Source of the DNA: Kiritimatiellia bacterium | GTDB lineage: Bacteria; Verrucomicrobiota; Kiritimatiellia; UBA8416; JBFIFS01 | Direction: 5' to 3' | Assembly (NCBI GenBank): GCA_041602695.1 | Contig: JBFIFS010000003.1 | Coordinates: 678 to 64,677 of the forward strand | Length of the DNA: 64,000 bases | In this document: positions 1-64,000 of the stretch, in pieces | How the letters are laid out: each line of letters begins with the position of its first letter | How positions within the stretch are numbered: position 1 is the stretch's first letter | The notes under the pieces: model-generated | What the model was told of the DNA's origin: nothing | Databases searched by the model: none | The model's input: the letters and a program-made list of their open reading frames with translations, nothing else | Position numbers and translations under genes: made by a program

Positions 1-1155
1 CGTGAGGTGATGAACAACATCGTCCCTGAGGTAAAGCCTGACCTTATCCACTGCAACGACTGGATGACGGGCCTCATCCCGGCGATGGCAAGGCGGATGA
101 GCATCCCCTGCCTGTTTACCGTGCACAACATCCACACCTACAAACTTACGCTCGCCGAGATAGAAGACCGCGGCATCGATGCCGCGGAATTCTGGCCCTA
201 CCTCTACTACTCGTCCCCGCCGGGCAGCTATGAATCACTGCGTGACAACAATCCTGTCGACCTGCTGGCAAGCGGCATCTTCGCGGCGCATTTCATCAAT
301 ACCGTCAGCCCTACCTTCCTGCGCGAAATAGCGGACGGGCGCCACTCCTTTGTGCCGGACAACATCCGCCAGGAAATGGCCGCAAAGCTGCACTCGGGGT
401 GCGCCGAAGGCATCCTCAACGCGCCCGACGAAAAATACAGCCCCGCGACCGACGAGGCGCTCAAAGCAAACTATAACGCGGAAACACACGGCATTGCCAA
501 GAAGGAGAACAAGAAGGCAATTCAGGAGAAGCTTGGCCTGGACATCAACCCGGACGCGCCGGTACTCTTCTGGCCCTCCCGGCTTGACCCCGTGCAAAAG
601 GGCTGCCAGCTGCTCAGCGACATACTTTATCGGACCATCTCGGACTACTGGAAGCAGGGCCTCCAGCTCATCGTAATCGCCAACGGCGCCTACCAGGAAG
701 TCTTTCGCCACATCGCCGGATTCCACAATCTCAGGAACAGAATAGCCGTGGCCAACTTCAACGAGTCAGATTCCCGACTGGCTTACGCCGCGTCAGATTT
801 CCTGCTGATGCCGTCACTCTTTGAGCCGTGCGGACTCCCCCAGATGATCGGCCCCAAGTACGGCACGCTGCCGATTGCGCATGATACCGGCGGCCTTCAT
901 GACACTGTCCATGACATCTCGGAGGACGGCGACACGGGCAACGGGTTCGTTTTCAAGGACTACGACGCCAATGCGCTGCGCTGGGCTATTGACCAGGCCA
1001 TGACATTCCACGCAAGAGAGCCGGAATTCAGGGAAAAGACGATCTCCAGAATCATGACGGAAGCAGCGGACAACTTCAACTATACGGTCTGCGCGCAGAA
1101 GTATATAGACATCTACGAGAACATGCTCCACCGCCCCCTGATTACACATTTCTGA
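1..1155 (+). CDS. glgA: glycogen/starch synthase, 5'-truncated by the window edge (C-terminal ~380 aa)
   Basis: The frame is open from nt 1. KPDLIHCNDWMTGLIP, PSLFEPCGLPQM and GGLHDTV are typical of GT-B ADP-glucose glycogen synthases. glgB follows immediately. Confidence 0.85.
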   Translation, partial: REVMNNIVPEVKPDLIHCNDWMTGLIPAMARRMSIPCLFTVHNIHTYKLTLAEIEDRGIDAAEFWPYLYYSSPPGSYESLRDNNPVDLLASGIFAAHFINTVSPTFLREIADGRHSFVPDNIRQEMAAKLHSGCAEGILNAPDEKYSPATDEALKANYNAETHGIAKKENKKAIQEKLGLDINPDAPVLFWPSRLDPVQKGCQLLSDILYRTISDYWKQGLQLIVIANGAYQEVFRHIAGFHNLRNRIAVANFNESDSRLAYAASDFLLMPSLFEPCGLPQMIGPKYGTLPIAHDTGGLHDTVHDISEDGDTGNGFVFKDYDANALRWAIDQAMTFHAREPEFREKTISRIMTEAADNFNYTVCAQKYIDIYENMLHRPLITHF

Positions 1156-1166
1156 TAAGACAAATA

Positions 1167-3206
1167 ATGGCCAAATCCGCCAGAAGACTCAAACATCTCA
1201 CCGAGGACACCTACCTCTCGCCATACCTCGGAATTATCGAGTTCCGCCAGGCCCGTGCGGCCGAAACCGAAAAGAAGCTGACCCAGGGCAAGACAGACCT
1301 TTGCGACTTCGCGAGCGGCCATGAGTTCTTCGGGCTCCACCTCAGCGACGAGGAATGGGTACTGCGCGAGTGGGCGCCCAACGCAACGGGAATATCACTT
1401 GTCGGCGACTTCAACGGCTGGCAGGAATCGGACCAGTACAGGTTCACGCGCGCGCCGGAGGGCGGAACCTGGGAGCTGAGAGTTCCCAGGGGGAACATAT
1501 CCCACGGACAGCTTTACAAGCTGCTGGTTTATTGGGCAGAGGGGGCCGGGGAAAGAATCCCTTCATACGCCAGGCGCGTCGTACAGGACCCGGAGACCCT
1601 CACATTCAGCGCCCAGGTATGGAAGCCTGACCGCCCTTACCAATGGCGGGTCGCGGATTTCAGGCGCCGGGACTGCCCGCCCCTGATATACGAGGCACAT
1701 ACCGGCATGGCGCAGGAGGATGAGCGCGTTGGCTCATACCGCGAGTTCGCGGAACACATTATTCCCCGCATAAGGCAGGCTGGCTACAACACAATCCAGC
1801 TGATGGCGGTGATGGAGCATCCGTATTACGGCTCCTTCGGTTACCATGTGTCCAGCTTCTTTGCGGCCTCATCACGCTTTGGCACTCCTGAAGACCTGAA
1901 GCACCTTATCGACTGTGCCCACGAACAGGACATAGCGGTCATTATGGACCTGGTCCACTCTCACGCCGCATCCAACGAGGTGGAGGGGCTGGCGAAGTTT
2001 GACGGGACGGACTTCCAATACTTCCACACCGGCGAGAAGGGAAGCCATCCTGCATGGGGATCACGATGCTTCGATTACAGCAAGCCCGAAGTCCTGCACT
2101 TCCTTCTGTCTAACTGCCGCTACTGGCTCGATGAGTTTAAAGTGGACGGCTTCCGCTTCGACGGAATAACGAGCATGCTTTACAAACATCATGGCCTGGG
2201 CACCGTCTTCGATTCATACGATAAATACTTTGACTCATCCGTTGATGATGACGCCCTCACTTACCTCTATCTGGCGAACAGGCTTGTCCATAAGATAAGG
2301 CCTGACGCTATCACCGTGGCCGAGGACGTCAGCGGCATGCCGGGCCTGGCAGCTCCGACAACCCATGGCGGGGCGGGTTTCAACTACAGGCTGGCGATGG
2401 GCGTTCCCGACTTCTGGTTTAACCTGCTGCGTAAGGTCGATGATGAAAACTGGAACATGGCCCATCTCTGGCATGAGCTGACTAACCGAAGGTGCGATGA
2501 GAGGACAATCAGCTACGTGGAAAGCCATGACCAGGCGATAGTTGGCGACAAGACCTCAATATTCCTGATGCTGGACAGCGAGATGTATACCGGCATGCGC
2601 GCCGACTGCTCCACCCCGGCGCTGGACCGCGGAATAGCCTTGCACAAAATGATGCGCCTCGCCACCGCGGCCTGCGCGGGCGATGGATACCTTAACTTCA
2701 TGGGGAACGAGTTCGGTCATCCTGAGTGGATAGATTTCCCCAGGGAGGGCAACAACTGGTCTTATCACTACGCAAGGAGACAGTGGAGCCTGAGGGACAA
2801 TCCCGATTTGAAATATCATTTCCTCGCGGACTTCGATGCAGCCATGACTCATCTGATCAGCGAAGAAGACCTCATAGCAGGCGGTCATCCCCGCCTTCTG
2901 AGGCTTGATGAAGAAAGAAAGGTCCTTGTCTTTGAACGCTCCTCCTGCATGTTCCTGTTCAACTTCCATCCGTCGGAGTCATATCCAGGCTACGGATTCG
3001 AAGTCCCGTCAGGCAAGTATGAACTCCTGCTCGATTCTGATGCGCCCAACTTCGGTGGGCACGCTCGTGTAGCGTCCAAACAGGTATTCGAAGCACGGGA
3101 AACAGTTGAAGACAGGACCCATAAACACTTACTTTCAGTTTATCTTCCATCACGATCTGCGCTGGTATTGCGAAAAACACACAAAGACAAAAAGAGGACC
3201 CCATGA
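1167..3206 (+). CDS. glgB: 1,4-alpha-glucan branching enzyme (GH13)
   Basis: ATG at 1167. GH13 catalytic motifs are present: DLVHSHA, GFRFDGITS, VAEDVSG, YVESHDQ. The N-terminal region is CBM48-like. Length is 679 aa. Confidence 0.9.
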   Translation: MAKSARRLKHLTEDTYLSPYLGIIEFRQARAAETEKKLTQGKTDLCDFASGHEFFGLHLSDEEWVLREWAPNATGISLVGDFNGWQESDQYRFTRAPEGGTWELRVPRGNISHGQLYKLLVYWAEGAGERIPSYARRVVQDPETLTFSAQVWKPDRPYQWRVADFRRRDCPPLIYEAHTGMAQEDERVGSYREFAEHIIPRIRQAGYNTIQLMAVMEHPYYGSFGYHVSSFFAASSRFGTPEDLKHLIDCAHEQDIAVIMDLVHSHAASNEVEGLAKFDGTDFQYFHTGEKGSHPAWGSRCFDYSKPEVLHFLLSNCRYWLDEFKVDGFRFDGITSMLYKHHGLGTVFDSYDKYFDSSVDDDALTYLYLANRLVHKIRPDAITVAEDVSGMPGLAAPTTHGGAGFNYRLAMGVPDFWFNLLRKVDDENWNMAHLWHELTNRRCDERTISYVESHDQAIVGDKTSIFLMLDSEMYTGMRADCSTPALDRGIALHKMMRLATAACAGDGYLNFMGNEFGHPEWIDFPREGNNWSYHYARRQWSLRDNPDLKYHFLADFDAAMTHLISEEDLIAGGHPRLLRLDEERKVLVFERSSCMFLFNFHPSESYPGYGFEVPSGKYELLLDSDAPNFGGHARVASKQVFEARETVEDRTHKHLLSVYLPSRSALVLRKTHKDKKRTP

Positions 3207-3544
3207 TTGTTGAGCAGGGCGAGAAGCTGCACATTATCACTCGAAGGGCTTTTGAAGATGATCTTCGTCGGCATTTCATAGGGGAAGTCATGGAAGCGGA
3301 AGGTTCGCTGGTCAGGGTCGAAGGATTTGCCTTCATCCTGGACACGGCCACCAACAGCTACCTGCGACGCCCCGAAAGGCGCACGAGGATAATTTGCCTT
3401 GCCGATGCGAACAACCTGGTGAATGTGCTTCCGGATCATATCGACCTGGACGCGACCCGATATGAAGTCCTGGACGGAAGACTGGTGGTAACCGACGGCA
3501 CGAATTTCAAGCTGGATGTGAACGAATTCGGCAAGAACCAGTAA
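3203..3544 (+). CDS. hypothetical protein (113 aa)
   Basis: ATGA start/stop overlap with glgB suggests translational coupling. No family recognised. Confidence 0.5.
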   Translation: MIVEQGEKLHIITRRAFEDDLRRHFIGEVMEAEGSLVRVEGFAFILDTATNSYLRRPERRTRIICLADANNLVNVLPDHIDLDATRYEVLDGRLVVTDGTNFKLDVNEFGKNQ

Positions 3545-3574
3545 GGCGGACCGTGATACCGGGTCAGTGAAGAA

Positions 3575-4648
3575 TCAGAGCCACTTCTTCCTCCGGAAGT
3601 AAGCAAACATGGCCGTGGTCAGAAGCACCATGACAACCCATACACCGGCATAACCGTATTGCCATTTCAATTCAGGCATGTTTTCAAAATTCATGCCGTA
3701 GATTCCGGCGACAAAAGTAAGCGGGATAAAGATCGTCGCAATTATCGTAAGCACTTTCATGACATCGTTTGTGCGGTTGCTGACCACAGTCATATAGGTA
3801 TCCAATGCTCCGGACAGCACATCGCGGAGCGACTCGATGCTGTCTATGACCTGGATGGTGTGCTCGTAGACGTCCCTCAGGTAAGGCCCCATTCCTTTGC
3901 TGATGAGGCGGCTCTCTGTTTTCTCAAGGTTTGATACGACTTCGCGCAGGGGCCACAGGTATTTCCGAAGGCCTATCAGCTCGCGACGCACGCGATGTAT
4001 GGTCTGGAGAGTTGCCGGCTCAGGCTTTTCAAGGACACTCTCCTGCAGGGCTTCACTCTTCTCCCCGATCTCCTCAAGCACAACAAAATAATTGTCGACA
4101 ATCGCATCGATAAGGGCATAGGCCAGGTAGTCGCAACCCATCTTCCTTATGCGCCCCTTCCCCGTCCTGATCCTTTCGCGAATCATGTCGAAGACGTCAC
4201 CATCCATTTCCTGAAACGTCAGAAGGTAGCCTTTCCCAAGAACCATGCTTACCTGCTCAGAGACTATGGACTGCTCTCCAGGTCTTCTGTAAAGCATCTG
4301 GAGCGTGCAAAACACGTAGTCATCATGGTCCTCAAGTTTCGGCCGCTGGCCGAGGTGAAGGATGTCCTCAAGGACAAGCGGGTGCAGCCCAAAAACATCT
4401 CCCAGCCCGGCGAGGAGTTCTGTGTCATGCAGCCCTGTAACATTGATCCAGGTAACACTGTCACGCTTGATGAACTTCGAGCATTCATCCGCATAGCCAA
4501 CCGCGGTTTCGTTGAGCTCGGTCTCGTTGTAATCAATGACAGAAACCCGGACCTGTTCGACTTTCTCTTCACCGAGATAGACGAGTGAGCCCGGAGGAAG
4601 CCCTATTCTTCCCCTTGCACGGGAAACCTTTAACGGGTCCTCTCCCAC
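3575..4648 (-). CDS. corA: magnesium/cobalt transporter CorA
   Basis: YGMNFENMPE (GMN signature) followed by the last TM helix. LPPGSLVY lies near the N-terminus. The ORF-track start at 4678 is GTG with no SD. The GTG at 4648 is preceded by AGGAGGA (4651-4657), so it is preferred. Confidence 0.85.
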   Translation of the reverse strand: MGEDPLKVSRARGRIGLPPGSLVYLGEEKVEQVRVSVIDYNETELNETAVGYADECSKFIKRDSVTWINVTGLHDTELLAGLGDVFGLHPLVLEDILHLGQRPKLEDHDDYVFCTLQMLYRRPGEQSIVSEQVSMVLGKGYLLTFQEMDGDVFDMIRERIRTGKGRIRKMGCDYLAYALIDAIVDNYFVVLEEIGEKSEALQESVLEKPEPATLQTIHRVRRELIGLRKYLWPLREVVSNLEKTESRLISKGMGPYLRDVYEHTIQVIDSIESLRDVLSGALDTYMTVVSNRTNDVMKVLTIIATIFIPLTFVAGIYGMNFENMPELKWQYGYAGVWVVMVLLTTAMFAYFRRKKWL

Positions 4649-4700
4649 AACTCCTCCTGCACTTACAGTTGTCTGCACGGCGCAAAGCGCCGCTGCGGCA

Positions 4701-5870
4701 TCAGAGCGACGATACGAAATCTTCCAGCCGGTCTACCCCGCCCTTAATGTTGTCCATGCTGCAGGCGTAAGACATGCGGACGTTGGCATCCGCTCCAAAC
4801 GCAATGCCCGGGACCACTGCAACGCCCTTGCTCTCCAGCAGTTTGTCCGCGAACGACAGTGAGTCAAGGCCGAAAGAGCTGATATTCGGCAGCATGTAGA
4901 ACGCGCCGCCGGGCTTTACACAGCTGACACCGTCTATAGACGTAAGACGCTCATAGAGATAGTTACGCCGTTCTTCGAACGACTTCCTCATCTCTTCAAC
5001 CGCGTCCTGGGGTCCTACCAGGGCTTCAACGCCCCCGAACTGGGCAAAGGTGTTAGGGCCGGAAGTTGAGTGGCTCTGCAGCGCGTTGACGGCCTTTACG
5101 ATCTCCATGGGCGCCGCAAAGTATCCCAGGCGCCAGCCGGTCATCGAATAGGCCTTGCTGAAGCCGTTAACTGTAACGGTCAGCTTGAAAATGTCTTCTG
5201 AGAAGCTGCCGATGCTCACATGCTCGACGCCCTCATACACAAGCTTTTCATAGATCTCGTCTGAAACGACATACACCCCGTGCTTGACCGCGATATCTGC
5301 GATGGCCTTCAGCTCGTCCCTTGAATACACGACGCCGATCGGATTTGAAGGGCTGTTGATTATGATCGCCTTCGTTTTTGGCGTGATCGCGGCCTCCAGC
5401 GCTTCCGGCTTGATCTTGTACTCATCCGCCTCGCTGCAGTTCACGATCACGGGCTTACCGCCGGCGATAGTGACCATTTCCGGGTAGCTGAGCCAGAACG
5501 GAGCCGGGATAATTACCTCATCGCCTTCCTGGCACATGGCCATGATGACGTTGAAAAGGGAATGTTTCGCCCCGTTGCTCACTACGATCTGGCCGGCATC
5601 ATATTCCAGGCCATTGTCCTTCTTGAGCTTGTCCACAATAGCTGCCTTGAGGTCCGCCGCGCCTGACGCGGGGCTGTATTTGGTTTCGCCCCTGGCGAGG
5701 GCTTCGGCCGCCGCCTTCTTGATGTTTTCCGGTGTATCGAAATCCGGCTCACCTGCAGCAAAGCTGAAGACATCCTGCCCTTCCGCTTTCATTGCTTTGG
5801 CCTTCGCCGTGATACCGAGAGTAACTGAGGGTTTGATTGAGGCAATACGCGCATTCATTTCAGCCGCCAT
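4701..5870 (-). CDS. aspC: class I PLP-dependent aspartate aminotransferase
   Basis: INSPSNPIG and SKAYSMTGWRLGY (PLP-lysine region). 389 aa with an ATG start. Confidence 0.8.
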   Translation of the reverse strand: MAAEMNARIASIKPSVTLGITAKAKAMKAEGQDVFSFAAGEPDFDTPENIKKAAAEALARGETKYSPASGAADLKAAIVDKLKKDNGLEYDAGQIVVSNGAKHSLFNVIMAMCQEGDEVIIPAPFWLSYPEMVTIAGGKPVIVNCSEADEYKIKPEALEAAITPKTKAIIINSPSNPIGVVYSRDELKAIADIAVKHGVYVVSDEIYEKLVYEGVEHVSIGSFSEDIFKLTVTVNGFSKAYSMTGWRLGYFAAPMEIVKAVNALQSHSTSGPNTFAQFGGVEALVGPQDAVEEMRKSFEERRNYLYERLTSIDGVSCVKPGGAFYMLPNISSFGLDSLSFADKLLESKGVAVVPGIAFGADANVRMSYACSMDNIKGGVDRLEDFVSSL

Positions 5871-5979
5871 GACTAACTCCGTTTTCTATTTGTTCTGAAT
5901 TTATACAGTAAGCACTGGAAGTCCGTATTAACGCCTTTTGACGCCCGGGTCCGTTCGTTCTTTAAATTCGCCTGAGCCC

Positions 5980-7158
5980 TTACAGGGCATCTACGCTGCC
6001 GTAGTGTTCTTCAACCTTTGAAATAATCGAGTCTTCGCCGATGCGAACGATCGCCATCTCCCTGAGCGCGTTCTCCATGGAATCAGAAGCGTGGATTGCA
6101 TTGACCATGACGTTGCTGCCGAATTCCTTCCGGACCGATCCCGGCTGCGCCTTGCTCGGATCGGTGGGTCCGATAATTGTGCGGATTATGTTGATGGCGT
6201 CATTTCCTTCATAAACAAGGCCAACAGAACTTACCTTTCCCGCAGTCGCGCGGTCTTCCTTCGGCACTTCGTCCGGTGTGTACCCCGTCATGAACTGGAC
6301 GATGCCGTTGAACTGCGACTCGGCAAAAGATGGAGCAAGAGCGCTGCAGACCGCATCGGCGGCATCCCGCGAAACTTCAAAGCCGAATTCACGGGACAGC
6401 GCCGCACAGGCACGGGCCAGTCCGATATCGCGGAACTTCTTCTGGAGGGTGTCCCTGACTGGGCCATAGAACTCTTCCGCCTGGGCCACGGTCATGTGGT
6501 ATCGCTTAATGGCAACAATGCGAAGTCCGGAACAAGAGAGAAGATCGATAATGTTCCCCGCCCTGACGCTCTGGTAACGAAAGTTGTCAGGCTTCAGCAT
6601 CACGAGGGTCTTCTCGATGCTGTCACCTTCCGGAACATCCATGGCGCACTCGATGATGCCCCCGTCGCGGCGTGAGTACTTGGCCCACAGCTTAATGGAT
6701 TGGGCCGCCCTTTCCCTTGAGGGCGCAACCAGCACCGCCGGCTCAAAATATCGCACGCCGCCATCGGGATCAGTAACATAGTCGCCGAATGTGTCCCTTA
6801 CCGTTTCGCCGCTGCCCCAATTCAAGGTGGCACTTCCCGTCACCTTCCATATCTTCGCGATCGCGTCTTCACCTTCAAAAAGAAGAAGCATCACGCGGCG
6901 TGGACGTTTCGTTTCGGGATCGGGCGCGTAATTGTTCTCGATGTAATCAGCGATCAGCCCGGTAGTCTCGGGATGCTCAGGATCAGCATGACGAACCAGG
7001 TCGGCATAAGACTGGGTGAGCTCATCGCTCGGACCGTACATCCTTGCGCCGACAAAAGTGAGGTCGGTTCGGCCCATGTAACGACCTATTACGCCGCCCG
7101 TTCGCGACTTCGCGATCGTGTAGGGATTAATAAGTACAAAAGCCAGCTCGTTTGCCAT
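5980..7158 (-). CDS. tandem nucleoside-diphosphate-kinase-like protein
   Basis: There are two NDK-like halves (FVLINPYT... and TLVMLKPDN...). Only the C-terminal half keeps the NxxH(A/G)SDS active-site motif (NAIHASDS). Confidence 0.6.
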   Translation of the reverse strand: MANELAFVLINPYTIAKSRTGGVIGRYMGRTDLTFVGARMYGPSDELTQSYADLVRHADPEHPETTGLIADYIENNYAPDPETKRPRRVMLLLFEGEDAIAKIWKVTGSATLNWGSGETVRDTFGDYVTDPDGGVRYFEPAVLVAPSRERAAQSIKLWAKYSRRDGGIIECAMDVPEGDSIEKTLVMLKPDNFRYQSVRAGNIIDLLSCSGLRIVAIKRYHMTVAQAEEFYGPVRDTLQKKFRDIGLARACAALSREFGFEVSRDAADAVCSALAPSFAESQFNGIVQFMTGYTPDEVPKEDRATAGKVSSVGLVYEGNDAINIIRTIIGPTDPSKAQPGSVRKEFGSNVMVNAIHASDSMENALREMAIVRIGEDSIISKVEEHYGSVDAL

Positions 7159-8822
7159 CAGTCTTCTTCGTCCTTTTGGGTCCTAACTTTAATAACAGAA
7201 ACCGCAGACTGTACCATCAGGAGGGCCGCCATTGCCACAAGAAAAGCTGTCGAAACCACTAAAACCGTGTTTCCATCCTTCAGATTGGCGATCATCAGGT
7301 TTATCAGCGCCCAGACACAGACAATCATCATGAACGCCATCGGCACGAGAGTGACCATGAACTTGCTTTTTTTCCTGATCAGAAGCAGGGTTATCACGAG
7401 CAGCGTAAGGGCTGCCAGCAGCTGGTTGGAGGCCCCGAACACAGGCCATATCTGGAGGTATTTGCCGCTGAGCCCCAGGTAGCCGGCCAGCACAACCACC
7501 ACCGTAGTAGCGAGGAAGCGATTTGAGAAGAAGCGGCTGACCTTGCCGCGGACCAGAGGGTGGGTGTCTCCCGGCATGAAAAGCTCCTCCCAAGTGAAAC
7601 GAGTCAGCCTGGTGGCAGTGTCTAGTGTTGTCAGGAGGAACGCGGATATCGCGAGGGAGAAAAAGTTTGCGCCGCTTTCAGAAGGGATCCCCAGCTTGCC
7701 GGAGAACTCGGCAAGGCCGGCAGAAAACGCGCCCACAGGACCGAGCTCGGCGATCCTGCCCATCATGCCTTCGTAAGAAAGATAGCCTACGGCGACAAGG
7801 GCCATTATGGCCAGCACCCCTTCCACCAGCATCCCTCCATAACCTATGGGCAGGATGTGTTTCTCGTTCTCAAGCTGCTTCGAGCTCGTACCTGATGCCA
7901 CGAGCGCATGGAATCCTGAACATGCCCCGCAGGCGACCGTCACGAAGAGTATTGGGAACAGCGGCACCTCCGCCCCGCCCTTCATCACTTTCCAGCCCAT
8001 GAACGCAGGGGTCCTTATATCCGGCACGGCCACTGCAATTCCCGCGAAACCGAGTATCAGCATCGCGTAGAGCAGGTAGGAATTCAGGTAGTCCCTCGGC
8101 TGCAGCAGCACCCATACTGGCAGGACAGAGGCAATGAACGCGTAGGCCAGAAGCAGTATGGTCCAGGTCTTCTGTATCGCCGCCGCATCCTTTCCGGTAA
8201 TTGCACAGAGGTCCAGCGGCGCGGCGGTGCCGACCCAGACAAACACAAAAAGGAGCGGCACAAAAATCAGGCTGGCTTTCAGGATGTCCAGGTTCTTCTT
8301 GTGAGTAAGCCAGCCGAATACAGGCGCCATCAGAATGAACAGCAGCGAAGAGGTGGCAACAGCGGGCCTGGCAGTGAAGGTCTTGGCCACGAGCATCGCG
8401 AAGATAGCAACAACCAGCAGGAGCGCCGCGAAGGCGAAGAGCAGGAAGATCTGGCGTCCCGAGTAACCGACCTGCTTCTCAATGATATGGCCAATCGATC
8501 TTCCCTCGTTTCTCACAGAAAGAAAAAGCGCCGCAAAATCGTGCATGGCTCCTACAAACACGCATCCGACAATTATCCAGATGAGGACCGGCGCCCAGCC
8601 GTAATAAGCTGCAGCTATGGGCCCCACGATGGGTCCGGCACCGGCTATCGAGGCGAAATGGTGGCCGAAAAGGACAAGCGGCTTCGTCGGCACGAAGTCG
8701 ATTCCATCGCGATGCTCATTCGCGGGAGTCTCACGCCCCTCATCAACTCCGAAAAGGCGTGACAGGTATCGCCCGTAGACACAATACGCCACGGCAAAAA
8801 TAACGATTCCGAGGGCTATCAT
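7158..8822 (-). CDS. cstA: carbon starvation protein CstA (peptide/pyruvate transporter family)
   Basis: Polytopic membrane protein with GHHFASIAGAGPIVGPIAAAYYGWAP. Start chosen at ATG 8822 (MIALGIV...), because the upstream 69 codons of the track ORF look non-coding. The stop overlaps the start of the downstream NDK-like gene (TGATG). Confidence 0.85.
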   Translation of the reverse strand: MIALGIVIFAVAYCVYGRYLSRLFGVDEGRETPANEHRDGIDFVPTKPLVLFGHHFASIAGAGPIVGPIAAAYYGWAPVLIWIIVGCVFVGAMHDFAALFLSVRNEGRSIGHIIEKQVGYSGRQIFLLFAFAALLLVVAIFAMLVAKTFTARPAVATSSLLFILMAPVFGWLTHKKNLDILKASLIFVPLLFVFVWVGTAAPLDLCAITGKDAAAIQKTWTILLLAYAFIASVLPVWVLLQPRDYLNSYLLYAMLILGFAGIAVAVPDIRTPAFMGWKVMKGGAEVPLFPILFVTVACGACSGFHALVASGTSSKQLENEKHILPIGYGGMLVEGVLAIMALVAVGYLSYEGMMGRIAELGPVGAFSAGLAEFSGKLGIPSESGANFFSLAISAFLLTTLDTATRLTRFTWEELFMPGDTHPLVRGKVSRFFSNRFLATTVVVVLAGYLGLSGKYLQIWPVFGASNQLLAALTLLVITLLLIRKKSKFMVTLVPMAFMMIVCVWALINLMIANLKDGNTVLVVSTAFLVAMAALLMVQSAVSVIKVRTQKDEED

Positions 8823-8996
8823 AGATAAACCGTTCAATGCAGGCCTCCTTTTCAATGCGTCCCGCCACAGTAATCCAGAAAGATTAAGCGCAGCGCAGAT
8901 CAATGTCAATATAGCCTCGGCCTGATGGTGCAGCGCCCGGTAAAATGAGGCTTTTTGAACCTTGAACCTTCCACATAACCGTCTTAATATCCGCCA

Positions 8997-9992
8997 ATGC
9001 CAAAGAAACCGAAAAACGGAAACAAACACCTCTCGGAGGCCAGAAAAGTCTTTCGCACTGAAATAGAAAGCCTTGAGGCCATTTCCAAAGGGCTGGACAC
9101 GTCATTTGATAAAGCCGTCAGGCTGATACGGACATCGCTCAAGAAAGGCGGCAAGGTTGTTATTTCCGGCATCGGAAAGAACCTGCCCATCGCCGAGAAA
9201 ATCTCGTCTACACTTGCCAGCACGGGCTCGGCCAGCGTGGTCCTCAATCCGGTACAGGCCATGCACGGCGATCTCGGCATACTTCGCGAAAACGACGTAA
9301 TGATTGCCCTCAGCTACAGCGGCGAATCTGACGAGATGAATGCCCTGCTGCCGTCCATAAAGCAGATGAAGGTAAAGATCATCGCGATAACCGGGGTCCA
9401 AGACAGCTTTCTGGCAAAGCACAGCAGCGTTCTCATTCTCGCCCCGGTAAAGAAAGAGGCCTGCCCATTCAATATGGCGCCAACCACGAGCACGACAGCA
9501 ACACTGGTTATAGGCGACGCAATAGCCATTGCTCTCATGAAGGCCCGCGGCTTCGACAAGGACGACTACGCCCGCCTCCACCCTGGAGGCGCCATAGGCC
9601 GCACCCTAAGCGTTAGGGTCTCAGACATCATGAGGTCCGGCAAGCGCCTTGCCAGGGTCGGAAGGAGAGCTTCCGTGAAATCAGCGATGCTCGCGATGAC
9701 TGCCGCGCGTTCCGGGTCGGTGGGCATCATAGACAGCGGAAAGAAGCTCCTGGGAATCGTCACTGACGGCGATATTCGCAGGCATCTCCTCGAGAATCCC
9801 GCCATCATAGACTCCACGGCCAGCCGCATCATGACTAAATCACCGTCAACCGTTAACCCCGGCCAGCTTGTGGCGGATGTCCTGAAGATCTTCGAAACTC
9901 ACGATTTCGATGACCTTCCGGTCGTAGACGATAAAGGCCGCTATGTAGGCTATATCGACATCCAGGACCTGCCAAAACTGAAGGTCCTGTAG
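8997..9992 (+). CDS. kdsD: arabinose-5-phosphate isomerase (SIS domain plus tandem CBS)
   Basis: VVISGIGKNLPIAEKISSTLASTGS...HGDLG is the SIS signature. A C-terminal CBS pair is present. 331 aa. Confidence 0.85.
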   Translation: MPKKPKNGNKHLSEARKVFRTEIESLEAISKGLDTSFDKAVRLIRTSLKKGGKVVISGIGKNLPIAEKISSTLASTGSASVVLNPVQAMHGDLGILRENDVMIALSYSGESDEMNALLPSIKQMKVKIIAITGVQDSFLAKHSSVLILAPVKKEACPFNMAPTTSTTATLVIGDAIAIALMKARGFDKDDYARLHPGGAIGRTLSVRVSDIMRSGKRLARVGRRASVKSAMLAMTAARSGSVGIIDSGKKLLGIVTDGDIRRHLLENPAIIDSTASRIMTKSPSTVNPGQLVADVLKIFETHDFDDLPVVDDKGRYVGYIDIQDLPKLKVL

Positions 9993-10030
9993 TTGCTGAA
10001 AACGTGGCCGGACTTACTGATTCAGAGTTC

Positions 10031-10059
10031 TTGACCGATACAGCCTATGCTGATAATGT
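10031..10059 (+). promoter_or_regulatory. possible sigma-70 promoter (TTGACC-N17-TAATGT with TG extended -10)
   Basis: TTGACC at 10031-10036, TG at 10051-10052, TAATGT at 10054-10059. It lies ~100 nt upstream of tRNA-Pro. Confidence 0.3.
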
Positions 10060-10159
10060 CCGCACTTGTTCCTGGCAGGCAGCCGCGGATCGAATGGATT
10101 TCGGCCGCCCGGGCTAGAAACCAATGGTCACTGATTACCGATCACTGACCACTGTTAAT

Positions 10160-10236
10160 CGGGGCGTAGCGCAGTCTGGTAGCGCACTTGAATGGGGTTC
10201 AAGTTGTCGCTGGTTCGAATCCAGTCGCCCCGACCA
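10160..10236 (+). tRNA. tRNA-Pro (anticodon GGG), CCA encoded
   Basis: Manual fold: acceptor CGGGGCG/CGCCCCG, anticodon stem CTTGA/TCAAG with loop ATGGGGT, T arm GCTGG-TTCGAAT-CCAGT, discriminator A, then CCA. Confidence 0.9.
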
Positions 10237-10353
10237 CCTGCTCCCGCAGGTGGACGACAGACGCAGATGAGAACCCTGGTTCGCGCAGATCCCGCAGGGA
10301 TCAATTGGCTCTATATTATTCATTGTCTTTAATCACGTCATTTCGCAACATGC

Positions 10354-11142
10354 ATGAATTCCATGAGTGAAATCACCCAAATAGCATTACTCGCCGTAAT
10401 CCAGGGGATCACCGAATTCCTCCCCGTCAGCAGTTCGGGACACCTGGTCCTTATCGGTCACCTCATTGACTTTCAGGAGCAGGGAAATATGACAGAGGTG
10501 GTCCTGCACGCGGGGACTTTTATCGCGGTAATAGTCTATTTCTGGAAGAAACTGATAAGGCTGCTGCGGGATACTGCGAACGGCAGCAGAGAGGCCCGCG
10601 TCTATGCGGGGGCAATAATCATCGGAACCATACCAGTAGTAGCGGCATACGCACTCGCAGGCGACCATATTGAGGCGCTTTTCGACAAGCCGATATGGTC
10701 CGGCGCCTTTCTCTGTGTGACTGGCGCCATGCTCCTGAGCCTGAAATTCCTGTCAAAAGAGACAGGAGATATAACCACGGTGAGAGGCGGCGCGATTGGT
10801 CTGGCCCAGGCTTGTGCGCTGCTTCCAGGTATCAGCCGATCGGGCTCAACAATAGTCGCCGCACGCCATCTGGGTGTCGCCCCCGCCAAGGCGGCGGAGT
10901 TCTCCTTCCTGCTCTACCTCCCAGCCATGTTAGGAGCCATACTAATCAAAGCTTCGGCGCTGTTCAGGGGCACAGAGGCCGTTGTTCCCCTGCACGCCCT
11001 CATCGGCATACTCGTTTCCGCATGCGTGGGGTATTTTTCACTGGCCCTACTGATCAGTGCCGTGAAGCGGGGCAAGCTCTGGCTTTTCGGCTTCTACTGC
11101 ATCGCCGCGGGCGCTGCCTCTATTCTGTTATTGATATTCTAG
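10354..11142 (+). CDS. uppP: undecaprenyl-diphosphate phosphatase
   Basis: GITEFLPVSSSGHL and PGISRSGSTI motifs in a polytopic membrane protein. 262 aa. Confidence 0.9.
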   Translation: MNSMSEITQIALLAVIQGITEFLPVSSSGHLVLIGHLIDFQEQGNMTEVVLHAGTFIAVIVYFWKKLIRLLRDTANGSREARVYAGAIIIGTIPVVAAYALAGDHIEALFDKPIWSGAFLCVTGAMLLSLKFLSKETGDITTVRGGAIGLAQACALLPGISRSGSTIVAARHLGVAPAKAAEFSFLLYLPAMLGAILIKASALFRGTEAVVPLHALIGILVSACVGYFSLALLISAVKRGKLWLFGFYCIAAGAASILLLIF

Positions 11143-11191
11143 CAATATGCTGTATCTCTAGAACTTCGATAACAGCTAAGCGGAGAACATC

Positions 11192-12211
11192 ATGAAGAAC
11201 AGTACCTTCTCGCTACTTTGCCTTATCCTTACGGCAGCACCTCACCTTGCGCGTGCAGACGTAAACAACGGCGACTTCGAGAGCAGCGCCGCGGGCGCTG
11301 CTGACGGCTGGACATATGAAATGACTGAGTTCCTGCAGGTGGCCAAGGAGGCCAATGGCAACAGTTACCTGAAATATGTTAAAGGCAAGCCGGAGTATTT
11401 TGACGCGAAGCAGACGGTCAATATTCCAGGCGGATCTGAAACCATCATGCTGCGGGCCCGCATGAGGCTGAAGGGCTTCGTGAGAAACCAGGACCAGCGA
11501 TGGAAGTGCCCTATGATAGGCATTGACTTCATCAAGGCTGACGGCAGCCGGCGGAAGGAAAAAGGCATCCACCTTGTTTCTGATTCAGGGGACGAATGGT
11601 TCTATCTGTACCGCATGATCAATGTCCCGAGAGGCGCCCAGCAGGCCGAGCTTACGCTAGTAAACGACGCGTCCGCAGGCGAGGTGCATTTCGACGACAT
11701 ATCCATCTCGACCGCCAACGACAAGATGCTCCCGCTCGAGGTAATAAATACGGCCGGACATTTCCAGGCCAGGACCGAGGATGAAACCGTGATCTTCGGC
11801 TGGCGAGCCAGGGTTGCCGGACGCGTACAGCTGCCGGAGAGCGGAGGCGAGTTCTACCTGAACCTGCAGGGTGAGCGGCGGAAAACTGCTTTTGCGGAAA
11901 CGATCCTCGAACTCAATCCCGCGTGGAAGAAGCTCAAGGTCAGCTGCCGCATGAAGAGTGAGTTTCTCGAGGTAGGATTCAGCCCCACTCACACGGTCAA
12001 GCTCGTCCTGGAGTTCGTCGATGAAAATGAAGAGAAGATGGACAAGTGGATCACTCCCATGCAGCTGAAAAGGGACACGCCTGACTGGACGGAGATGAAC
12101 AGCGAGTTCACCGTGCCGGAGGGCGCTGCCGGTCTGAAGATCACGCCGACTGTGCAGCAGTGCGACGGCTCCGGACAGTTCGACGACATCAAAGTCGAGG
12201 TATTACAGTAG
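11192..12211 (+). CDS. secreted protein with two tandem CBM/galactose-binding-like beta-sandwich modules
   Basis: Signal peptide MKNSTFSLLCLILTAAPHLARA. Both halves end in a similar motif (GEVHFDDISIS and GSGQFDDIKVEV). NGDFE...GW is typical of CBM4/9-like modules. Confidence 0.6.
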   Translation: MKNSTFSLLCLILTAAPHLARADVNNGDFESSAAGAADGWTYEMTEFLQVAKEANGNSYLKYVKGKPEYFDAKQTVNIPGGSETIMLRARMRLKGFVRNQDQRWKCPMIGIDFIKADGSRRKEKGIHLVSDSGDEWFYLYRMINVPRGAQQAELTLVNDASAGEVHFDDISISTANDKMLPLEVINTAGHFQARTEDETVIFGWRARVAGRVQLPESGGEFYLNLQGERRKTAFAETILELNPAWKKLKVSCRMKSEFLEVGFSPTHTVKLVLEFVDENEEKMDKWITPMQLKRDTPDWTEMNSEFTVPEGAAGLKITPTVQQCDGSGQFDDIKVEVLQ

Positions 12212-12332
12212 GCTCGGCGGAGCAATGACCGGCTGCAGGAGCCGCTTCCGCCCGCCTGAGACTCTTGTCACGGCCTTCAAGGAAACCTCCTGAAAACAGC
12301 CGCCCTTCTTTATAAAAACAAACTGGAAGGGC

Positions 12333-12361
12333 TTGCCCGGCCGCCTATAACGCGCTATAGT
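12333..12361 (+). promoter_or_regulatory. possible sigma-70 promoter (TTGCCC-N17-TATAGT) giving a leaderless or near-leaderless mRNA
   Basis: The -10 ends 9 nt before ATG 12371. There is no SD upstream of that ATG. Confidence 0.4.
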
Positions 12362-12370
12362 TTCTATTAT

Positions 12371-12895
12371 ATGAAAAGAATACTTTTTGGATCCGTTGCA
12401 ATATTTGTCCTCACAGCAGCATTCTGCCGTTGTCACGCGAATGAGGAAAATGCGAAGGAAAAGCCAGTCGCCCAGAAGCCGGCTGAAAAGGCAAAAGAGT
12501 TTCTCTCTGAAAGCTACACGGACCCTGAAACCAAGAAGGTATACAGGTGGATCGGGGAGTTCAGGCTCGATGACAGTCCCGCCGCGAGGATGAAAGCGAA
12601 ACTCAAGGGAAAGGCGGCTTACCGTATAACCGGGGCCCTCTACGAGATAAAGATGATAGGCTCGCGGGAGGTCCGGTCGCGCCAATCAGGGACTTGCTGG
12701 GTATATATCGAGGACGCTGACGGCAAAGAGGTCGCCAGGGCCACCAAATCTCTGAACACAATGTGCCCTTCGTGAGGGGGCCGAGGCGGCTACTTCGGTG
12801 AAGTAGCAAAAGAGGGCAAATACACTGCTGTCATCTGGACAAAGAAAGGCACGGCCAATATCGGTGCGAAGTACGAGCTTGATATCAAGTTCTAG
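12371..12895 (+). CDS. candidate exported selenoprotein (174 aa, Sec135 at UGA 12773-12775, CPSU motif), family unknown
   Basis: The track ORF stops at TGA 12773, but the frame stays open for 39 more codons to TAG 12893-12895. A SECIS-like hairpin lies 13 nt after the UGA. A signal peptide is present, a terminator follows the TAG, and the Sec machinery lies nearby. Confidence 0.6.
12789..12807 (+). promoter_or_regulatory. putative bacterial SECIS hairpin
   Basis: Perfect 7-bp stem GCUACUU/AAGUAGC with apical loop CGGUG (contains GGU). It begins 13 nt 3' of UGA 12773-12775. Confidence 0.55.
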
Positions 12896-12939
12896 CCCCG
12901 CCCTGCCCTCTTTCAGTCCCGTCAGATCTTTTTTCATGT

Positions 12940-12972
12940 ACACGCAGGCCAAGACGGCCTGCGTGTTTTTTT
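12940..12972 (+). terminator. rho-independent terminator
   Basis: ACACGCAGGCC-aagac-GGCCTGCGTGT (11-bp stem) followed by a T7 run. It starts 45 nt after TAG 12895. Confidence 0.75.
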
Positions 12973-13004
12973 ATGGTCGGTAACCACACAGGTTGGGAGA
13001 AAAT

Positions 13005-13808
13005 ATGAAATCGGTAGAGGGAATCGGACTGGAAAATGTGAAGGAAGTATACTCTGGCCCCGAAGGCGACCTTTGGGAGCTGGTAATGGGCGAGCAGATC
13101 CACATAGGCGGTTTCGCGTCATCTATGGACCTGGCTGAAAAGGCCGGCATCGGTGCAGGCATGAAGGGCGTTGACCTCTGCAGCTGCAACGGCGGCGGCG
13201 TTAGGTTCCTCCTGCGCTACCGCGAAGTCGCGGAAATGTCTGGGGTGGACGCAACCGAAAAGGTGGTCAACCAGGCCAACGAACGCTGTGCTGCGCAGGG
13301 GCTGGCCGAAAGGGCGTCCTTCGTCCTGGCCGACGTATGCGCCACAGGCCTGCCTGACGGCGAAGCTGATTTCGTCTGGGGTGAGGACGCGTGGTGTTAC
13401 GTCGAGGACAAAGCGGCGCTTATCAAAGAAGCCGCGCGAATCGTTAAGGACGGCGGAACAATCGCGTTCACCGACTGGGTGGAAGGCCCGGCGGGGCTGA
13501 GCGATGAAGAGGCGACCCGCTTCCTGACATTCATGAAGTTTCCAAATGTTCAGACGATAGACGGTTATGCCGCGCTTCTGAAGGCAGAGGGGTGCGAGGT
13601 GAGCGAAGCGTCTGACACAGGCCGGTTTGCTCCTTATTGCGCACTTTACATCGACATGCTGACAAAACAGCTTACAGGTGACGCGCTACGCATCATCGGC
13701 TACGACATGGAGCTGATGCAGGCCATGGGCGGAGAGATGGCATTCATGAAGGAGCTTGCCGAGGCGGGCAAGATTGCCCAGGGCCTTTTCATAGCAAAAA
13801 AGGGCTGA
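13005..13808 (+). CDS. class I SAM-dependent methyltransferase
   Basis: GVDLCSCNGGGVRFL (motif I variant) and KDGGTIAFTDW. GEQIHIGGF resembles the GGEDIHVGLY region of sarcosine/dimethylglycine-type N-methyltransferases (from memory). The track start at 12993 is TTG. ATG 13005 has GGGAGA 5 nt upstream. Confidence 0.75.
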   Translation: MKSVEGIGLENVKEVYSGPEGDLWELVMGEQIHIGGFASSMDLAEKAGIGAGMKGVDLCSCNGGGVRFLLRYREVAEMSGVDATEKVVNQANERCAAQGLAERASFVLADVCATGLPDGEADFVWGEDAWCYVEDKAALIKEAARIVKDGGTIAFTDWVEGPAGLSDEEATRFLTFMKFPNVQTIDGYAALLKAEGCEVSEASDTGRFAPYCALYIDMLTKQLTGDALRIIGYDMELMQAMGGEMAFMKELAEAGKIAQGLFIAKKG

Positions 13809-13815
13809 TCAGGTC

Positions 13816-15033
13816 ATGAGCAGATGCTGTCCGGGAAATACTGATAAGGCCGCCCAGTGTGATCCCACCTGCACTCCGCAGGTGGACACACAGGGCCACT
13901 CGGGCGCATGCCGTCCGGAATACCTGGCATGGTTCACCGACATGGTGAACCACGCCTATGAATTCGCGTCGGCAAAGAAAGAGCAGGGTTCCCCGATAGT
14001 GGGCATCATGTGCGAATACACGCCGCGCGAACTTATAATGGCAGCCGGAGCCGTTCCGGTCTGCATGTGCGGCGGGTCGGCAGAGATGATAACACCTGCC
14101 GAAGAGGACCTGCCGTCTAACCTCTGCCCCCTCATCAAGTCCACTTACGGGTACAGCGTTGAAAAGGCCAACCCTTTCATGGAGATGTGCGACCTGATAA
14201 TTGCTGAGACAACATGCGACGGAAAGAAGAAGATGTATGAACTTCTCAGCGAGCGCCACCCCATGCACGTTCTCGAGCTGACACAGAAGCCTGATGACGA
14301 GGACGCTTTCCTGCACTGGAAGTCCGAGCTTCAGAAGCTTCGTAATGCGCTGGAAGAGCGCTTCAACACGGAAATCACGGACGACAAGCTCAGGGCCGCC
14401 ATAGCGGAAATGAACCGCGAGCGATCGCTTCGCATGGATTTGGCGAAACTTATGCAGGACGACAATCCGCCAATCACGGGCCTGGAGCTGCTGGACCTGA
14501 AGAGCCTGATATCCTGCATCCCTGCCGACATCGACAACTACGAGAAAGCACTCCGGGCGCTTCCAGAAAGAGAGCGCGACAACGCGGCCAAAACGCGCGT
14601 GCTTGTTACAGGAGTCCCGATGCCGCATGGCGCGGAAAAGGTCATCAAGATCATTGAAGACATCGGCGGCATCGTTGTCTGCCAGGAAAACTGCACTGGT
14701 GTGAAACCGATCATCGAGCCCGTCTCTGAAGAAGGCGACCCGCTGGACGCGATCGCGCGGAAGTACTTCGAAATCCCCTGCTCCGTTATGACGCCTAACA
14801 CAGGCCGCATTGAGCTGTTGCGCGGCCTCTGCCGGGAATACCGTCCCGACTGTATCGTAGATGTGGTGTGGCAGGCATGCCTTACATACGACGTCGAGTC
14901 AAGGGCAGTCAGGCAATTCTGCGATAATGAGCTCGCGATCCCCTACATGAAGATAGAAACTGACTATTTCCCATCAGACGCAGCGCGAATAACCAACAGG
15001 CTGCAGGCGCTCTTCGAAACAGCCTCAATGTAG
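13816..15033 (+). CDS. 2-hydroxyacyl-CoA dehydratase/BcrBC-family (HGD-D) protein, paralog 1, with a Cys-rich N-terminus
   Basis: 405 aa. GIMCEYTPRELIMAAGAVPVCMCGG and TCDGKKKMYE are typical of the HgdAB/BadDE/YjiM family. The N-terminus is MSRCCPGNTDKAAQCDPTC. Confidence 0.7.
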   Translation: MSRCCPGNTDKAAQCDPTCTPQVDTQGHSGACRPEYLAWFTDMVNHAYEFASAKKEQGSPIVGIMCEYTPRELIMAAGAVPVCMCGGSAEMITPAEEDLPSNLCPLIKSTYGYSVEKANPFMEMCDLIIAETTCDGKKKMYELLSERHPMHVLELTQKPDDEDAFLHWKSELQKLRNALEERFNTEITDDKLRAAIAEMNRERSLRMDLAKLMQDDNPPITGLELLDLKSLISCIPADIDNYEKALRALPERERDNAAKTRVLVTGVPMPHGAEKVIKIIEDIGGIVVCQENCTGVKPIIEPVSEEGDPLDAIARKYFEIPCSVMTPNTGRIELLRGLCREYRPDCIVDVVWQACLTYDVESRAVRQFCDNELAIPYMKIETDYFPSDAARITNRLQALFETASM

Positions 15034-15038
15034 TTGCC

Positions 15039-15926
15039 ATGAACCCACTGACCGCAGCATATTCATCTCCATGGGTACCGGCGCCGCTGGTGAAGGCCTG
15101 CGGGTTCACGCCCCTTCCCATCTACAGCCCTTCCGATGAATACCCGGCTGCAAATGAACCCGTTCCGACAGAGGGCAGATGCCCCTGGTCTCGGGCCTTC
15201 GAAGACATGATTGAACAATCCGAATTCGCTGCAGTGATCATGACTACCACCTGTGACCAGATGCGTCGCACGGCGGAACTGCTGGAACAGGACCGGGGCG
15301 ACATCATAACACTGACCGTCCCCTCAACCACGTCCATATCGTCAATGCGCCTCTATCAGTCCGAGCTGAGGCGCCTGGCTTCCTTTCTTACCTCTCGCTC
15401 CGGCACCCCGCCCACCTCCGGAGCTATCCTCGGTGCCGCAGCCTCGATCAGGCCAAGAGCCTCCCAAAAGGCGGCGCGCACACCTGTTTGCCTCCTCGGC
15501 AGCCATCTCCCTGTTCCATTCGATGTATTTGAGGCAATCCTGGAGGAGCATGGGGCGTGCATAGCGATTGACGGTATGGAAGCGGGCCCCGCCTTCGCGC
15601 CCAGCCTTGACGATTTCACCGAGGGAGCAAGTCTCGAAGGAACAATCAACGCCCTTGGAGAGGCTTATTTCTCGCAAATCAAAGATTCATTCAGCCGCCC
15701 CAACTCGGCCTTTTATCGATGGCTCTCGCTGGAACTGAAGAGTGCCGCCCCGAAAGGAATAATCATCGCGCGCAACTGCTGGTGTGACAAGTGGGCGATC
15801 GAAGGGATCAGGATACGGGAGTGGACCGGGCTGCCGACACTTGAACTGGAATTCACGTCTGGGGAACTCTCGGTTTCGGCGATTTCCCGGCTTGAAGCGT
15901 TTATGGAAACATGCCGCAATGACTGA
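15039..15926 (+). CDS. HGD-D family protein, paralog 2 (short, 295 aa)
   Basis: PWVPAPLVKACGFTPLPI and TTTCDQMRR motifs are shared with paralogs 1 and 3. There is a 5-nt gap from paralog 1. Confidence 0.6.
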   Translation: MNPLTAAYSSPWVPAPLVKACGFTPLPIYSPSDEYPAANEPVPTEGRCPWSRAFEDMIEQSEFAAVIMTTTCDQMRRTAELLEQDRGDIITLTVPSTTSISSMRLYQSELRRLASFLTSRSGTPPTSGAILGAAASIRPRASQKAARTPVCLLGSHLPVPFDVFEAILEEHGACIAIDGMEAGPAFAPSLDDFTEGASLEGTINALGEAYFSQIKDSFSRPNSAFYRWLSLELKSAAPKGIIIARNCWCDKWAIEGIRIREWTGLPTLELEFTSGELSVSAISRLEAFMETCRND

Positions 15927-17298
15927 AATACCCAACAGGATCACGGTCAAGGAATGGGACCGGCGCTTCGCTGAAGACGCCGCAAAACTCATGGACGCCC
16001 ATGTGCCCTATCTCAAGCCCCTCACCGCGTACGTGGAGGAAGGCGACACTCGCCTTACCCGTCTCAAGTTTGACCCCTCGCCTGCATCGCTCTGGCTCTG
16101 GAACTTCCTGCTCAGCGAAAACGAGAGGCTGTCCGCGAAGCTCGAAGACGGGCATCGGCTGGTGGGAACCATGAAGGACCTTGGGACGGTCCCGGTGATG
16201 GCGTATTCGCTTCCCAACCTTACTGCTTTCTATCCGGACGGAGCGTGGTGGATCCCCTGTATCATGGAAGCTAACGCTTCTGCCCTGAAGGCGGCCGAAG
16301 AGCTCGGAATCAATGAATCAGTCTGTCCGGTCAGGGCAATGGTAGGAGCCATCGCCGCGGAATCGGACTTTCCTGTGCCTGGTCTTATGGTTTGCGCTGT
16401 GGGTGCCACCTGCGACGACTTCTCTGCACTCGCCCAGTTCATAAACGGACTGGGGCACGCAATACACTGGTGGGAACTGCCGCACAGGCGGGCTCCAGCA
16501 GCCGGCGAGGAATCCGTCACACTCCAGGGCGGGCTCTCGGCGCCTGCCTCCCTCGTTAGTTTCGTAGTGGAACAGCTCGCTGAAATCAGAAAGGCGCTCT
16601 CCAAATATGCGGGATCTGAACTCACTGATGAAGCCCTGCGTCTTGGGATAACAGAGGCAAACAGGGCCCGGTCCCTGATTCGGGAAATAAGGAACGCCGT
16701 CTTTTCATCAAAGAAGCGCCTTCTTTCCGCCGTGGACCTGCTGATAGCAGAAATGCTTATCATCCATTTCTGTTCCGACCGCGACGAATGTATCCGGCTG
16801 TTCGAGGCCATTCTCTCTGAAGTGAGGCAGCGAGAAGCCGTTGAGCCGGACTCCGACGCCGTCCGGATATTCTGGGTGAATCCGCCCTCGGACATCAAAG
16901 CAATGAACATCCTCGAAGACTGCGGAATGCGGCTGTGCGGCACTGACTTTATGTTCACTCATTCCCTTTCAGCAATACCCGAAGACCTGCCTCCGCTTGA
17001 AGCACTGGCAATGTGCGTTCTCGCGGACCCGATGATCGGCCCCACGCGTGACCGCGCGGGAATGATAACGGCCGAAAGCCGTCGGCTGGGAGCCGAGGGC
17101 ATCGTGGTTTCAAGGATTCCAGGAGCAAGCCATTGCGCCTTCGAGGGCAGCATTATAAAGGAGCTGGCGGGCGAAGAGCTTGACATTCCGGTGCTTGAGT
17201 TGGAGATTCCTCCGGTATGTGACGCCTACGAGCAGTCCATGAGAGGCCGCCTGGAGGCCCTGAGGGAAACAGTCATCGCGCGCAGGACCAGTCAATGA
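15919..17298 (+). CDS. HGD-D family protein, paralog 3 (459 aa)
   Basis: ATG 15919 overlaps the upstream stop (ATGACTGA). VCPVRAMVG, GATCDDF and the C-terminal IPGASHC...ELE region are typical of the family. Confidence 0.7.
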   Translation: MTEIPNRITVKEWDRRFAEDAAKLMDAHVPYLKPLTAYVEEGDTRLTRLKFDPSPASLWLWNFLLSENERLSAKLEDGHRLVGTMKDLGTVPVMAYSLPNLTAFYPDGAWWIPCIMEANASALKAAEELGINESVCPVRAMVGAIAAESDFPVPGLMVCAVGATCDDFSALAQFINGLGHAIHWWELPHRRAPAAGEESVTLQGGLSAPASLVSFVVEQLAEIRKALSKYAGSELTDEALRLGITEANRARSLIREIRNAVFSSKKRLLSAVDLLIAEMLIIHFCSDRDECIRLFEAILSEVRQREAVEPDSDAVRIFWVNPPSDIKAMNILEDCGMRLCGTDFMFTHSLSAIPEDLPPLEALAMCVLADPMIGPTRDRAGMITAESRRLGAEGIVVSRIPGASHCAFEGSIIKELAGEELDIPVLELEIPPVCDAYEQSMRGRLEALRETVIARRTSQ

Positions 17299-18086
17299 GT
17301 AAAGGAAGAGCATTTCTTGGGATAGACGCCGGGTCAAGGACCATCAAGGCCGTCCTGCTTTCAGGCGATGGCGAAGTAATTGACTCGGGGGTGGTCGACC
17401 AGGGCGTGAAACAGGCCGAGCTTGCCGAGGCCCTGGCCGCTGACCTCATAGCAGGGGCAGGCCTTGCGCGCGCCGATGTCGCAATGACCGTCGCAACGGG
17501 ATACGGCAGGGACCATATAGAACTGGCCAACACTACGTTTTCTGAAATCACATGCCATGCAAGGGGCGCGGCACATATTGCCCCCGATGCGCGCACCATC
17601 ATCGATATTGGCGGCCAGGACAGCAAGCTGATCAAGCTCGACGAAAAAGGACGGGTCCATGACTTTGCCATGAACGACCGCTGCGCGGCGGGAACTGGCC
17701 GCTTTCTTGAGGTGGTGGCCAGCAGGCTCGAGGTGCCGCTCGCCGAGCTCGACGCCCTCTCCGCCGCGTCCAAGTCGCCATGTATAATAAGCAGTACCTG
17801 CGTCGTCTTCGCGGAAACCGAAATCATAGGCCTCCTTGCACAGGAGATTCTACCGGCTGATATCGCGGCCGGGATATTCGCCGCAATAGCATCACGCGTG
17901 CAGGCAATGGCCGGCAGGCGTGTTGGCGAACCGGTGGTAATGACCGGAGGGGCCGCACTCTTTGAAGGACTGCATGAGGCGCTTGAAAAGGATTTTGGCG
18001 TAAAGATAACCGTAATCGAAAACCCAAGGCTTGCCGGCGCACTTGGAGCAGCGTTAATAGCAAAGGACAAAGCGGAAGAAGGATAA
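17295..18086 (+). CDS. CoA-substrate-specific enzyme activase (BcrAD/BadFG/HgdC-type ATPase)
   Basis: GIDAGSRTIKAVL, DIGGQDSK, NDRCAAGTGRFLE, VVMTGGAA. 263 aa. ATGA overlap with paralog 3. Confidence 0.85.
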   Translation: MSKGRAFLGIDAGSRTIKAVLLSGDGEVIDSGVVDQGVKQAELAEALAADLIAGAGLARADVAMTVATGYGRDHIELANTTFSEITCHARGAAHIAPDARTIIDIGGQDSKLIKLDEKGRVHDFAMNDRCAAGTGRFLEVVASRLEVPLAELDALSAASKSPCIISSTCVVFAETEIIGLLAQEILPADIAAGIFAAIASRVQAMAGRRVGEPVVMTGGAALFEGLHEALEKDFGVKITVIENPRLAGALGAALIAKDKAEEG

Positions 18087-18137
18087 ATCGAAAGATATAA
18101 CCGAATGCCCGGCGCCGTTCTGTGAGCTATGCCGGGG

Positions 18138-18161
18138 CACTTTCTGCGGATGCAGAAAGTG
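18138..18161. other. 10-bp hairpin between the activase 3' end and the tRNA-Sec 3' end (possible bidirectional terminator/processing structure)
   Basis: CACTTTCTGC-ggat-GCAGAAAGTG. No flanking U-tract on either strand. Confidence 0.35.
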
Positions 18162-18256
18162 GCGGGAGTGAGTGGGAATCGAACCCAACCGGGGCCGGTT
18201 AAAGCCCCACACTGGATTTGAAGTCCAGGAGGCCCACCAGGTACCTGTTCACTCCC
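18160..18256 (-). tRNA. selC: tRNA-Sec (anticodon UCA), CCA encoded, 97 nt
   Basis: 8-bp acceptor stem GGGAGTGA/TCACTCCC. Anticodon arm CTGGA-CTTCAAA-TCCAG. Long variable arm (GGGGC...GCCCC). T loop TTCGATT. Adjacent to selA. Confidence 0.9.
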
Positions 18257-18267
18257 AGCGGAATGCG

Positions 18268-18295
18268 ATATTATCAGTGATAAGGAGGATTTCAA
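18268..18295 (-). promoter_or_regulatory. predicted selC promoter (TTGAAA-N16-TAATAT with TG extended -10)
   Basis: On the minus strand, -35 is at 18295-18290 and -10 is at 18273-18268, 11 nt before the tRNA 5' end. It overlaps the selA SD (18282-18288) on the opposite strand. Confidence 0.5.
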
Positions 18296-19699
18296 ATGAA
18301 TAAAGCAAAGAACAAAGACAGCGGCAACGCGGCCCTGCTGCGCAGCATACCGGGCGTGGACGTGCTGCTGAAACAGGCGGAACTGCAGGCCGAGATCGAG
18401 CAGCACGGCATAAGCATTGTTACGGGAATTATCAAGGAATCGCTTGGCTTCCTTCGCGAGCAAATCAAAAGCAAAGGCAAAGGCGACACATCCTCGGAAT
18501 CTATCGTCACAGACTGCAAACGCCGGCTGGAACTGTCCCTTCAGCCGCGATTACGCCACGCAGTGAACGCTACGGGCATAATCCTGCATACCGGGCTTGG
18601 GCGGTCCCCTATCCCGCAGGCTGGACTCGACAGGCTGTCGGACTGCACGACGTTCTGCAACCTCCAGGCCGATCTGGAATCGGGAAAGAGGTCACGCCGC
18701 GAAGCCAACCTGACTGAAACGGTGAAGGCATTGACGGGCGCCGAAGACGCCATAGTTGTAAACAACTGTGCCGGCGCCACGATGCTTGTCCTGAAGGCCC
18801 TTGCGCGGGGGAGAGAAGTCGTGGTCTCCAGGGGCGAGCTCATCGAGATAGGCGGCTCTTTTCGTCTTCCGGACATCATGAAGGAGAGCGGAGCGGTCCT
18901 CAATGAGGTAGGATCAACTAACAAGACCCACCCGAAGGATTACGAATCTGCTGTAAGCGACAAAACCGCCGTGCTCTTCAAGGCACATAAGAGCAATTAC
19001 AGCATTGTGGGGTTTTCACAGGAAGTGACAATCGATGTGATCGCCGGAATTGGAAAGAAGCACGGCGTCACGGTGGTTGACGACCTCGGCTGCGGCGCGC
19101 TCGTCAATACGGAGAACTACGGCCTGCCGCACGAAGTAACGGTCCGGGAATCACTTGAAGCCGGCGCGGACGTAGCGCTGTTCAGCACAGACAAGCTCAT
19201 CGGCGGGCCGCAGGGCGGCATGATCGTCGGAAAGAAGGAGATAATTGAAAAGATCCGCAAGGACCCAATGTACAGGATCCTGCGAATCTGCAAACTGACT
19301 CTATCGGCACTGGAAGGAACACTAAAGCTCTTCACCCAGCCGGAGCTGCTGGAACGGAAACACCCCCTCTACGCGACACTTGCCAGGCAGCCGGCCGACA
19401 TCACCGGACAGGCAAAGCGGATTGCTGACGAGCTTAGCAGGACCCAGCCCGGCTGGAAGGTTGAGGCCGTAGAAACCACCTCGATCCTCGGCGGCGGCTC
19501 ACTGCCCGGCGCCGAGCTGCCGTCCAGCGGAGTTTCAATAACTGCTGACGGACTGTCAGCGCAGGCGCTCGCATCCTCGTTCCGCAACTCGCCGACTCCG
19601 GTGTTCGGCCGGATAGAAAAAGAAACGTTCATACTGGATGTGCGAACAGTTACAGAGCAGGATGAAAAGGCAATAATCAAGACAGCTGAAAACTTATGA
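18296..19699 (+). CDS. selA: L-seryl-tRNA(Sec) selenium transferase
   Basis: NATGIILHTGLGRS and FSTDKLIGGPQGG (PLP-Lys). AAGGAGG SD. 467 aa. Confidence 0.9.
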   Translation: MNKAKNKDSGNAALLRSIPGVDVLLKQAELQAEIEQHGISIVTGIIKESLGFLREQIKSKGKGDTSSESIVTDCKRRLELSLQPRLRHAVNATGIILHTGLGRSPIPQAGLDRLSDCTTFCNLQADLESGKRSRREANLTETVKALTGAEDAIVVNNCAGATMLVLKALARGREVVVSRGELIEIGGSFRLPDIMKESGAVLNEVGSTNKTHPKDYESAVSDKTAVLFKAHKSNYSIVGFSQEVTIDVIAGIGKKHGVTVVDDLGCGALVNTENYGLPHEVTVRESLEAGADVALFSTDKLIGGPQGGMIVGKKEIIEKIRKDPMYRILRICKLTLSALEGTLKLFTQPELLERKHPLYATLARQPADITGQAKRIADELSRTQPGWKVEAVETTSILGGGSLPGAELPSSGVSITADGLSAQALASSFRNSPTPVFGRIEKETFILDVRTVTEQDEKAIIKTAENL

Positions 19700-21666
19700 G
19701 CAAGGCCAGGAAGACAGCATGCGGCGGGGGCGCACCACAGGCCCAGGAAAGCCCTGACGCCCGTACCGTTTGCCTCACGGTCGGTACGGCAGGGCATATA
19801 GATCATGGGAAGACGCAGCTGACCATCTTCCTCACCGGCTGCAATACGGACCGACTTCCTGAAGAGAAGTCACGCGGCATGACCATTGACCTTGGCTTCG
19901 CCACATGCATCCTCCCTGACAATCGAAGAATCGGGATCGTGGACGTGCCAGGGCACGAAAAATTTGTCCACAACATGGTCGCTGGAGCCACAGGCATTGA
20001 TGTTGTGCTGCTCGTTATAGCTGCTGACGACGGCGTTATGCCGCAGACCATTGAGCATTTCCATATTGTCCGCCTCCTTGGAATCAAGGCAGGCATGATA
20101 GCGATCACAAAGACAGACCTTGTCGACAGCGCCCGCGTCGAGACAGTCAGGGCCCAGGCGGAGCAGCTTGTGGCCGGGAGCTTCCTCGACGGCGCGCCCA
20201 TCGTGCCCCTTTCAACGAAGACTGGCGAAGGATACGATGAGTTCTATACGAAGTTTGTTGAACTCGTAGACCATATGGCTGAGCGAGAATCTTCCGGCCC
20301 ATTCCGAATGCACGTTGAGCGCGCGTTCGTGTTGAAGGGCCTGGGCACGATCGTCTCGGGCATCCCGGTGTCAGGCCGGATCACACAGGGAGACACGCTC
20401 GAGCTTCTGCCTGAAGGGCGGAAGGTGAGAGTAAAGGGGCTGCAGGTCTACGGCCAGAAATCCAGGGAAGGCCTTTCCGGGGAATGTGTTGCTATAAACC
20501 TGGCGGACATCCAGCATACCGAGCTGCACCGGGGAATGCAGCTCTGCGCTCCGGGGTTCTTCGAATCCGCGCGCTTCTTCGACGTGCGCTTCTTTTCCCT
20601 GCCCTCCGTCGGGAAACCGCTCAAGCCGAGACAGCAGATACGCCTGCACCTGGGAACGTCGGATGTCCCCGGCCATCTTGTTTTGCCCACTAACGAACCG
20701 CTCAAACCGGGTGAGGAGACATACGCGCAGCTCCAGATGAAACGCGGCGTGGTTGCCGCACCCGGCGATTCGTTCATACTCAGGACCCTCAGCCCCATCA
20801 CGACTGTAGGGGGCGGCTATGTCGTCTCACCTGACGACAAGCGCCTGCGCAGAAGACACAGCGACTCTTGGGCCAACTCGCTCGAAGAAAAGGAGCGTGT
20901 CATGGACAGCGTGTCCGATACGATTATGCAGGCCTTCTCAACTGAGAGCCCCATTCCGCTCGGCCTCGATGACATCGCAAAAGCTGCGCTGCTCCATGAG
21001 GACGCCCTGGGCGAGGACATTTCGAAACTTATTGAAAGCGGCAGGCTCAGGCTGACAGCCAAGCGCAAATATGTGAGCAAAGACATGATAGAAAGGGCCG
21101 AAACAGTGATCGTAGACCGCATTACGGCCCTTCACAAAGAAGTGCAGCTGTCGGCGGGTTTTTCGAAGAAAGAGATCTATTCATCGCTGTCCGCCAATCA
21201 CGATATCATGGACATGGCCCTTGAATCGCTCATAGAAAAGAAGGTCATCACCCGCTCCACTCACGGCTATTTCATAACCTCCATGGCGCCGGCACTCTCT
21301 GACGCGCAGGCGAAGATAGCGGAAAAGATACTCAGCCTTTACTCTGAAACACGCTTCAAGAGTCCACGGAGGGACGAGGTGCCAGAAAGGGTTGCTGCAC
21401 CCGAAAAGGCTTCCGGCAAGATCATGAACTACCTCCTGCAAACCGGCAGGCTGGTCGACATCGGCAGCGGAGTCATTCTGCATGAAGATGTCATCGAGGA
21501 ATCGAAGGCCATAATCTCCGACTATCTCGCCGAACATGACTCGCTTGACGCGGCATCCTTCAAGAACCTGATAGACTCATCCCGTAAATATGCTATTCCA
21601 CTGCTTGAATACTGGGACGGCAAGGGGCTCACGAAGCGAATTGGAAACAGCAGAATACTGAAGTAA
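19696..21666 (+). CDS. selB: selenocysteine-specific translation elongation factor
   Basis: G domain (GTAGHIDHGKT, DVPGHEKF, TKTD) plus a long C-terminal winged-helix region. ATGA overlap with selA. 656 aa. Confidence 0.9.
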   Translation: MSKARKTACGGGAPQAQESPDARTVCLTVGTAGHIDHGKTQLTIFLTGCNTDRLPEEKSRGMTIDLGFATCILPDNRRIGIVDVPGHEKFVHNMVAGATGIDVVLLVIAADDGVMPQTIEHFHIVRLLGIKAGMIAITKTDLVDSARVETVRAQAEQLVAGSFLDGAPIVPLSTKTGEGYDEFYTKFVELVDHMAERESSGPFRMHVERAFVLKGLGTIVSGIPVSGRITQGDTLELLPEGRKVRVKGLQVYGQKSREGLSGECVAINLADIQHTELHRGMQLCAPGFFESARFFDVRFFSLPSVGKPLKPRQQIRLHLGTSDVPGHLVLPTNEPLKPGEETYAQLQMKRGVVAAPGDSFILRTLSPITTVGGGYVVSPDDKRLRRRHSDSWANSLEEKERVMDSVSDTIMQAFSTESPIPLGLDDIAKAALLHEDALGEDISKLIESGRLRLTAKRKYVSKDMIERAETVIVDRITALHKEVQLSAGFSKKEIYSSLSANHDIMDMALESLIEKKVITRSTHGYFITSMAPALSDAQAKIAEKILSLYSETRFKSPRRDEVPERVAAPEKASGKIMNYLLQTGRLVDIGSGVILHEDVIEESKAIISDYLAEHDSLDAASFKNLIDSSRKYAIPLLEYWDGKGLTKRIGNSRILK

Positions 21667-21677
21667 AGGAACCTAAT

Positions 21678-23255
21678 ATGGACCCTAAGGAAAAACGCAA
21701 GAGAGTGATGACCCGCTCTATCAAGCTGGGCCACTGCGTATGCGACCCGAAGAAGCCGTGCCCCTGCCCACTCTTTGAAGAGAAGAACATATGCACCTGC
21801 GCCGGGGAGCGGGAGCCCGTGGAAAGGTCCTCGTCAGGTGTGCGCCTGACGGATTTTGTGAGGGCCGCCGGATGCGCCAGCAAGATCGGACAGAAAGACC
21901 TGCACGAAGTGCTCAAACTCCTCCCGGAGGTAAATGACCCTCGACTGCTGGTCGGTATAGCAACTGCCGATGACGCCGGCGTGTTTCAGCTTACAGACGA
22001 CACCGCGGTTGTCCAGACGGTAGACGTCTTTACGCCTGGCGTCAACGACCCGCACACCTTCGGACGTATCGCCGCGTGCAATTCCCTCAGCGATGTCTAC
22101 GCCATGGGCGGAAAGCCCGTTACTGCCCTGTCGATAATTGGATTCCCGATCTACTCCCTTCCGCACGAGGTCATGGCTGACATTATCAAGGGCGGAATGG
22201 AAGTGCTCAAGGAAGCCGGCACCATCCTGCTCGGCGGGCACAGTATCAATGACGAGGAGATCAAGTTCGGCTTCGCGGTTACAGGTCTTATCGGTAAAGA
22301 CGCGCTAATCACAAACAGCGGCGCGCAGCCCGGCGATGTGGTAGTCTTGACCAAGGCCCTGGGCACCGGAATCATTTCCCTGGCGGACCAGATCAACAAG
22401 GCATCTGCCGAGTCAATAGCCGCCCTTTCCGAATCAATGTCCACGCTTAACCGGATTCCGTCGGAGATCATGACGGAATGCGGGGCACACGCCTGTACCG
22501 ACGTAACGGGGTTCGGGCTCCTCGGACACATGGCGCAGGTCGTAAAGGAGAGCGGCGTGACTGTCGAAATCAGCACTGAGGCGCTGCCGCTGCTGCCGTC
22601 CGTGATGGAATACGCCGAGGGCGGCATGTATTCCGGCGCCAACGAACGAAATGCCGAATACAGCGCGCCCGTCACTGAATTCGATGAGAGCATTCCGGAA
22701 CACGTCAGGGCCATACTTTATGACGCCCAGACTTCCGGAGGTTTGCTCATATTCTTCCCGCCCGAACGCGCAGACGAGGCCTTGCAGAAAATGCATGACC
22801 AGGGCGTGGGCTACGCGTCAGTAATAGGCCGCGTCACCGAAGCGTCTGAAGGCAGAATAATCATCAAGAGCTCGATCGACTCAACAACCAATCCAAATGA
22901 AAAGACAACAGGCAAACCATCGTCCGCAAAGGATGAGGAGGACAATGAAATGACGAATGAAGCATGCTGCACGCACGACGCCCCAACGGGGGAAGCCGGC
23001 GATCCTATCCAGAAGTTCAAGAATTTCATATCATCAACACTGCAGCCGGGCGCGATTGATGTTGTCTCCAAAGAGCTTATTGCGCTGGCACTGAGCATAG
23101 GCGTACAGTGTGTGCCATGCTCGAAGATGCACGTGAAGAAGGCGCTCGAGATGGGAATCAGCAAGGAAGAGATCGAAGAGGCGGCCGCAATCTCAATTGC
23201 CTTTGGGGGCTGCAAATCACTTATGCTCTGGATGGAACTCAAGAAGGAGATGTAG
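21678..23255 (+). CDS. selD: selenide,water dikinase fused to an N-terminal Cys-rich module and a C-terminal AhpD/CMD-like CxxC domain
   Basis: SelD core: RLTDFVRAAGCASKIG (Cys form, Cys66) plus AIR-synthase-like repeats. The N-terminus is GHCVCDPKKPCPCPLFEEKNICTC. The C-terminus LIALALSIGVQCVPCSKMH is a carboxymuconolactone-decarboxylase-family motif. Confidence 0.85.
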   Translation: MDPKEKRKRVMTRSIKLGHCVCDPKKPCPCPLFEEKNICTCAGEREPVERSSSGVRLTDFVRAAGCASKIGQKDLHEVLKLLPEVNDPRLLVGIATADDAGVFQLTDDTAVVQTVDVFTPGVNDPHTFGRIAACNSLSDVYAMGGKPVTALSIIGFPIYSLPHEVMADIIKGGMEVLKEAGTILLGGHSINDEEIKFGFAVTGLIGKDALITNSGAQPGDVVVLTKALGTGIISLADQINKASAESIAALSESMSTLNRIPSEIMTECGAHACTDVTGFGLLGHMAQVVKESGVTVEISTEALPLLPSVMEYAEGGMYSGANERNAEYSAPVTEFDESIPEHVRAILYDAQTSGGLLIFFPPERADEALQKMHDQGVGYASVIGRVTEASEGRIIIKSSIDSTTNPNEKTTGKPSSAKDEEDNEMTNEACCTHDAPTGEAGDPIQKFKNFISSTLQPGAIDVVSKELIALALSIGVQCVPCSKMHVKKALEMGISKEEIEEAAAISIAFGGCKSLMLWMELKKEM

Positions 23256-23258
23256 AGA

Positions 23259-23921
23259 ATGAGCGCTGCTGACAGGGCTTCTTATCTATCTGAAGTATGC
23301 GGGCTCCTCCGGACCCACTGGCCGGAGAACCGGACCGTGAACATCGTCTGCCATGGACACAGCGTTCCGGCGGGCTACTTCGCGACTCCGATGGTTGACA
23401 CAATGAATGCCTACCCTCACCTTCTGCATGCCGGCCTTAAGCAGCGATTCCCCTTTGCCGTCATTAACGTCATAGTCTCTGCCGTCGGCGGAGAGAACTC
23501 CGAATCCGGAGCCAACCGCTTTGATCGTGACGTTCTGTGCCATCGCCCCGACATCATAACCATAGATTACGGGCTTAATGACCGCGGCATCGGACTCGAG
23601 AAGGCGCGCGACGCATGGTCAACAATGATTGAGGCGGGATCGGCGCACGGCGCCAAAATCATCCTCCTTACCCCTACCCTTGACGCCACCCAGGCCGCAT
23701 CTTACAAGGGCGAAGACAAAACTCTGCTCGGTCAGCACGCTGCCCAGATACGCACGCTCGCGGAGGACTTCGGAGTCGGCCTCGCAGACAGCTTTGGCGC
23801 GTGCACGAAGTTTATTTCTGACCGGGACATTTCCGACATCCTGTCGTGGTCAAACCATCCGAACCGGACCGGCCATGAGCTCGTTGCCGGCGAGCTCCTG
23901 CGCTGGTTTCGCGCGGGTTAA
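23259..23921 (+). CDS. SGNH/GDSL-family hydrolase
   Basis: Block I IVCHGHSVPAGY, block III DYGLND, block V NHPNRTGH. 3-nt gap after selD. Confidence 0.7.
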   Translation: MSAADRASYLSEVCGLLRTHWPENRTVNIVCHGHSVPAGYFATPMVDTMNAYPHLLHAGLKQRFPFAVINVIVSAVGGENSESGANRFDRDVLCHRPDIITIDYGLNDRGIGLEKARDAWSTMIEAGSAHGAKIILLTPTLDATQAASYKGEDKTLLGQHAAQIRTLAEDFGVGLADSFGACTKFISDRDISDILSWSNHPNRTGHELVAGELLRWFRAG

Positions 23922-24073
23922 CCGGGGACTGCTGCAGCGCTGTCAATCTGGATTGCAACTGAAGCTTGATGGCCCTATTCTGTTGCCTTAGGGCAGAGTC
24001 GACGACTGCAGAGGCCGTAATACCTTATGATGCTGCGTCTGCGTGCCTATCACAAGAAGACAGGAATAAGTGC

Positions 24074-25210
24074 ATGAATAATCGATCTTTAGTCATAACT
24101 TCACTCTTACTGACCGTTACTGCCGGTTATGCCAATGAAGGGCAACCAGAAATGAAGACGCTCAAACAGACGTTCGCAGATGATTTCCTCATGGGCGCAG
24201 CTATCAGCAAGAGGTCTTTCACCGGTTCGCAGCAGCCAAGGACGGCTCTTGTCGCCCGGCAGTTTAACAGTATTTCTTCATGCAACATGCTGAAATGGGG
24301 CCCTTTCAACCCTAAGCCCGGCGTGTATAACTATGACCTTGCCGATGCCTACGTGGAGTTTGGCAATAAACATAACATGTATGTGGTCGGCCATGTACTC
24401 TTCTGGCACAACCAGACACCAAAATGGGTCTTTGAGGACGATACGGGCAAACAGCTGACGCGTGACGAGCTTCTGGCCAGGATGCGGGAACGCGTAAGGC
24501 ATGTGGCGAAACGTTACGGCAGCCGGATCGACGCCTGGGACGTGGTAAATGAGTCAATCATGGAAAACGGCAAACTCCGCGACAGCATGTGGACAAAGAT
24601 CATCGGCCCCGACTTTATCGAACAGGCCTTTCGAATCGCAGACGAAGAGCTGCCTGCCGATGTTGAACTCTTGTACAACGACTACTCGATGACCGGCAAA
24701 GGCAAGAGGGACGGCGTTATCCGGATGGTCCGGGACCTGAAGAAGAAAGGCATACGCATTGACGGCGTTGGCCTGCAGGGCCACTGGTCAATCAATGGGC
24801 CTTCACCCAGACAGATTGAAGACAGCATCGTCGCTTTCGCCGAGACAGGCGTTGACGTTCACATCACGGAGCTGGACATTGATGTCCTGCCAAGGAAGGC
24901 CGGGATGTATGGCGCTGATGTCTCCAAGCGCTTCGAGCAGGACAAATCAATGAATCCTTACACTGAAGGACTGCCCGATGAGATGCAGCAGCGTCTTGCG
25001 AAGCGGTATGCCGACATCTTTCAGGTTTTTGTGAAACACAGCGACAAGGTAAAAAGAGTGACTTTCTGGGGAGTTGCCGACAGCGACTCCTGGCTGAACA
25101 ACTGGCCAATCAAGGGCAGGACAAGCTATCCGCTTCTTTTCGACAGGGACGGCAAACCCAAGCCGGCCTATCATTCTGTGGTCGGCCTGAAGAAGGACGC
25201 TAACGACTGA
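24074..25210 (+). CDS. secreted GH10 endo-1,4-beta-xylanase
   Basis: WDVVNE (acid/base) and ITELDID (nucleophile). Signal peptide MNNRSLVITSLLLTVTAGYA starts at ATG 24074. Confidence 0.85.
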   Translation: MNNRSLVITSLLLTVTAGYANEGQPEMKTLKQTFADDFLMGAAISKRSFTGSQQPRTALVARQFNSISSCNMLKWGPFNPKPGVYNYDLADAYVEFGNKHNMYVVGHVLFWHNQTPKWVFEDDTGKQLTRDELLARMRERVRHVAKRYGSRIDAWDVVNESIMENGKLRDSMWTKIIGPDFIEQAFRIADEELPADVELLYNDYSMTGKGKRDGVIRMVRDLKKKGIRIDGVGLQGHWSINGPSPRQIEDSIVAFAETGVDVHITELDIDVLPRKAGMYGADVSKRFEQDKSMNPYTEGLPDEMQQRLAKRYADIFQVFVKHSDKVKRVTFWGVADSDSWLNNWPIKGRTSYPLLFDRDGKPKPAYHSVVGLKKDAND

Positions 25211-25232
25211 ACCCGTATATTTATTGCCGCTG

Positions 25233-26192
25233 ATGCACACCCAAGACACTGACAGGATTACTCACTCTCACCTCTTCGCTGAAGACAGCGCGACCGCCGA
25301 GCGCAGGACGATGTGGGTCGCAGTTATCACTGCAGCGACTATGATTGCTGAGATCACTGTGGGCTGGCTTTCCGGCTCGATGGCCCTCCTGGCAGACGGG
25401 TGGCACATGGGCACCCACATGTTTGCACTTGGAATAGCGGCTTTCGCTTATCGGTTTGCGCGGAAACACAGCAACGATCCCTCATTTTGCTTTGGCACGG
25501 GCAAAGTAGCTTCCCTGGCCGGGTTCACCAGCGCCATAGTCCTCGCTTCCATCGCGGCGGGCATGGCCGTGGAAGCCGCTTCCCGGTTCGTCAATCCTGT
25601 GGAAATACAGTTTTCGCAGGCCCTGATTGTGGCGAGTATTGGCTTTGCGGTGAATGTTCTGAGCGCCATCCTCCTACACGGGTCCACTCACAAATCCCAT
25701 GGTCACAAGCACAATCATGATCACAACCTCAGGGCCGCGCTGGTCCATGTCATTGCGGATGCGCTCACATCGCTGCTAGCAATGGCAGCCCTCGTTTGTG
25801 TGCATTTTTGGGGCCTTCGCTGGATGGATCCGGCCGTCGCGCTCGTGGGGTCAGCACTAATTGCAATATGGGCTATTGCCCTTCTTCGTGAATGCGGAAG
25901 GACTCTGCTTGACGCCGGCGTTGACACAGAGACCAGGAACAAGATCAAGATGTGCCTCGAGTCTGATGCGGACAACCGGGTCTCAGACTTGCATGTTTGG
26001 CATGTCGGCAGCAATGCCCTCAGCGTGGCCGCCAGCATAAATACTCATTACCCAAAGCATCCCGACCATTACAGGGCTTTGCTTGCATGCATTCCGGAGG
26101 TCCGACACACAACGATAGAAGTGGCGGGGCGGACCGACAAGCCATGCATTGCTGTAAAGGAAGGTTCGCCAGCGACACGGCGGTCAGATTGA
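25233..26192 (+). CDS. cation diffusion facilitator (CDF) family metal efflux transporter
   Basis: LLADGWHMGTH and HVIADALTS metal-site motifs. His-rich loop HKSHGHKHNHDHN. The track start at 25224 is TTG, so ATG 25233 is used. Confidence 0.8.
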   Translation: MHTQDTDRITHSHLFAEDSATAERRTMWVAVITAATMIAEITVGWLSGSMALLADGWHMGTHMFALGIAAFAYRFARKHSNDPSFCFGTGKVASLAGFTSAIVLASIAAGMAVEAASRFVNPVEIQFSQALIVASIGFAVNVLSAILLHGSTHKSHGHKHNHDHNLRAALVHVIADALTSLLAMAALVCVHFWGLRWMDPAVALVGSALIAIWAIALLRECGRTLLDAGVDTETRNKIKMCLESDADNRVSDLHVWHVGSNALSVAASINTHYPKHPDHYRALLACIPEVRHTTIEVAGRTDKPCIAVKEGSPATRRSD

Positions 26193-26226
26193 TATACTCT
26201 TTCAGACAAACAAAAGGAGAAGAGTT

Positions 26227-26532
26227 ATGATAAGTGTACTTGCGTCAATTCGAGTCAAGCCGGACCATGTTTCGGAATTCATCGAGATGTTCAAAGCCAA
26301 TGTTCCGGCCGTGCGAGAGGAAGCAGGCTGCATTGAATATTTTCCTGCGGTCGACATAGAGGCGGACCTTCCTCCGCAGAAGCTTGACGGCGATATGGTC
26401 ACCGTAATCGAAAAATGGGAAAGCCTGGATGCCCTGCGTGATCATCTGGCGGCGCCGCATATGGTCGCCTACAAGGAAAAGACCAGGGACATGGTCGAAG
26501 AAGTCTCCCTCAAAGTCCTTCAGGAAGCGTAA
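26227..26532 (+). CDS. antibiotic-biosynthesis-monooxygenase (ABM) domain protein
   Basis: 101 aa with a ferredoxin-like ABM pattern (IRVKP...F...EEAGCIEY...EKWESLDALRDHLAAPH). Good SD. Confidence 0.7.
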   Translation: MISVLASIRVKPDHVSEFIEMFKANVPAVREEAGCIEYFPAVDIEADLPPQKLDGDMVTVIEKWESLDALRDHLAAPHMVAYKEKTRDMVEEVSLKVLQEA

Positions 26533-26533
26533 A

Positions 26534-27658
26534 ATGACAGACAGACGATACGATGTAGCAGCCTATATCTGGCCCTCCTATCATTACGAACCGCGCTGTG
26601 AACACTTCTGGCCGGAAAAAGACGGCGAGTGGTACACCGTCCGGCGAGCGACCCCGCGCTTTCCGGGCCATCAAATGCCGCGTGTTCCCCTTCTGGGCTA
26701 TCAGGACGAGGCGGATCCTGCGGTCATGAAACAGCACGTAGAGCTGGCGCTCAACCATGGCGTTAACCTCTTCATCGTGGACTGGTACTGGTACGAAAAC
26801 GCTCCCTGTTTCGAGCGGCAGCTTAACGAGGGACTGATACCGGCGCTCAGGGGCACCGACTGTAAATTCTACCTGATGTGGGCCAATCATGACGTTAACA
26901 CTCTCTGGAACATGCACGAGGACACCTATTGGGACGGCAAGGCTCCCGTCCTCTGGCGATCACAGGTTGCAAGAGAGGAACTCGAGCCGATGTTCGACCG
27001 GATCGTCGACAAGTATCTGGGTCTCGACAGTTATTACCGAATCGACGGCAAACCTGTCTTCTCGATCTTTAATTATCCGGACCTTTTAAATGGCCTCGGC
27101 GGTGTAGAGCAAACAGTCGACGCTTTCGAATGGATGCGAAAGCGATGCGTTGATGAAGGGCTGCATGGCCTCGACATCCAGGCTATTGCGAAACTAGGGG
27201 GCGGCGGTGTCGAGGCCGGGTTCAAGCTGGCTGAGGACAAGAGGTTCCAGACGGCCCAGGCCCTGGGTTTTGACAGCTCTACATCCTACCAGTTCTGCAT
27301 GGACGCGAGCGGCAATGGTGAATACAGCGAATGGTGCGAAAAAGCCATGAAAGCATGGAAGAATAATGAGACGGCATACGGTACTTATTACCCCCACGTC
27401 TCTATTGGCTGGGACAATACGCACCGCAACCCGTCCTTCGGAGAGGAGTGCGTCGTCAAAAACGCGACTCCCGATGCCTTCGAGGCCGCGCTCAGGAAAG
27501 CCAGGCAGTGGCTGGACGAAAGACCCCATCAGGCGCCTCTCCTGACAATAAACAGCTGGAACGAATGGACTGAAGGCAGCTACCTCCTGCCAGACGAGCT
27601 CTGGGGCTACGGATACCTGGAAGCCGTAAGGAATGTGTTTGGGACGTCACAGACATAG
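26534..27658 (+). CDS. GH99-like / WbsX-family glycosyl hydrolase-like protein
   Basis: AAYIWPSYH...GYQDEADPAVM...GVNLFIVDWYWY resembles the WbsX (PF14307-like) family, from memory. ATG 26534. Confidence 0.55.
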   Translation: MTDRRYDVAAYIWPSYHYEPRCEHFWPEKDGEWYTVRRATPRFPGHQMPRVPLLGYQDEADPAVMKQHVELALNHGVNLFIVDWYWYENAPCFERQLNEGLIPALRGTDCKFYLMWANHDVNTLWNMHEDTYWDGKAPVLWRSQVAREELEPMFDRIVDKYLGLDSYYRIDGKPVFSIFNYPDLLNGLGGVEQTVDAFEWMRKRCVDEGLHGLDIQAIAKLGGGGVEAGFKLAEDKRFQTAQALGFDSSTSYQFCMDASGNGEYSEWCEKAMKAWKNNETAYGTYYPHVSIGWDNTHRNPSFGEECVVKNATPDAFEAALRKARQWLDERPHQAPLLTINSWNEWTEGSYLLPDELWGYGYLEAVRNVFGTSQT

Positions 27659-27772
27659 AAAATAAGAAATTTCCCGAAAAATCAGCAATTGTTTTGCAAT
27701 TGCGCCTTGGTTTTTTGTCCCATTTATGCATTATATGTCGCTTTCGTGGCTATGCATTGGTAAATTTTTGGG

Positions 27773-28312
27773 ATGGCAAAGAGGGTAATCAGTTTAAGCA
27801 AGGTGGGCGCTTCAGCGTCCGGTCCGCCAGGGGATCTGGTTCTTCAGGGGCCCCGGAAACCGATCCGTTTGGGCCAACAGGAGGCCCCTTCGGAAGACCT
27901 TTCACGCACGCAGCCGATGAAGCGCATAGTGGTCGCGGCTGGAGCCCAAAAGAGGCGCGTAACGGGCGCTGCTCGCACCACAAGGGCCGGAGCAGCGAGT
28001 TCCCAGCAACAGCAGCGCAAGCCTGTAAAGAAATCGAGTGGGCCGCCGCTGTGGCTCATACCTGTTGGAATCATCGGCCTGGTCATCCTGATTGTGATCA
28101 TTGTTTCCGCGACGTCCAACGCAAAGAGAGACCCCTATTTCTCAGGCGGGCCTGTCGTGCAGCAGCAGACCCAGCAGCCTCAACGCATGAGGCGGGATGT
28201 GGAGCGCCCGATGAAGGAATGGATGGAGCGGCATGGAGAGAGCGATATGGCCAAGCAGCGCCGCGAAAGGATGCATGGCCGGGGCCGAACCAACACCAGC
28301 AATGGCCAGTAG
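27773..28312 (+). CDS. hypothetical single-pass membrane protein (basic/Gln-rich)
   Basis: One clear TM helix, LWLIPVGIIGLVILIVIIVSA. Preferred over the overlapping 27694 frame, which is Arg/Gly/Ala junk-like. Confidence 0.5.
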   Translation: MAKRVISLSKVGASASGPPGDLVLQGPRKPIRLGQQEAPSEDLSRTQPMKRIVVAAGAQKRRVTGAARTTRAGAASSQQQQRKPVKKSSGPPLWLIPVGIIGLVILIVIIVSATSNAKRDPYFSGGPVVQQQTQQPQRMRRDVERPMKEWMERHGESDMAKQRRERMHGRGRTNTSNGQ

Positions 28313-28422
28313 ACGGCGCCCGACAAGGCATATTCTCATTCCCGCCTACGCTGACGGCCTTCACCCGGCTCCTGAGGACGTTGGGAGTTGAATCGTTCAG
28401 GTCCTTGTGATAAGAAATCGTC

Positions 28423-31555
<3,133 letters not shown>

Positions 31556-31633
31556 CCCGCACTGCCGACTTTCTCTCCGCTTGCGGTCAGCTGTCTTTAC
31601 TTGATACAGTTTTAAGTCGGTGGAAATACAGAA

Positions 31634-32464
31634 ATGTTTAGAGCTTCATACAAAATAGCGACGATATTCGGAATTCCGATCAAGCTGCACATATCGGTAA
31701 TTGTCCTGCTCCTGATGTATGTAATGGACTTCCCCTTCCCTTACGGCATCCTCGTTGGGCTTGGAATGCTTGTAAGCATTTCCCTTCACGAGCTCGGGCA
31801 CTCAGTTGTGGCACTCTCCAAGAAGTGCCGCGTACGTGAGATAACGCTTATGTTCATGGGCGGGGTGGCCCAGATGGAGAGCATCCCTCGAAAGCCGCTC
31901 GACGAGTTCCTGATGGCAATTGCAGGACCGGCCGTAAGCGCGGCACTGGGTGGCTCCCTGATAGTAACCAGCTTGCGCTTCCCCCTGCCGGCGATTCCCG
32001 GCCTGGGCTGGGACCTGCTCTTCTTCCTGGGCGTGGTGAACTGCGCACTGGCAGTTTTCAATATGATACCCGCCTTCCCGATGGACGGCGGACGCGTACT
32101 GCGCGCCGCGCTCACCCCCTTTATGGGCCGGCTTAAAGCCACGCAGGTAGCCGCGTCTATAGGCAAGTTCGCCGCACTGTGTTTCGGAGTCTGGGGGCTG
32201 CTGGAGCTTCGCTTCATCCTCGTGGCAATAGCGATATTCATATACTTTGCGGCTACCAATGAATACCGCATGGTACTGATGCAGGAACGGGGCCGCCAGT
32301 TCGGCTTCTGGGACTGGGTTCGGGCGGCTTCCGGGCAGCGGCCGCCCGCAGGGGACCCAGGCGGCGAAGACGAGGTAATCATCTCCCCTCCCCCTTACGA
32401 GAGAGGCCCCTCCGAGCGTTCCCGCCTTTCGGAGGACACGGAATCGCCATTTGATCAGCTCTAG
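31634..32464 (+). CDS. M50-family site-2 zinc metalloprotease
   Basis: HELGHS in a TM helix and FNMIPAFPMDGG (NxxPxxxxDG). Confidence 0.8.
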   Translation: MFRASYKIATIFGIPIKLHISVIVLLLMYVMDFPFPYGILVGLGMLVSISLHELGHSVVALSKKCRVREITLMFMGGVAQMESIPRKPLDEFLMAIAGPAVSAALGGSLIVTSLRFPLPAIPGLGWDLLFFLGVVNCALAVFNMIPAFPMDGGRVLRAALTPFMGRLKATQVAASIGKFAALCFGVWGLLELRFILVAIAIFIYFAATNEYRMVLMQERGRQFGFWDWVRAASGQRPPAGDPGGEDEVIISPPPYERGPSERSRLSEDTESPFDQL

Positions 32465-32535
32465 CAGTACAAAAAAAAGCGTGATATCAGCGGTGGGAAT
32501 GTTACCATTTTCTGCTTGAAAGCGAGGTTAGTTAA

Positions 32536-32940
32536 ATGAAGAAGATCGTTTCCATCGACGACGAACCGGCGATGCTCAGCTGCATGTCGAATGCGCTGGA
32601 GGGCAAAGGCTATGAGCTCATCATCACCAGTGACCCGGAAGAGGGGCTGAAGATCCTCAGGGAACGAGACGACATTTGCCTCGCGATGCTGGATGTGCGC
32701 ATGCCAAAGATCAGCGGATTCGACATCTTCAAGGAAATCCGGAAGACAAAGGATATGCCTGTTCTTTTTGTTACCGCATATCCCCGCTGGTTTAACGCGG
32801 AGTCGGAAGAAATAGCCCAGATGTGGCAGTCGGAATTCGCCGATGGGACAACAGACATGATTTATAAACCGTTCGACCTCGAGGCTCTTTTCGAAAAGGT
32901 AGAAGCACTGGTCGGAGCAGCAGAAGAACTCAAAGACTAA
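32536..32940 (+). CDS. stand-alone response regulator receiver protein
   Basis: CheY-like: DDEP, the phospho-acceptor Asp in AMLDVRMP, and a conserved K later. 134 aa. Confidence 0.8.
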   Translation: MKKIVSIDDEPAMLSCMSNALEGKGYELIITSDPEEGLKILRERDDICLAMLDVRMPKISGFDIFKEIRKTKDMPVLFVTAYPRWFNAESEEIAQMWQSEFADGTTDMIYKPFDLEALFEKVEALVGAAEELKD

Positions 32941-33269
32941 TGCCACAGCAAGACCTAAAGAACAACCAAGACATCCGGAAAGTGCTCGTAAGGCATTGGA
33001 TCGACCTGGGTCGTGTGGGAATCTACAGTCGATCAGGGAACGTCACTATACGAGGCAACATGCAGCTGCTTCGAGGTGTGAAGCACGATTTGGACAGCCA
33101 GCTCATGGAAAATATTTTTCGTGAAATTAACCGCATCAAGGAAATCAAACGCGTGCACGTTGAACTGGACAATTGGACATTCCTTGAAGGTGCGTGGCAC
33201 AAACGTGAAAACGCCAAGGTTAGAGCCAAGTCCTATGACGACACTCGTCCGGGAACTTACGAGATGTAG
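32940..33269 (+). CDS. hypothetical protein (109 aa)
   Basis: TAATG overlap with the response regulator. No family recognised. Confidence 0.45.
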   Translation: MPQQDLKNNQDIRKVLVRHWIDLGRVGIYSRSGNVTIRGNMQLLRGVKHDLDSQLMENIFREINRIKEIKRVHVELDNWTFLEGAWHKRENAKVRAKSYDDTRPGTYEM

Positions 33270-33286
33270 CACGCCTCAGGCTGCCT

Positions 33287-35200
33287 ATGAAGACTAACGC
33301 CCTTTCCAGATGGACCAGTGAAGATTCGGCCGAAACCTATTTCATCAGGAACTGGGGTGCTCAATATTTCGACATATCGGAGGACGGGCACGTCCTGGTG
33401 AAGCCTGGAGGCCCGGGCAGTGAGGCGACAATTGACCTGTATGACACTGTCAAGGAGCTTGCCGGCAAAGACTGCAGCATGCCGGTGCTGATCCGCTTTG
33501 CGGACATACTGGCAAGACAGATACGCGAGCTCAACAGCAGCTTCGCGACGGTTATGAAGGAAGCCCGGTACAAAGGCGGTTATCAGGCGGTCTTCCCGAT
33601 CAAGGTCAACCAGAAGCAGCTTGTGGTGCAGGACATAATGGAGTTCGGCCGCAAGTTCCATCATGGCCTGGAGGCAGGCAGCAAGGCCGAACTCATCGCC
33701 GCAGTCGCGAACAACAGGAACCCCAAGGCACTGCTCATATGCAACGGATACAAGGACGAGGAGTTTATCGACCTCGCGCTCTACGCGGGCAAGCTGGGTT
33801 CGCGCGTGGTGATTGTAATCGAAATGCCTGACGAGCTGGACCTCATCATCGAGCGCGCCCGTGCCCTCGGCGTAACCCCCACCCTGGGTGTTAGAGCCAA
33901 GCTTTCGAGCAGGGCCGGTGGTCATTGGGACTCGTCCGGCGGAGATCGCAGCAAGTTTGGGCTCGACGCTTCGCAGATAGTCGATGTTGTGGACAAACTC
34001 AAAAAAGAAGGCATGCTGAATCGCCTGCAGCTTCTGCATTACCACATAGGCAGTCAGGTCTCCGACATACGACGTATCCGGAATGCCCTCCGGGAAGCAT
34101 GCCGTTTCTATGTGGACCTTGCCGCCGACGGTGCGCCGATGGGCATCCTCAATATCGGCGGCGGCCTGGCTGTTGACTATGACGGCTCCCACACAAATTT
34201 CGCGAGCAGCTCCAATTATTCGATGAAGGAGTATGCCGCCGATGTGGTAGAGGTCGTAATGGCAACAGCTGACGAGCATGAGGTCCCGCATCCGATGATC
34301 GTAAGCGAGTCAGGGCGGGCCACAGTCGCTCATCACTCCGTGCTGGTTTTCAATGTTCTCGATGTACGCCGCTTTGAGCCGCACAGGATCCCGGACGAAC
34401 TCCCGGAGCATTCCAACCAGATGCTGCTCAACCTGATAGATGCCCGCAACACCCTCACGCCCCGCAATTACCAGGAGATCTATCACGACGCTGTCTACTA
34501 CCGTGACGAGTTGCGCGCCATGTTCCTGCACGGGGACGCTTCGATCAGGGAGCGGGCCACTGGAGAGGACGTCTTCTGGCACATCATCCGGCGGATCGCG
34601 GACATCGCACGGGACAGGAAATACATTCCTGACGAAATGGCTGACCTTGATCGGGCGATTTCAGACGTCTATTACTGCAACTTCTCCCTTTTCCAGTCTT
34701 TGCCTGACTCATGGGCCGTAGACCAGCTGTTTCCTGTCATGCCGATTCACAGGCTCAACGAAAACCCCACGCGGCAGGGCGTAATCGCTGATATCACATG
34801 CGATTCTGACGGCAAGATAGACAGGTTTATCGACCTCCACGACGTAAGGAAGATCCTCCCGTTACACGAGCTCAATAAGGAGGAATACTATCTGGGCGTC
34901 TTTTTGGTAGGGGCCTACCAGGAGACCCTGGGCGACATGCACAACCTGCTTGGCACGACGAACGTCATACATATTCGGATCGACTCAGAGGGCCAGCCCC
35001 AGATCATCCGGGAGACTCCCGGCGACTCTGTCGGCGAAGTTCTGTCTTATGTCGAATACAAGCCCCGCGAGATGATGCGAAAGATCCGTGCGCGCGCAAG
35101 TCGCGCAAAGGACAGCGGGCGGCTGTCCGAAACGGACCACAGCGATCTGGTGTCCGCTTTTAAGAGTGGTCTCGAAGGCTACACTTACTTCGAGAGGTAG
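33287..35200 (+). CDS. speA: biosynthetic arginine decarboxylase
   Basis: 637 aa. N-terminal W..EDSAETYFIRNWG..YF and FPIKVNQ (PLP-Lys). Confidence 0.9.
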   Translation: MKTNALSRWTSEDSAETYFIRNWGAQYFDISEDGHVLVKPGGPGSEATIDLYDTVKELAGKDCSMPVLIRFADILARQIRELNSSFATVMKEARYKGGYQAVFPIKVNQKQLVVQDIMEFGRKFHHGLEAGSKAELIAAVANNRNPKALLICNGYKDEEFIDLALYAGKLGSRVVIVIEMPDELDLIIERARALGVTPTLGVRAKLSSRAGGHWDSSGGDRSKFGLDASQIVDVVDKLKKEGMLNRLQLLHYHIGSQVSDIRRIRNALREACRFYVDLAADGAPMGILNIGGGLAVDYDGSHTNFASSSNYSMKEYAADVVEVVMATADEHEVPHPMIVSESGRATVAHHSVLVFNVLDVRRFEPHRIPDELPEHSNQMLLNLIDARNTLTPRNYQEIYHDAVYYRDELRAMFLHGDASIRERATGEDVFWHIIRRIADIARDRKYIPDEMADLDRAISDVYYCNFSLFQSLPDSWAVDQLFPVMPIHRLNENPTRQGVIADITCDSDGKIDRFIDLHDVRKILPLHELNKEEYYLGVFLVGAYQETLGDMHNLLGTTNVIHIRIDSEGQPQIIRETPGDSVGEVLSYVEYKPREMMRKIRARASRAKDSGRLSETDHSDLVSAFKSGLEGYTYFER

Positions 35201-35206
35201 AGCTAG

Positions 35207-36076
35207 ATGCCCCATTTCCTGGACATTCCAAAAGCCGCAGCGCGTTCACGCAAATCCCCTTACGCCCTGCTTCCGATACCCTACGAGAAGTCCACCTCCT
35301 ACGGAAAAGGCACTTCCCGGGGCCCTGCTGCGTTAATCAAAGCAAGCCACGAGATAGACACCGTGGACGAGGAACTGCTTCTGCCAATAGATGTTCCGGT
35401 TCAAACACTCCCGGCGCTGAAGCTCGGAAGCAAGACTCCGGCCGCTGCCATGCGGGCGATCTACAGCGCGGCGGCAAAACTGCAGAAAGCCGGGCGATTT
35501 GTGATGGCGGTTGGCGGTGAGCACAGTGTGTCGGAGCCGCTCATTCGTGCCGCCGCCGAAAGCCACAGAAAACTATCGGTGCTGTGCCTGGATGCCCACC
35601 TGGACCTGCGGGACAAATACACGGGCAGCAGGTATTCCCACGCTTCTGTTATGAAGAGGGTTATGGAACAGGGCATCCCCGTTGTACACGCCGGAATCCG
35701 CAGTCTCTGTGAAGAGGAACTCGATGTGGCGCGAAGATCGAAGCTTCCCGTCTTCTTTGCCCGCTACATGCTTGAAAAGCCGGCGCGCAAGATAGCAGCA
35801 GAGATATGCAGGCAGCTCACCGATGATGTCTACATTTCAGTGGATGTCGATGCCCTTGATCCCTCGATCATGCCGGGTACAGGAACCCCGGAACCCGGAG
35901 GGCTGGACTGGTACATGGTCATTGATATCCTTAAGGAGGTTGTCCGGCGGAAGAGTGTCGTCTCGGCCGATCTTGTCGAGCTGTCTCCCCTGCCCGGCTC
36001 AAACGTCAGCGAATACACTGCTGCCCGCCTGGCCCAGAAGATCCTGACTTACCACTGGCACCGGGAAGCGCTGTAG
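35207..36076 (+). CDS. speB: agmatinase (ureohydrolase family)
   Basis: GGEHSV, DAHLDLR and SVDVDALDP Mn-binding motifs. Follows speA. Confidence 0.9.
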   Translation: MPHFLDIPKAAARSRKSPYALLPIPYEKSTSYGKGTSRGPAALIKASHEIDTVDEELLLPIDVPVQTLPALKLGSKTPAAAMRAIYSAAAKLQKAGRFVMAVGGEHSVSEPLIRAAAESHRKLSVLCLDAHLDLRDKYTGSRYSHASVMKRVMEQGIPVVHAGIRSLCEEELDVARRSKLPVFFARYMLEKPARKIAAEICRQLTDDVYISVDVDALDPSIMPGTGTPEPGGLDWYMVIDILKEVVRRKSVVSADLVELSPLPGSNVSEYTAARLAQKILTYHWHREAL

Positions 36077-36201
36077 CTGATAAGAATTTACCTTTTCCAT
36101 AGTCCATTTCTCCGCCATATCCTTCCCTTCTTTCCTGTAGAACACATTCGCCCATTTCCCTTCTGTTCAAAGCCCCCTCCTGTTCTGTATATTGCGAATC
36201 G

Positions 36202-36588
36202 ATGAGACCTAAAAAGAAAGCTTCGCCTGAGAGGCGCGCGCAGCTGCTCGAGGAGCTGCATCGTGACAGGGAGGCCAGGAACTCAGGCTACCGCGCCAGG
36301 GCCCTCAAGCTCTTCCCGCATATCTGCGCCTCATGCGCCCGTGAGTTCTCAGGGAAGCGGCTTAAGGAGCTTACCGTCCATCACAAGGACCACAACCACA
36401 ACAACAATCCGCCCGACGGAAGTAACTGGGAGCTCCTCTGCATCTACTGCCACGATCATGAACACGAAAAAGGACTTGGCGGGAGAGCCGCCAACGCAGA
36501 AAGCAGCGAGCCCGACAGCACCCCATCAATCGCAAACCCCTTTGACGCCCTCGACGCCCTGACCACGGGCACAGAATACGAAAACTAG
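36202..36588 (+). CDS. yajD: YajD-family HNH nuclease
   Basis: HHKDHNHNNN...NWELLCIYCHDHEH. Confidence 0.75.
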   Translation: MRPKKKASPERRAQLLEELHRDREARNSGYRARALKLFPHICASCAREFSGKRLKELTVHHKDHNHNNNPPDGSNWELLCIYCHDHEHEKGLGGRAANAESSEPDSTPSIANPFDALDALTTGTEYEN

Positions 36589-36620
36589 CCTTTATCGGTT
36601 GACTGCTCCCGACAATGATT

Positions 36621-37280
36621 CTAGTCGAGCTTGTACTTCCTGTAGTTCAGGCAGAAGTTGTCGCCTTCGCTCTCGTAGATTTCGTAGAGCTGGGTGATCT
36701 TTCTCATAACCGTTGCGCGGTCCTCTGCGAGAAGAAGGTTGTCCATATCACGCGCGCCTATCATGCCCCGTGCCTGCGGAACCTTTTCGAGCCACTCCAA
36801 AAGGCCTTCCCACATGTCACCGTAGAGAATGATGGGGATGTTGCAGATGTGGTTCACCTGGGTGAGCTGCCATGTGTAAAAGAACTCCAGGCATGTGCCT
36901 ACGCCGCCCGGCGCAACCACGCAGACCTGTGACAGGATCATGAACGTGTCCAGCCTGTTGGAAAACCGCGTGAAGTGTTGTTCGATGTCGAGGTGAGGGT
37001 TTGCGCCCACTTCAAAAGGCAGCTTGATGGTCAGGCCGATAGAATGTGAGTCACTGTCGATAGAGCCGGCCTGATGGCCCGCGTTCGCTGCTTCCATCAG
37101 CCCCGGGCCTCCACCCGTGACAAGGTCAAAGTCCATGCTGCCGATCTCTTTGCCAAGCTCATAGATGTCCTGGTAGACGGGCTCCTCTTTCTTCGTCTGG
37201 GCCGAACCAAAAATACTCACGCGAAAGCGCTTCTCAGCTATGGTGTCAGCCAGCTCTTTCTCGGTTTTGATACTTTTCAT
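36621..37280 (-). CDS. LOG/TIGR00730-family (lysine-decarboxylase-like) nucleotide-binding protein
   Basis: GGGPGLMEAANAGH and PGGVGTCLEFF. Start at ATG 37280 (MKSIKTEK...). Confidence 0.75.
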   Translation of the reverse strand: MKSIKTEKELADTIAEKRFRVSIFGSAQTKKEEPVYQDIYELGKEIGSMDFDLVTGGGPGLMEAANAGHQAGSIDSDSHSIGLTIKLPFEVGANPHLDIEQHFTRFSNRLDTFMILSQVCVVAPGGVGTCLEFFYTWQLTQVNHICNIPIILYGDMWEGLLEWLEKVPQARGMIGARDMDNLLLAEDRATVMRKITQLYEIYESEGDNFCLNYRKYKLD

Positions 37281-37452
37281 ATTTAAAGAATAGCAATTAT
37301 TCCGCACCGCATCCAACACACTTCTTTCTGCCGGTGGCGCTGACAACCCTCTACTTGCCCATACTCCACACAATCGCCTCCGGCCGCACGCTACTGCCGC
37401 AACTAGTGTGAAGCATAACTCCAAGACACCCTAAGCTGATGAGTTGCCTGCG

Positions 37453-37992
37453 CTACCTGCTGAGCTGTCTCGCTTTAGCTATCATCCCGATAACTGATTT
37501 GATGCTAAACGCTATAAGGGATACCATCAGCACAGGGAAGCCCACGGGCGCCTCCATCTTCCATGCCACAAGCGTAACAAGCGCGGCAGGAAATAGGACG
37601 AGGAACGCCGGTATCCGCCCCCATCTCTTTACGCCCATCATACTTGCCGCAATACCGACCAGGATCGTCGGCAACGCCGCCACGGCCAGAACGATCTCGA
37701 CAATCTGGATGACTCCGCCGCCGTACGACGGCTTCACAAGACTTATGAAAGCGGATATAGGCCCCGTAACCGGCACGGAGCCGGTGAAAGTCGGCTGCGA
37801 TTGCCTCAGCTCCTCCTTGGCTGCCTCCAGCTCAGCCAGCGCCGACGCAACTTGTTTCGTGTCAGATTCGGACAGATCGCCGACTGTCTGCGTCTGAACG
37901 GGAAGCTCCTGAGTGCAGAATGGGCAGTTAGGCATTTGCGCCGACACCAGCTTATCGCAAGCAGGGCATTTCATCTTCTGAGATTCAGTCAT
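37453..37992 (-). CDS. zinc-ribbon membrane protein, hypothetical
   Basis: N-terminal CPAC...CPFC ribbon, a coiled segment, then three hydrophobic helices. Confidence 0.55.
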   Translation of the reverse strand: MTESQKMKCPACDKLVSAQMPNCPFCTQELPVQTQTVGDLSESDTKQVASALAELEAAKEELRQSQPTFTGSVPVTGPISAFISLVKPSYGGGVIQIVEIVLAVAALPTILVGIAASMMGVKRWGRIPAFLVLFPAALVTLVAWKMEAPVGFPVLMVSLIAFSIKSVIGMIAKARQLSR

Positions 37993-38420
37993 GGCGATTA
38001 CTGCTTACAGAATTTCTTTTTTTCACAACGCACCGACGCTCCCCTTGCTTTTCGCAAAATACAGTTAAACAGTCAGTCTTTCAAGAGGATTTGCCACTCA
38101 GATGCTTGTCGCGCGGAGCGATTTCAGAAAGCTTCTGACCCGAATAGGCCCGTCTAGGCGCACCCCGCCTTGAAACGCAGGCGTCCAGGCCAGGGCGTCT
38201 TGCCACGCTGAAGGAAGCCAGCAACAGCACACACGGGCAACGCCTGCTCGAACCAGAGTCGCAGGTGGCGCTGCTTTCTACTTTCTCGGCCTGACCCTGT
38301 AGACGCTCATACCACCCGGGGCTGCTCCCCCGGCGCGGGCCTCGCCGAGCTTGATACTCACTTGCTTCGCATGTATAAGACTCCATGGGGTGTATTATCG
38401 GCGAAGCGGAGGCATGACGG

Positions 38421-40055
38421 ATGGAGCGCGCTATATTCAGGGCAGTTCTTATCAAACCCAGCCATTACGATGACGACGGTTATGTCATCCAGTGGCACAG
38501 GTCCCTGGTGCCTGCCAACTCTCTCGCCAGCCTTCACGGTCTTATCCAGGCGCAGGCTGGGTCAGGTGCGGTTGGTGATGACACAGACATTGACGTAGTT
38601 CCAATAGACGAAACGAACACGCACGTATGTCCGGATTCAATCGCACGTTCGATACATGAAGCGGATGCGGGCTTCGTAGGAATGGTCGGCGTCCAGAGCT
38701 GTCAGTTTCCCCGTGCCATGGATATCGCCCGCCAGCTGCGCGAAAAAGGAATCACCGTTGTCATAGGCGGGCCCCATGTCTCAGGCGTGATGGCGCTTCT
38801 TGGCGATGACGTCCTGGGCCTCGGGGAAGCACGCGAGCTTGGCATCTCGCTCTTCGCCGGCGAAGCCGAAGACCTTATCGGAGAACTTCTAAGCGATATC
38901 GTGGCAGGCACGGCGAAGCCGCTTTACAACACCCTCGCCAATCGGCCTTCACTGCAGGGAAAACCGGGCCCTTGGCTGCCAGAGGAGGTGGCCCGCCGCG
39001 TAGAAGGGCTCTATGGGTCATTCGGATGTGGCCGCGGCTGCCCCTACGACTGCTCATTCTGTACGATAGCAAACATACAGGGACGGGGCTCCAGGCCAAG
39101 AAGTGCTGACGATGTGGAGCGGATCATCAGGAAGAACTACGGCGGCGGCATAAGGCGCTTCCTGATTGTGGATGACAACTTCGCGCGGAACGTTAATCGC
39201 GACGAGATACTCGCCAGAATGGCCGCCCTGCGCAGTGAAGGCGTCAAAGCAAGGCACCTGATGCAAGTCGATGCGGAGGCCCATCGCATTCCGGGTTTCG
39301 TTAGGGAATGCCGGAAGGCCGGCGTTCTTTGGGTTCTGATAGGCATCGAAAGCATCAACCCCGACAACCTGAAATCAATCAGGAAGCGACAGAACCGGAT
39401 TGCCGGTTACCGCGAGATGCTGGAGGCATGGGGAGCCGTGGGCATTGGCGTAATCGGCAGCTACATCATCGGATTCCAACACGACACACCTGCCAGCGTC
39501 CGCGAGGATATTCTGACAATCAAGCGGGACCTGCCCCTCCATGTTCTCAGCGTGTTCATGCTGACCCCAATGCCGGGATCGAAAGACCACCAGGAGCTCT
39601 GGGAGAAGAAGGGCCCGCTCGAGCCGGACTTGAATCAGTATGACCTGATTCATGCGGCAACAACCCACCCGCACATGGAACGGGAGGAGTGGGCAGAGCT
39701 CTACAGAAGCATTCCCGGCTTGTTCTATGATGATGAGAACATAGAACGCATCATGCGGCGTAACATCGAGCATGGTCGCTCCGCCAAGATGATGGCCTGG
39801 TGGTGCACCTGCTACAAGGCATCACTGGCGATCGAGAAGGTCCACCCGCTGGACTACGGCTGGATTCGCCGACGCTGCAGAACTCAGCGTCGACCCGGGC
39901 GTCCCATTGTCCCCGCCCTTCTATTCTATCCTTGGCACTGGGCAACGACCGCGTCCAGGCTCATCCGGTTCCTTGCGCTGCTCTTCAAATACCGCAGGCT
40001 CGCGAAAAAAGTAGAGAAGTCCAACAGGCGAGGGTTTACCGAGCCGTCACGCTAG
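38421..40055 (+). CDS. B12-binding-domain radical SAM protein
   Basis: N-terminal cobalamin-binding-like Rossmann domain (AVLIKPSHYDDDGY). Radical SAM cluster motif CPYDCSFC. 544 aa. Confidence 0.8.
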   Translation: MERAIFRAVLIKPSHYDDDGYVIQWHRSLVPANSLASLHGLIQAQAGSGAVGDDTDIDVVPIDETNTHVCPDSIARSIHEADAGFVGMVGVQSCQFPRAMDIARQLREKGITVVIGGPHVSGVMALLGDDVLGLGEARELGISLFAGEAEDLIGELLSDIVAGTAKPLYNTLANRPSLQGKPGPWLPEEVARRVEGLYGSFGCGRGCPYDCSFCTIANIQGRGSRPRSADDVERIIRKNYGGGIRRFLIVDDNFARNVNRDEILARMAALRSEGVKARHLMQVDAEAHRIPGFVRECRKAGVLWVLIGIESINPDNLKSIRKRQNRIAGYREMLEAWGAVGIGVIGSYIIGFQHDTPASVREDILTIKRDLPLHVLSVFMLTPMPGSKDHQELWEKKGPLEPDLNQYDLIHAATTHPHMEREEWAELYRSIPGLFYDDENIERIMRRNIEHGRSAKMMAWWCTCYKASLAIEKVHPLDYGWIRRRCRTQRRPGRPIVPALLFYPWHWATTASRLIRFLALLFKYRRLAKKVEKSNRRGFTEPSR

Positions 40056-40612
40056 CCCAGCAGGTCCTGAAGAAGAATCTTGAGCCCTATGGCTATGAGG
40101 ACGATTCCTGCGACGATTTCTATCTTCTTCTCAAAGAAATGACCGGATTTGTCACCGATGTATACGCCTGCGAGCGACATGAAGAATGTGATCACACCGA
40201 TCACAATGACGGGCAATAGTATCGAAACACAGAGGACTGCCAAGCTGAGCCCCACTGCAAAAGCGTCTATACTCGTTGCGACAGACAGGATGAAGAGCAC
40301 GTACAGATCGAGCGGGTTGGTCTTCTTTTCGACCTCTTCAATCTTGAAGGCTTCATAGATCATCTTGGCCCCGATGAAAGTGAGGAGCCCGAACGCCAGC
40401 CAGTGGTCGCAGCCCTGGATGTACTTGACGACCTGTCCGCCCAGCATCCATCCAAGCAGCGGCATGACGGCCTGAAACAGCCCGAACCAGACAGCTATGG
40501 TAACGGCGTGCTTAAGGCGCAGGTTGTGGATTGTGATGCCGCTGGCAATGGACACGGCAAATGCGTCCATGGCAAGGGCGAAGGCGGTTATGACTATTTC
40601 GACAATCGACAT
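40052..40612 (-). CDS. mntP: manganese efflux pump MntP
   Basis: Duplicated AMDAFAVS / SIDAFAVG motifs, six TM helices, 186 aa. Confidence 0.85.
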   Translation of the reverse strand: MSIVEIVITAFALAMDAFAVSIASGITIHNLRLKHAVTIAVWFGLFQAVMPLLGWMLGGQVVKYIQGCDHWLAFGLLTFIGAKMIYEAFKIEEVEKKTNPLDLYVLFILSVATSIDAFAVGLSLAVLCVSILLPVIVIGVITFFMSLAGVYIGDKSGHFFEKKIEIVAGIVLIAIGLKILLQDLLG

Positions 40613-40619
40613 GCGCGGA

Positions 40620-41702
40620 CTATATCACCCGGTACTTTGAAAGAAAAGCCTCTGCCCTTCCCCTCTCAGAAGCAGGCACATGGAAGCTGGCGTAAAGGCC
40701 CTCGGCGGTGCCCAGCTGCTCCGCAACGGCGTCAAAGCAGTCCATGCCGCCAAGGACCTGTATACGCTTACCGGCATCACGTATCTTTCGGTAGACCTCG
40801 GGCCATTCGCTGCAAGGCGCGGCCCCATCACCCGGAACCCACTGCACCCCGTTGAGGGCCTCGATCTCCAGCAGGGAGTCCAGATGGGGCAACTGCCCCG
40901 CACCATCAAGATGGTAGAAGGCGTGCGTGAGCTTTTCACAGCTTGCAGCCAGCTCCGGTTTAACAAATTCATCAAACATATCCGGGCCTATCATGTAGCA
41001 GAAATCACACTGCAGCATGTAGTAAGGCTCCAGGGACAGTATAGGGGTCCAGGCCGTATGGCCTGGGTTCGCGGGTTGCAGAATCGAATTGATTGCGTCG
41101 AAATACTTAAACCAGCAGTCATGCACCTCAGAGGTCAGGCGTTTGACGCTGTCGGGATCATCATACAAATCCATGAGAAGACGCTCCGACGGCCTGAAAC
41201 TCGAAACGACATCCAGGGATCCGCCAAGGTCCGTCATGGACATTTGAACCCCGCCCTGCCAGCGATCCATGGCAGCCTCGTAGATTTCACAGACCCGCCT
41301 GTAGTGGACATTTTCCTCATCAAAACGGATTGAAATCTGCTTCGCCTCGAGTTCTTCTGAAGCGCTGAACCAGGTCGTATGCTCAGTATTGTGCAGTTCA
41401 CAACCCGTGAACGCCGCCATTACTCCGGGCCCGAAATAGGCATTGCTTACAGGAAACGCATCACCCAGGTATTCCTGGCAGCTCATGTTAAAGTCCCAGA
41501 CATCAACTATCTCTCCGGCAGGAACATCGTACGCGTAATGCGAAGTGAATTGCCTGGAAGGCAGCTCGGGCTTCTCTCGGCCTGGGTCATATGCGCCGCC
41601 AACTGTCACCTGTAACAGAGGCCGCTTCAGCTGCCCGTCCCACCAGTTGCCGTGGTTCTCGACCACCTCATCCCATCTTGATCTCTCGAAATGTATCGTC
41701 AT
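40620..41702 (-). CDS. hypothetical protein, weak resemblance to the URO-D/MtaA TIM-barrel superfamily
   Basis: 360 aa with a good SD (AAGGAG). The C-terminal HLDGAGQLPHLDSLLEIEALNGVQW resembles URO-D-like proteins. Function call is low confidence. Confidence 0.45.
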   Translation of the reverse strand: MTIHFERSRWDEVVENHGNWWDGQLKRPLLQVTVGGAYDPGREKPELPSRQFTSHYAYDVPAGEIVDVWDFNMSCQEYLGDAFPVSNAYFGPGVMAAFTGCELHNTEHTTWFSASEELEAKQISIRFDEENVHYRRVCEIYEAAMDRWQGGVQMSMTDLGGSLDVVSSFRPSERLLMDLYDDPDSVKRLTSEVHDCWFKYFDAINSILQPANPGHTAWTPILSLEPYYMLQCDFCYMIGPDMFDEFVKPELAASCEKLTHAFYHLDGAGQLPHLDSLLEIEALNGVQWVPGDGAAPCSEWPEVYRKIRDAGKRIQVLGGMDCFDAVAEQLGTAEGLYASFHVPASERGRAEAFLSKYRVI

Positions 41703-41930
41703 AACCAGCTCCTTGAGTCAGGCACTATAGGAATGTCTGATTCCATTTTCAAGCCGACCTGCGGCCGAGAATCTCATCTGATTCATCCAGGTGTCTCAAA
41801 AACAGCGCGAAAGGAGAGACAAGCACACTTCCCGGCATCAGAAACGACTTAAAAACCATTCTTTTAGAGGTAAACGCGAAACAGGCACGCTACCTGCATA
41901 GAGTATAGGCATGAAGACGGAGGTAACAAA

Positions 41931-42482
41931 ATGAAACGTAAACTGGGTTTGTCAACAGTATCAATAGCAATAGCTTTGGTCTTGCCTGTAGTAGCCGGCT
42001 GCAAAACGTGCGAAGGCGGTGCATGCGCAACATCAGCCTGCGAAACAGGCAAGGCCGTATGTAAAACAGATAAGTGTGGGGGAGGCAGCTGCAAGACTGA
42101 TGCCGTATCATGCGCTAGAAAGTGCGGGGTACAGAAGGCGGAGGATGCGGCTGTGAGCACTGCCACACTCAAAACACTCCTGGACGCCAAAACACCGCTG
42201 CTGCTTTTTGACGCCAGGACCGGCAAGTACGATGACGGAAGGCGCATACCTGGAGCAAAGGCGCTAAGCCCTGAAGCTTCAGCAGAGGAGATCGCAAAAG
42301 CGGCTCCAAGCAAGGATGCTCTCATTGTCACCTACTGCAGCAATGTGAAGTGCCAGGCGAGCCCAAAGCTGGCCGCGGCACTTGGAAAGCTGGGCTACAA
42401 GAATGTGCTGGAATACAGTGCAGGAATAGCCGGGTGGGCTGAAGCCGGAAACGCTGTCGAGGAGCCAGGGAAACAGGACTGA
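41931..42482 (+). CDS. lipoprotein with a Cys-rich tether and a rhodanese (sulfurtransferase) domain
   Basis: Lipobox VVAGC. Nine Cys in residues 24-65. Rhodanese core LLFDAR...YCSNVKCQAS. Confidence 0.75.
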   Translation: MKRKLGLSTVSIAIALVLPVVAGCKTCEGGACATSACETGKAVCKTDKCGGGSCKTDAVSCARKCGVQKAEDAAVSTATLKTLLDAKTPLLLFDARTGKYDDGRRIPGAKALSPEASAEEIAKAAPSKDALIVTYCSNVKCQASPKLAAALGKLGYKNVLEYSAGIAGWAEAGNAVEEPGKQD

Positions 42483-42553
42483 ACCCAGGTAACGACATAT
42501 AATGGAGGGGGCGTCCACGCCTGGCGCCCCCTAAGTTCAGCAAGGAGGAACAA

Positions 42554-43180
42554 ATGAGCACTCTACTTCACATAAAAGCATCGCCAAGGGATCGTTCATA
42601 TTCAACGAAGGTTGCGGAGGCGTTCAAGGACGCATATGCAGCCGCGCATTCGGGGGACACCGTCGATACTCTCGACCTGTTCAGCGAGGATCTACCGGCA
42701 TTCGACGGGGCAGCGCTAGATGCAAAATACGAGATATTGCATGGGGGGCAGCCCACTGCCTCACAGAAGGACGCGTGGGGGGCAGTTGAGGCAGTAATAG
42801 AGCGGTTCAAATCTGCGGATAAATATCTGTTCTCACTGCCCATGTGGAATTTCGGAGTACCCTACCGCCTGAAGCACTACATAGACGTAATAACGCAGCC
42901 GGGTTACACGTTCGGATTCACATCGGAAGGCGAATACGAGGGACTTGTATCAGGAAAGACTGTCGCCATATACGCGAGAGGCGGAGAGTATCCAGCTGGA
43001 TCTCCGGGTGAAGCAGTAGACTTCCAGAAGCGCTATATGGATACGTTCCTGGGCTTTATAGGGCTTACAGACGTGAGCTCTATTGTTGTAGAGCCCACTC
43101 TCGCAGGGGGGCCGGAGAAGGCGAAGGAGTCTCTCGAAAAGGCATTGGAATCCGCCAAAGGGATCGCTGCCTCGTTCTGA
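42554..43180 (+). CDS. azoR: FMN-dependent NADH-azoreductase
   Basis: MSTLLHIKASPR..S.S and LPMWNFGVPYRLKHYID motifs. 208 aa. Confidence 0.8.
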   Translation: MSTLLHIKASPRDRSYSTKVAEAFKDAYAAAHSGDTVDTLDLFSEDLPAFDGAALDAKYEILHGGQPTASQKDAWGAVEAVIERFKSADKYLFSLPMWNFGVPYRLKHYIDVITQPGYTFGFTSEGEYEGLVSGKTVAIYARGGEYPAGSPGEAVDFQKRYMDTFLGFIGLTDVSSIVVEPTLAGGPEKAKESLEKALESAKGIAASF

Positions 43181-43203
43181 GATGATGCTGAGTACCCGGT
43201 GGC

Positions 43204-43380
43204 CTAGTCTTCTATGGGCATCGGATTGCAGAGGTTGTCTTCACTGTCTGCTACTCTGCCGCAATTGAAGCATATGAACTTTGGAGCCTTAACAAGCTCT
43301 TTGATTTCCTCAAACTTGCTCTCGCTTACGAGAACACACAGATGGCCCTGATGATCGCCTGAACACTTATTCTCTGACAT
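43204..43380 (-). CDS. small Cys-rich protein (58 aa), not in the ORF track
   Basis: ATG 43380 with GAGGAG 7 nt upstream. Translation: MSENKCSGDHQGHLCVLVSESKFEEIKELVKAPKFICFNCGRVADSEDNLCNPMPIED. It lies 22 nt downstream of pgl. Confidence 0.55.
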   Translation of the reverse strand: MSENKCSGDHQGHLCVLVSESKFEEIKELVKAPKFICFNCGRVADSEDNLCNPMPIED

Positions 43381-43402
43381 GACTAGCTCCTCATGTTTAT
43401 AC

Positions 43403-44062
43403 TTAATCTAAACAAAACCAAATCTCGGCATCCTGATGCTCATCGCCCAATCGACCGGCAACCGTGTTCATTGGGTCAGACGTCATGCTTTCCACTATGT
43501 CCTGCTTGACGGCGCCCCTGAGCACAAACACGAGCCTCCTGGCCGACATGATGACTGCAGGCGAGCAAGTGATGCCTGTCAGGCCGTCAGGCCGCTTGAA
43601 CACACACGCATGTTTGGCTTCTTTCACAGAGCCCTGCTCGAATATGCCCGCCGTATGCCCGTCGTTTCCGACTCCGAGGACTGCCACATCAATACTCCCG
43701 CCGTTTCCAAGAAAGAACTCTATGTCCTCGTCAAACTTGGCCGCAGACTCGTCCGGGGCAAGCTCGACGTCAGGCACTATCACTTGGTGCTGCTGCACAC
43801 CGGCACGCTTCAGGAAGGGTATTATAGATCCCTGGTTGCTTTCGGGCAACTTAACGGAGCAGTGCCGCTCGTCGCTGAGAATGAACCTGAAATCTGTGGG
43901 GATCTTGAGGCCATGCTGAAACAGCCTCTGGTAAAGTGGCATGAGCGTGCGTCCGCCGGGGATAATCATTCCGTGAACGTTTTCCCTTAGTGTGCCCTCT
44001 TCGATCAGCTCTGCCAGAGCTGTATAGAAGGCCCTCTCTTTAAAAAAGTCTCGTCGTTTCAT
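43403..44062 (-). CDS. pgl: 6-phosphogluconolactonase
   Basis: LSDERHC and LGVGNDGHTAGIF motifs. ATGA overlap with zwf. Confidence 0.85.
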   Translation of the reverse strand: MKRRDFFKERAFYTALAELIEEGTLRENVHGMIIPGGRTLMPLYQRLFQHGLKIPTDFRFILSDERHCSVKLPESNQGSIIPFLKRAGVQQHQVIVPDVELAPDESAAKFDEDIEFFLGNGGSIDVAVLGVGNDGHTAGIFEQGSVKEAKHACVFKRPDGLTGITCSPAVIMSARRLVFVLRGAVKQDIVESMTSDPMNTVAGRLGDEHQDAEIWFCLD

Positions 44063-45474
44063 AACTTCGGTCCTGTTGAACCATATGAGTATGGTATGGG
44101 GTTAACCCGCTCCTGGTCAATCTTATGAAGCAGCGGAGTGAAGATATCCCATGCGGCCTCAAGCTCATCACTGCGGATAAAAAGTCCCCGCTCCCCCTCT
44201 ACCACATCCAGAAGAAGCCTTTCATACGCGTCAGGAATCACCTCCGAGAAGGCTTCATGGTATTCCATGTCCAGGTCGCGAGGCTCGACCTTCAGGTCAA
44301 CGCCCGGCACCTTGCTGTTGAGCCTGAGGAAGATGCCTTCATCAGGCTGTATCCGAATTATCAGCTCATTTGCCTCAGGGCAACTTCCCGCACCGCAGAA
44401 GATATTGTCTGTGACAGGCCTGAAACGGACCCGGAGCTGGTTGACCTTGCGGTCAAGGGCCTTGCCTGCTGTTATCACGAACGGAACGCCGCGCCATCGT
44501 TCATTTTCGACACGGAGGGTAACCGAGGCGTACGTTGGAGTTATAGAACCATCCGGAACCGTCTCATCATCAAGATAACCCTTCCTCCTCCCGTCTTCCG
44601 ACGCCGTATACTGCCCCAATATGGCGTCTTCGAGCCGGACTGGCGACACATCCCTCAGCACGGCAAGCTTGGCATTTCTCACGTGGGTACCCTTAAGGCT
44701 TTTCGGGCGTTCCATTGCGGCAAGCGCCAGGATCTGGATGAGGTGGTTCTGCATCACGTCCCTGATTATCCCATATTGGTCGAAATAGCCGCCCCTGCCC
44801 TCACATCCAAAATTTTCGGCCCAGTCCACGTGCACGCTCTCAATGTATTTGCTGCACCACATAGGCTCAAATACAAGGTTCGCAAAACGAAGGACCATGA
44901 GGTTCTGTATCGCCTCTTTACCCAGATAGTGGTCTATCCTGTAAGTGTGCTTCTCCGCAAAGACCTTTCTCAGCTCCGCTACCAGCTCATCGCTGGATGA
45001 TCTATCTTTACCAAAAGGCTTCTCAACAACCACCCTGGACCATGGGTTCTCAGATCCGCAATGCACCAGCCCCGAGTTGCCCAGCGACTTGGCAACTTCG
45101 AGGAAAACCGCAGGCGGCACCGCGAGGAAGAATAGCCTGTTGGATCCGCCAGCGTCAGACTCCCTGGCCTTCATCGCGGTAAAAAGGTCGAGGTATGAAT
45201 CCGTGTTGTCGTAATTGCCCCTCACATACGAGCATCGCTCAATGAATTCCTTCTGCTCCGCTGAGCAGTCGTGCTCAGGCACGTACTTACAGGCGAGGTA
45301 TTCGGATATCTTTTCCCTGAACTCATTATCGGATATTTCCGAGCGGGCGAAACCATATATGTTGGTTCCTTTCGGCAGCCTGTCCCGGGAATACAGATCG
45401 AAGAGCGCCGGAAATATCTTTTTTCGCGCCAGGTCACCGGAAGCGCCTATCACCACTATATCCAGGTTTTTCAT
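44059..45474 (-). CDS. zwf: glucose-6-phosphate 1-dehydrogenase
   Basis: GASGDLARKK and RIDHYLGKE signatures. 471 aa. Confidence 0.95.
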   Translation of the reverse strand: MKNLDIVVIGASGDLARKKIFPALFDLYSRDRLPKGTNIYGFARSEISDNEFREKISEYLACKYVPEHDCSAEQKEFIERCSYVRGNYDNTDSYLDLFTAMKARESDAGGSNRLFFLAVPPAVFLEVAKSLGNSGLVHCGSENPWSRVVVEKPFGKDRSSSDELVAELRKVFAEKHTYRIDHYLGKEAIQNLMVLRFANLVFEPMWCSKYIESVHVDWAENFGCEGRGGYFDQYGIIRDVMQNHLIQILALAAMERPKSLKGTHVRNAKLAVLRDVSPVRLEDAILGQYTASEDGRRKGYLDDETVPDGSITPTYASVTLRVENERWRGVPFVITAGKALDRKVNQLRVRFRPVTDNIFCGAGSCPEANELIIRIQPDEGIFLRLNSKVPGVDLKVEPRDLDMEYHEAFSEVIPDAYERLLLDVVEGERGLFIRSDELEAAWDIFTPLLHKIDQERVNPIPYSYGSTGPKL

Positions 45475-45477
45475 TGA

Positions 45478-47031
45478 TTATTCTTTGTCGTCGGGAACCA
45501 GCACCACGTAAGTGGGAAGCCCTACAATATCGAATGAATCCAGCACTGCTTTCGTCGCGGGGTCTCTTGGATCCTCAGCTCGATACTTTACCTTAACGAA
45601 ACCTTTCAGTTTGTCTTTAACATCTGCCGACTTGAAAGTGGTCTTTTCCATCTTGAGACAGTTCTTACACCAGCTCGCCCAGAAATCGACAAAGACAGGC
45701 TTGCCGTTCAGCCGGGAAACTGAGAGCGCGGATTCCAGATCGGTATGCCATCCCTCCTTGATCCGGTTTTCCTGGGCTGAAACCACCTCAAACCTTCTGT
45801 TCTCCGACCGGTCCTGCAGCAGCGCTGCACCGAGGAGCGCGTAGTAACCGGCTCCAACAAGGATTATCACCCCGAAGCCGTACTTTATTTTCTCCATCCA
45901 CGCTCCGGGCTTGGGGAGGACCGAGATGCCCGCGCCGGCAAACGGCCAAGGCAGCGCCATCCCGAGTCCCAGAATGAACGGCAGGAGCAGTCCCGCTGGA
46001 TTCCCCTTCTGGTACAGGTCTGCAGCCAGAAGCAGGACGGATATAACGACCGGCGCGACGCAGGCGCCGGCCAAAAGCGCCGCTATGCCGCCCAGGAAGA
46101 AGGAGACAATCACTTTGCCTCTGTTCGAATCACCGGTCTTTATCTTTCCCTGAAGCCTGGAGAGATCGATATTGAAGACGCCGAACATCGAAAGGGCCAG
46201 AACTGTAAAGACTGCTGCCACGCCCATATTGAACCAGGGCGATGAGTTGAGCGTGCCGAACGTAGAGTTCGTGAGGAGAACCACGAGACCCAGAACTCCG
46301 TAAACAAGAGCTATTCCGGCACCGTACGCTCCACCGAGTAGAAATCCCCTGGATTTAGAGTCGGTCCCGACGCCGGCGCCTATTATGGCCAGGTTTATCG
46401 GTATCATGGGGAGCACGCAAGGGGTAAGATTGAGAGCCAGCCCACCAAGCAGGATAAGCAGAATGGTTATCACGGCTCCGCGGCCGGCAAAACCTGACGG
46501 GGCAGCATCCGTTTCGGTAAGACTGTTTTCCAGGAATTCCATGAAAGGCTCTTCTTTCACATATCCTGACATGGCGCCCGCGATCCTGAACCCTTCAATA
46601 GACGCACTTGCATGGCCCGTCACAGGTTCAGGCTTTTCTGCAGCAGCAGACGCTTTCCCAAAACTGAACTCCCTTTCTTCAGGGCGAAAACAGACTGAGT
46701 CGTTGCAGCCCAAATACGAGACTCTAACATCGTAACCGGCGCTTGAATCAGGGACGGCATAAGCTAACGTCGCGTCACCCGTAAACACCTTTACGTCTTC
46801 ACCTGTGACGGGGTCTGGCTTGATTACGGGTTCGGGGGCTGATATGTGTTTCAGCACCTCGCCGTTTACCGACACCTCGACCTGATCGGCGTAGAGATAA
46901 TGCTCCGCCTGGATCCTGAACTGTACCTGGAGCTTCCCATCCGTGGGGGGCGGCACCGAAAGTTCGAAACGCTCACCCTGAGCCAGGCATGCCGTGGCCA
47001 CGAACATCAGCAAGGCAGCAAGTTTTTTCAT
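45478..47031 (-). CDS. dsbD: thiol:disulfide interchange protein DsbD
   Basis: Signal peptide, alpha domain (YLGCNDSVCF), TM core (LTPCVLPM), C-terminal thioredoxin (WASWCKNC). Start at ATG 47031 with a GGAGGTGG SD. Confidence 0.85.
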   Translation of the reverse strand: MKKLAALLMFVATACLAQGERFELSVPPPTDGKLQVQFRIQAEHYLYADQVEVSVNGEVLKHISAPEPVIKPDPVTGEDVKVFTGDATLAYAVPDSSAGYDVRVSYLGCNDSVCFRPEEREFSFGKASAAAEKPEPVTGHASASIEGFRIAGAMSGYVKEEPFMEFLENSLTETDAAPSGFAGRGAVITILLILLGGLALNLTPCVLPMIPINLAIIGAGVGTDSKSRGFLLGGAYGAGIALVYGVLGLVVLLTNSTFGTLNSSPWFNMGVAAVFTVLALSMFGVFNIDLSRLQGKIKTGDSNRGKVIVSFFLGGIAALLAGACVAPVVISVLLLAADLYQKGNPAGLLLPFILGLGMALPWPFAGAGISVLPKPGAWMEKIKYGFGVIILVGAGYYALLGAALLQDRSENRRFEVVSAQENRIKEGWHTDLESALSVSRLNGKPVFVDFWASWCKNCLKMEKTTFKSADVKDKLKGFVKVKYRAEDPRDPATKAVLDSFDIVGLPTYVVLVPDDKE

Positions 47032-47044
47032 AGTCCACCTCCGC

Positions 47045-47407
47045 TCAGTTCTTTTTCCAGTTCCTGACCTGCGCCAGCACGTCCCGCACGTAGGCGCATT
47101 CGCACTTGGCCCTGCATGCATCTACAACGCCCGGGTGAAGGCAGCTCTTATCGCATCCGTCCTGACCGAAAATGTTTTCCTCAAAGATCTCTCCTTCGTT
47201 CATATCGGTAAAGACTCCAGCAGGTATAGCAATTGTCGAACCGCACTCCGCTGATCTATGGGTAAAGAGAAAGAACCCTGCCTCGAGGTGACCAAAATTC
47301 ACCTGGTAACCCTCTACCCTTACATCCGGATCCGCGAGGAACGCATTTCTGTCCTCCCAAACCTTTCTGCAGTTTGTGCAGGTCTTGAAAACCTCCCGCT
47401 CTGTCAT
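47045..47407 (-). CDS. hypothetical Cys-rich protein (120 aa)
   Basis: CTNC near the N-terminus and C..C...C.C near the C-terminus. Tightly packed between ferritin and dsbD. Confidence 0.5.
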   Translation of the reverse strand: MTEREVFKTCTNCRKVWEDRNAFLADPDVRVEGYQVNFGHLEAGFFLFTHRSAECGSTIAIPAGVFTDMNEGEIFEENIFGQDGCDKSCLHPGVVDACRAKCECAYVRDVLAQVRNWKKN

Positions 47408-47410
47408 TAA

Positions 47411-47929
47411 TTATCCAATCACAATGTCGGCAGGCGGATTGAACACTCTCGCTCCCAGATCCTTGTCAATCATCAGGATGCCGCTCATGTCGCTGCCGGC
47501 CAGTGTCACTGTCTGGAGGATTTCTGATGCAGTGGCCTCCTCCTCGACCTGCTCAGACACAAACCATCCAAGCATTACGTCCGTGGCGTGATCGCTTTCT
47601 TTACGCGCCTGGTCGACGAGCTTGTTGATCAAGCTGGTCACAAGCTTCTCGTGCTCGAGCGTCTTCTCGAACATTGCCTTTAGGGACTTGAACTTGGCCT
47701 GGGGCTGTTCAATCGCCTTCATCACGCAGTGCTCGCCCTGATCGCACATGTACTTGTAGAGTCGAAACGCGTGAGTCAGTTCCTCCTGCATCTGCACGAA
47801 GAACCAGTGAGCGGCACCTTTAAGCCCCATATCCCCGCAGCACGACGACATGGCCATATAGAGATAGCCTGAATATATTTCCGCGTTGACCTGGTCCGTT
47901 ATTGCTTTCGCCATCTTTTTGCTAATCAT
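47411..47929 (-). CDS. ftn: non-heme ferritin
   Basis: INAEIYSGYLYMAM...EELTHA...LEHEK ferroxidase-site pattern. Start at ATG 47929. Confidence 0.8.
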   Translation of the reverse strand: MISKKMAKAITDQVNAEIYSGYLYMAMSSCCGDMGLKGAAHWFFVQMQEELTHAFRLYKYMCDQGEHCVMKAIEQPQAKFKSLKAMFEKTLEHEKLVTSLINKLVDQARKESDHATDVMLGWFVSEQVEEEATASEILQTVTLAGSDMSGILMIDKDLGARVFNPPADIVIG

Positions 47930-47946
47930 TGTCCTATTCCTTTCGA

Positions 47947-48519
47947 TTACCAGTTCTCGGCAAGTACCTGGAAATGCGCCTGCGGATGAGCGCACGCCGG
48001 ACATGAGTCAATGGCCTCAGTGCCTTCGTGTATATAACCGCAGTTCTGGCAGACCCACTTTACCGGCGCGTCCTTCTTAAATACTTTTCCCTCTTCAATA
48101 TTCTTTGCCAGGGCGAGGTAGCGCTTTTCATGCTGCTTCTCGGCAACGGCTATTGATTCAAACACTTGTGCGACATCGTCCAAACCCTCGTCACGTGCAA
48201 TCTTCGCGAAGCCTGGATACATTTCGGTCCACTCATGGTTTTCGCCGCCGGCGGCCGCCTTGAGGTTGTCTACCGTCTGGCCGATAAGACCCGCAGGAAA
48301 AGCGGCTGACACCTCGACATCACCGCCCTCTAGAAGCTTGAACAGCCTCTTCGCGTGCTCCTTCTCCTGATTGGCAGTTTCCTCAAATATCTTCGATATC
48401 TGCACGTATCCCTGCTTCTTCGCCTGACTGGCGAAGTAAGTATACCTGTTCCGGGCCTGTGACTCTCCCGCGAATGCGGTGACTATATTCTTCTCTGTCT
48501 GAGTTCCCTTCAGTGCCAT
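47947..48519 (-). CDS. rbr: rubrerythrin
   Basis: GESQARNRYTYF and EKEHAK diiron motifs plus a C-terminal rubredoxin CQNCG...CPAC. Confidence 0.9.
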   Translation of the reverse strand: MALKGTQTEKNIVTAFAGESQARNRYTYFASQAKKQGYVQISKIFEETANQEKEHAKRLFKLLEGGDVEVSAAFPAGLIGQTVDNLKAAAGGENHEWTEMYPGFAKIARDEGLDDVAQVFESIAVAEKQHEKRYLALAKNIEEGKVFKKDAPVKWVCQNCGYIHEGTEAIDSCPACAHPQAHFQVLAENW

Positions 48520-48528
48520 TGCGTCCTC

Positions 48529-50175
48529 CTATTTCGCTTTTTCAATCGCTTCCAGCGCGGCTACACGTGCTCCAGTTACTAACCGTGGACTTACGCTTAC
48601 CGCCCGGACCCCCTTCTTCATAAGCTTCTTAATATATTTTGGATCCCCTGCAATCTCCCCGCAAACAGAAATGCTCTTTCCCTGCGACTGACACGCCCTG
48701 ACCATCGAGCCTATCATTTTCCACAGCAGAGCCCGCTTAGGCGAATAATCGTATGCGACCAGCGCATTGTTTCTATCCACGGCGAACAAATACTGTATCA
48801 GGTCATTGGTTCCTATGCTGGCAAAATCCGCCTCTCGCATGATCTTGCGGGCATCCAGGCAGGCAGACGGAACTTCAAACATTACACCATGTTTTACATT
48901 CGAATCAATACCAGCTGCAGATTCTAAGAAGAGGCTTCTGAGCAGGATGAACTGTTCCAGATCGACAACCATGGGATACATCGCCAGTACTTCGCCGTGA
49001 ACAGAAGCCCTCGCCATTGCCCTTGCCTGGGTCGCGAAGAGCTTCTCGTGACCCAACAGCAGCCTGCCGCCCCTGTATCCCAGAGCCGGATTCTCCTCAT
49101 GTCCACTTTCAAGGAAGGGAAGCGGCTTGTCACCGCCTGCGTCAAACAGCCTGAAGATCACAGGCTTGCCCTGCATTCCCTTGACGACCTGGCTGTAGCG
49201 CTCGTACTGTTCATCCTCGCTGAGAAACCTGCCCGCCGTTATGAACTCATATTCTGTCCTGTATAGGCCTATACCGTCCGCACGCATGCTCGTGGCTTCA
49301 TCCAGCTCCGATGCCAGGTTGATATTCGCCATTACCGCAAAGCCGTCAACCGGATCTACTGCGGACGGCACCCGCACAATTCCCCCAGCCATCTTCTTGA
49401 GTCTCGCCACGGTCTTTTCCGAGGGCCAGAGAATCACCTCCCCCTCATCGCCGTTAATTGCTATTTCTGCGCCACAGGCTATCTCGGCGTGAATATCGGG
49501 TATTCCGCTGACCGCAGGTATGCCAAGCGCACGCGCCAGGATTGCAGCGTGTGAGTTACTCCCTCCCCGCTCAGTCACGAAACCCATTGTATGAGACGTG
49601 TCGAGCTCCACAGTCATGCCGGGGGTCAGTTCTGTCGAGACTACAATCCGATTCTTGCCCCTCTGACAATGAGCCAAATCCACGCACTGGAACGCCGGAT
49701 TAGTATTGCGAAGTATATCCAGCAACCTGTTTTTGATCTCGACGAAATCCCCTGCCCTGTCCTGCAGATACTCGTCATCAATCTGCCTCATCCTGGCCTC
49801 GTAGGAATCGAGCACAGCCATAACCGCGGCCTCCGCGTTGGTGCCTTTCTTCCTGATAAGGTCTTCTATGGCCTGCAGAAGCGAATGGTCCTCGAGTATC
49901 ATGCGATGCGCCGAGAATATCTCCGCCTCAGCCTTGCCGATCTTTTCCTCGGTCTCTTTTCTAATTGCCTCTACACGCTCCGCGGCTACTTCAGCCGCCC
50001 TTCGGACCCTGCTGACCTCCCTGTCCAACCCCTCGCCGGAAACCTTGTAAATCTCCATATTACTATGGCGTTTCTCGTTAAAACGGCATACTCGGGCTAT
50101 GGCAATGCCCTTACTCAGGGTCAGTCCTTTGAAGACTGCCTCTTTCTGGAAACCATTCCTGGAAGCTTCAGTCAT
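48529..50175 (-). CDS. ptsI: phosphoenolpyruvate-protein phosphotransferase (PTS enzyme I family)
   Basis: GGSNSHAAILARALGIPAV (phospho-His) and SIGTNDLIQYLFAVDRNN. Confidence 0.85.
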   Translation of the reverse strand: MTEASRNGFQKEAVFKGLTLSKGIAIARVCRFNEKRHSNMEIYKVSGEGLDREVSRVRRAAEVAAERVEAIRKETEEKIGKAEAEIFSAHRMILEDHSLLQAIEDLIRKKGTNAEAAVMAVLDSYEARMRQIDDEYLQDRAGDFVEIKNRLLDILRNTNPAFQCVDLAHCQRGKNRIVVSTELTPGMTVELDTSHTMGFVTERGGSNSHAAILARALGIPAVSGIPDIHAEIACGAEIAINGDEGEVILWPSEKTVARLKKMAGGIVRVPSAVDPVDGFAVMANINLASELDEATSMRADGIGLYRTEYEFITAGRFLSEDEQYERYSQVVKGMQGKPVIFRLFDAGGDKPLPFLESGHEENPALGYRGGRLLLGHEKLFATQARAMARASVHGEVLAMYPMVVDLEQFILLRSLFLESAAGIDSNVKHGVMFEVPSACLDARKIMREADFASIGTNDLIQYLFAVDRNNALVAYDYSPKRALLWKMIGSMVRACQSQGKSISVCGEIAGDPKYIKKLMKKGVRAVSVSPRLVTGARVAALEAIEKAK

Positions 50176-51370
50176 TGCTCCTCACCTTCGCCAGCTCAAC
50201 AGCTTTATGGCCCAGGTCCTCTCCTTCTTTCCGGCACATCGCCAGGGCCTCCGGACCGGGAACAAATTGGCATCTGATAGGCTCTCCGGCGATATCACAT
50301 TTCATTTCCTGCAGGTACTGGTGAACGCCTTCCGGTCCGCCTTTTCCCCATCCATACGAGCCGAATGCCCTCCCTATCTTGCCAACAGGTTTCAACCCCT
50401 TGAGATATGTCAATGCGGCCGCAACCTGCGGCATGATTGTCATGTTGAGCGTCGGGGACCCGCACGCCAGCACGGCAGCGTCCAATGTCTCCGTGGCAAT
50501 CTCTGTAATGTGCGATTCCCGTATGCTGATAGTCTTGACCACAGCACCTGCTTCCGCGGCACCTTCAGCGATGGCTTCTGCCATCATCCTGGTACTTCCC
50601 CACATAGTGTCAAACAGGACCAGCACCTTAGCCGCCGGTTTGCAGACAACCCAGTCGCGGTAGGCCGCTACGATCTTTGCAATATTCGTTCTCCAAATCA
50701 CTCCGTGACTCGGGGCAACGACCTTAAGGTCCAGTCCGCCCGCCTGGTCAAGCACCTTGGCTATCGGCTTTCCGTACAGCATCACGATGTTCGCGTAGTA
50801 TATCTTTGCCTCTTCCATGATGATGTCCAGGTCCTCCTCGTCATCGAATCTTTCGTCGGAGGCGAAGTGCTGCCCGAACGCGTCCATGGAAAACAGGATT
50901 CCCTCCTCAGCAATGTAGGTGAACATGGATTCCGGCCAGTGCACCATCGGGGTTTCGATGAACGTGAGCTCGCGCTTACCAAGGGAAAGCGTATCGCCAC
51001 CCGCGACTGTTTGAAAAATCCATCCTGAGGTGTCGTAATGTTTTTCGAGCGCCCCTTTGCACTTGTCGTCGCAGATGAGCCTGGCCTCGGGAAATTCGCG
51101 CATAACTTCGGGAAGCCCCCCCGAATGGTCGGGCTCCGCATGGTTGCACACAACATAAGCCAAATCGCGGCCTTCCAGCGCAGCGCGCACAGACTCTACA
51201 AGTTTTCCGGCGTACTGTGCTTTCACCGTGTCTATCAGGGCGCAGGAATCATCGAGAATAAGGTAGGAATTATAGGTGGAGCCCCGCTCTGTCCGGTAGC
51301 CGTGGAAATCCCTTATATCCTTGTCTACGTACCCAACCCAGTGTATGTCCTTCGCCAGCTCGGTGCTCAT
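50168..51370 (-). CDS. flavodiiron protein (FprA / rubredoxin:oxygen oxidoreductase type)
   Basis: Metallo-beta-lactamase-like HAEPDHSG diiron motif plus a C-terminal flavodoxin domain (VLVLFDTMWGST). 400 aa. Confidence 0.85.
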   Translation of the reverse strand: MSTELAKDIHWVGYVDKDIRDFHGYRTERGSTYNSYLILDDSCALIDTVKAQYAGKLVESVRAALEGRDLAYVVCNHAEPDHSGGLPEVMREFPEARLICDDKCKGALEKHYDTSGWIFQTVAGGDTLSLGKRELTFIETPMVHWPESMFTYIAEEGILFSMDAFGQHFASDERFDDEEDLDIIMEEAKIYYANIVMLYGKPIAKVLDQAGGLDLKVVAPSHGVIWRTNIAKIVAAYRDWVVCKPAAKVLVLFDTMWGSTRMMAEAIAEGAAEAGAVVKTISIRESHITEIATETLDAAVLACGSPTLNMTIMPQVAAALTYLKGLKPVGKIGRAFGSYGWGKGGPEGVHQYLQEMKCDIAGEPIRCQFVPGPEALAMCRKEGEDLGHKAVELAKVRSND

Positions 51371-51427
51371 TTATTAATCTCCTCTGTTGAGCTAACTAGC
51401 ATACACCTCTTAAGGCGATATTCAATC

Positions 51428-51441
51428 TTGTATATATGCAA
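51428..51441. promoter_or_regulatory. candidate CRP/FNR-family operator (TTGCATATATACAA on the minus strand)
   Basis: 12 of 14 positions are palindromic and fit the TTGNN-N4-NNCAA architecture. It is centred about 64 nt upstream of the flavodiiron start codon. Confidence 0.3.
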
Positions 51442-51477
51442 ATATCTGTAATCCAGGGGCCATATACATCGCTTTAA

Positions 51478-51930
51478 TCAAGGCTTTGACCGGATTTCCT
51501 TGAGGTGCCGAACATATGCCTCAGCTCCACCCCGTCTGTAGCCAGTCCTGGCAATTACCTTTCCGTCTGCTCCCAGCACAAGCAGCGTTGGAAAGCCCTG
51601 AACATCGTACCTCTTCTGCAATGCATCGTTCTGCCTTACGACGTCCGCATCGAGCTTCTTTTTTGACGGGAAGTCGGCGAGGAACAGTATGAAGTTCTTT
51701 GACGCATGATCCTTAAACACTTCCTTGGAGAGCACTTCTGAATCAAGCCGTTTGCACCAGCTGCACCAGTCGGATCCGGAGAAATATGCAAGTATCGGCA
51801 GCTGTTTCTCGGCTGCCAGCTTTCGGGCCTGTTCAAAGTCAGTCATCCAGACAGATTCATCTGCAGCAGCCGCGCCTCCTGCCGCTATCATCAGAACTAT
51901 GCATGCCGTTATAATCCGGTTCAGCTTCAT
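51478..51930 (-). CDS. secreted thioredoxin-fold protein (WCSWC)
   Basis: Signal peptide, then ILAYFSGSDWCSWCKRLD, typical of thioredoxin_7/DsbD-gamma-like proteins. Confidence 0.75.
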   Translation of the reverse strand: MKLNRIITACIVLMIAAGGAAAADESVWMTDFEQARKLAAEKQLPILAYFSGSDWCSWCKRLDSEVLSKEVFKDHASKNFILFLADFPSKKKLDADVVRQNDALQKRYDVQGFPTLLVLGADGKVIARTGYRRGGAEAYVRHLKEIRSKP

Positions 51931-52172
51931 CTTTTTTCTCCGGTAGGTACCTTGTCCTTACAGGTCGATTCGGTCTCCCAGTCCCCCATTATTCTCAGCC
52001 GCTCCCGTTCCTCTTCAGCTCTTCCCTTGATCTTGTATGCGCAGTCCCTTACTACCCCAAACAGGACTGTTGAGGAATAATCGCAACAACCCATTTCTCC
52101 TTTGTCAGCCAGAATGATCATCTTCCTTACCAGCTCAAGGGTCTGCCGAACGTATTTGCAACTCTTGGACAT
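51927..52172 (-). CDS. small hypothetical Cys-containing protein (81 aa)
   Basis: Strong SD (AGGAGGGGAGGA). ATGA overlap with the downstream thioredoxin-like gene. Confidence 0.5.
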   Translation of the reverse strand: MSKSCKYVRQTLELVRKMIILADKGEMGCCDYSSTVLFGVVRDCAYKIKGRAEEERERLRIMGDWETESTCKDKVPTGEKR

Positions 52173-52203
52173 GATTCCTCCCCTCCTGTCTACAAGTTAC
52201 ATA

Positions 52204-52219
52204 CGCTAAATCCGTGCCA
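52204..52219 (-). promoter_or_regulatory. sigma-54 (-24/-12) promoter TGGCACGGATTTAGCG
   Basis: GG and GC are at the canonical spacing (TGGCAC-N5-TAGC). It sits ~32 nt upstream of ATG 52172 and directly downstream of a sigma-54 activator gene. Confidence 0.6.
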
Positions 52220-52286
52220 TATTTTGAATAAACATCTATATTGTTCGTAATGAAGGACTTGCGTGCTTGCGGGACTTCAAATCCGG

Positions 52287-52354
52287 CTGTGATGTCTCAC
52301 AGTGATTGCCTGTTTCAGGGGGAATCGCGAAACACAGAGACCTGCCTGAGACAT
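52287..52354. repeat. nested inverted repeats (possible enhancer/UAS or terminator of the regulator gene)
   Basis: CTGTGA-N4-TCACAG (52287-52302). ATGTCTCA (52292-52299) pairs with TGAGACAT (52347-52354). CTGTTTC (52310-52316) pairs with GAAACA (52329-52334). Confidence 0.4.
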
Positions 52355-52392
52355 GCCAGCCAGATAGGAGAATGTTCCGTCGAGAATGGTAT

Positions 52393-54141
52393 CTAACCTA
52401 CAATCCAGGGATTGGCATCGAGAAACCTATAGAGAGTAGCCCGTGACACGCCGAGTTTTCTGGCGGCTTCGAGCTTGTTTCCGCCCGTTGCGAGCAGCAT
52501 CTGTTTGACCGTGTCGGCATCAAGTTTCTTCCTGCGCCTGCGCGCACTGCGCGTCCCGCCTGTAAGGGCCGCAAGCCGTTCAAACGGTACCGCGTTCTGG
52601 CCCGGCGGGAGGTGGGCTGGCAGTATCTCGCTGCCGCGGCACTTGATGAGCGCGAACTGGATCCAGTTCTGCAGCTCCCTGATGTTGCCAGGCCATTCAT
52701 AGCTCAGAATGAGGTCCATGGCATCCGGCGACACCTTGATATCAGGACGGCCAAGCTCTTTGCGCATACGTGAAAGGAAATACTCGACGAGAAGCGGAAT
52801 GTCGTTGACGCGTTCCCGCAACGGCGGAAGGCGCACGGGCACTACACTCAGGCGGTAGAACAGGTCCTCCCTGAATCGTCCTTCAGAAATCTCATTGGCG
52901 AGATCCTTGTTGGTCGCGCTGATAAGCCGGACGTCGACCTGGACGGTCTTCTCACTGCCGACCCACTCGAATCTTCCTTCCTGAAGGACGCGAAGGAGCT
53001 TTACCTGCATGGCAGGAGAGATGTCGCCTATCTCGTCCAGGAAGATAGTACCGCCATCTGCAAGTTCAAACCTTCCCTTCTTGTCCCTTATGGCTCCGGT
53101 AAACGCGCCCTTCACATGTCCAAAGAGCTCACTTTCCAGGAGGTTCTCAGGAAGAGCTCCGCAGTTGACTGGAACAAAGAGCCTGCTGCCGCGCACACCC
53201 TCATTATGTATGGCAGCTGCAACGAGCTCTTTGCCCGTGCCGCTTTCGCCCTGCACGAGCACGGGAGCGTTTACATCCGCCAGCTCGCGGATGGTCTCAA
53301 ACACATCCAGCATTACGGGGTCTTTACCGATTATGCCCGCGAAATTCTCTATTTCGCGTGCCCGCCTGGCAAGCCGTTTCTCTCGCGTAATGTCCCTGAA
53401 CGAGGCAATGATGCCGCGCATTTGACCCGCAGCGTCGAGCATGCCCTTTGCCGTCATCTCCATGGTCTTGCGCTCACCGGCCTTGCTGTAGATCTCCAGC
53501 TCCCGCACGCTCCTGTCGAGGTTCTTCGGAGTGTCGCCATCGCAGAACATGCATTTTCCGCCGCAGAAACTGCCTGGAAAAATGTCGTGGCAGTCCTTGT
53601 TCAGGACCTCTGAACGATCATACCCCGTCATCTCCTCGGCAGCGCGGTTGAAAAAGAAGATTCGGCGGTCCATGTCATGGGCTATGATCCCGTCATGGAT
53701 ATTGTCCAAAACAAGGTTCTCGCAGAACTTTGCATCGACGAGCGCGGACATGTAACCGCGCTCGACAAACTCCCTGACCAGTTCACCGATCAGCACTGAG
53801 GTCTTCTGCCATGAAGACGCGGCTCCTGTCGGCTCTGCCACATTCCACATCACTATCTCAGGATGCCCGGGCAGCAGCGATTTCTGCGCTCCGAGAGACC
53901 CGGAAACGACGACCGCGACGTCTATATCGTCGCTGACCATATCTGTCAGCTTGGTCGCGGTGCTGCCTGCCTCGGCAATCTTGGCAATGGCCTTCCTGGC
54001 GGCCGGAGCGAGTTCCTTGTCATCAGTTACAGCGCAGCTCACTTCCACATCCTGCAAGCCAAGCGCTGCAGCATGTGCGCACGCCAAATGGCACAGCCCG
54101 TTCCTGCCCCCGCTGACAAAGAGTATACGCGCTTTAGCCAC
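52393..54141 (-). CDS. sigma-54-dependent transcriptional activator (LMW-PTP-like domain, PAS, AAA+, Fis-type HTH)
   Basis: GESGTGKE Walker A, GAFTGA, and a C-terminal HTH (GNKLEAARKLGVSRATLYR). GTG start at 54141. Confidence 0.9.
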   Translation of the reverse strand: MAKARILFVSGGRNGLCHLACAHAAALGLQDVEVSCAVTDDKELAPAARKAIAKIAEAGSTATKLTDMVSDDIDVAVVVSGSLGAQKSLLPGHPEIVMWNVAEPTGAASSWQKTSVLIGELVREFVERGYMSALVDAKFCENLVLDNIHDGIIAHDMDRRIFFFNRAAEEMTGYDRSEVLNKDCHDIFPGSFCGGKCMFCDGDTPKNLDRSVRELEIYSKAGERKTMEMTAKGMLDAAGQMRGIIASFRDITREKRLARRAREIENFAGIIGKDPVMLDVFETIRELADVNAPVLVQGESGTGKELVAAAIHNEGVRGSRLFVPVNCGALPENLLESELFGHVKGAFTGAIRDKKGRFELADGGTIFLDEIGDISPAMQVKLLRVLQEGRFEWVGSEKTVQVDVRLISATNKDLANEISEGRFREDLFYRLSVVPVRLPPLRERVNDIPLLVEYFLSRMRKELGRPDIKVSPDAMDLILSYEWPGNIRELQNWIQFALIKCRGSEILPAHLPPGQNAVPFERLAALTGGTRSARRRRKKLDADTVKQMLLATGGNKLEAARKLGVSRATLYRFLDANPWIVG

Positions 54142-54144
54142 TTC

Positions 54145-55461
54145 TTAGCCGAACATATACTGATTGACGATGTTCTCGAGAAGCTCCTGCCGTCCGCTTC
54201 TGCGCTTCGGCTCACCATTCTTGAGGACATAGCGTTCGAGCTCGCGGAAGTCTGTCTTGCCCTGCTCGATCTTCTTGCCGATGCCGCTGTCGTAAGAGGA
54301 GTACCTGTCCTCGATAAAGCCATCGAGCGCCTTGTCTGCGATCATTTCCGCCGCAATGCGCAGCCCCTTGGCGAAAGCGTCCATTGCGCCTATGTGGGCG
54401 ATGAAGAGGTCCTCGCCGTCCACTGATCCGCGCCGTACCTTGGCGTCGAAGTTCAGCCCGCCGCTGCCTATGCCCTTCTGCTTCAGGATCACATACATGG
54501 CAAATGCCGCATCGTAGACATCAGTCGGGAACTGGTCTGTATCCCAGCCCAGCAGCAAATCGCCGCGGTTGGCGTCAACACTGCCTAGCAGCCCGTTTGC
54601 CGAAGCCACGGTAAGCTCGTGCTGGAAGGTATGTCCGGCCAGCGTGGCATGGTTTGCCTCCACGTTCAGCTTGAAATACTTCTTAAGCCCGTAGCTCTTC
54701 AGGAAGCTGATCACCGCGGCGCAGTCGGAGTCGTACTGGTGCTTTGACGGCTCTTTCGGCTTCGGCTCAATCAGGAACTGCGCGCCAAACTTTATGCTCT
54801 TGGCGTAGTCAACGGCCATGTGAAGAAATTTGGCCATGTGATCGAGCTCGCGCTTCATGTCGGTATTCAGCAGGGTCTCATAGCCTTCCCTGCCGCCCCA
54901 GAAGACATAGTTCTCGGCCCCGAGCTTCTTGCCTACCTCAAGCATCTTCTTAACCTGCGCTGCAGCGTAGGCAAACACGTGCGCGTCGGGGTTGGTCGAG
55001 GCACCATGCATGAAACGCGGGTGGCTGAACATGTTCGATGTGTTCCAGAGCAGCTTCTTGCCCGTGTCTTTCTGGAGCTTCTTTGCGAGGTCAACGATCT
55101 TGTCGAGCCTCTGGTTCGTCGCCTTCAGGCTCGATGCCTCAGGGGCAATATCCCTGTCGTGGAAACAGTAGTAATCTACGCCGAGCTTGGAGATGAACTC
55201 GAAGTTCGCGCGCATGGCGTCTTCCGCCTGCTTCATGGGCGTCTTCGCCCTGTCCCATGAACGGGAATAAGTTCCGGCGCCGAACTGGTCGCTTCCCGAC
55301 CCCTTGAAAGTATGCCAATAGGCCACTCCAAACCTGAGGTGCTCCCGCATAGTTTTGCCGGCGATCACCTCGTCCGGATTGTATTCCTTGAATGCCAGCG
55401 GGTTCTTTGAGTCACTGCCCTCGTAGGGAATCTCTTTCACTTTCGGAAAGAACTGTTTCAT
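54145..55461 (-). CDS. xylA: xylose isomerase
   Basis: 438 aa with FHDRD, WGGREG and IEPKPKEP motifs. Confidence 0.95.
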
Positions 55462-56408
55462 ATGCCTTCTCCTCCTTGTTCAATGTTGATTTCTGAACCC
55501 GTAATTATCGGGCTCGGCTGCTTGTTGTAAACCTTTGATCCCGGCGGAATGGAATGCGTGAGCCACACGTTTCCGCCAATCTCAGCGCCGTCACCGATCT
55601 TGGTGTTCCCGCCGAGAATCGTTGCGCCTGCATATATCACGACATTATTTCCTACATCGGGATGGCGCTTGATTCCTTTGACGGGATTGCCGTTGGCGTC
55701 CTTCTCAAAGCTGAGCGCGCCAAGCGTAACACCCTGATAGAGCTTAACGTTCTCGCCAATCGTGGCAGTCTCGCCGATCACCACTCCCGTTCCGTGATCG
55801 ATAAAGAAGCCGGGTCCAATCGTGGCGCCTGGATGGATATCGATTCCGGTCTGCGAGTGCGCGTATTCCGACATGATCCTGGGAATCAGGGGCACGTTCT
55901 TGGCATAGAGCACGTGCGCTATGCGGTGGACAATCACCGCATATACTCCGGGATAACTCATTACGATTTCCATTGTCGAGCGGGCGGCGGGATCACCTTC
56001 GTAAGCTGCGGAGATGTCCCTCTGCAGAATCTTCTGAATATCTCCTAGCCCCTCAAGCAGGTGTACTACAACAGACCTCGAATTCTCATCGCAGTTGTCG
56101 CATTTCTCACAGTCCCTGCCGTGGTCCACCGTGCACTGGTACTCCAGCGCCATCCTGATCTGCTCCTTCAGGGCGGAACTGGCCCTGCCAAGGCGGTCCT
56201 TCATGAAATCGTCGAGCGAGCTGTTTACCGTTTCGTGGCCGTGGCATCCTGGAAACAAAATCGAAATCAGGTCGTTGAGCACCTCGTGCACGGCCTGCTG
56301 GCCGGCCAAGGTCATCCCCTTTTCCGTTTTGGCGCCAATAGGGCACTGCCAGCACCTTGAGAGGTCCTGTATCACTCGATCAGCGTGCTCTGTGAGCCAG
56401 TCTTTCAT
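55458..56408 (-). CDS. cysE: serine O-acetyltransferase (long form)
   Basis: Left-handed beta-helix hexapeptide repeats and [24 protein letters not shown]. Confidence 0.85.
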
Positions 56409-58201
56409 TCTCTTCCTTCAGGGACTTCGCCCCGCGCTATACAAATCGTTACATGCTCGGCGCCAGCGTTGCGCGAACCGCACGAAGCGAGAAGTTTGTC
56501 AAAAGGTGTACCATAATGACAGTCTATACTTCGAATTTCAATGCCGCCGCTGCCGCAAAGCTCGACAAAGTCCTTTAACGTAAAAAGGTGGATGTTCGGC
56601 GTGTTGTACCATTCGAAAGGAAGGGATCCTCCTTTCGGCATTCGTCCCCTGAGTAACAGGCTCAGCCTGTGGCTCCAATTGCCAAAGTTGGGAAAAGTGA
56701 CAATACATTCCTTAGCTATCCTCAGCGTTTCCTCGAGGACCTTGCGGGGTTTCCTGACCACCTGCAGCGTATTATTGAGTATCACATAGTCAAAGGAATC
56801 TTCCGTAATGTCCCGCAGCTGTTCGTCAATGTCGGACTGAATCACATCCATGCCACGGTCGATGACTGAAATAACGTGCTCAAGGTCCAGATCGACACCC
56901 ATGCCGGTTACCCCCGCGTTATCAATAAGGTACTGAAGCAGAGATCCGTCTCCGCAGCCCAGGTCCAGCACTCTCGCGCCTTTACGGACCCGGCGCGCCA
57001 CCGCAGCGTATTTCCCGCCCGCCACCGTCTCTACAGACCGGTCCGACAGCCTCTTCTGCCTGAGATCCTCATTCCCCCGCCCCTCGACCCATGGGAGAAA
57101 CGCGCCTAACAGACTGCAAAGGTTCTCGATGTCCACAAGGAACGCATCATGACCGTGCGGCGCTACAAGTTCACAGTACGAGACCTCGCATCCTCTCTCC
57201 AATAGCCAGTTTGCGAGCTCCCGTGACTGCGAGGGAGGAAAGAGCCAGTCTTCGCTGAGCGCAACGATGAGGAACTTTGACTCGATAGCGTCGAGAAGTT
57301 TCTGGTCGCTGCCGTATTTCGCGCTGAAGTCAAATTCGTCCATTGCCCGCGTGATGAGCAGGTATGAGTTGGCATCAAACCGGTCTACAAACTTGCGGCC
57401 CTGGTGGTCGAGATAGCTCTCGACCTCAAAACCGGACCCGTAACCCTTCGATTTCGCGGGTTCATCCTTCTTCTCGCGGCCGAACTTCTTGGTCATCATC
57501 TCCTGGGAAAGATAGGTGATATGCCCAATCATGCGGGCCTGGGACAAGCCATGTGCCGGGCCGCCGGCACCGTCATAATAATCACCTTCTTTCCAGCCGG
57601 GGTCAGAAGTGATCGCTTTACGGCCAACTACGTCGAAAGCCAGGGCCTGGGCGGAAAGGCTGTTTGACGAGGCAATGCAGATTGACCTCCTGACGGTCTG
57701 CGGATATTTCGCCGTCCACTCCAGGACCTGCATTCCGCCAAACGACCCGCCGATCACGGCGGCGAGCTTTTCTATTCCCATCTGTCTGAGCAGGGCCACA
57801 TGCACGTCAACTATGTCTGAAACGGTTATGTGAGGAAAACGAGGCCCGTAAGGCCTGCCCGTTACGGGATCATCAGAGGAAGGGCCAGTGGTGCCCTTGC
57901 ATCCGCCAAGTATGTTGGCGCAAACCACGTAATAAAGATTTGTGTCAATCCCCTTGCCGGGCCCGACCATCTCGTCCCACCAGCCTTTCCTGCCGTCCTC
58001 CTCGTGAACGCCGGCTACGTGTGCATCACCGGAAAGCGCGTGACATATAAAAATCACGTTGTCTTTAGCGGCCGTCAGCTCGCCGTAGGTCTCATAGGCT
58101 ACGGTGACAGCAGGCAGAACTTCTCCATTCTCAAGCTTGAGCCCGCCCTGAGGCAGCTCGAGCTCAACGGTCTGCGTTCTAACTTTCAGCTCTTCGGTCA
58201 T
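56405..58201 (-). CDS. metXW: homoserine O-acetyltransferase fused to a MetW domain
   Basis: N-terminal alpha/beta hydrolase (GGSFGGMQ nucleophile elbow). C-terminal ~200 aa are MetW-like (VLDLGCGDGSLLQYL). Confidence 0.85.
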   Translation of the reverse strand: MTEELKVRTQTVELELPQGGLKLENGEVLPAVTVAYETYGELTAAKDNVIFICHALSGDAHVAGVHEEDGRKGWWDEMVGPGKGIDTNLYYVVCANILGGCKGTTGPSSDDPVTGRPYGPRFPHITVSDIVDVHVALLRQMGIEKLAAVIGGSFGGMQVLEWTAKYPQTVRRSICIASSNSLSAQALAFDVVGRKAITSDPGWKEGDYYDGAGGPAHGLSQARMIGHITYLSQEMMTKKFGREKKDEPAKSKGYGSGFEVESYLDHQGRKFVDRFDANSYLLITRAMDEFDFSAKYGSDQKLLDAIESKFLIVALSEDWLFPPSQSRELANWLLERGCEVSYCELVAPHGHDAFLVDIENLCSLLGAFLPWVEGRGNEDLRQKRLSDRSVETVAGGKYAAVARRVRKGARVLDLGCGDGSLLQYLIDNAGVTGMGVDLDLEHVISVIDRGMDVIQSDIDEQLRDITEDSFDYVILNNTLQVVRKPRKVLEETLRIAKECIVTFPNFGNWSHRLSLLLRGRMPKGGSLPFEWYNTPNIHLFTLKDFVELCGSGGIEIRSIDCHYGTPFDKLLASCGSRNAGAEHVTICIARGEVPEGRE

Positions 58202-58286
58202 TGCAAAAAAGCGGCGCCTATCAGCCGCACTCCAAAATCATTCATTGATGAAAGGATCCACGCGCTCTCCCTGCGCCGTATTTGTC

Positions 58287-58601
58287 CTACTCCCTGGTTT
58301 CTTCCCTGATCCACTGCAGGTAGGCTTCCAGGCCGCCTTCTATATTCACGGCTATTGCTTCAGGCACCTCGTAGGAGTGGTTGTCCCTAAGCCACTCTAT
58401 CGCGCGCTCCACAAGGTCCCCTCTCGTCTTGACGATCAGGAGCACTTCCTCTGCCGTCTCTACCGAGCCCTGCCACCTGTAAACGCTCTTTATAGGCGTC
58501 TGCTGGACGCACGCGGCCAGCCTTCCTTCCACAAGGCCACTCGCAAGCTTATCAGCCTCCTCCGCAGAACCTGCAGTCGAATATATAACAGCAAAAGCCA
58601 T
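58287..58601 (-). CDS. cutA: divalent-cation tolerance protein CutA
   Basis: 104 aa. GRLAACVQ....S.YRW.G motif. Confidence 0.85.
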   Translation of the reverse strand: MAFAVIYSTAGSAEEADKLASGLVEGRLAACVQQTPIKSVYRWQGSVETAEEVLLIVKTRGDLVERAIEWLRDNHSYEVPEAIAVNIEGGLEAYLQWIREETRE

Positions 58602-58751
58602 TTAGCCCCCTTATTGAGACACCGAATGAGACATTACTTGTCCTGGTGGCCATATACAACAGAAAAGCATGGCATAAACCTTTAGATTTGACGCAGGAGA
58701 GAGTGGGCTGCATCTCCGGCACAGGGCAGGCGGTGGATCCTTGCGATCTAT

Positions 58752-59666
58752 CTAGCGCTTCGCAGCGCCCCTACTTGCTGCCTCAAGCTGGCGCGCGAGG
58801 CGCATGATGGCCTGTTCTTTGGCTTTTGCCTCGATTTCTACGGTTATATCCAGATCTTTCCAGCTTTCTGGCAGGTCTTTGATATTGATGTAATCGTGAT
58901 GTCGTGATGGTTTGGGGCCGGTCCAGCCTTCACGAGGGCTCGAAAGGTGGAACACCGGTTCACGATCCCAGGTCTCGAGTGCCTGCTGGGCAGCCTCCTC
59001 TTCCGTCAAGACGTCCGGCAGGCAGCGGTGGTGGTGCACGTCATAAATCATCGGAACTTTAGTCCGACGGCAGAGCGGCAGGAGGTCTGAAGGGGTATAG
59101 ACCCTGTCATCATTCTCAAGGGTCAGGCGCTTTCTGACGGCCGCCGGCAGGCTCTTTATCGCGGTCTCCACCCTGGCAAGTGCGGCTTCCTTGTCTCCAT
59201 AGGCACCGCCGCCGTGTATATTAATCACATCAGCATGAATCCAGCCGGCCACCTGGGCCTGATATTTCAGCTCGCCTATCGATCGGGCCGTAAGCGCCTC
59301 ATCGACAGAGCTTAGGACCACGAACTGATCAGGATGGAAAAGAGTCCGAATGCCGTGCTTCCGTGCGAAAGAACCGCACTCTTTGAACTTGCGTTTGATT
59401 TCTTCTCCAGCCGGAAGTTCGCCGACCTCATAGCCGACTTCCGGATGGGTCTTGACCGGCAGTATCTGGCTGTTTACCCGGAAAGCCCCGATTCCGTGCG
59501 CTGTGCAGTAATCCAGCGCCGAAAGCAGCGCTTCTGCGTTGCGCAGGCATATATCAGAGAGCTTGGCCAGCGCCTCGTCGCGGGCCAGACGCGATATTGA
59601 AGTCACCGTCGTTGTCCTGAACCTGATAGGTTCAGCGAGAAATTTACAGCAAAGCCCAAGCCTCAT
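58752..59666 (-). CDS. uvsE: UV damage endonuclease
   Basis: MRLGLCCKF N-terminus, TIM-barrel UVDE pattern. 304 aa. Confidence 0.85.
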   Translation of the reverse strand: MRLGLCCKFLAEPIRFRTTTVTSISRLARDEALAKLSDICLRNAEALLSALDYCTAHGIGAFRVNSQILPVKTHPEVGYEVGELPAGEEIKRKFKECGSFARKHGIRTLFHPDQFVVLSSVDEALTARSIGELKYQAQVAGWIHADVINIHGGGAYGDKEAALARVETAIKSLPAAVRKRLTLENDDRVYTPSDLLPLCRRTKVPMIYDVHHHRCLPDVLTEEEAAQQALETWDREPVFHLSSPREGWTGPKPSRHHDYINIKDLPESWKDLDITVEIEAKAKEQAIMRLARQLEAASRGAAKR

Positions 59667-59730
59667 GAAGTCAGGCTACATTCGGTCCGCAGTAAAAGCC
59701 AGTGCTGATTGCGCGTCGGGAACCAGAGTT

Positions 59731-60198
59731 CTACAGTTCGTCCAAACGAGCCTGGACATTAGGGACGGTGTCAGTAGGGCTCACCTTATACCACGCATCT
59801 ATGATCCTGCCCTTCTCGTCGACCAGGAACGCCGACCTCAGGACCCCCATGTAGGATTTACCGTACATCTTCTTCTCAGCCCATACGCCATAGGCGTCAG
59901 CCACAGCGTGGTCTACATCCGCCAGGAGAGGGAAGCCGAGGGAAAATTTGTCATCGAACTTCTTCTGCGCGGCCGGCTTGTCCGGGCTTATACCAATGGC
60001 GGCTACCTTCAGCTCCGCAAGAGATTCCCTGGCGTCGCGCACGGCGCAGGACTGCGTGGTGCAGCCCGGCGTATCTGCCTTGGGGTAAAAGTAAAGAAGC
60101 AGCTTACCACCCCGGAAATCTTTCAATGACACTGTATTTTCAGACTGGTCTTTGAGGACAAAATCCGGCGCCTTATCGCCCGGCTTGAGGGTCGTCAT
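59731..60198 (-). CDS. bcp: thioredoxin-dependent thiol peroxidase (Bcp/PrxQ)
   Basis: FYPKADTPGCTTQSC active site. Confidence 0.9.
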   Translation of the reverse strand: MTTLKPGDKAPDFVLKDQSENTVSLKDFRGGKLLLYFYPKADTPGCTTQSCAVRDARESLAELKVAAIGISPDKPAAQKKFDDKFSLGFPLLADVDHAVADAYGVWAEKKMYGKSYMGVLRSAFLVDEKGRIIDAWYKVSPTDTVPNVQARLDEL

Positions 60199-61700
60199 TT
60201 CTTTTCCTCCTCTGTCGAAACTTGCGCCTTCGACGCCTCAGTCTCGACCTCTTTGTGTAATTCCGCGATCTTCTGGTGCATTTGGTAATAACCGTCGGCG
60301 AACACAGAGTAGTCGCCGCCGCCTCCCATCGCTGCCGAGAACCTCACGGAGTTGGCGTGGAAGAGCCATACATCCATCCACTTCCTTTCTATTGGCTCGT
60401 CAAACGGGTTGGCTTTGTCCGCGATGCCTAGATTCCAGGCACGCAGCAGGATCTCTGTGGCAACCGCTGTCTTCTCGTTGGTCTTTTCTATTTCATGCTC
60501 GAAACGTTTCCAGAACCCTTTTGTCCATGAGCTGTCATGACAGGCGCTGCAGACTTTCTGCATCTCCGCGGCCCGCTCGGCCCGCTCCTCCGGGCCTATT
60601 AGAAAGTCCTTCGCGAAATTTCCCGCAAAGTCGGTTGGCAGCTGCAGCCCATCAGAGTTCTTTATGATCGTTGTGTCAGGGGAAACCGGATGAGGATGCG
60701 CGTAGGGAAGTCCGAAGATGCGCCACGGCAGGCGATCATTCATGCGATGGGTACGCTCGGCAACTATTTCGCCGTCTGTATTCGCAAGCAGGCTCATATG
60801 ACATGTGGCACAGGTGGGGGCGGAAAAATCAGCGCCAACTGTCCAGGGCACATTCGTATAGTTCCAGCTGGAGCCTTTTGCGGCATAGATGTTGCCGTGC
60901 TTGCTGGCCATATAAACCTTGTAGGCCGGGACGTCCGGCCCCACGTGGCACTCCCTGCATGTGTGCGGTTTTCGCGCCATCTCTATGGAGAAATCATGCC
61001 TTGTGTGGCAGGCCGAGCAGGCTCCAACGCTGCCGTCGAGGTTGATACGGCCCACCCCCTGGTTTGGCCAGCCCTTTATGACGGGAAACTCAGCTTCCCC
61101 GATAAGGTCGTGATCGCGTGTCTCCATGCCCTTGAACTCAAGCTTGGTGCCATGGCAATGATAACAGCCTGTCTCCTTTGTCAGGTCACTCGCCGCACCG
61201 TAGTGAAGCTTTCCATTCTTGTTCTGGATGTCGCCGATCAGGGCGTTTTCAAGAACATTGTAGACTGCATTATGTGCCAGGTTAGTGTACGCACGCGACA
61301 TGATGTTCTGTTCAAACTCATCGCGCTCGACCGGGTGACAAACAGCACAGTCCGCCGGGCTGACCACCACGTGAATCTTGTGCTCCAGGTGATCAAATGT
61401 GTCGGCATGTTTGTCCCCTCTCAGCTTGTGGCATTCAGCGCACCCGACAACCACGTCTTTAAGTTCATCAGGAACAGACTTGGCGGAAATCCTTCTTGCA
61501 TTTTTCTTTACGAGCATGCCCTCGGCCGGGGTGACTCGGGAATGGCGGCTTGCTTTCCAGTCAGCTACAATTCCGGGATGCAGTGATGCATGGCAGTCTA
61601 TGCATTCCTGGCTTGCCTCGCTGATCTTCGGCTCCTGCGCGAGAGTCTGCGGCAATATTGCTGCAGTGCTGATTACAACAAGTACGAAAAGTTTTGTCAT
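60195..61700 (-). CDS. periplasmic octaheme c-type cytochrome, hydroxylamine-oxidoreductase (HAO) family-like
   Basis: Eight CxxCH motifs (CIDCH, CAECH, CAVCH, CYHCH, CSACH, CRECH, CATCH, CSACH). Signal peptide starts at ATG 61700 with a GGGGAGG SD. Confidence 0.75.
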   Translation of the reverse strand: MTKLFVLVVISTAAILPQTLAQEPKISEASQECIDCHASLHPGIVADWKASRHSRVTPAEGMLVKKNARRISAKSVPDELKDVVVGCAECHKLRGDKHADTFDHLEHKIHVVVSPADCAVCHPVERDEFEQNIMSRAYTNLAHNAVYNVLENALIGDIQNKNGKLHYGAASDLTKETGCYHCHGTKLEFKGMETRDHDLIGEAEFPVIKGWPNQGVGRINLDGSVGACSACHTRHDFSIEMARKPHTCRECHVGPDVPAYKVYMASKHGNIYAAKGSSWNYTNVPWTVGADFSAPTCATCHMSLLANTDGEIVAERTHRMNDRLPWRIFGLPYAHPHPVSPDTTIIKNSDGLQLPTDFAGNFAKDFLIGPEERAERAAEMQKVCSACHDSSWTKGFWKRFEHEIEKTNEKTAVATEILLRAWNLGIADKANPFDEPIERKWMDVWLFHANSVRFSAAMGGGGDYSVFADGYYQMHQKIAELHKEVETEASKAQVSTEEEKK

Positions 61701-61849
61701 TAGGGCCTCCCCTGGTAAGTCGTTCAGCAAATTATGCTAACTCTACGAGCCTGCATTTGCAAGGCGCGGAACCTGGAGATCCATCCGCGCCCCCCCGGAT
61801 GTGCACTGCGCTGCTGAGCACCAGTCGCCCCCTAATGGACCCAGCACCA

Positions 61850-61878
61850 TTGACATTCAGGTTTGGCGTGAATATTAT
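61850..61878 (+). promoter_or_regulatory. sigma-70 promoter TTGACA-N17-TATTAT
   Basis: Consensus -35 at 61850-61855 and -10 at 61873-61878. It lies ~38 nt before ATG 61916. Confidence 0.55.
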
Positions 61879-61915
61879 TCGACCTCATATCCATGCAATA
61901 AACTGGAGAATAGAA

Positions 61916-63784
61916 ATGCCGAAAGCAGCGAAAAGACCCGTCGATTTTGACAAGCTGGCTACAGCCAGGCGTAAATTCACCGTTACTGACCGGTCACTGG
62001 TAGGTCATGTTCCAACGATCGCGATCACTCCGGTCGTAGATGGACGGGACGGCGCCTACGAAGACAACCTGGAAGCCACCTGGCGAATGGCCGAGCGCGT
62101 CTATAAGCTCATTTCAGAAAACGTCTGCCTGCCTGACGGAACTCCGGTCCGTGTCGTAGTTCCTCCTGAGATCGTCTACGGCCCCCGAACAGGCGCCCTC
62201 GCGCAGGAGTACTACACGACGCAGGGCGTTAGCGCGAACATTTGGGTAAGCCGTTCATGGGCATACAGCGATGAACTCATGAGCGCGTGCCAGGGCATCG
62301 GAAGCTCGGAATGGGTCCAGGCCGCCTACGGCCTTAACCAGACAGACCGACCGGGCGCGGTCTGGCTGAAAGCCTTCTGTGCCGCTATGGACGAAAAGAG
62401 GCGTCCGATTTTCTCGATCTACAATCCGGACCTGGAAGACGAAACAAAGGAAATGCCTGGCTTCGTCAAGGAGCGGCTCCTGAGGTTCGCGCGGTGCGCC
62501 ACTGCAATCGCCGAGATACGCGGCAAGAACTATCTCTCAGTCGGAAGCGTGTCCATGGGCATAATCGGATCAGACGTGCGCCGGAACATGTTCCTCGACT
62601 ACCTGGGCATGGGAACGGTCTCCGTCGACATGGTCGGAGTAAAGGGTCGCCTCGACAAGGGCTTCTATGATCACGAAGAGCTCGAAAAGGCGTTCCGTTT
62701 CATGAAGAAGAACTTCAAGTATGCCGCGACTGAAGGCGAGAACCCGAGGCCGCTGGACGACCTGCTTCGTGAATGCATAGCCATCACCATGATCGTGAGG
62801 GACATGATGATCGGCAACCCGCGCCTGGCGGACAAGGCGCTCGGCAGGAAATACGGCTTTAAGGCGGACGTCGAGCAGTCACAGGGCTGCAACGCCATTG
62901 CGGGCGGGACCCAGGGCCAGCGTCAGTGGACAGACCTCTACCCCAATTTCGACATGACAGAATCCATGCTGTGCAGCTCGTTCGACTGGAACGGTCCGCG
63001 TCCGCCCATGATTGTGGCCACCGAAAATGACTCGAAGAACGCCATTGGAATGCTGGTCGCCCACCTTCTCACGGGCCTTCCGCAGCTGTTTGCGGACATC
63101 CGTACGAACTGGACAGCCGCAAGCATAAAGAGGGCGACCGGTGTGGATGTCAGCAAGACTGTTCCCAATGGACTGATCGACAAGCGCAATTCAGGGGCCG
63201 GAGCCCTCGACTACGCGCTGGACATATTCAAGCTGGTCAAGGGAGGAAAGGGCAAGTCCATCTATGAAGTCGCCAAGGCGCTGAGGGAAAGCAGTGAGGC
63301 GCAGAAGGACCTCATGAAAAAGGCCATCGCAGGCACCACATACGAGCGTGCCGTAATCTCCTACTTCCCCGGCGACGGTCTGTCGAGCTCCTTCAGGACA
63401 CCCGGCGGCGTACCGATGACTGCATACCGCTACAATGCCGTGGGCAACAGGATGACTTGCTCCATCGTCGAAGGCGAAACGCTGGAACTGCCCGCCAAGG
63501 TAGCCGACCACATTGCGAAGGTCACGAACCAGACATGGCCTGAGTCCTATTGGGTTCCGCGCGGAATGACATCGGCAGAATACATGGCAAAGATCGGCCC
63601 GAACCACGACGCCAATTCATTCGGTCACATCGGCGCAGACATGATTACTCTCAACGCCATGCTGCGTATCCCGATAGACATGCACAATGTCCCTGAAGAC
63701 CAGATCTTCCGGCCGACAATGTGGGACCGCTTTGGCGGCGACGACTTCAGGGCCTGCGAAGAGCTCGGTCCCCTTTACGGGTAA
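61916..63784 (+). CDS. fucI: L-fucose isomerase-like sugar isomerase
   Basis: 622 aa from ATG 61916 (GGAGAA SD). The N-terminal PTIAITPVVDGR resembles FucI IGIRPVIDGR. Size fits the FucI/AraA superfamily. Confidence 0.65.
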   Translation: MPKAAKRPVDFDKLATARRKFTVTDRSLVGHVPTIAITPVVDGRDGAYEDNLEATWRMAERVYKLISENVCLPDGTPVRVVVPPEIVYGPRTGALAQEYYTTQGVSANIWVSRSWAYSDELMSACQGIGSSEWVQAAYGLNQTDRPGAVWLKAFCAAMDEKRRPIFSIYNPDLEDETKEMPGFVKERLLRFARCATAIAEIRGKNYLSVGSVSMGIIGSDVRRNMFLDYLGMGTVSVDMVGVKGRLDKGFYDHEELEKAFRFMKKNFKYAATEGENPRPLDDLLRECIAITMIVRDMMIGNPRLADKALGRKYGFKADVEQSQGCNAIAGGTQGQRQWTDLYPNFDMTESMLCSSFDWNGPRPPMIVATENDSKNAIGMLVAHLLTGLPQLFADIRTNWTAASIKRATGVDVSKTVPNGLIDKRNSGAGALDYALDIFKLVKGGKGKSIYEVAKALRESSEAQKDLMKKAIAGTTYERAVISYFPGDGLSSSFRTPGGVPMTAYRYNAVGNRMTCSIVEGETLELPAKVADHIAKVTNQTWPESYWVPRGMTSAEYMAKIGPNHDANSFGHIGADMITLNAMLRIPIDMHNVPEDQIFRPTMWDRFGGDDFRACEELGPLYG

Positions 63785-63805
63785 TCCGGCCGCATCGCGG
63801 AATAG

Positions 63806-64000
63806 CTAGAACGCAAAGTGGGCACCAATACTGATGCCTGATGTGTCCCATAAGTCGGATCGGTACAGGTCCCCTGCCAGGGTAATGTATCTATTGGCCC
63901 ACTTTATTGAAGCGCCGGCGCCGAACTCCTCTGCAGTGTCGTAGACCAGCGAAACAGATGCAGAGAGCTTGCCACGACTGACGGATTCAAGTTCGTAATT
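63806..64000 (-). CDS. outer-membrane beta-barrel protein, C-terminal fragment (continues beyond the window)
   Basis: The minus frame is open to the window edge. It ends ...LWDTSGISIGAHFAF*, with alternating hydrophobic residues and a terminal Phe typical of OMP beta-signals. Confidence 0.55.
   Translation of the reverse strand, partial: NYELESVSRGKLSASVSLVYDTAEEFGAGASIKWANRYITLAGDLYRSDLWDTSGISIGAHFAF

What the first reader, a model, noticed from the sequence alone, without database searches (positions are those of the whole stretch)
12333..12972. Candidate new exported CxxU selenoprotein: in-frame UGA with a SECIS-like hairpin
The evidence that UGA 12773-12775 is decoded as Sec is as follows.
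- The ORF starting at 12371 reads ...LNTMCPS and then hits TGA (12773-12775).
- The same frame continues without a stop for 39 more codons (GGRGGYFGEVAKEGKYTAVIWTKKGTANIGAKYELDIKF) to TAG 12893-12895.
- That TAG sits 45 nt before a strong intrinsic terminator (11-bp stem plus T7, 12940-12972).
- Thirteen nt after the UGA there is a perfect 7-bp hairpin, GCUACUU-CGGUG-AAGUAGC (12789-12807). Its apical loop contains GGU, which is the position and loop content expected for a SelB-dependent bacterial SECIS.
- Decoding UGA as Sec yields C-P-S-U, a classic CxxU redox motif.
- The N-terminus is a Sec-pathway signal peptide (MKRILFGSVAIFVLTAAFCRCHA), so the product would be periplasmic or exported.
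- selC, selA, selB and selD lie 5-10 kb downstream on the same locus.

I do not recognise the protein family. There is no SD before the ATG. A TTGCCC-N17-TATAGT promoter ending 9 nt upstream suggests a leaderless mRNA.
Basis: partly seen in the sequence, partly recalled or inferred. Interest (0 to 1): 0.85.

Follow-up and report, generated by a model that had tools for sequence, protein, structure and literature searches.

The report
New exported selenocysteine protein family
The "stop" codon at 12773 almost certainly encodes selenocysteine, in a small secreted protein that founds a selenoprotein family absent from current catalogues, found here only in one bacterial superphylum, and truncated by every gene caller.

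Summary
ORF 12371-12772 ends ...M-C-P-S, meets TGA at 12773-12775, and stays open for 39 more codons to TAG 12893.

I recovered 43 related genes from 41 other loci in Lentisphaerota, Kiritimatiellota, Verrucomicrobiota and unclassified PVC genomes. Every one has TGA at this position and none has a Cys codon. After the TGA comes the most conserved segment of the protein, U-GG[RS]GGY[FL]GEV..G.Y.A.[IV]W, with twice the third-codon-position variability of positions 1 and 2.

The hairpin at 12789-12807 is an 8-bp stem with a GGU loop starting 13 nt after the UGA. It pairs in 320 of 320 cells across 40 sequences, with 20 compensatory double changes. It meets all four criteria of the published bacterial SECIS model. 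tRNA-Sec, selA, selB and selD lie 5-10 kb downstream, and TGA is otherwise the commonest ordinary stop in the window.

Pfam, NCBIfam (June 2026) and the 119-family catalogue of May 2026 do not contain this family. All database entries are truncated at the UGA.

The predicted fold is a beta-sandwich, not thioredoxin-like. Function is inferred only: an extracytoplasmic Cys/Sec redox or metal(loid)-handling protein. It is often encoded beside a NapH-like membrane Fe-S protein, a double-cubane reductase, a methyltransferase and the sel genes.

The parts
12333..12361 (+). Sigma-70-like promoter candidate TTGCCC-N17-TATAGT. It ends 9 nt before the ATG, and no Shine-Dalgarno sequence follows.
   Evidence: 9 of 12 matches. 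The same layout occurs in orthologue L001 (TTGCCC-N17-TACAAT) and weakly in L004 (TTGACC-N17-TAGCCT). Function is untested.
12371..12895 (+). Complete coding sequence of the selenoprotein precursor: 174 aa including Sec135, ending at stop TAG 12893-12895.
   Evidence: The TGA is retained in all 43 homologues, the downstream frame is conserved, and third-position entropy is twice that of positions 1 and 2.
12371..12439 (+). Predicted Sec-pathway signal peptide MKRILFGSVAIFVLTAAFCRCHA, with cleavage after CHA giving a mature protein of about 151 aa.
   Evidence: Read directly from the sequence. Homologues have equivalent hydrophobic N-termini with AxA-type sites. No predictor was run.
12764..12775 (+). 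Active-site motif C132-P-S-U135 (TGC CCT TCG TGA). The Sec codon is 12773-12775.
   Evidence: The Cys is invariant in 39 of 39 truncated proteins. TGA is invariant in 43 of 43 genes.
12789..12807 (+). Bacterial SECIS hairpin. The stem is 12789-12796 paired with 12800-12807 (8 bp) and the apical loop is GGU at 12797-12799. It lies inside the codons for G-Y-F-G-E-V-A.
   Evidence: All 320 cells pair, and 20 cells in 3 pairs carry compensatory changes. The hairpin folds at -10.4 kcal/mol. It meets the four criteria of the bSECIS model quoted.
12776..12892 (+). C-terminal 39 codons translated only if the UGA is decoded. They are predicted to supply the last three beta-strands of the domain.
   Evidence: In the AF2 model of the contiguous homologue P0047, the equivalent segment forms strands 219-224, 227-237 and 241-251.
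12940..12972 (+). Intrinsic terminator (11-bp stem, 8 G-C pairs, T7). It makes the gene monocistronic in this genome.
   Evidence: It is conserved, with compensatory changes, in L001 and L004.
18160..18256 (-). selC, the tRNA-Sec gene (anticodon UCA).
   Evidence: Rfam RF01852, 72.7 bits. tRNA-Sec also lies within 4 kb of the family gene in 9 of 34 other loci.
18296..23255 (+). selA (18296-19699), selB (19696-21666) and selD (21678-23255). SelD is the Cys type and is fused to an AhpD/CMD domain.
   Evidence: selA is linked to the family gene in 8 of 39 loci and selB in 6 of 39.
12993..18086 (+). Recurrent neighbour cluster: SAM methyltransferase (12993-13808), double-cubane-cluster reductase (13816-15033), two HGD-D paralogues (15039-15926, and an ORF listed as 15784-17298 whose homology begins about 16084), and an activase ATPase (17295-18086).
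   Evidence: NF040772 scores 420.8 bits against a cutoff of 350; TIGR00241 scores 241 bits. Near the family gene, the double-cubane reductase recurs in 17 of 39 loci, the methyltransferase in 11 and the activase in 6.
11192..12211 (+). Upstream secreted 339-aa protein of unknown function, with a sub-threshold CBM_4_9 match. It is syntenic in the closest relatives only.
   Evidence: syntenic in L001 and L004.

Best explanation
Window 12371-12895 is one gene for a 174-residue secreted selenoprotein.

**Decoding (comparative evidence plus established mechanism).** When the ribosome reaches UGA 12773-12775, SelB-GTP carrying Sec-tRNA(Sec) binds the hairpin at 12789-12807. Both factors are encoded 5-9 kb downstream. 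Selenocysteine is inserted and translation continues for 39 codons to TAG 12893. The hairpin is an 8-bp stem with a GGU loop, and the loop starts 21 nt after the UGA.

**Product (predicted).** The 23-residue signal peptide is removed on export. The mature protein of about 151 aa is a beta-sandwich domain. Its last three strands are encoded after the UGA, so the 134-aa termination product would be incomplete.

**Family.** The invariant Cys132 and Sec135 sit in a glycine-rich loop, C-P-[ST]-U-G-G-x-G-G. The gene belongs to a family that is missing from current catalogues. I found it only in the PVC superphylum, and every member uses Sec and none uses Cys.

**Function (inferred, about 0.4).** The Cys-Sec pair cycles between a selenolate/thiolate form and a selenenylsulfide, or chelates a soft metal or metalloid, outside the cytoplasm. 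In about half of the genomes it works with the NapH/MauN-type membrane Fe-S protein encoded immediately downstream. More loosely, it is linked to a cytoplasmic module of methyltransferase, double-cubane reductase and activase.
For: **Shown by computation**
1. TGA is kept in all 43 family genes, and none has TGC or TGT.
2. The downstream frame is kept for 38-47 codons (about 190 in the two-domain Victivallis loci L040 and L043), the true stops vary (TAA, TAG, TGA), and the segment is the most conserved in the protein.
3. Entropy by codon position after the UGA is 0.51, 0.40 and 1.05. GC by codon position is the same before and after the UGA.
4. The hairpin pairs in 100% of cells in its 8 core pairs. 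Compensatory changes include C-G to G-C (with Ala to Pro), U-A to C-G (with Phe to Leu plus GAA to GAG) and Tyr to His plus GUA to GUG. Structures slid by 1-3 columns pair in only 24-64% of cells.
5. All four bSECIS criteria are met.
6. selC, selA, selB and selD are in the window, and sel genes are linked to the family gene in many other loci.
7. TGA ends 20 of 43 long ORFs in the window, so the genetic code is standard.
8. P0047 is a contiguous homologue in which the N-terminal part and the extension are one ORF.
9. Pfam and NCBIfam give no significant hit, and the family does not match any entry in the 119-family table.
10. The partners recur near the gene: NapH-like in 19 of 39 loci, double-cubane reductase in 17, methyltransferase in 11.

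**From established knowledge**
- The SelB/SECIS mechanism.
- CxxU redox chemistry.
Against: - No experimental evidence exists (75Se labelling or peptide mass spectrometry).
- No Cys-containing homologue was found, which is unusual for selenoproteins and removes one customary line of support.
- The hairpin lacks the bulged U of the E. coli fdhF SECIS.
- The motif GYFGEV is conserved at protein level too. It is kept in the homologue without Sec (P0047), whose hairpin is weakened. Part of the hairpin's conservation could therefore reflect protein constraint, although the compensatory changes that alter amino acids argue for RNA selection.
- For function: the NapH-like partner is absent from this 64-kb window, and here the gene has its own promoter and terminator.
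- Fold matches are weak. No PDB hit has E below 1e-3.
- The full read-through protein could not be modelled.
Confidence: 0.92

Rival explanations
1. The UGA is an ordinary stop and the product is the 134-aa protein. The conserved downstream sequence would then be a separate small ORF or a regulatory RNA element such as an attenuator or stability hairpin.
For: Every database entry ends at the UGA. Some pipelines call the downstream stretch as 31-38 aa mini-ORFs. TGA is a normal stop elsewhere in the window.
Against: The downstream stretch has no conserved start codon and always lies in the frame of the upstream ORF. Variation is concentrated at third codon positions. It is contiguous with the N-terminal domain in P0047. 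In the AF2 model it supplies three strands of the same sandwich. It is also implausible that 43 of 43 genes across three phyla would end two residues after their only invariant Cys, always with TGA, when the true stops further downstream use all three stop codons.
Confidence: 0.03
2. The UGA is read through, but by a near-cognate or suppressor tRNA (Trp, Cys or Arg), or by a reassigned code, and not by Sec-tRNA(Sec).
For: Read-through alone would explain the downstream coding conservation. No selenium data exist.
Against: The code is standard. A hairpin that fits the SECIS model lies at the canonical distance and is under RNA-level selection. The complete Sec machinery is adjacent here and in many other loci. 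The position is three residues after an invariant Cys, giving the CxxU motif that recurs in many catalogued selenoprotein families. If Cys or Trp were acceptable at this site, some lineages would be expected to encode it directly, and none of the 43 does.
Confidence: 0.03
3. A rival for function only. The protein is not a redox enzyme. It is a periplasmic carrier or chaperone that binds a soft metal or metalloid (Se, As, Hg, Cu) on the Cys-Sec pair and passes it to the membrane and cytoplasmic module of NapH-like protein, methyltransferase and double-cubane reductase. This would be analogous to the proposed selenocysteine-assisted organometallic (SAO) systems or to the SoxY, CueP and P19 carriers.
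For: The fold is a beta-sandwich, with weak Foldseek similarity to P19/FtrA, CueP and SoxYZ. The reactive loop is glycine-rich, like the GGCGG of SoxY (my own knowledge). In L012 and L025 the gene sits in a tight co-directional cluster with the NapH-like protein, a membrane-anchored 235-aa protein, the methyltransferase and the double-cubane reductase. The genes are linked to selA, selB, selC and selD. Haft noted that NF040772 double-cubane proteins almost always co-occur with SelD.
Against: All structural matches are non-significant (E of 5e-3 or higher, TM 0.2-0.5). Neighbourhood association does not identify a ligand. The methyltransferase reaches no curated family cut-off; its best hits are DVU_1556, PmtA and ArsM at E of 1e-8 to 1e-11.
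Confidence: 0.3

Closest known systems
Bacterial CxxU/UxxC selenoproteins decoded through SelB and SECIS (for example SelW-like, AhpD-like, GrdA and DsbA/DsbG-like selenoproteins)
   Same: An in-frame UGA sits in a CxxU motif. The SECIS hairpin lies inside the coding region just downstream. The sel genes are present. A redox role is presumed.
   Different: There is no sequence or profile match to any of these families. The fold is a beta-sandwich and not thioredoxin-like or AhpD-like. No Cys-containing homologues exist. The family was found only in the PVC superphylum.
E. coli fdhF-type SECIS and the bSECISearch consensus model
   Same: A stem-loop starts 11-13 nt after the UGA. The apical loop carries G-G/U in its first positions and is closed by a C-G pair. 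The loop lies 16-37 nt from the UGA. The free energy is below -7.5 kcal/mol.
   Different: The stem is a perfect 8 bp with a 3-nt loop and has no bulged U (my own knowledge of fdhF). The stem is embedded in a conserved G-Y-F-G-E-V peptide, so RNA and protein constraints are superimposed.
SAO (selenocysteine-assisted organometallic) loci of Clostridia and other anaerobes (Haft, bioRxiv 10.1101/2022.07.06.499078)
   Same: Extracytoplasmic selenoproteins are truncated in databases. Double-cubane NF040772 proteins and their activase are frequently adjacent. There is a strong link to selenium genes.
   Different: None of the Sao families matches. The partners here are a NapH-like Fe-S membrane protein and a SAM methyltransferase, not an ABC transporter or a MerB-like lyase. 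The phyla are different.
Periplasmic Ig-like carriers (SoxY, CueP, P19/FtrA/FetP)
   Same: All are small exported beta-sandwiches. SoxY carries its reactive Cys in a Gly-rich segment. Weak Foldseek hits were obtained.
   Different: E-values are 0.02-0.08 and TM-scores are at most 0.49. There is no sequence similarity. The reactive pair here is Cys plus Sec in an internal loop, not in a C-terminal arm.
DnaJ / anti-TRAP CxxCxGxG zinc-finger motif
   Same: C-P-S-U-G-G-R-G fits the pattern CxxCxGxG. There is a weak NCBIfam RtpA match (E = 0.036).
   Different: There is a single copy, whereas a zinc centre needs two. Pfam gives no hit at all, so no DnaJ cysteine-rich-domain match. The surrounding fold is a sandwich.

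Membership tests
Sec-decoded (SelB-dependent) bacterial selenoprotein gene | An in-frame UGA is conserved at the same position in homologues. | tested here: met
   All 43 genes carry TGA.
Sec-decoded (SelB-dependent) bacterial selenoprotein gene | Protein-coding conservation continues downstream of the UGA in the same frame. | tested here: met
   The motif GG[RS]GGY[FL]GEV..G.Y is conserved. Codon-position entropy is 0.51, 0.40 and 1.05. P0047 is a contiguous homologue.
Sec-decoded (SelB-dependent) bacterial selenoprotein gene | The hairpin fits the bSECIS model: loop of 3-9 nt, stem of 4-16 bp, G in the first two loop positions, 16-37 nt from UGA to loop, and free energy of -7.5 kcal/mol or lower. 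| tested here: met
   The stem is 8 bp, the loop is GGU closed by C-G, the spacing is 21 nt and the free energy is -10.4 kcal/mol. Covariation is shown.
Sec-decoded (SelB-dependent) bacterial selenoprotein gene | selA, selB, selC and selD are present in the genome. | tested here: met
Sec-decoded (SelB-dependent) bacterial selenoprotein gene | Homologues have Cys aligned to the Sec. This is customary support and not strictly defining. | tested here: not met
   None was found in the exhaustive HMMER search, in three word-indexed searches or in the genome scan.
Sec-decoded (SelB-dependent) bacterial selenoprotein gene | Selenium is incorporated into the polypeptide (75Se labelling or mass spectrometry). 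| not testable with these tools
   This needs an experiment.
Any catalogued prokaryotic selenoprotein family (Pfam, NCBIfam, or Table 1 of PMC13188914) | A profile-HMM match at or near the family threshold. | tested here: not met
   Pfam gives no hit at E of 0.01 or below. NCBIfam release 20 gives only noise, the best being E = 0.013 at 16 bits against a cutoff of 168. Nearly all of the 119 listed families are defined by InterPro-based domain identifiers (mostly Pfam or NCBIfam models).
Thioredoxin-fold CxxU/UxxC oxidoreductases | A thioredoxin-like alpha/beta fold with the motif at the N-terminus of a helix. | tested here: not met
   The AF2 models are beta-sandwiches, and the motif lies in a loop between strands. 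There are no thioredoxin-family hits.
DnaJ-type CxxCxGxG zinc-finger domain | Paired CxxCxGxG repeats and a match to the Pfam DnaJ cysteine-rich-domain model. | tested here: not met
   There is one motif only and no Pfam hit. The RtpA match is weak, E = 0.036.
Leaderless mRNA | The transcription start site lies at or within a few nt of the start codon. | not testable with these tools
   Only a promoter-like motif 9 nt upstream is available. It is partly conserved.

The most novel reading that the evidence does not exclude
The selenoprotein is the extracytoplasmic entry point of a dedicated pathway specific to the PVC superphylum. The pathway would comprise the selenoprotein, a NapH-like membrane Fe-S protein, a membrane-anchored 235-aa protein, a SAM methyltransferase, and a double-cubane [8Fe-9S] reductase with its activase. 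It is physically tied to selC, selA, selB and selD. It would capture and reductively process or methylate a chalcogen or metalloid, possibly selenium itself, on an obligatory Cys-Sec site. This would give the enigmatic double-cubane reductases a physiological, selenium-linked substrate.
Probability: 0.15. Interest if true: 0.85.

Novelty: new member of a known kind. Interest (0 to 1): 0.62.

Why it matters
- **A new family.** It adds a well-supported selenoprotein family to the roughly 119 catalogued. It comes from phyla (Lentisphaerota, Kiritimatiellota, Verrucomicrobiota) whose names do not appear in the selenoprotein papers I searched.
- **Why it was missed.** The family has no Cys-containing homologues, so the standard searches that rely on Cys/Sec pairs cannot find it. 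That probably explains why it has gone unnoticed and why every database entry I examined is a truncated protein, unnamed or labelled only 'hypothetical'.
- **Annotation.** At least 43 genes need re-annotation, and the 31-38 aa mini-ORFs called downstream need to be removed.
- **Biology.** It is a CxxU selenoprotein on an exported beta-sandwich and not a thioredoxin fold. Its SECIS stem is written into a conserved peptide motif, which is a clean case of overlapping RNA and protein constraint in which amino-acid changes (Ala/Pro, Phe/Leu, Tyr/His) track base-pair compensation.
- **Link to double-cubane reductases.** Its recurrent linkage to double-cubane reductases and to the sel genes independently echoes the unexplained co-occurrence of double-cubane proteins with SelD reported by Haft. 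It offers a tractable handle on that open question.

Tried and rejected
- **Direct submission of the read-through protein.** I therefore searched with residues 40-134. I modelled the 134-aa part and the contiguous homologue P0047 instead.
- **First genome scan.** The scan with the single protein found nothing. An alignment of 39 truncated proteins was too divergent to give search patterns. An alignment of five read-through sequences worked.
- **Spurious hits.** Three long hits of the HMMER search (P0007, P0020, P0031) are low-complexity or repeat proteins and were discarded.
- **Fold search.** The 134-aa model gave no PDB match with E below 0.6. The P0047 model gave only generic Ig-like matches, so I make no fold-family assignment.
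- **A second selenoprotein in selD?** I checked whether selD (21678-23255) runs through a Sec codon into the in-frame ORF 23259-23921. The intervening stop is TAG and the next ORF is unrelated, so I rejected this.
- **HGD-D ORFs.** I checked whether the second and third HGD-D ORFs are joined by a TGA. They are in different frames, so I rejected this.
- **Other candidates in the window.** A crude scan for other TGA-with-nearby-Cys read-through candidates returned only this gene plus hits that I took, without checking each one, to be overlapping-frame noise.
- **Literature.** Haft & Tolstoy 2025 could not be read because it is not held. Its families were covered indirectly through their NCBIfam models.
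- **Metagenome scan.** It was not used, because the other collections gave enough.
Full report
**1. The observation**

- An ORF runs from ATG 12371 and ends ...L-N-T-M-C-P-S at TGA 12773-12775.
- The same frame continues GGRGGYFGEVAKEGKYTAVIWTKKGTANIGAKYELDIKF to TAG 12893-12895.
- A strong intrinsic terminator (11-bp stem, T7) lies at 12940-12972.
- A TTGCCC-N17-TATAGT promoter-like site lies at 12333-12361 and ends 9 nt before the ATG. No Shine-Dalgarno sequence follows.
- The hairpin at 12789-12807 folds as 8 bp plus a GGU triloop, at -10.4 kcal/mol, z = -3.87. A larger 66-nt context is not exceptional on its own.
- tRNA-Sec is at 18160-18256 on the minus strand (ARAGORN and Rfam). selA, selB and selD follow at 18296-23255.
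- TGA is the commonest ordinary stop codon in the window, ending 20 of 43 ORFs of 200 aa or more. The organism therefore uses the standard code.

**2. Homologues**

A word-indexed search with the read-through protein found only two entries, and both end at the UGA. One of them, L001, is 77% identical. Its DNA keeps the TGA, the frame and the TAG. The extension carries 3 synonymous and 2 non-synonymous codon changes, and the sequence diverges more after the TAG.

An exhaustive HMMER search with residues 40-134 found 41 hits. About 37 are small proteins of 125-210 aa at 30-60% identity, and every one ends exactly at ...C-x-[ST], the last residue of the query. Uniform termination two residues after the only invariant Cys is the signature of systematic truncation by gene callers.

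I fetched DNA for four of these. Each has TGA followed by an in-frame GG[RS]GG[YH][FL]GEV... extension.

I then scanned one genome per GTDB species, using patterns taken only from the region downstream of the UGA, so the scan was blind to the codon at the Sec position. It returned 36 loci. All are Lentisphaerota/Victivallales, Kiritimatiellota, Verrucomicrobiota or MAGs labelled only 'PVC group' or 'bacterium'. In every locus where the motif could be located, the codon is TGA. One locus carries two tandem copies, both with TGA.

In total 43 of 43 genes have TGA and none has TGC or TGT. The extensions are 38-47 codons long and end in TAA, TAG or TGA. The exceptions are the two Victivallis loci, where a second repeat of the domain, without Sec, follows.

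**3. Coding signature and contiguity**

Across 40 distinct sequences, the 51 nt after the UGA have entropy of 0.51, 0.40 and 1.05 at codon positions 1, 2 and 3. The two Gly codons right after the UGA vary only at their third base. GC content by codon position is the same upstream and downstream of the UGA. The segment after the UGA is the best conserved part of the protein.

One homologue, P0047 (266 aa, an SHD1 domain plus the family domain), has neither Cys nor Sec...KMMIPSGDWTKGGYFGEVTADGEYTAVVW... It is a single uninterrupted ORF. This shows that the 'extension' belongs to the same domain.

In its AF2 model (pLDDT 78.6) the equivalent residues form the last three strands of a beta-sandwich. 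A product terminated at the UGA would therefore be structurally incomplete.

**4. The SECIS element**

In the 40-sequence alignment, the 8 core pairs (window 12789-12796 with 12800-12807) are paired in 320 of 320 cells. Three pairs carry compensatory double substitutions, in 20 cells in total.
- C-G changes to G-C or U-A. A synonymous change at the Gly third base is compensated by Ala changing to Pro or Thr.
- U-A changes to C-G. Phe UUC changing to Leu CUC is compensated by GAA changing to GAG.
- U-A changes to C-G. Tyr UAC changing to His CAC is compensated by GUA changing to GUG.

Structures slid by 1-3 columns pair in only 24-64% of cells, and none of 500 shuffles reached the observed covariation score.

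The loop is GGU, or GGC in 3 of 40 sequences, closed by an invariant C-G pair. It starts 21 nt after the UGA. This satisfies all four constraints of the published bacterial SECIS model, quoted from PMC13188914:
- a loop of 3-9 nt and a stem of 4-16 bp;
- G in the first two loop positions, in the pattern N1-G-[G/U]-N-N2;
- 16-37 nt between the UGA and the loop;
- a free energy of -7.5 kcal/mol or lower.

The stem is written into the codons of G-Y-F-G-E-V, so protein and RNA constraints overlap. In the homologue without Sec, the peptide is kept but the stem is weakened to 6 bp and -3.7 kcal/mol.

**5. Is the family known?**

- Pfam gives no hit.
- NCBIfam release 20 (June 2026) holds the curated selenoprotein models of Haft and colleagues. 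It gives only noise: the best hit is E = 0.013, plus a weak anti-TRAP hit driven by the CxxCxGxG-like motif.
- The May 2026 review lists 119 prokaryotic selenoprotein families and subfamilies, nearly all defined by InterPro-based domain identifiers (mostly Pfam or NCBIfam models). None corresponds to this family.
- The names of the PVC phyla do not appear in the selenoprotein papers I searched: the 2026 review, BSepDB, deep-Sep and the SAO preprint. Two full-text searches pairing 'selenoprotein' with Lentisphaerae or Kiritimatiell- returned nothing relevant.
- A profile of the C-terminal extension, searched against 5.8 billion proteins, found only 31-38 aa mini-ORFs, which are mis-called extensions. 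It found no full-length Cys form. No database source gives these proteins a functional name.

The lack of Cys homologues explains why search methods built on Cys/Sec pairs would miss the family. I could not read Haft & Tolstoy 2025. Its families are covered indirectly through NCBIfam.

**6. Fold**

The AF2 model of the 134-aa part has pLDDT 82, above 90 over the domain. It has no PDB match with E below 0.6. The P0047 model gives only generic Ig-like sandwich matches with E of 5e-3 or higher: GH2 Ig domains, P19/FtrA, CueP, SoxYZ and superoxide reductase. The protein is therefore not thioredoxin-like. I make no fold-family assignment.

**7. Genomic context**

tblastn of the window's neighbouring proteins against 39 loci, with annotation from Pfam and NCBIfam, gives the following counts near the family gene.

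| Neighbour | Loci (of 39) |
|---|---|
| NapH/MauN-type polytopic 4Fe-4S protein, immediately downstream on the same strand | 19 |
| Double-cubane-cluster reductase (NF040772; window 13816-15033, 420.8 bits against a cutoff of 350) | 17 |
| SAM methyltransferase (window 12993-13808) | 11 |
| Activase (window 17295-18086) | 6 |
| selA | 8 |
| selB | 6 |
| tRNA-Sec within the flank (of 34 loci) | 9 |

The NapH-like gene is absent from this 64-kb window. In L012 and L025 the order is selenoprotein, NapH-like protein, a 235-aa membrane-anchored protein, methyltransferase and double-cubane reductase. These genes are co-directional and tightly packed. Haft's SAO preprint had already noted that NF040772 double-cubane proteins almost always co-occur with SelD and often flank selenoprotein loci. 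The present cluster is an independent instance from the PVC superphylum.

**8. Mechanism**

Supported by comparative evidence plus established knowledge: SelB and Sec-tRNA(Sec) decode UGA 12773 with the help of the hairpin at 12789-12807, giving a 174-aa precursor.

Read from the sequence: a 23-residue signal peptide, so the mature protein of about 151 aa is extracytoplasmic.

Inferred: the Cys132-x-x-Sec135 pair in its Gly-rich loop acts in one of two ways.
- It may be a selenenylsulfide/selenolate redox centre, recycled by the NapH-like electron conduit where that gene is present (my preferred reading, about 0.4).
- It may be a binding or hand-off site for a soft metal or metalloid that feeds the module of methyltransferase and double-cubane reductase (about 0.3).

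The 'leaderless mRNA' suggestion is plausible but untested.

**9. Verdict**

This is a genuine member of a selenoprotein family that is not in current catalogues: a new member of a known kind. It has several unusual traits.
- It uses Sec in every member and has no Cys forms.
- It was found only in the PVC superphylum.
- It is exported and has a beta-sandwich fold.
- Its SECIS is superimposed on a conserved peptide.
- It is linked to the sel genes and to a double-cubane reductase.

Confidence that the UGA encodes Sec is about 0.92. Its function remains an inference.

Noticed in passing
window 21678-23255: SelD here is the Cys type (GCASK). It carries an N-terminal Cys-rich extension (CVCDPKKPCPCP...CTC) and a C-terminal AhpD/CMD domain with CVPC. 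That domain resembles the AhpD domains of the MduS and ArsM-AhpD selenoproteins (E of 1e-12 to 1e-13). The ORF ends in TAG, so it is not a second read-through.
   Followed up: partly
window 12993-18086: A methyltransferase, a double-cubane [8Fe-9S]-type reductase (NF040772, above its cutoff), two further HGD-D paralogues and an activase form a co-directional cluster between the selenoprotein gene and selC/selA. The same genes recur near the family gene in other PVC genomes, which echoes the double-cubane/SelD co-occurrence reported by Haft.
   Followed up: partly
L040 4073 onward; L043 1099 onward (Victivallis): In these two loci the read-through region is about 190 codons long. It contains a second, degenerate copy of the domain that has neither Cys nor Sec at the motif position. 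This two-domain selenoprotein would be invisible to gene callers.
   Followed up: no
L039 3391 and about 4295: Two tandem paralogues of the family lie side by side. Both have TGA, after ...KLCSS and ...KLCAS. The second has GGGGGLFGEV.
   Followed up: partly
L044 268-1068 (protein P0047): This paralogue has an SHD1 domain and has lost both Cys and Sec (KMMIPSGDWTKGGYFGEV). It retains a weakened relic of the SECIS stem (6 bp, -3.7 kcal/mol). Several Sec members also carry N-terminal SHD1 domains.
   Followed up: partly
L012 5364-6074; L025 5364-6068: A conserved protein of about 235 aa with an N-terminal membrane anchor and no annotation lies between the NapH-like gene and the methyltransferase. 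Its start overlaps the NapH-like stop. It may be a further component of the system.
   Followed up: no
Proteins P0048-P0054 (31-38 aa): Public annotations contain 'hypothetical protein' mini-ORFs that are really the C-terminal extensions of truncated family members.
   Followed up: partly
window 11192-12211: A secreted 339-aa protein with only a sub-threshold CBM_4_9 match lies directly upstream. It is syntenic in the two closest relatives (L001, L004) but not in the wider family.
   Followed up: partly
L001 and L002 (both from GCA_041627975.1): One public assembly holds both a copy of the gene identical to the window and a 77%-identical variant, on separate short contigs. It therefore mixes two related strains or species.
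   Followed up: no
window 25224-26192 and 23966-25210: A DmeF-type CDF Co/Ni efflux transporter and a xylanase/esterase-like protein lie just beyond selD. No link to the selenoprotein is evident.
   Followed up: no

What the first reader, a model, noticed from the sequence alone, without database searches (positions are those of the whole stretch)
13005..18086. Methyltransferase + three HGD-D paralogs + one activase: an uncharacterised ATP-driven low-potential reductase-type operon inside the selenium locus
Five genes are packed with gaps of 7 and 5 nt and overlaps of 8 and 4 nt:
- a SAM methyltransferase;
- three paralogous members of the 2-hydroxyacyl-CoA dehydratase / benzoyl-CoA reductase BC family (405, 295 and 459 aa);
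- a single HgdC/BcrAD-type ATPase activase.

Known systems of this family use two HGD-D subunits plus an activase, or a single one in the YjiM / double-cubane cluster proteins. They are normally flanked by CoA-transferase or acyl-CoA genes. Here there are three paralogs, no CoA-handling gene, and a methyltransferase instead. Paralog 1 carries an extra Cys-rich N-terminus (MSRCCPGNTDKAAQCDPTC...C, 13816-13911).

Only 32 nt separate the upstream terminator from the methyltransferase start, and I see no credible promoter there. The operon is therefore probably expressed by read-through from the selenoprotein gene. The operon is followed directly by selC-selA-selB-selD. The substrate is unknown. 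A role in selenium or chalcogen (or other small-molecule) reduction and methylation is speculation based only on context.
Basis: partly seen in the sequence, partly recalled or inferred. Interest (0 to 1): 0.75.

Follow-up and report, generated by a model that had tools for sequence, protein, structure and literature searches.

The report
ATP-driven iron-sulfur reductase operon tied to selenium activation
A tightly packed five-gene operon (a methyltransferase, three related iron-sulfur reductase subunits and their ATP-powered electron injector) sits beside the selenium-activating gene selD in this and dozens of related bacteria, which points to an undescribed route for preparing selenium for selenoprotein synthesis.

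Summary
The genes are a SAM methyltransferase (13005-13808), three HGD-D paralogs (H1 405 aa, H2 295 aa, H3 459 aa) and one HgdC-type activase (17295-18086). The gaps are 7 and 5 nt and the overlaps 8 and 4 nt.

H1 is a double-cubane-cluster protein (DCCP): it passes NF040772 and keeps all seven motif cysteines. H2 and H3 are divergent. H2 keeps three invariant Cys and lacks the helical middle domain. H3 keeps six or seven.

H3 relatives occur in 403 species genomes, mostly of the PVC group. Of 51 loci with enough flank, 32 carry selD and 39 carry at least one of selD, selA or selB within 10 kb. The usual order is MT-H1-H2-H3-activase-selD.

In four lineages a cysteine in H1's N-terminal tail is replaced by in-frame UGA followed by a SECIS-like hairpin. 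No CoA genes recur.

My best reading (inferred, about 0.5) is an ATP-driven, low-potential Fe-S reductase system that prepares reduced selenium for SelD. I found no paper describing the operon.

tRNA-Sec lies on the minus strand. Read-through from the upstream selenoprotein gene is unsupported.

The parts
13005..13808 (+). Class I SAM-dependent methyltransferase (MT), 267 aa. Invariant Cys at 59, 61, 131 and 197; position 60 is Cys in 59 of 60 orthologs and Ser in the window.
   Evidence: Pfam Methyltransf_11/25/31. No NCBIfam family reaches its cut-off. Nearest solved structures are phosphoethanolamine N-methyltransferases (E 9e-16), but their catalytic Tyr/His align to W24/Y132. It is the most conserved gene of the set, at about 60-72% identity in 61 loci.
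13816..15033 (+). H1: DCCP-type HGD-D protein, 405 aa.
   Evidence: NF040772 double_cubane 420.8 bits against a cut-off of 350. E 1e-61 to C. hydrogenoformans DCCP 6ENO/7YYL. All seven motif Cys are conserved (66, 85, 104, 134, 293 and 322 in 63/63 orthologs, 355 in 62/63).
13816..13911 (+). Cys-rich N-terminal tail of H1 (C4, C5, C15, C19, C32).
   Evidence: Orthologs share M-x-K-C-C-G...D-P-C-x-P-P...C. In L002, L062, L065 and L073 the last Cys is an in-frame TGA followed 14-20 nt later by a SECIS-like hairpin.
15039..15926 (+). H2: short, divergent HGD-D paralog, 295 aa. Three invariant Cys (48, 72, 249). The intermediate helical domain is deleted.
   Evidence: Pfam HGD-D E 5e-20. The profile hits DCCP at E 5e-17 with a gap of about 52 residues. 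AF2 model pLDDT 85.7; Foldseek top hits are DCCP, HadC and MbdN (TMq 0.70-0.78). Cys conservation.
15919..17298 (+). H3: divergent HGD-D paralog, 459 aa, with an N-terminal extension of about 75 aa. Invariant Cys 114, 136, 165, 285 and 406; C159 in 83/84, C340 in 79/84, C335 in 71/84.
   Evidence: Pfam HGD-D E 2e-33. More than 2,600 database relatives, about 55% identical in PVC MAGs. AF2 pLDDT 85.2; Foldseek hits DCCP, HadB/C, MbdN/O and BzdN/O. Cys conservation.
17295..18086 (+). HgdC/DCCP-R-type ATPase activase ('archerase'), 263 aa.
   Evidence: TIGR00241 241 bits against a cut-off of 125, and PF01869. C130 and C169 are invariant in 75/75 orthologs. From my own knowledge, their spacing matches the two cluster-ligand cysteines of HgdC.
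18164..18256 (-). tRNA-Sec (selC), antisense to the operon.
   Evidence: ARAGORN. Rfam RF01852 72.7 bits. Promoter-like site at 18295-18268 on the minus strand. Same position and orientation in relatives L087 and L089.
18296..19699 (+). selA.
   Evidence: PF03841 E 6e-129.
19696..21666 (+). selB.
   Evidence: ORF. Orthologs in related loci carry GTP_EFTU and SelB winged-helix domains.
21678..23255 (+). selD fusion: N-terminal CxC/CPC/CxC segment, SelD core (Cys type) and C-terminal AhpD/CMD CxxC domain.
   Evidence: TIGR00476 367 bits, PF02627 CMD E 5e-14. The same three-part SelD lies directly after the activase in most other loci.
12371..12895 (+). Upstream secreted CPSU selenoprotein candidate. 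UGA at 12773-12775, SECIS-like hairpin at about 12789-12807. Context only; not shown to belong to the operon.
   Evidence: The frame continues through the TGA. The hairpin folds at -15.5 kcal/mol, z -2.6. The protein is conserved across the TGA in L089.
12940..12978 (+). Intrinsic-terminator-like hairpin plus T-run between the selenoprotein gene and the methyltransferase.
   Evidence: 11-pair stem, 8 G-C pairs.

Best explanation
The five genes encode an ATP-driven, very-low-potential iron-sulfur reductase system whose job is tied to selenium activation.

Proposed mechanism:
1. The activase is an HgdC/DCCP-R-type homodimer with a bridging [4Fe-4S] cluster. It takes an electron from ferredoxin or flavodoxin, neither of which is encoded here, and injects it on ATP hydrolysis into two acceptors.
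2. The first acceptor is H1, a double-cubane [8Fe-9S] protein. Its flexible N-terminal tail carries Cys, or Sec in some species, and acts as a swinging redox or selenium-carrier arm.
3. The second acceptor is an H2/H3 heterodimer. H2 has a three-Cys, open-site [4Fe-4S] of the BzdO/HadB type. H3 has a six-to-seven-Cys site of the BzdN type.
4. The system reduces an oxidised or bound selenium species to selenide. Candidates are Se(0), a selenotrisulfide or perselenide on protein thiols, or an organoselenium compound.
5. The selenide passes to the SelD fusion protein, which makes selenophosphate for SelA.
6. The SAM methyltransferase methylates surplus selenide or a pathway intermediate.

What is shown:
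- gene content and family and fold assignments;
- conserved cysteine sets;
- operon-like packing;
- conserved synteny with selD, selA, selB and selC;
- Cys/Sec exchange in the H1 tail.

What is inferred:
- cluster types;
- H2/H3 pairing;
- the selenium substrate;
- the direction of flow to SelD;
- the methyltransferase's role.
For: 1. Synteny.
- H3 relatives occur in 403 species genomes.
- In the 85 fetched loci the order MT-H1-H2-H3-activase is kept, and selD follows the activase in 53.
- Of 51 loci with at least 3.5 kb on both sides, 32 have selD and 39 have at least one sel gene within 10 kb. By my estimate chance would give about 1%.
- The arrangement varies: selA and selB may be divergent upstream, downstream, or inserted before selD as in the window, L087 and L089. 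selC is also in the island. Varied arrangement argues that the linkage is maintained by selection, not only inherited.

2. Packing. Median spacings are 28, 0, -3 and -3 nt within the five genes and about 84 nt to selD.

3. The H1 tail has Cys/Sec pairs with SECIS-like hairpins in four lineages. A Cys/Sec exchange suggests a redox-active residue.

4. The associated SelD always carries extra Cys-rich and AhpD-like CxxC domains. This fits a thiol-based hand-over of selenium.

5. H1 meets the DCCP definition. DCCPs reduce small molecules at very low potential and have no known physiological substrate (PMC7317905).

6. 955 of 970 strong DCCPs lie in SelD-encoding genomes (bioRxiv 10.1101/2022.07.06.499078). 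A Slackia selenium island also holds HGD subunits and an activase (PMC5322559, Table 1).

7. H2 lacks the helical domain that forms the CoA channel in BzdNO (PMC11971306), and no CoA genes recur.

8. The in-vivo selenium donor for SelD is an acknowledged gap (PMC13188914).
Against: - There is no biochemical evidence. The substrate is inferred from context only.
- sel genes commonly cluster with selenoprotein genes. H1 is a selenoprotein in some species, and other selenoprotein genes lie nearby (the CPTU ORF, and the CPSU ORF in the window). The synteny could therefore reflect co-location of selenoprotein genes with their synthesis machinery.
- 12 of 51 well-flanked loci have no sel gene within 10 kb.
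- A few loci have MT-H2-H3 without H1 or selD.
- The methyltransferase resembles N-methyltransferases more than known Se or As methyltransferases. Its role in the model is the weakest step.
- The need for three paralogs is unexplained.
- The 85 loci are phylogenetically related, so the counts are not independent events.
Confidence: 0.5

Rival explanations
1. This is an unrelated small-molecule reductase and methylation pathway. It sits in the selenium island only because H1 is, or ancestrally was, a selenoprotein, and bacteria tend to place sel genes next to selenoprotein genes. The substrate would be some refractory non-selenium compound.
For: - H1 carries Sec in four lineages.
- Other selenoprotein genes lie in the same islands: the CPTU ORF and the CPSU ORF in the window and L089.
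- 12 of 51 loci lack nearby sel genes.
- DCCP reduces acetylene, azide and hydrazine in vitro (PMC7317905).
Against: - Most orthologs of H1 have Cys, not Sec, yet selD is still the next gene.
- The four Sec-containing loci have selA and selB nearby but not selD. selD linkage therefore does not track Sec use in H1.
- DCCPs in general co-occur with SelD although no Sec-containing form has been reported (bioRxiv 10.1101/2022.07.06.499078; none in the catalogue of PMC13188914).
Confidence: 0.2
2. The HGD-D proteins need selenium themselves. SelD supplies selenophosphate to build a selenium-bridged analogue of the [8Fe-9S] double cubane, or another Se-containing Fe-S site, in H1, H2 or H3. The operon's catalytic substrate need not contain selenium.
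For: - Haft and Gwadz list this as a formal possibility to explain the DCCP-SelD co-occurrence (bioRxiv 10.1101/2022.07.06.499078).
- selD lies directly downstream of the activase in most loci.
Against: - Solved DCCP and BzdN structures were modelled with a bridging sulfur (PMC7317905, PMC11971306).
- The idea does not explain the Cys/Sec tail, the methyltransferase or the extra thiol domains on SelD.
- The selD here is also the housekeeping one next to selA, selB and selC.
Confidence: 0.12
3. The operon is a metalloid or heavy-metal (As, Te, Hg) reduction and methylation detoxification system, with the methyltransferase acting like ArsM or TehB.
For: - Weak NCBIfam similarity of the methyltransferase to ArsM-type models (33 bits against cut-offs of 240-510).
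- A Cys-rich H1 tail and a Cys-lined methyltransferase motif I.
- CC and CU motifs are linked to metal handling in the SAO system (bioRxiv 10.1101/2022.07.06.499078).
Against: - No ars, mer or teh genes recur in the neighbourhoods.
- All methyltransferase matches are far below family cut-offs.
- The consistent neighbours are sel genes.
Confidence: 0.05
4. The operon is a classical 2-hydroxyacyl-CoA dehydratase or class I benzoyl-CoA reductase used in carbon catabolism.
For: Pfam HGD-D and BcrAD_BadFG membership. Public annotations read '2-hydroxyacyl-CoA dehydratase' or 'BcrC/BadD/HgdB'.
Against: - Equivalog models fail by a wide margin: BzdN 76 against 454 bits, BcrC 72 against 421, HadC 66 against 700.
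- There is a single ATPase gene, not a BcrA/D or BzdP/Q pair.
- No CoA-transferase, CoA-ligase or acyl-CoA genes occur in the window or recur in 85 loci.
- H2 lacks the CoA-channel helical domain.
Confidence: 0.03

Closest known systems
Double-cubane cluster protein DCCP with its reductase DCCP-R (Carboxydothermus hydrogenoformans CHY_0487/0488; PDB 6ENO, 7YYL); E. coli YjiM/YjiL
   Same: - H1 passes the NF040772 model, aligns over its full core (E 1e-61) and keeps the 7-Cys motif.
- An archerase-type ATPase is encoded in the same operon.
- DCCP channels are described as too narrow for CoA esters, and no CoA-handling gene accompanies H1 here.
- The physiological substrate is unknown in both.
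   Different: - The known systems are two-gene (one DCCP, one reductase).
- Here there are two further divergent HGD-D paralogs, a methyltransferase and a linked selD.
- H1 has an extra N-terminal Cys/Sec tail.
- Motif spacings differ slightly (x18, x18, x29, x158, x28, x32).
Class I benzoyl-CoA reductase BzdNOPQ / MbdONPQ (PDB 8S02, 9GAI)
   Same: - It is a heterodimer of two dissimilar HGD-D subunits. One has a six-Cys [8Fe-9S] electron store (BzdN) and one a three-Cys open-site [4Fe-4S] (BzdO).
- H3 and H2 show the analogous Cys counts, and their genes overlap.
- Electron injection is ATP-dependent.
   Different: - Bzd and Bcr use two different ATPase subunits; here there is one.
- There is no CoA ligase or downstream ring-cleavage pathway.
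- H2 lacks the helical domain that builds the CoA channel.
- Equivalog scores are far below cut-off.
2-hydroxyacyl-CoA dehydratases HgdAB+HgdC, HadBC+HadI, FldBC+FldI
   Same: The fold matches (TM 0.6-0.84 to HadB and HadC). A single homodimeric activase with a bridging cluster serves the HGD-D subunits.
   Different: - No CoA-transferase or 2-hydroxyacid dehydrogenase genes are present.
- There are three paralogs, one of them a full DCCP.
- The synteny is with sel genes, not with amino-acid fermentation genes.
[quoted passage not shown]
   Same: These are precedents for DCCP or HGD-D genes plus an activase lying next to selenium-related genes, and for genome-level co-occurrence with SelD.
   Different: - They come from other phyla (Firmicutes, Deltaproteobacteria, Actinobacteria) and have different partners (Sao ABC transporter, YedE/YedF, Sec lyase).
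- They lack the methyltransferase, the H2/H3 pair and a selD fused to Cys-rich and AhpD-like domains.
- Neither source proposes a mechanism for the linkage; Haft and Gwadz list only possibilities, and the Slackia association is an uninterpreted table entry.
Mammalian thioredoxin reductase C-terminal Gly-Cys-Sec-Gly tail (functional analogy only)
   Same: A flexible terminal Cys/Sec segment shuttles electrons from a buried redox centre to external substrates. These substrates include selenite and selenodiglutathione, which are reduced to selenide (from my own knowledge).
   Different: The fold and cofactors are unrelated (flavoprotein against Fe-S cluster). The tail here is N-terminal. The analogy is untested.

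Membership tests
DCCP (NF040772 double-cubane-cluster-containing anaerobic reductase), tested for H1 | Score above the curated equivalog cut-off | tested here: met
   420.8 bits against a cut-off of 350. H2 (41 bits) and H3 (38 bits) do not meet it.
DCCP, tested for H1 | Seven-Cys motif CX19CX18-19CX29CX166-170CX32-34CX32C | tested here: met
   C66, C85, C104, C134, C293 and C322 are conserved in 63/63 orthologs and C355 in 62/63. They align to the DCCP cysteines. The spacings are x18, x18, x29, x158, x28, x32, so a literal regular expression fails while the alignment is column-for-column.
DCCP, tested for H1 | Partner archerase-type ATPase reductase encoded alongside | tested here: met
   The activase at 17295-18086 is in the same operon. 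It is present in 78 of 85 loci.
DCCP, tested for H1 | Presence of an [8Fe-9S] cluster and ATP-dependent small-molecule reduction | not testable with these tools
   This needs protein purification, Fe/S analysis, EPR and crystallography.
HgdC/DCCP-R 'archerase' activase | TIGR00241 or PF01869 membership and two conserved cluster-ligand cysteines per monomer | tested here: met
   TIGR00241 241 bits against 125. C130 and C169 are invariant in 75/75 orthologs.
2-hydroxyacyl-CoA dehydratase (HgdAB/HadBC) | Equivalog-level similarity to a dehydratase subunit | tested here: not met
   HadC model: H1 65.7 and H3 19.6 bits against a cut-off of 700.
2-hydroxyacyl-CoA dehydratase (HgdAB/HadBC) | Neighbouring CoA-transferase, acyl-CoA or 2-hydroxyacid dehydrogenase genes | tested here: not met
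   None within about 6 kb upstream or 8 kb downstream in the window. None among the recurrent neighbour clusters of 85 loci.
Class I benzoyl-CoA reductase (BcrABCD/BzdNOPQ) | Two distinct ATPase subunits (BcrA/D or BzdP/Q) | tested here: not met
   There is one BcrAD_BadFG gene in the window and in each related locus.
Class I benzoyl-CoA reductase (BcrABCD/BzdNOPQ) | Equivalog-level similarity to BzdN/O or BcrB/C | tested here: not met
   BzdN 75.8 against 453.8 bits; BcrC 71.6 against 421 bits.
Class I benzoyl-CoA reductase (BcrABCD/BzdNOPQ) | Heterodimer with a six-Cys [8Fe-9S] subunit and a three-Cys [4Fe-4S] subunit | tested here: inconclusive
   H3 has five fully invariant Cys plus C159 in 83/84, and H2 has three invariant Cys. 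The H2 and H3 genes overlap. Actual pairing and cluster types are not shown.
Arsenite or selenium methyltransferases (ArsM and related NCBIfam models) | Score above the family cut-off | tested here: not met
   Best ArsM-type hits are about 33 bits against cut-offs of 240-510. The DVU_1556 family scores 43 against 155.
Phosphoethanolamine N-methyltransferase | Catalytic Tyr/His dyad (the Tyr19/His132 numbering for the Plasmodium enzyme is from my own knowledge) | tested here: not met
   In the alignment to 5WP5 the positions are W24 and Y132.

The most novel reading that the evidence does not exclude
This operon is a dedicated, ATP-powered selenium-reducing and trafficking machine. A double-cubane enzyme with a Cys/Sec swinging arm works with a BzdNO-like H2/H3 pair. 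Together they convert poorly available selenium (elemental Se, protein-bound selenotrisulfides or organoselenium) into selenide, which is handed directly to a thiol-domain-decorated SelD. If so, selenium reduction would be the long-sought physiological function of at least one DCCP clade. It would also identify a selenium donor system for SelD in anaerobic PVC bacteria.
Probability: 0.35. Interest if true: 0.9.

Novelty: new variant of a known kind. Interest (0 to 1): 0.8.

Why it matters
This locus joins two open questions.

First, DCCP-type enzymes carry a nitrogenase-like [8Fe-9S] cluster and need ATP to reach very negative potentials, yet no physiological substrate is known (PMC7317905).

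Second, how cells deliver reduced selenium to selenophosphate synthetase is, in a 2026 review's words, 'incompletely elucidated', and no dedicated prokaryotic selenium acquisition system is established (PMC13188914).

A conserved operon that couples a DCCP, two further HGD-D paralogs, their activase and a methyltransferase to selD turns both into one testable hypothesis. The operon occurs in hundreds of species genomes of environmentally abundant, mostly uncultured PVC bacteria.

The analysis also shows that a DCCP-type protein can be a selenoprotein, with Sec in its N-terminal tail. That form is absent from the current selenoprotein catalogue I could read. The same loci hold a small C-terminal 'CPTU-x-x-stop' selenoprotein beside a NapH-like membrane ferredoxin.

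Tried and rejected
- Exact-sequence look-ups to identify the source organism found nothing useful. H3 is not on record.
- The SelD N-terminal CxC/CPC/CxC segment looked to me like the catalytic chain of ferredoxin-thioredoxin reductase. A PDB sequence search and Pfam gave no support. The idea stays an untested resemblance.
- I looked in the window for the NapH-like protein, the DUF3034 protein and the CPTU ORF seen in other loci. None is present.
- A PDB search with H2 as a single sequence found nothing. Only the ten-sequence profile and the AF2 model placed it.
- A literal regular expression for the published 7-Cys motif fails on H1 because two spacers are shorter. The alignment shows the cysteines are equivalent.
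- A literature search for DVU_1556, the weak best NCBIfam hit of the methyltransferase, found no papers.
- Rfam found no riboswitch or other RNA in 9000-26000 beyond the two tRNAs.
- The sigma-70 scan found no promoter between the terminator and the methyltransferase start. This does not prove read-through.
- The pseudogene-fragment idea is rejected. All ORFs are intact and conserved.
- The third protein search, on H2, returned only 10 relatives because of the word prefilter.
- I did not use the metagenome scan or the representative-library search. They would add no genomic context beyond the 85 loci.

Full report
**Observation**

- methyltransferase (MT) 13005-13808;
- H1 13816-15033 (405 aa);
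- H2 15039-15926 (295 aa);
- H3 15919-17298 (459 aa);
- activase 17295-18086.

The gaps are 7 and 5 nt and the overlaps 8 and 4 nt. Pfam gives Methyltransf_11 for the methyltransferase, PF06050 HGD-D for all three paralogs (E 9e-101, 5e-20, 2e-33) and PF01869 for the activase.

selA, selB and a selD fusion follow. tRNA-Sec lies between the activase and selA but on the minus strand, with a promoter-like site of its own. The terminator hairpin at 12940-12966 is real. Flanking genes are CstA, a SIS-CBS protein, BacA, a CBM-like secreted protein, a GDSL lipase, GH10 and a cation-efflux (CDF) protein. None handles CoA.

**What the proteins are**

H1 is a bona fide double-cubane-cluster protein (DCCP).
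- It scores 420.8 bits on NF040772 against a cut-off of 350.
- It aligns to the C. hydrogenoformans DCCP over its whole core at E 1e-61.
- All seven motif cysteines are conserved in 62-63 of 63 orthologs.

H2 and H3 are far more divergent. They score 41 and 38 bits on the same model.

H2:
- A ten-sequence profile matches DCCP end to end (E 5e-17), except for a deletion of about 52 residues in the intermediate helical region.
- The AF2 model (pLDDT 85.7) superposes on DCCP, HadC and MbdN.
- Only three cysteines are invariant (48, 72, 249). They are equivalent to DCCP motif cysteines 3, 4 and 7.

H3:
- The model has pLDDT 85.2 and hits every solved member of the family at TM 0.67-0.84.
- Five cysteines are fully invariant, C159 is present in 83 of 84 orthologs, and two more are conserved in most orthologs.

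In BzdNO, BzdN binds an [8Fe-9S] cluster through six Cys, and BzdO binds a catalytic [4Fe-4S]-OH2 through three Cys. The intermediate helical domain helps form the CoA channel (PMC11971306). By analogy, H3 plus H2 look like a BzdN/BzdO-type pair without a CoA channel. This is an inference.

The activase passes TIGR00241 (241 bits against 125) and keeps two invariant cysteines, C130 and C169.

The methyltransferase is a class I SAM enzyme.
- Its nearest solved relatives are phosphoethanolamine N-methyltransferases (E 9e-16), but their catalytic Tyr/His align to W24/Y132.
- No NCBIfam family reaches its cut-off.
- It is the most conserved gene of the set, at about 60-72% identity.
- It has invariant cysteines in and around motif I.

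**Comparative context**

H3 has more than 2,600 database relatives, typically 55% identical and about 460 aa long.

A pattern scan of one genome per species found relatives in 403 genomes. The best 80 are almost all Phycisphaerae/Sedimentisphaerales, Pirellulales, Planctomycetaceae, Victivallales, Kiritimatiellae and Verrucomicrobiota. A few are labelled Hydrogenedentota, Sumerlaeota or Armatimonadota.

A tblastn census of 85 loci gave these counts:

| Gene or domain | Loci |
|---|---|
| H3 | 85 |
| H2 | 82 |
| activase | 78 |
| H1 | 75 |
| MT | 61 |
| SelD core | 53 |
| SelD N-terminal Cys-rich segment | 55 |
| SelD C-terminal CMD domain | 47 |
| SelB | 30 |
| SelA | 29 |

Many loci are truncated, so these counts are lower bounds.

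Among 51 loci with at least 3.5 kb on both sides of H3, 32 hold selD and 39 hold at least one sel gene within 10 kb. The canonical order is MT-H1-H2-H3-activase-selD. Median spacings are 28, 0, -3, -3 and about 84 nt.

selA and selB are often divergent upstream. selC commonly follows selD. The window's own clade (L087 at 69% and L089 at 58% H3 identity) shares the window order, with selC on the minus strand and selA-selB inserted before selD.

The three well-flanked loci that lack H1 also lack selD. This is a small-sample hint that H1 and selD travel together.

No CoA-related family appears among the recurrent neighbour clusters. The recurrent neighbours are:
- a NapH-like Fer4_5 membrane protein (23 loci);
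- a DUF3034 protein (19 loci);
- an ABC transporter in up to 10 loci (ATPase subunit in 10, substrate-binding and permease subunits in 6 each).

**Selenocysteine in the system**

The H1 tail is conserved as M-x-K-C-C-G...D-P-C-x-P-P...C.

In L002 (with L003 and L004, which carry the same sequence), L062, L065 and L073, the last Cys is an in-frame TGA. A hairpin follows 14-20 nt later, for example CCUCC-CGUGA-GGAGG. That hairpin also explains the conserved PSREE peptide seen only in most of the Sec forms (L002, L062, L073). A Cys/Sec pair plus a SECIS-like element is the usual signature of a genuine selenoprotein.

The 2026 catalogue of prokaryotic selenoproteins never uses the words dehydratase, cubane or benzoyl-CoA, so I found no DCCP or HGD-D type entry in it.

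Between selD and the NapH-like gene, many loci encode a protein of about 100 aa. It has an N-terminal TM helix and ends ...CPT-U-x-x-stop. A hairpin lies in the 3' UTR and shows compensatory changes at two of six pairs.

The window instead has the upstream CPSU ORF, with a hairpin of -15.5 kcal/mol (z -2.6). It is conserved across the TGA in L089.

**Literature**

- DCCPs have no known physiological function (PMC7317905).
- Haft and Gwadz reported that 955 of 970 strong NF040772 proteins lie in SelD-encoding genomes. They listed selenium-compound processing, or a selenium-bridged cluster, as possible explanations (bioRxiv 10.1101/2022.07.06.499078).
- A STRING table for the Slackia selenium island lists HGD subunits and an activase among YedE, YedF and SelD neighbours, without comment (PMC5322559).
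- I found no paper that describes this five-gene operon, its linkage to selD in PVC bacteria, or Sec-containing DCCPs.
- The library is limited to open-access text, so absence is not proof.

**Mechanism**

I commit to an ATP-driven Fe-S reductase system that works upstream of SelD.
1. The activase energises electrons.
2. H1 uses its double cubane and its Cys/Sec tail to reduce a bound or oxidised selenium species.
3. H2/H3 perform a second small-molecule step or store electrons.
4. Selenide passes to a SelD that carries extra thiol domains.
5. The methyltransferase handles surplus selenide or an intermediate.

Only composition, conservation, cysteine patterns, the Cys/Sec exchange and synteny are shown. 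Substrate, cluster types, subunit pairing and direction of flow are inferred. I put this reading at about 0.5.

The rivals are:
- co-location with sel genes because H1 is or was a selenoprotein (0.2);
- a selenium-containing cluster that needs SelD (0.12);
- metalloid detoxification (0.05);
- classical CoA-ester chemistry (0.03).

**Verdict**

Two details fail: selC is antisense, and read-through from the selenoprotein gene has no support. The terminator is strong, it is not visible in L089, and upstream genes differ in other genomes.

The system is built from known families but in an undescribed combination and context. I therefore rate it a new variant of a known kind, with high interest. 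It makes two long-standing questions jointly testable: the physiological role of DCCPs and the selenium donor to SelD.

Noticed in passing
L002 7759 and 7825; L062 7777; L065 7847; L073 7766 (UGA positions in locus coordinates): Orthologs of H1 carry an in-frame TGA in place of the last tail cysteine, followed by a SECIS-like hairpin. L002 has two such sites in a tandem repeat. This indicates a selenoprotein form of a DCCP-type enzyme, which the 2026 selenoproteome review does not list.
   Followed up: partly
L001 about 14240-14545; L005 14278-14574; 18 distinct sequences in all (for example L006, L012, L040, L055, L057, L072, L080): A membrane-anchored ORF of about 100 aa ends ...TY.G.AP.(A/L)CPT-UGA-x-x-stop. 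A conserved 3'-UTR hairpin shows compensatory changes at 2 of 6 pairs. The ORF lies directly upstream of a NapH-like Fer4_5 membrane ferredoxin and often just after selC. No NCBIfam model matches it.
   Followed up: partly
window 12371-12895 (UGA 12773-12775; hairpin about 12789-12807): This is a secreted protein with a CPS-U-GGRGGYFGEVAKEGKYTA motif. The frame continues through the TGA. A perfect 8-bp hairpin with a GGUG loop follows (-15.5 kcal/mol, z -2.6). The protein and hairpin are conserved in L089. It has no family match in Pfam or NCBIfam.
   Followed up: partly
window 21678-23255, and SelD genes of 47-55 related loci: SelD is a three-part fusion. It has an N-terminal HCVCDPKKPCPCP...CTC segment (60-85% identical across loci), a Cys-type SelD core and a C-terminal AhpD/CMD CxxC domain. 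The N-terminal segment has no Pfam or PDB sequence match. Its resemblance to ferredoxin-thioredoxin reductase motifs is unverified.
   Followed up: partly
window 18164-18256 (minus strand); promoter-like site 18295-18268: tRNA-Sec is antisense to the flanking operon and to selA, with its own TTGAAA-16-TAATAT site. The same orientation is seen in L087 and L089. In Phycisphaerae-type loci selC is co-directional and lies after selD.
   Followed up: yes
L025, L026, L067, L081: These are variant loci with (MT-)H2-H3(-activase) but no H1. The two with enough flanking sequence to judge (L026, L081) also have no selD nearby. This suggests H2/H3 form the core module and H1 plus selD a coupled addition.
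   Followed up: no
L002 168-7365 and 12422-14365: The MT-less variant carries a rhodanese-Kelch protein, two unknown proteins, an SSF-family transporter and an OPT transporter around the H1-H2-H3-activase genes.
   Followed up: no
19 loci, for example L083 6092-7015 and L006 1331-2254: A DUF3034 protein (Pfam E 2e-26), which I take to be an outer-membrane-like beta-barrel, recurs immediately upstream of the methyltransferase. A NitT/TauT-like ABC transporter (my family guess; ATPase in 10 loci, binding protein and permease in 6 each) and a pyridoxamine-oxidase-like protein (7 loci; family guessed from sequence, not tested) also recur.
   Followed up: no
window 13179-13187 (MT residues 59-61): SAM-binding motif I of the methyltransferase reads D-L-C-(C/S)-C-N-G-G-G, with three consecutive cysteines in 59 of 60 orthologs. 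C131 and C197 are also invariant or nearly so (60/60 and 59/60). This is unusual for class I methyltransferases and may line the substrate pocket.
   Followed up: no
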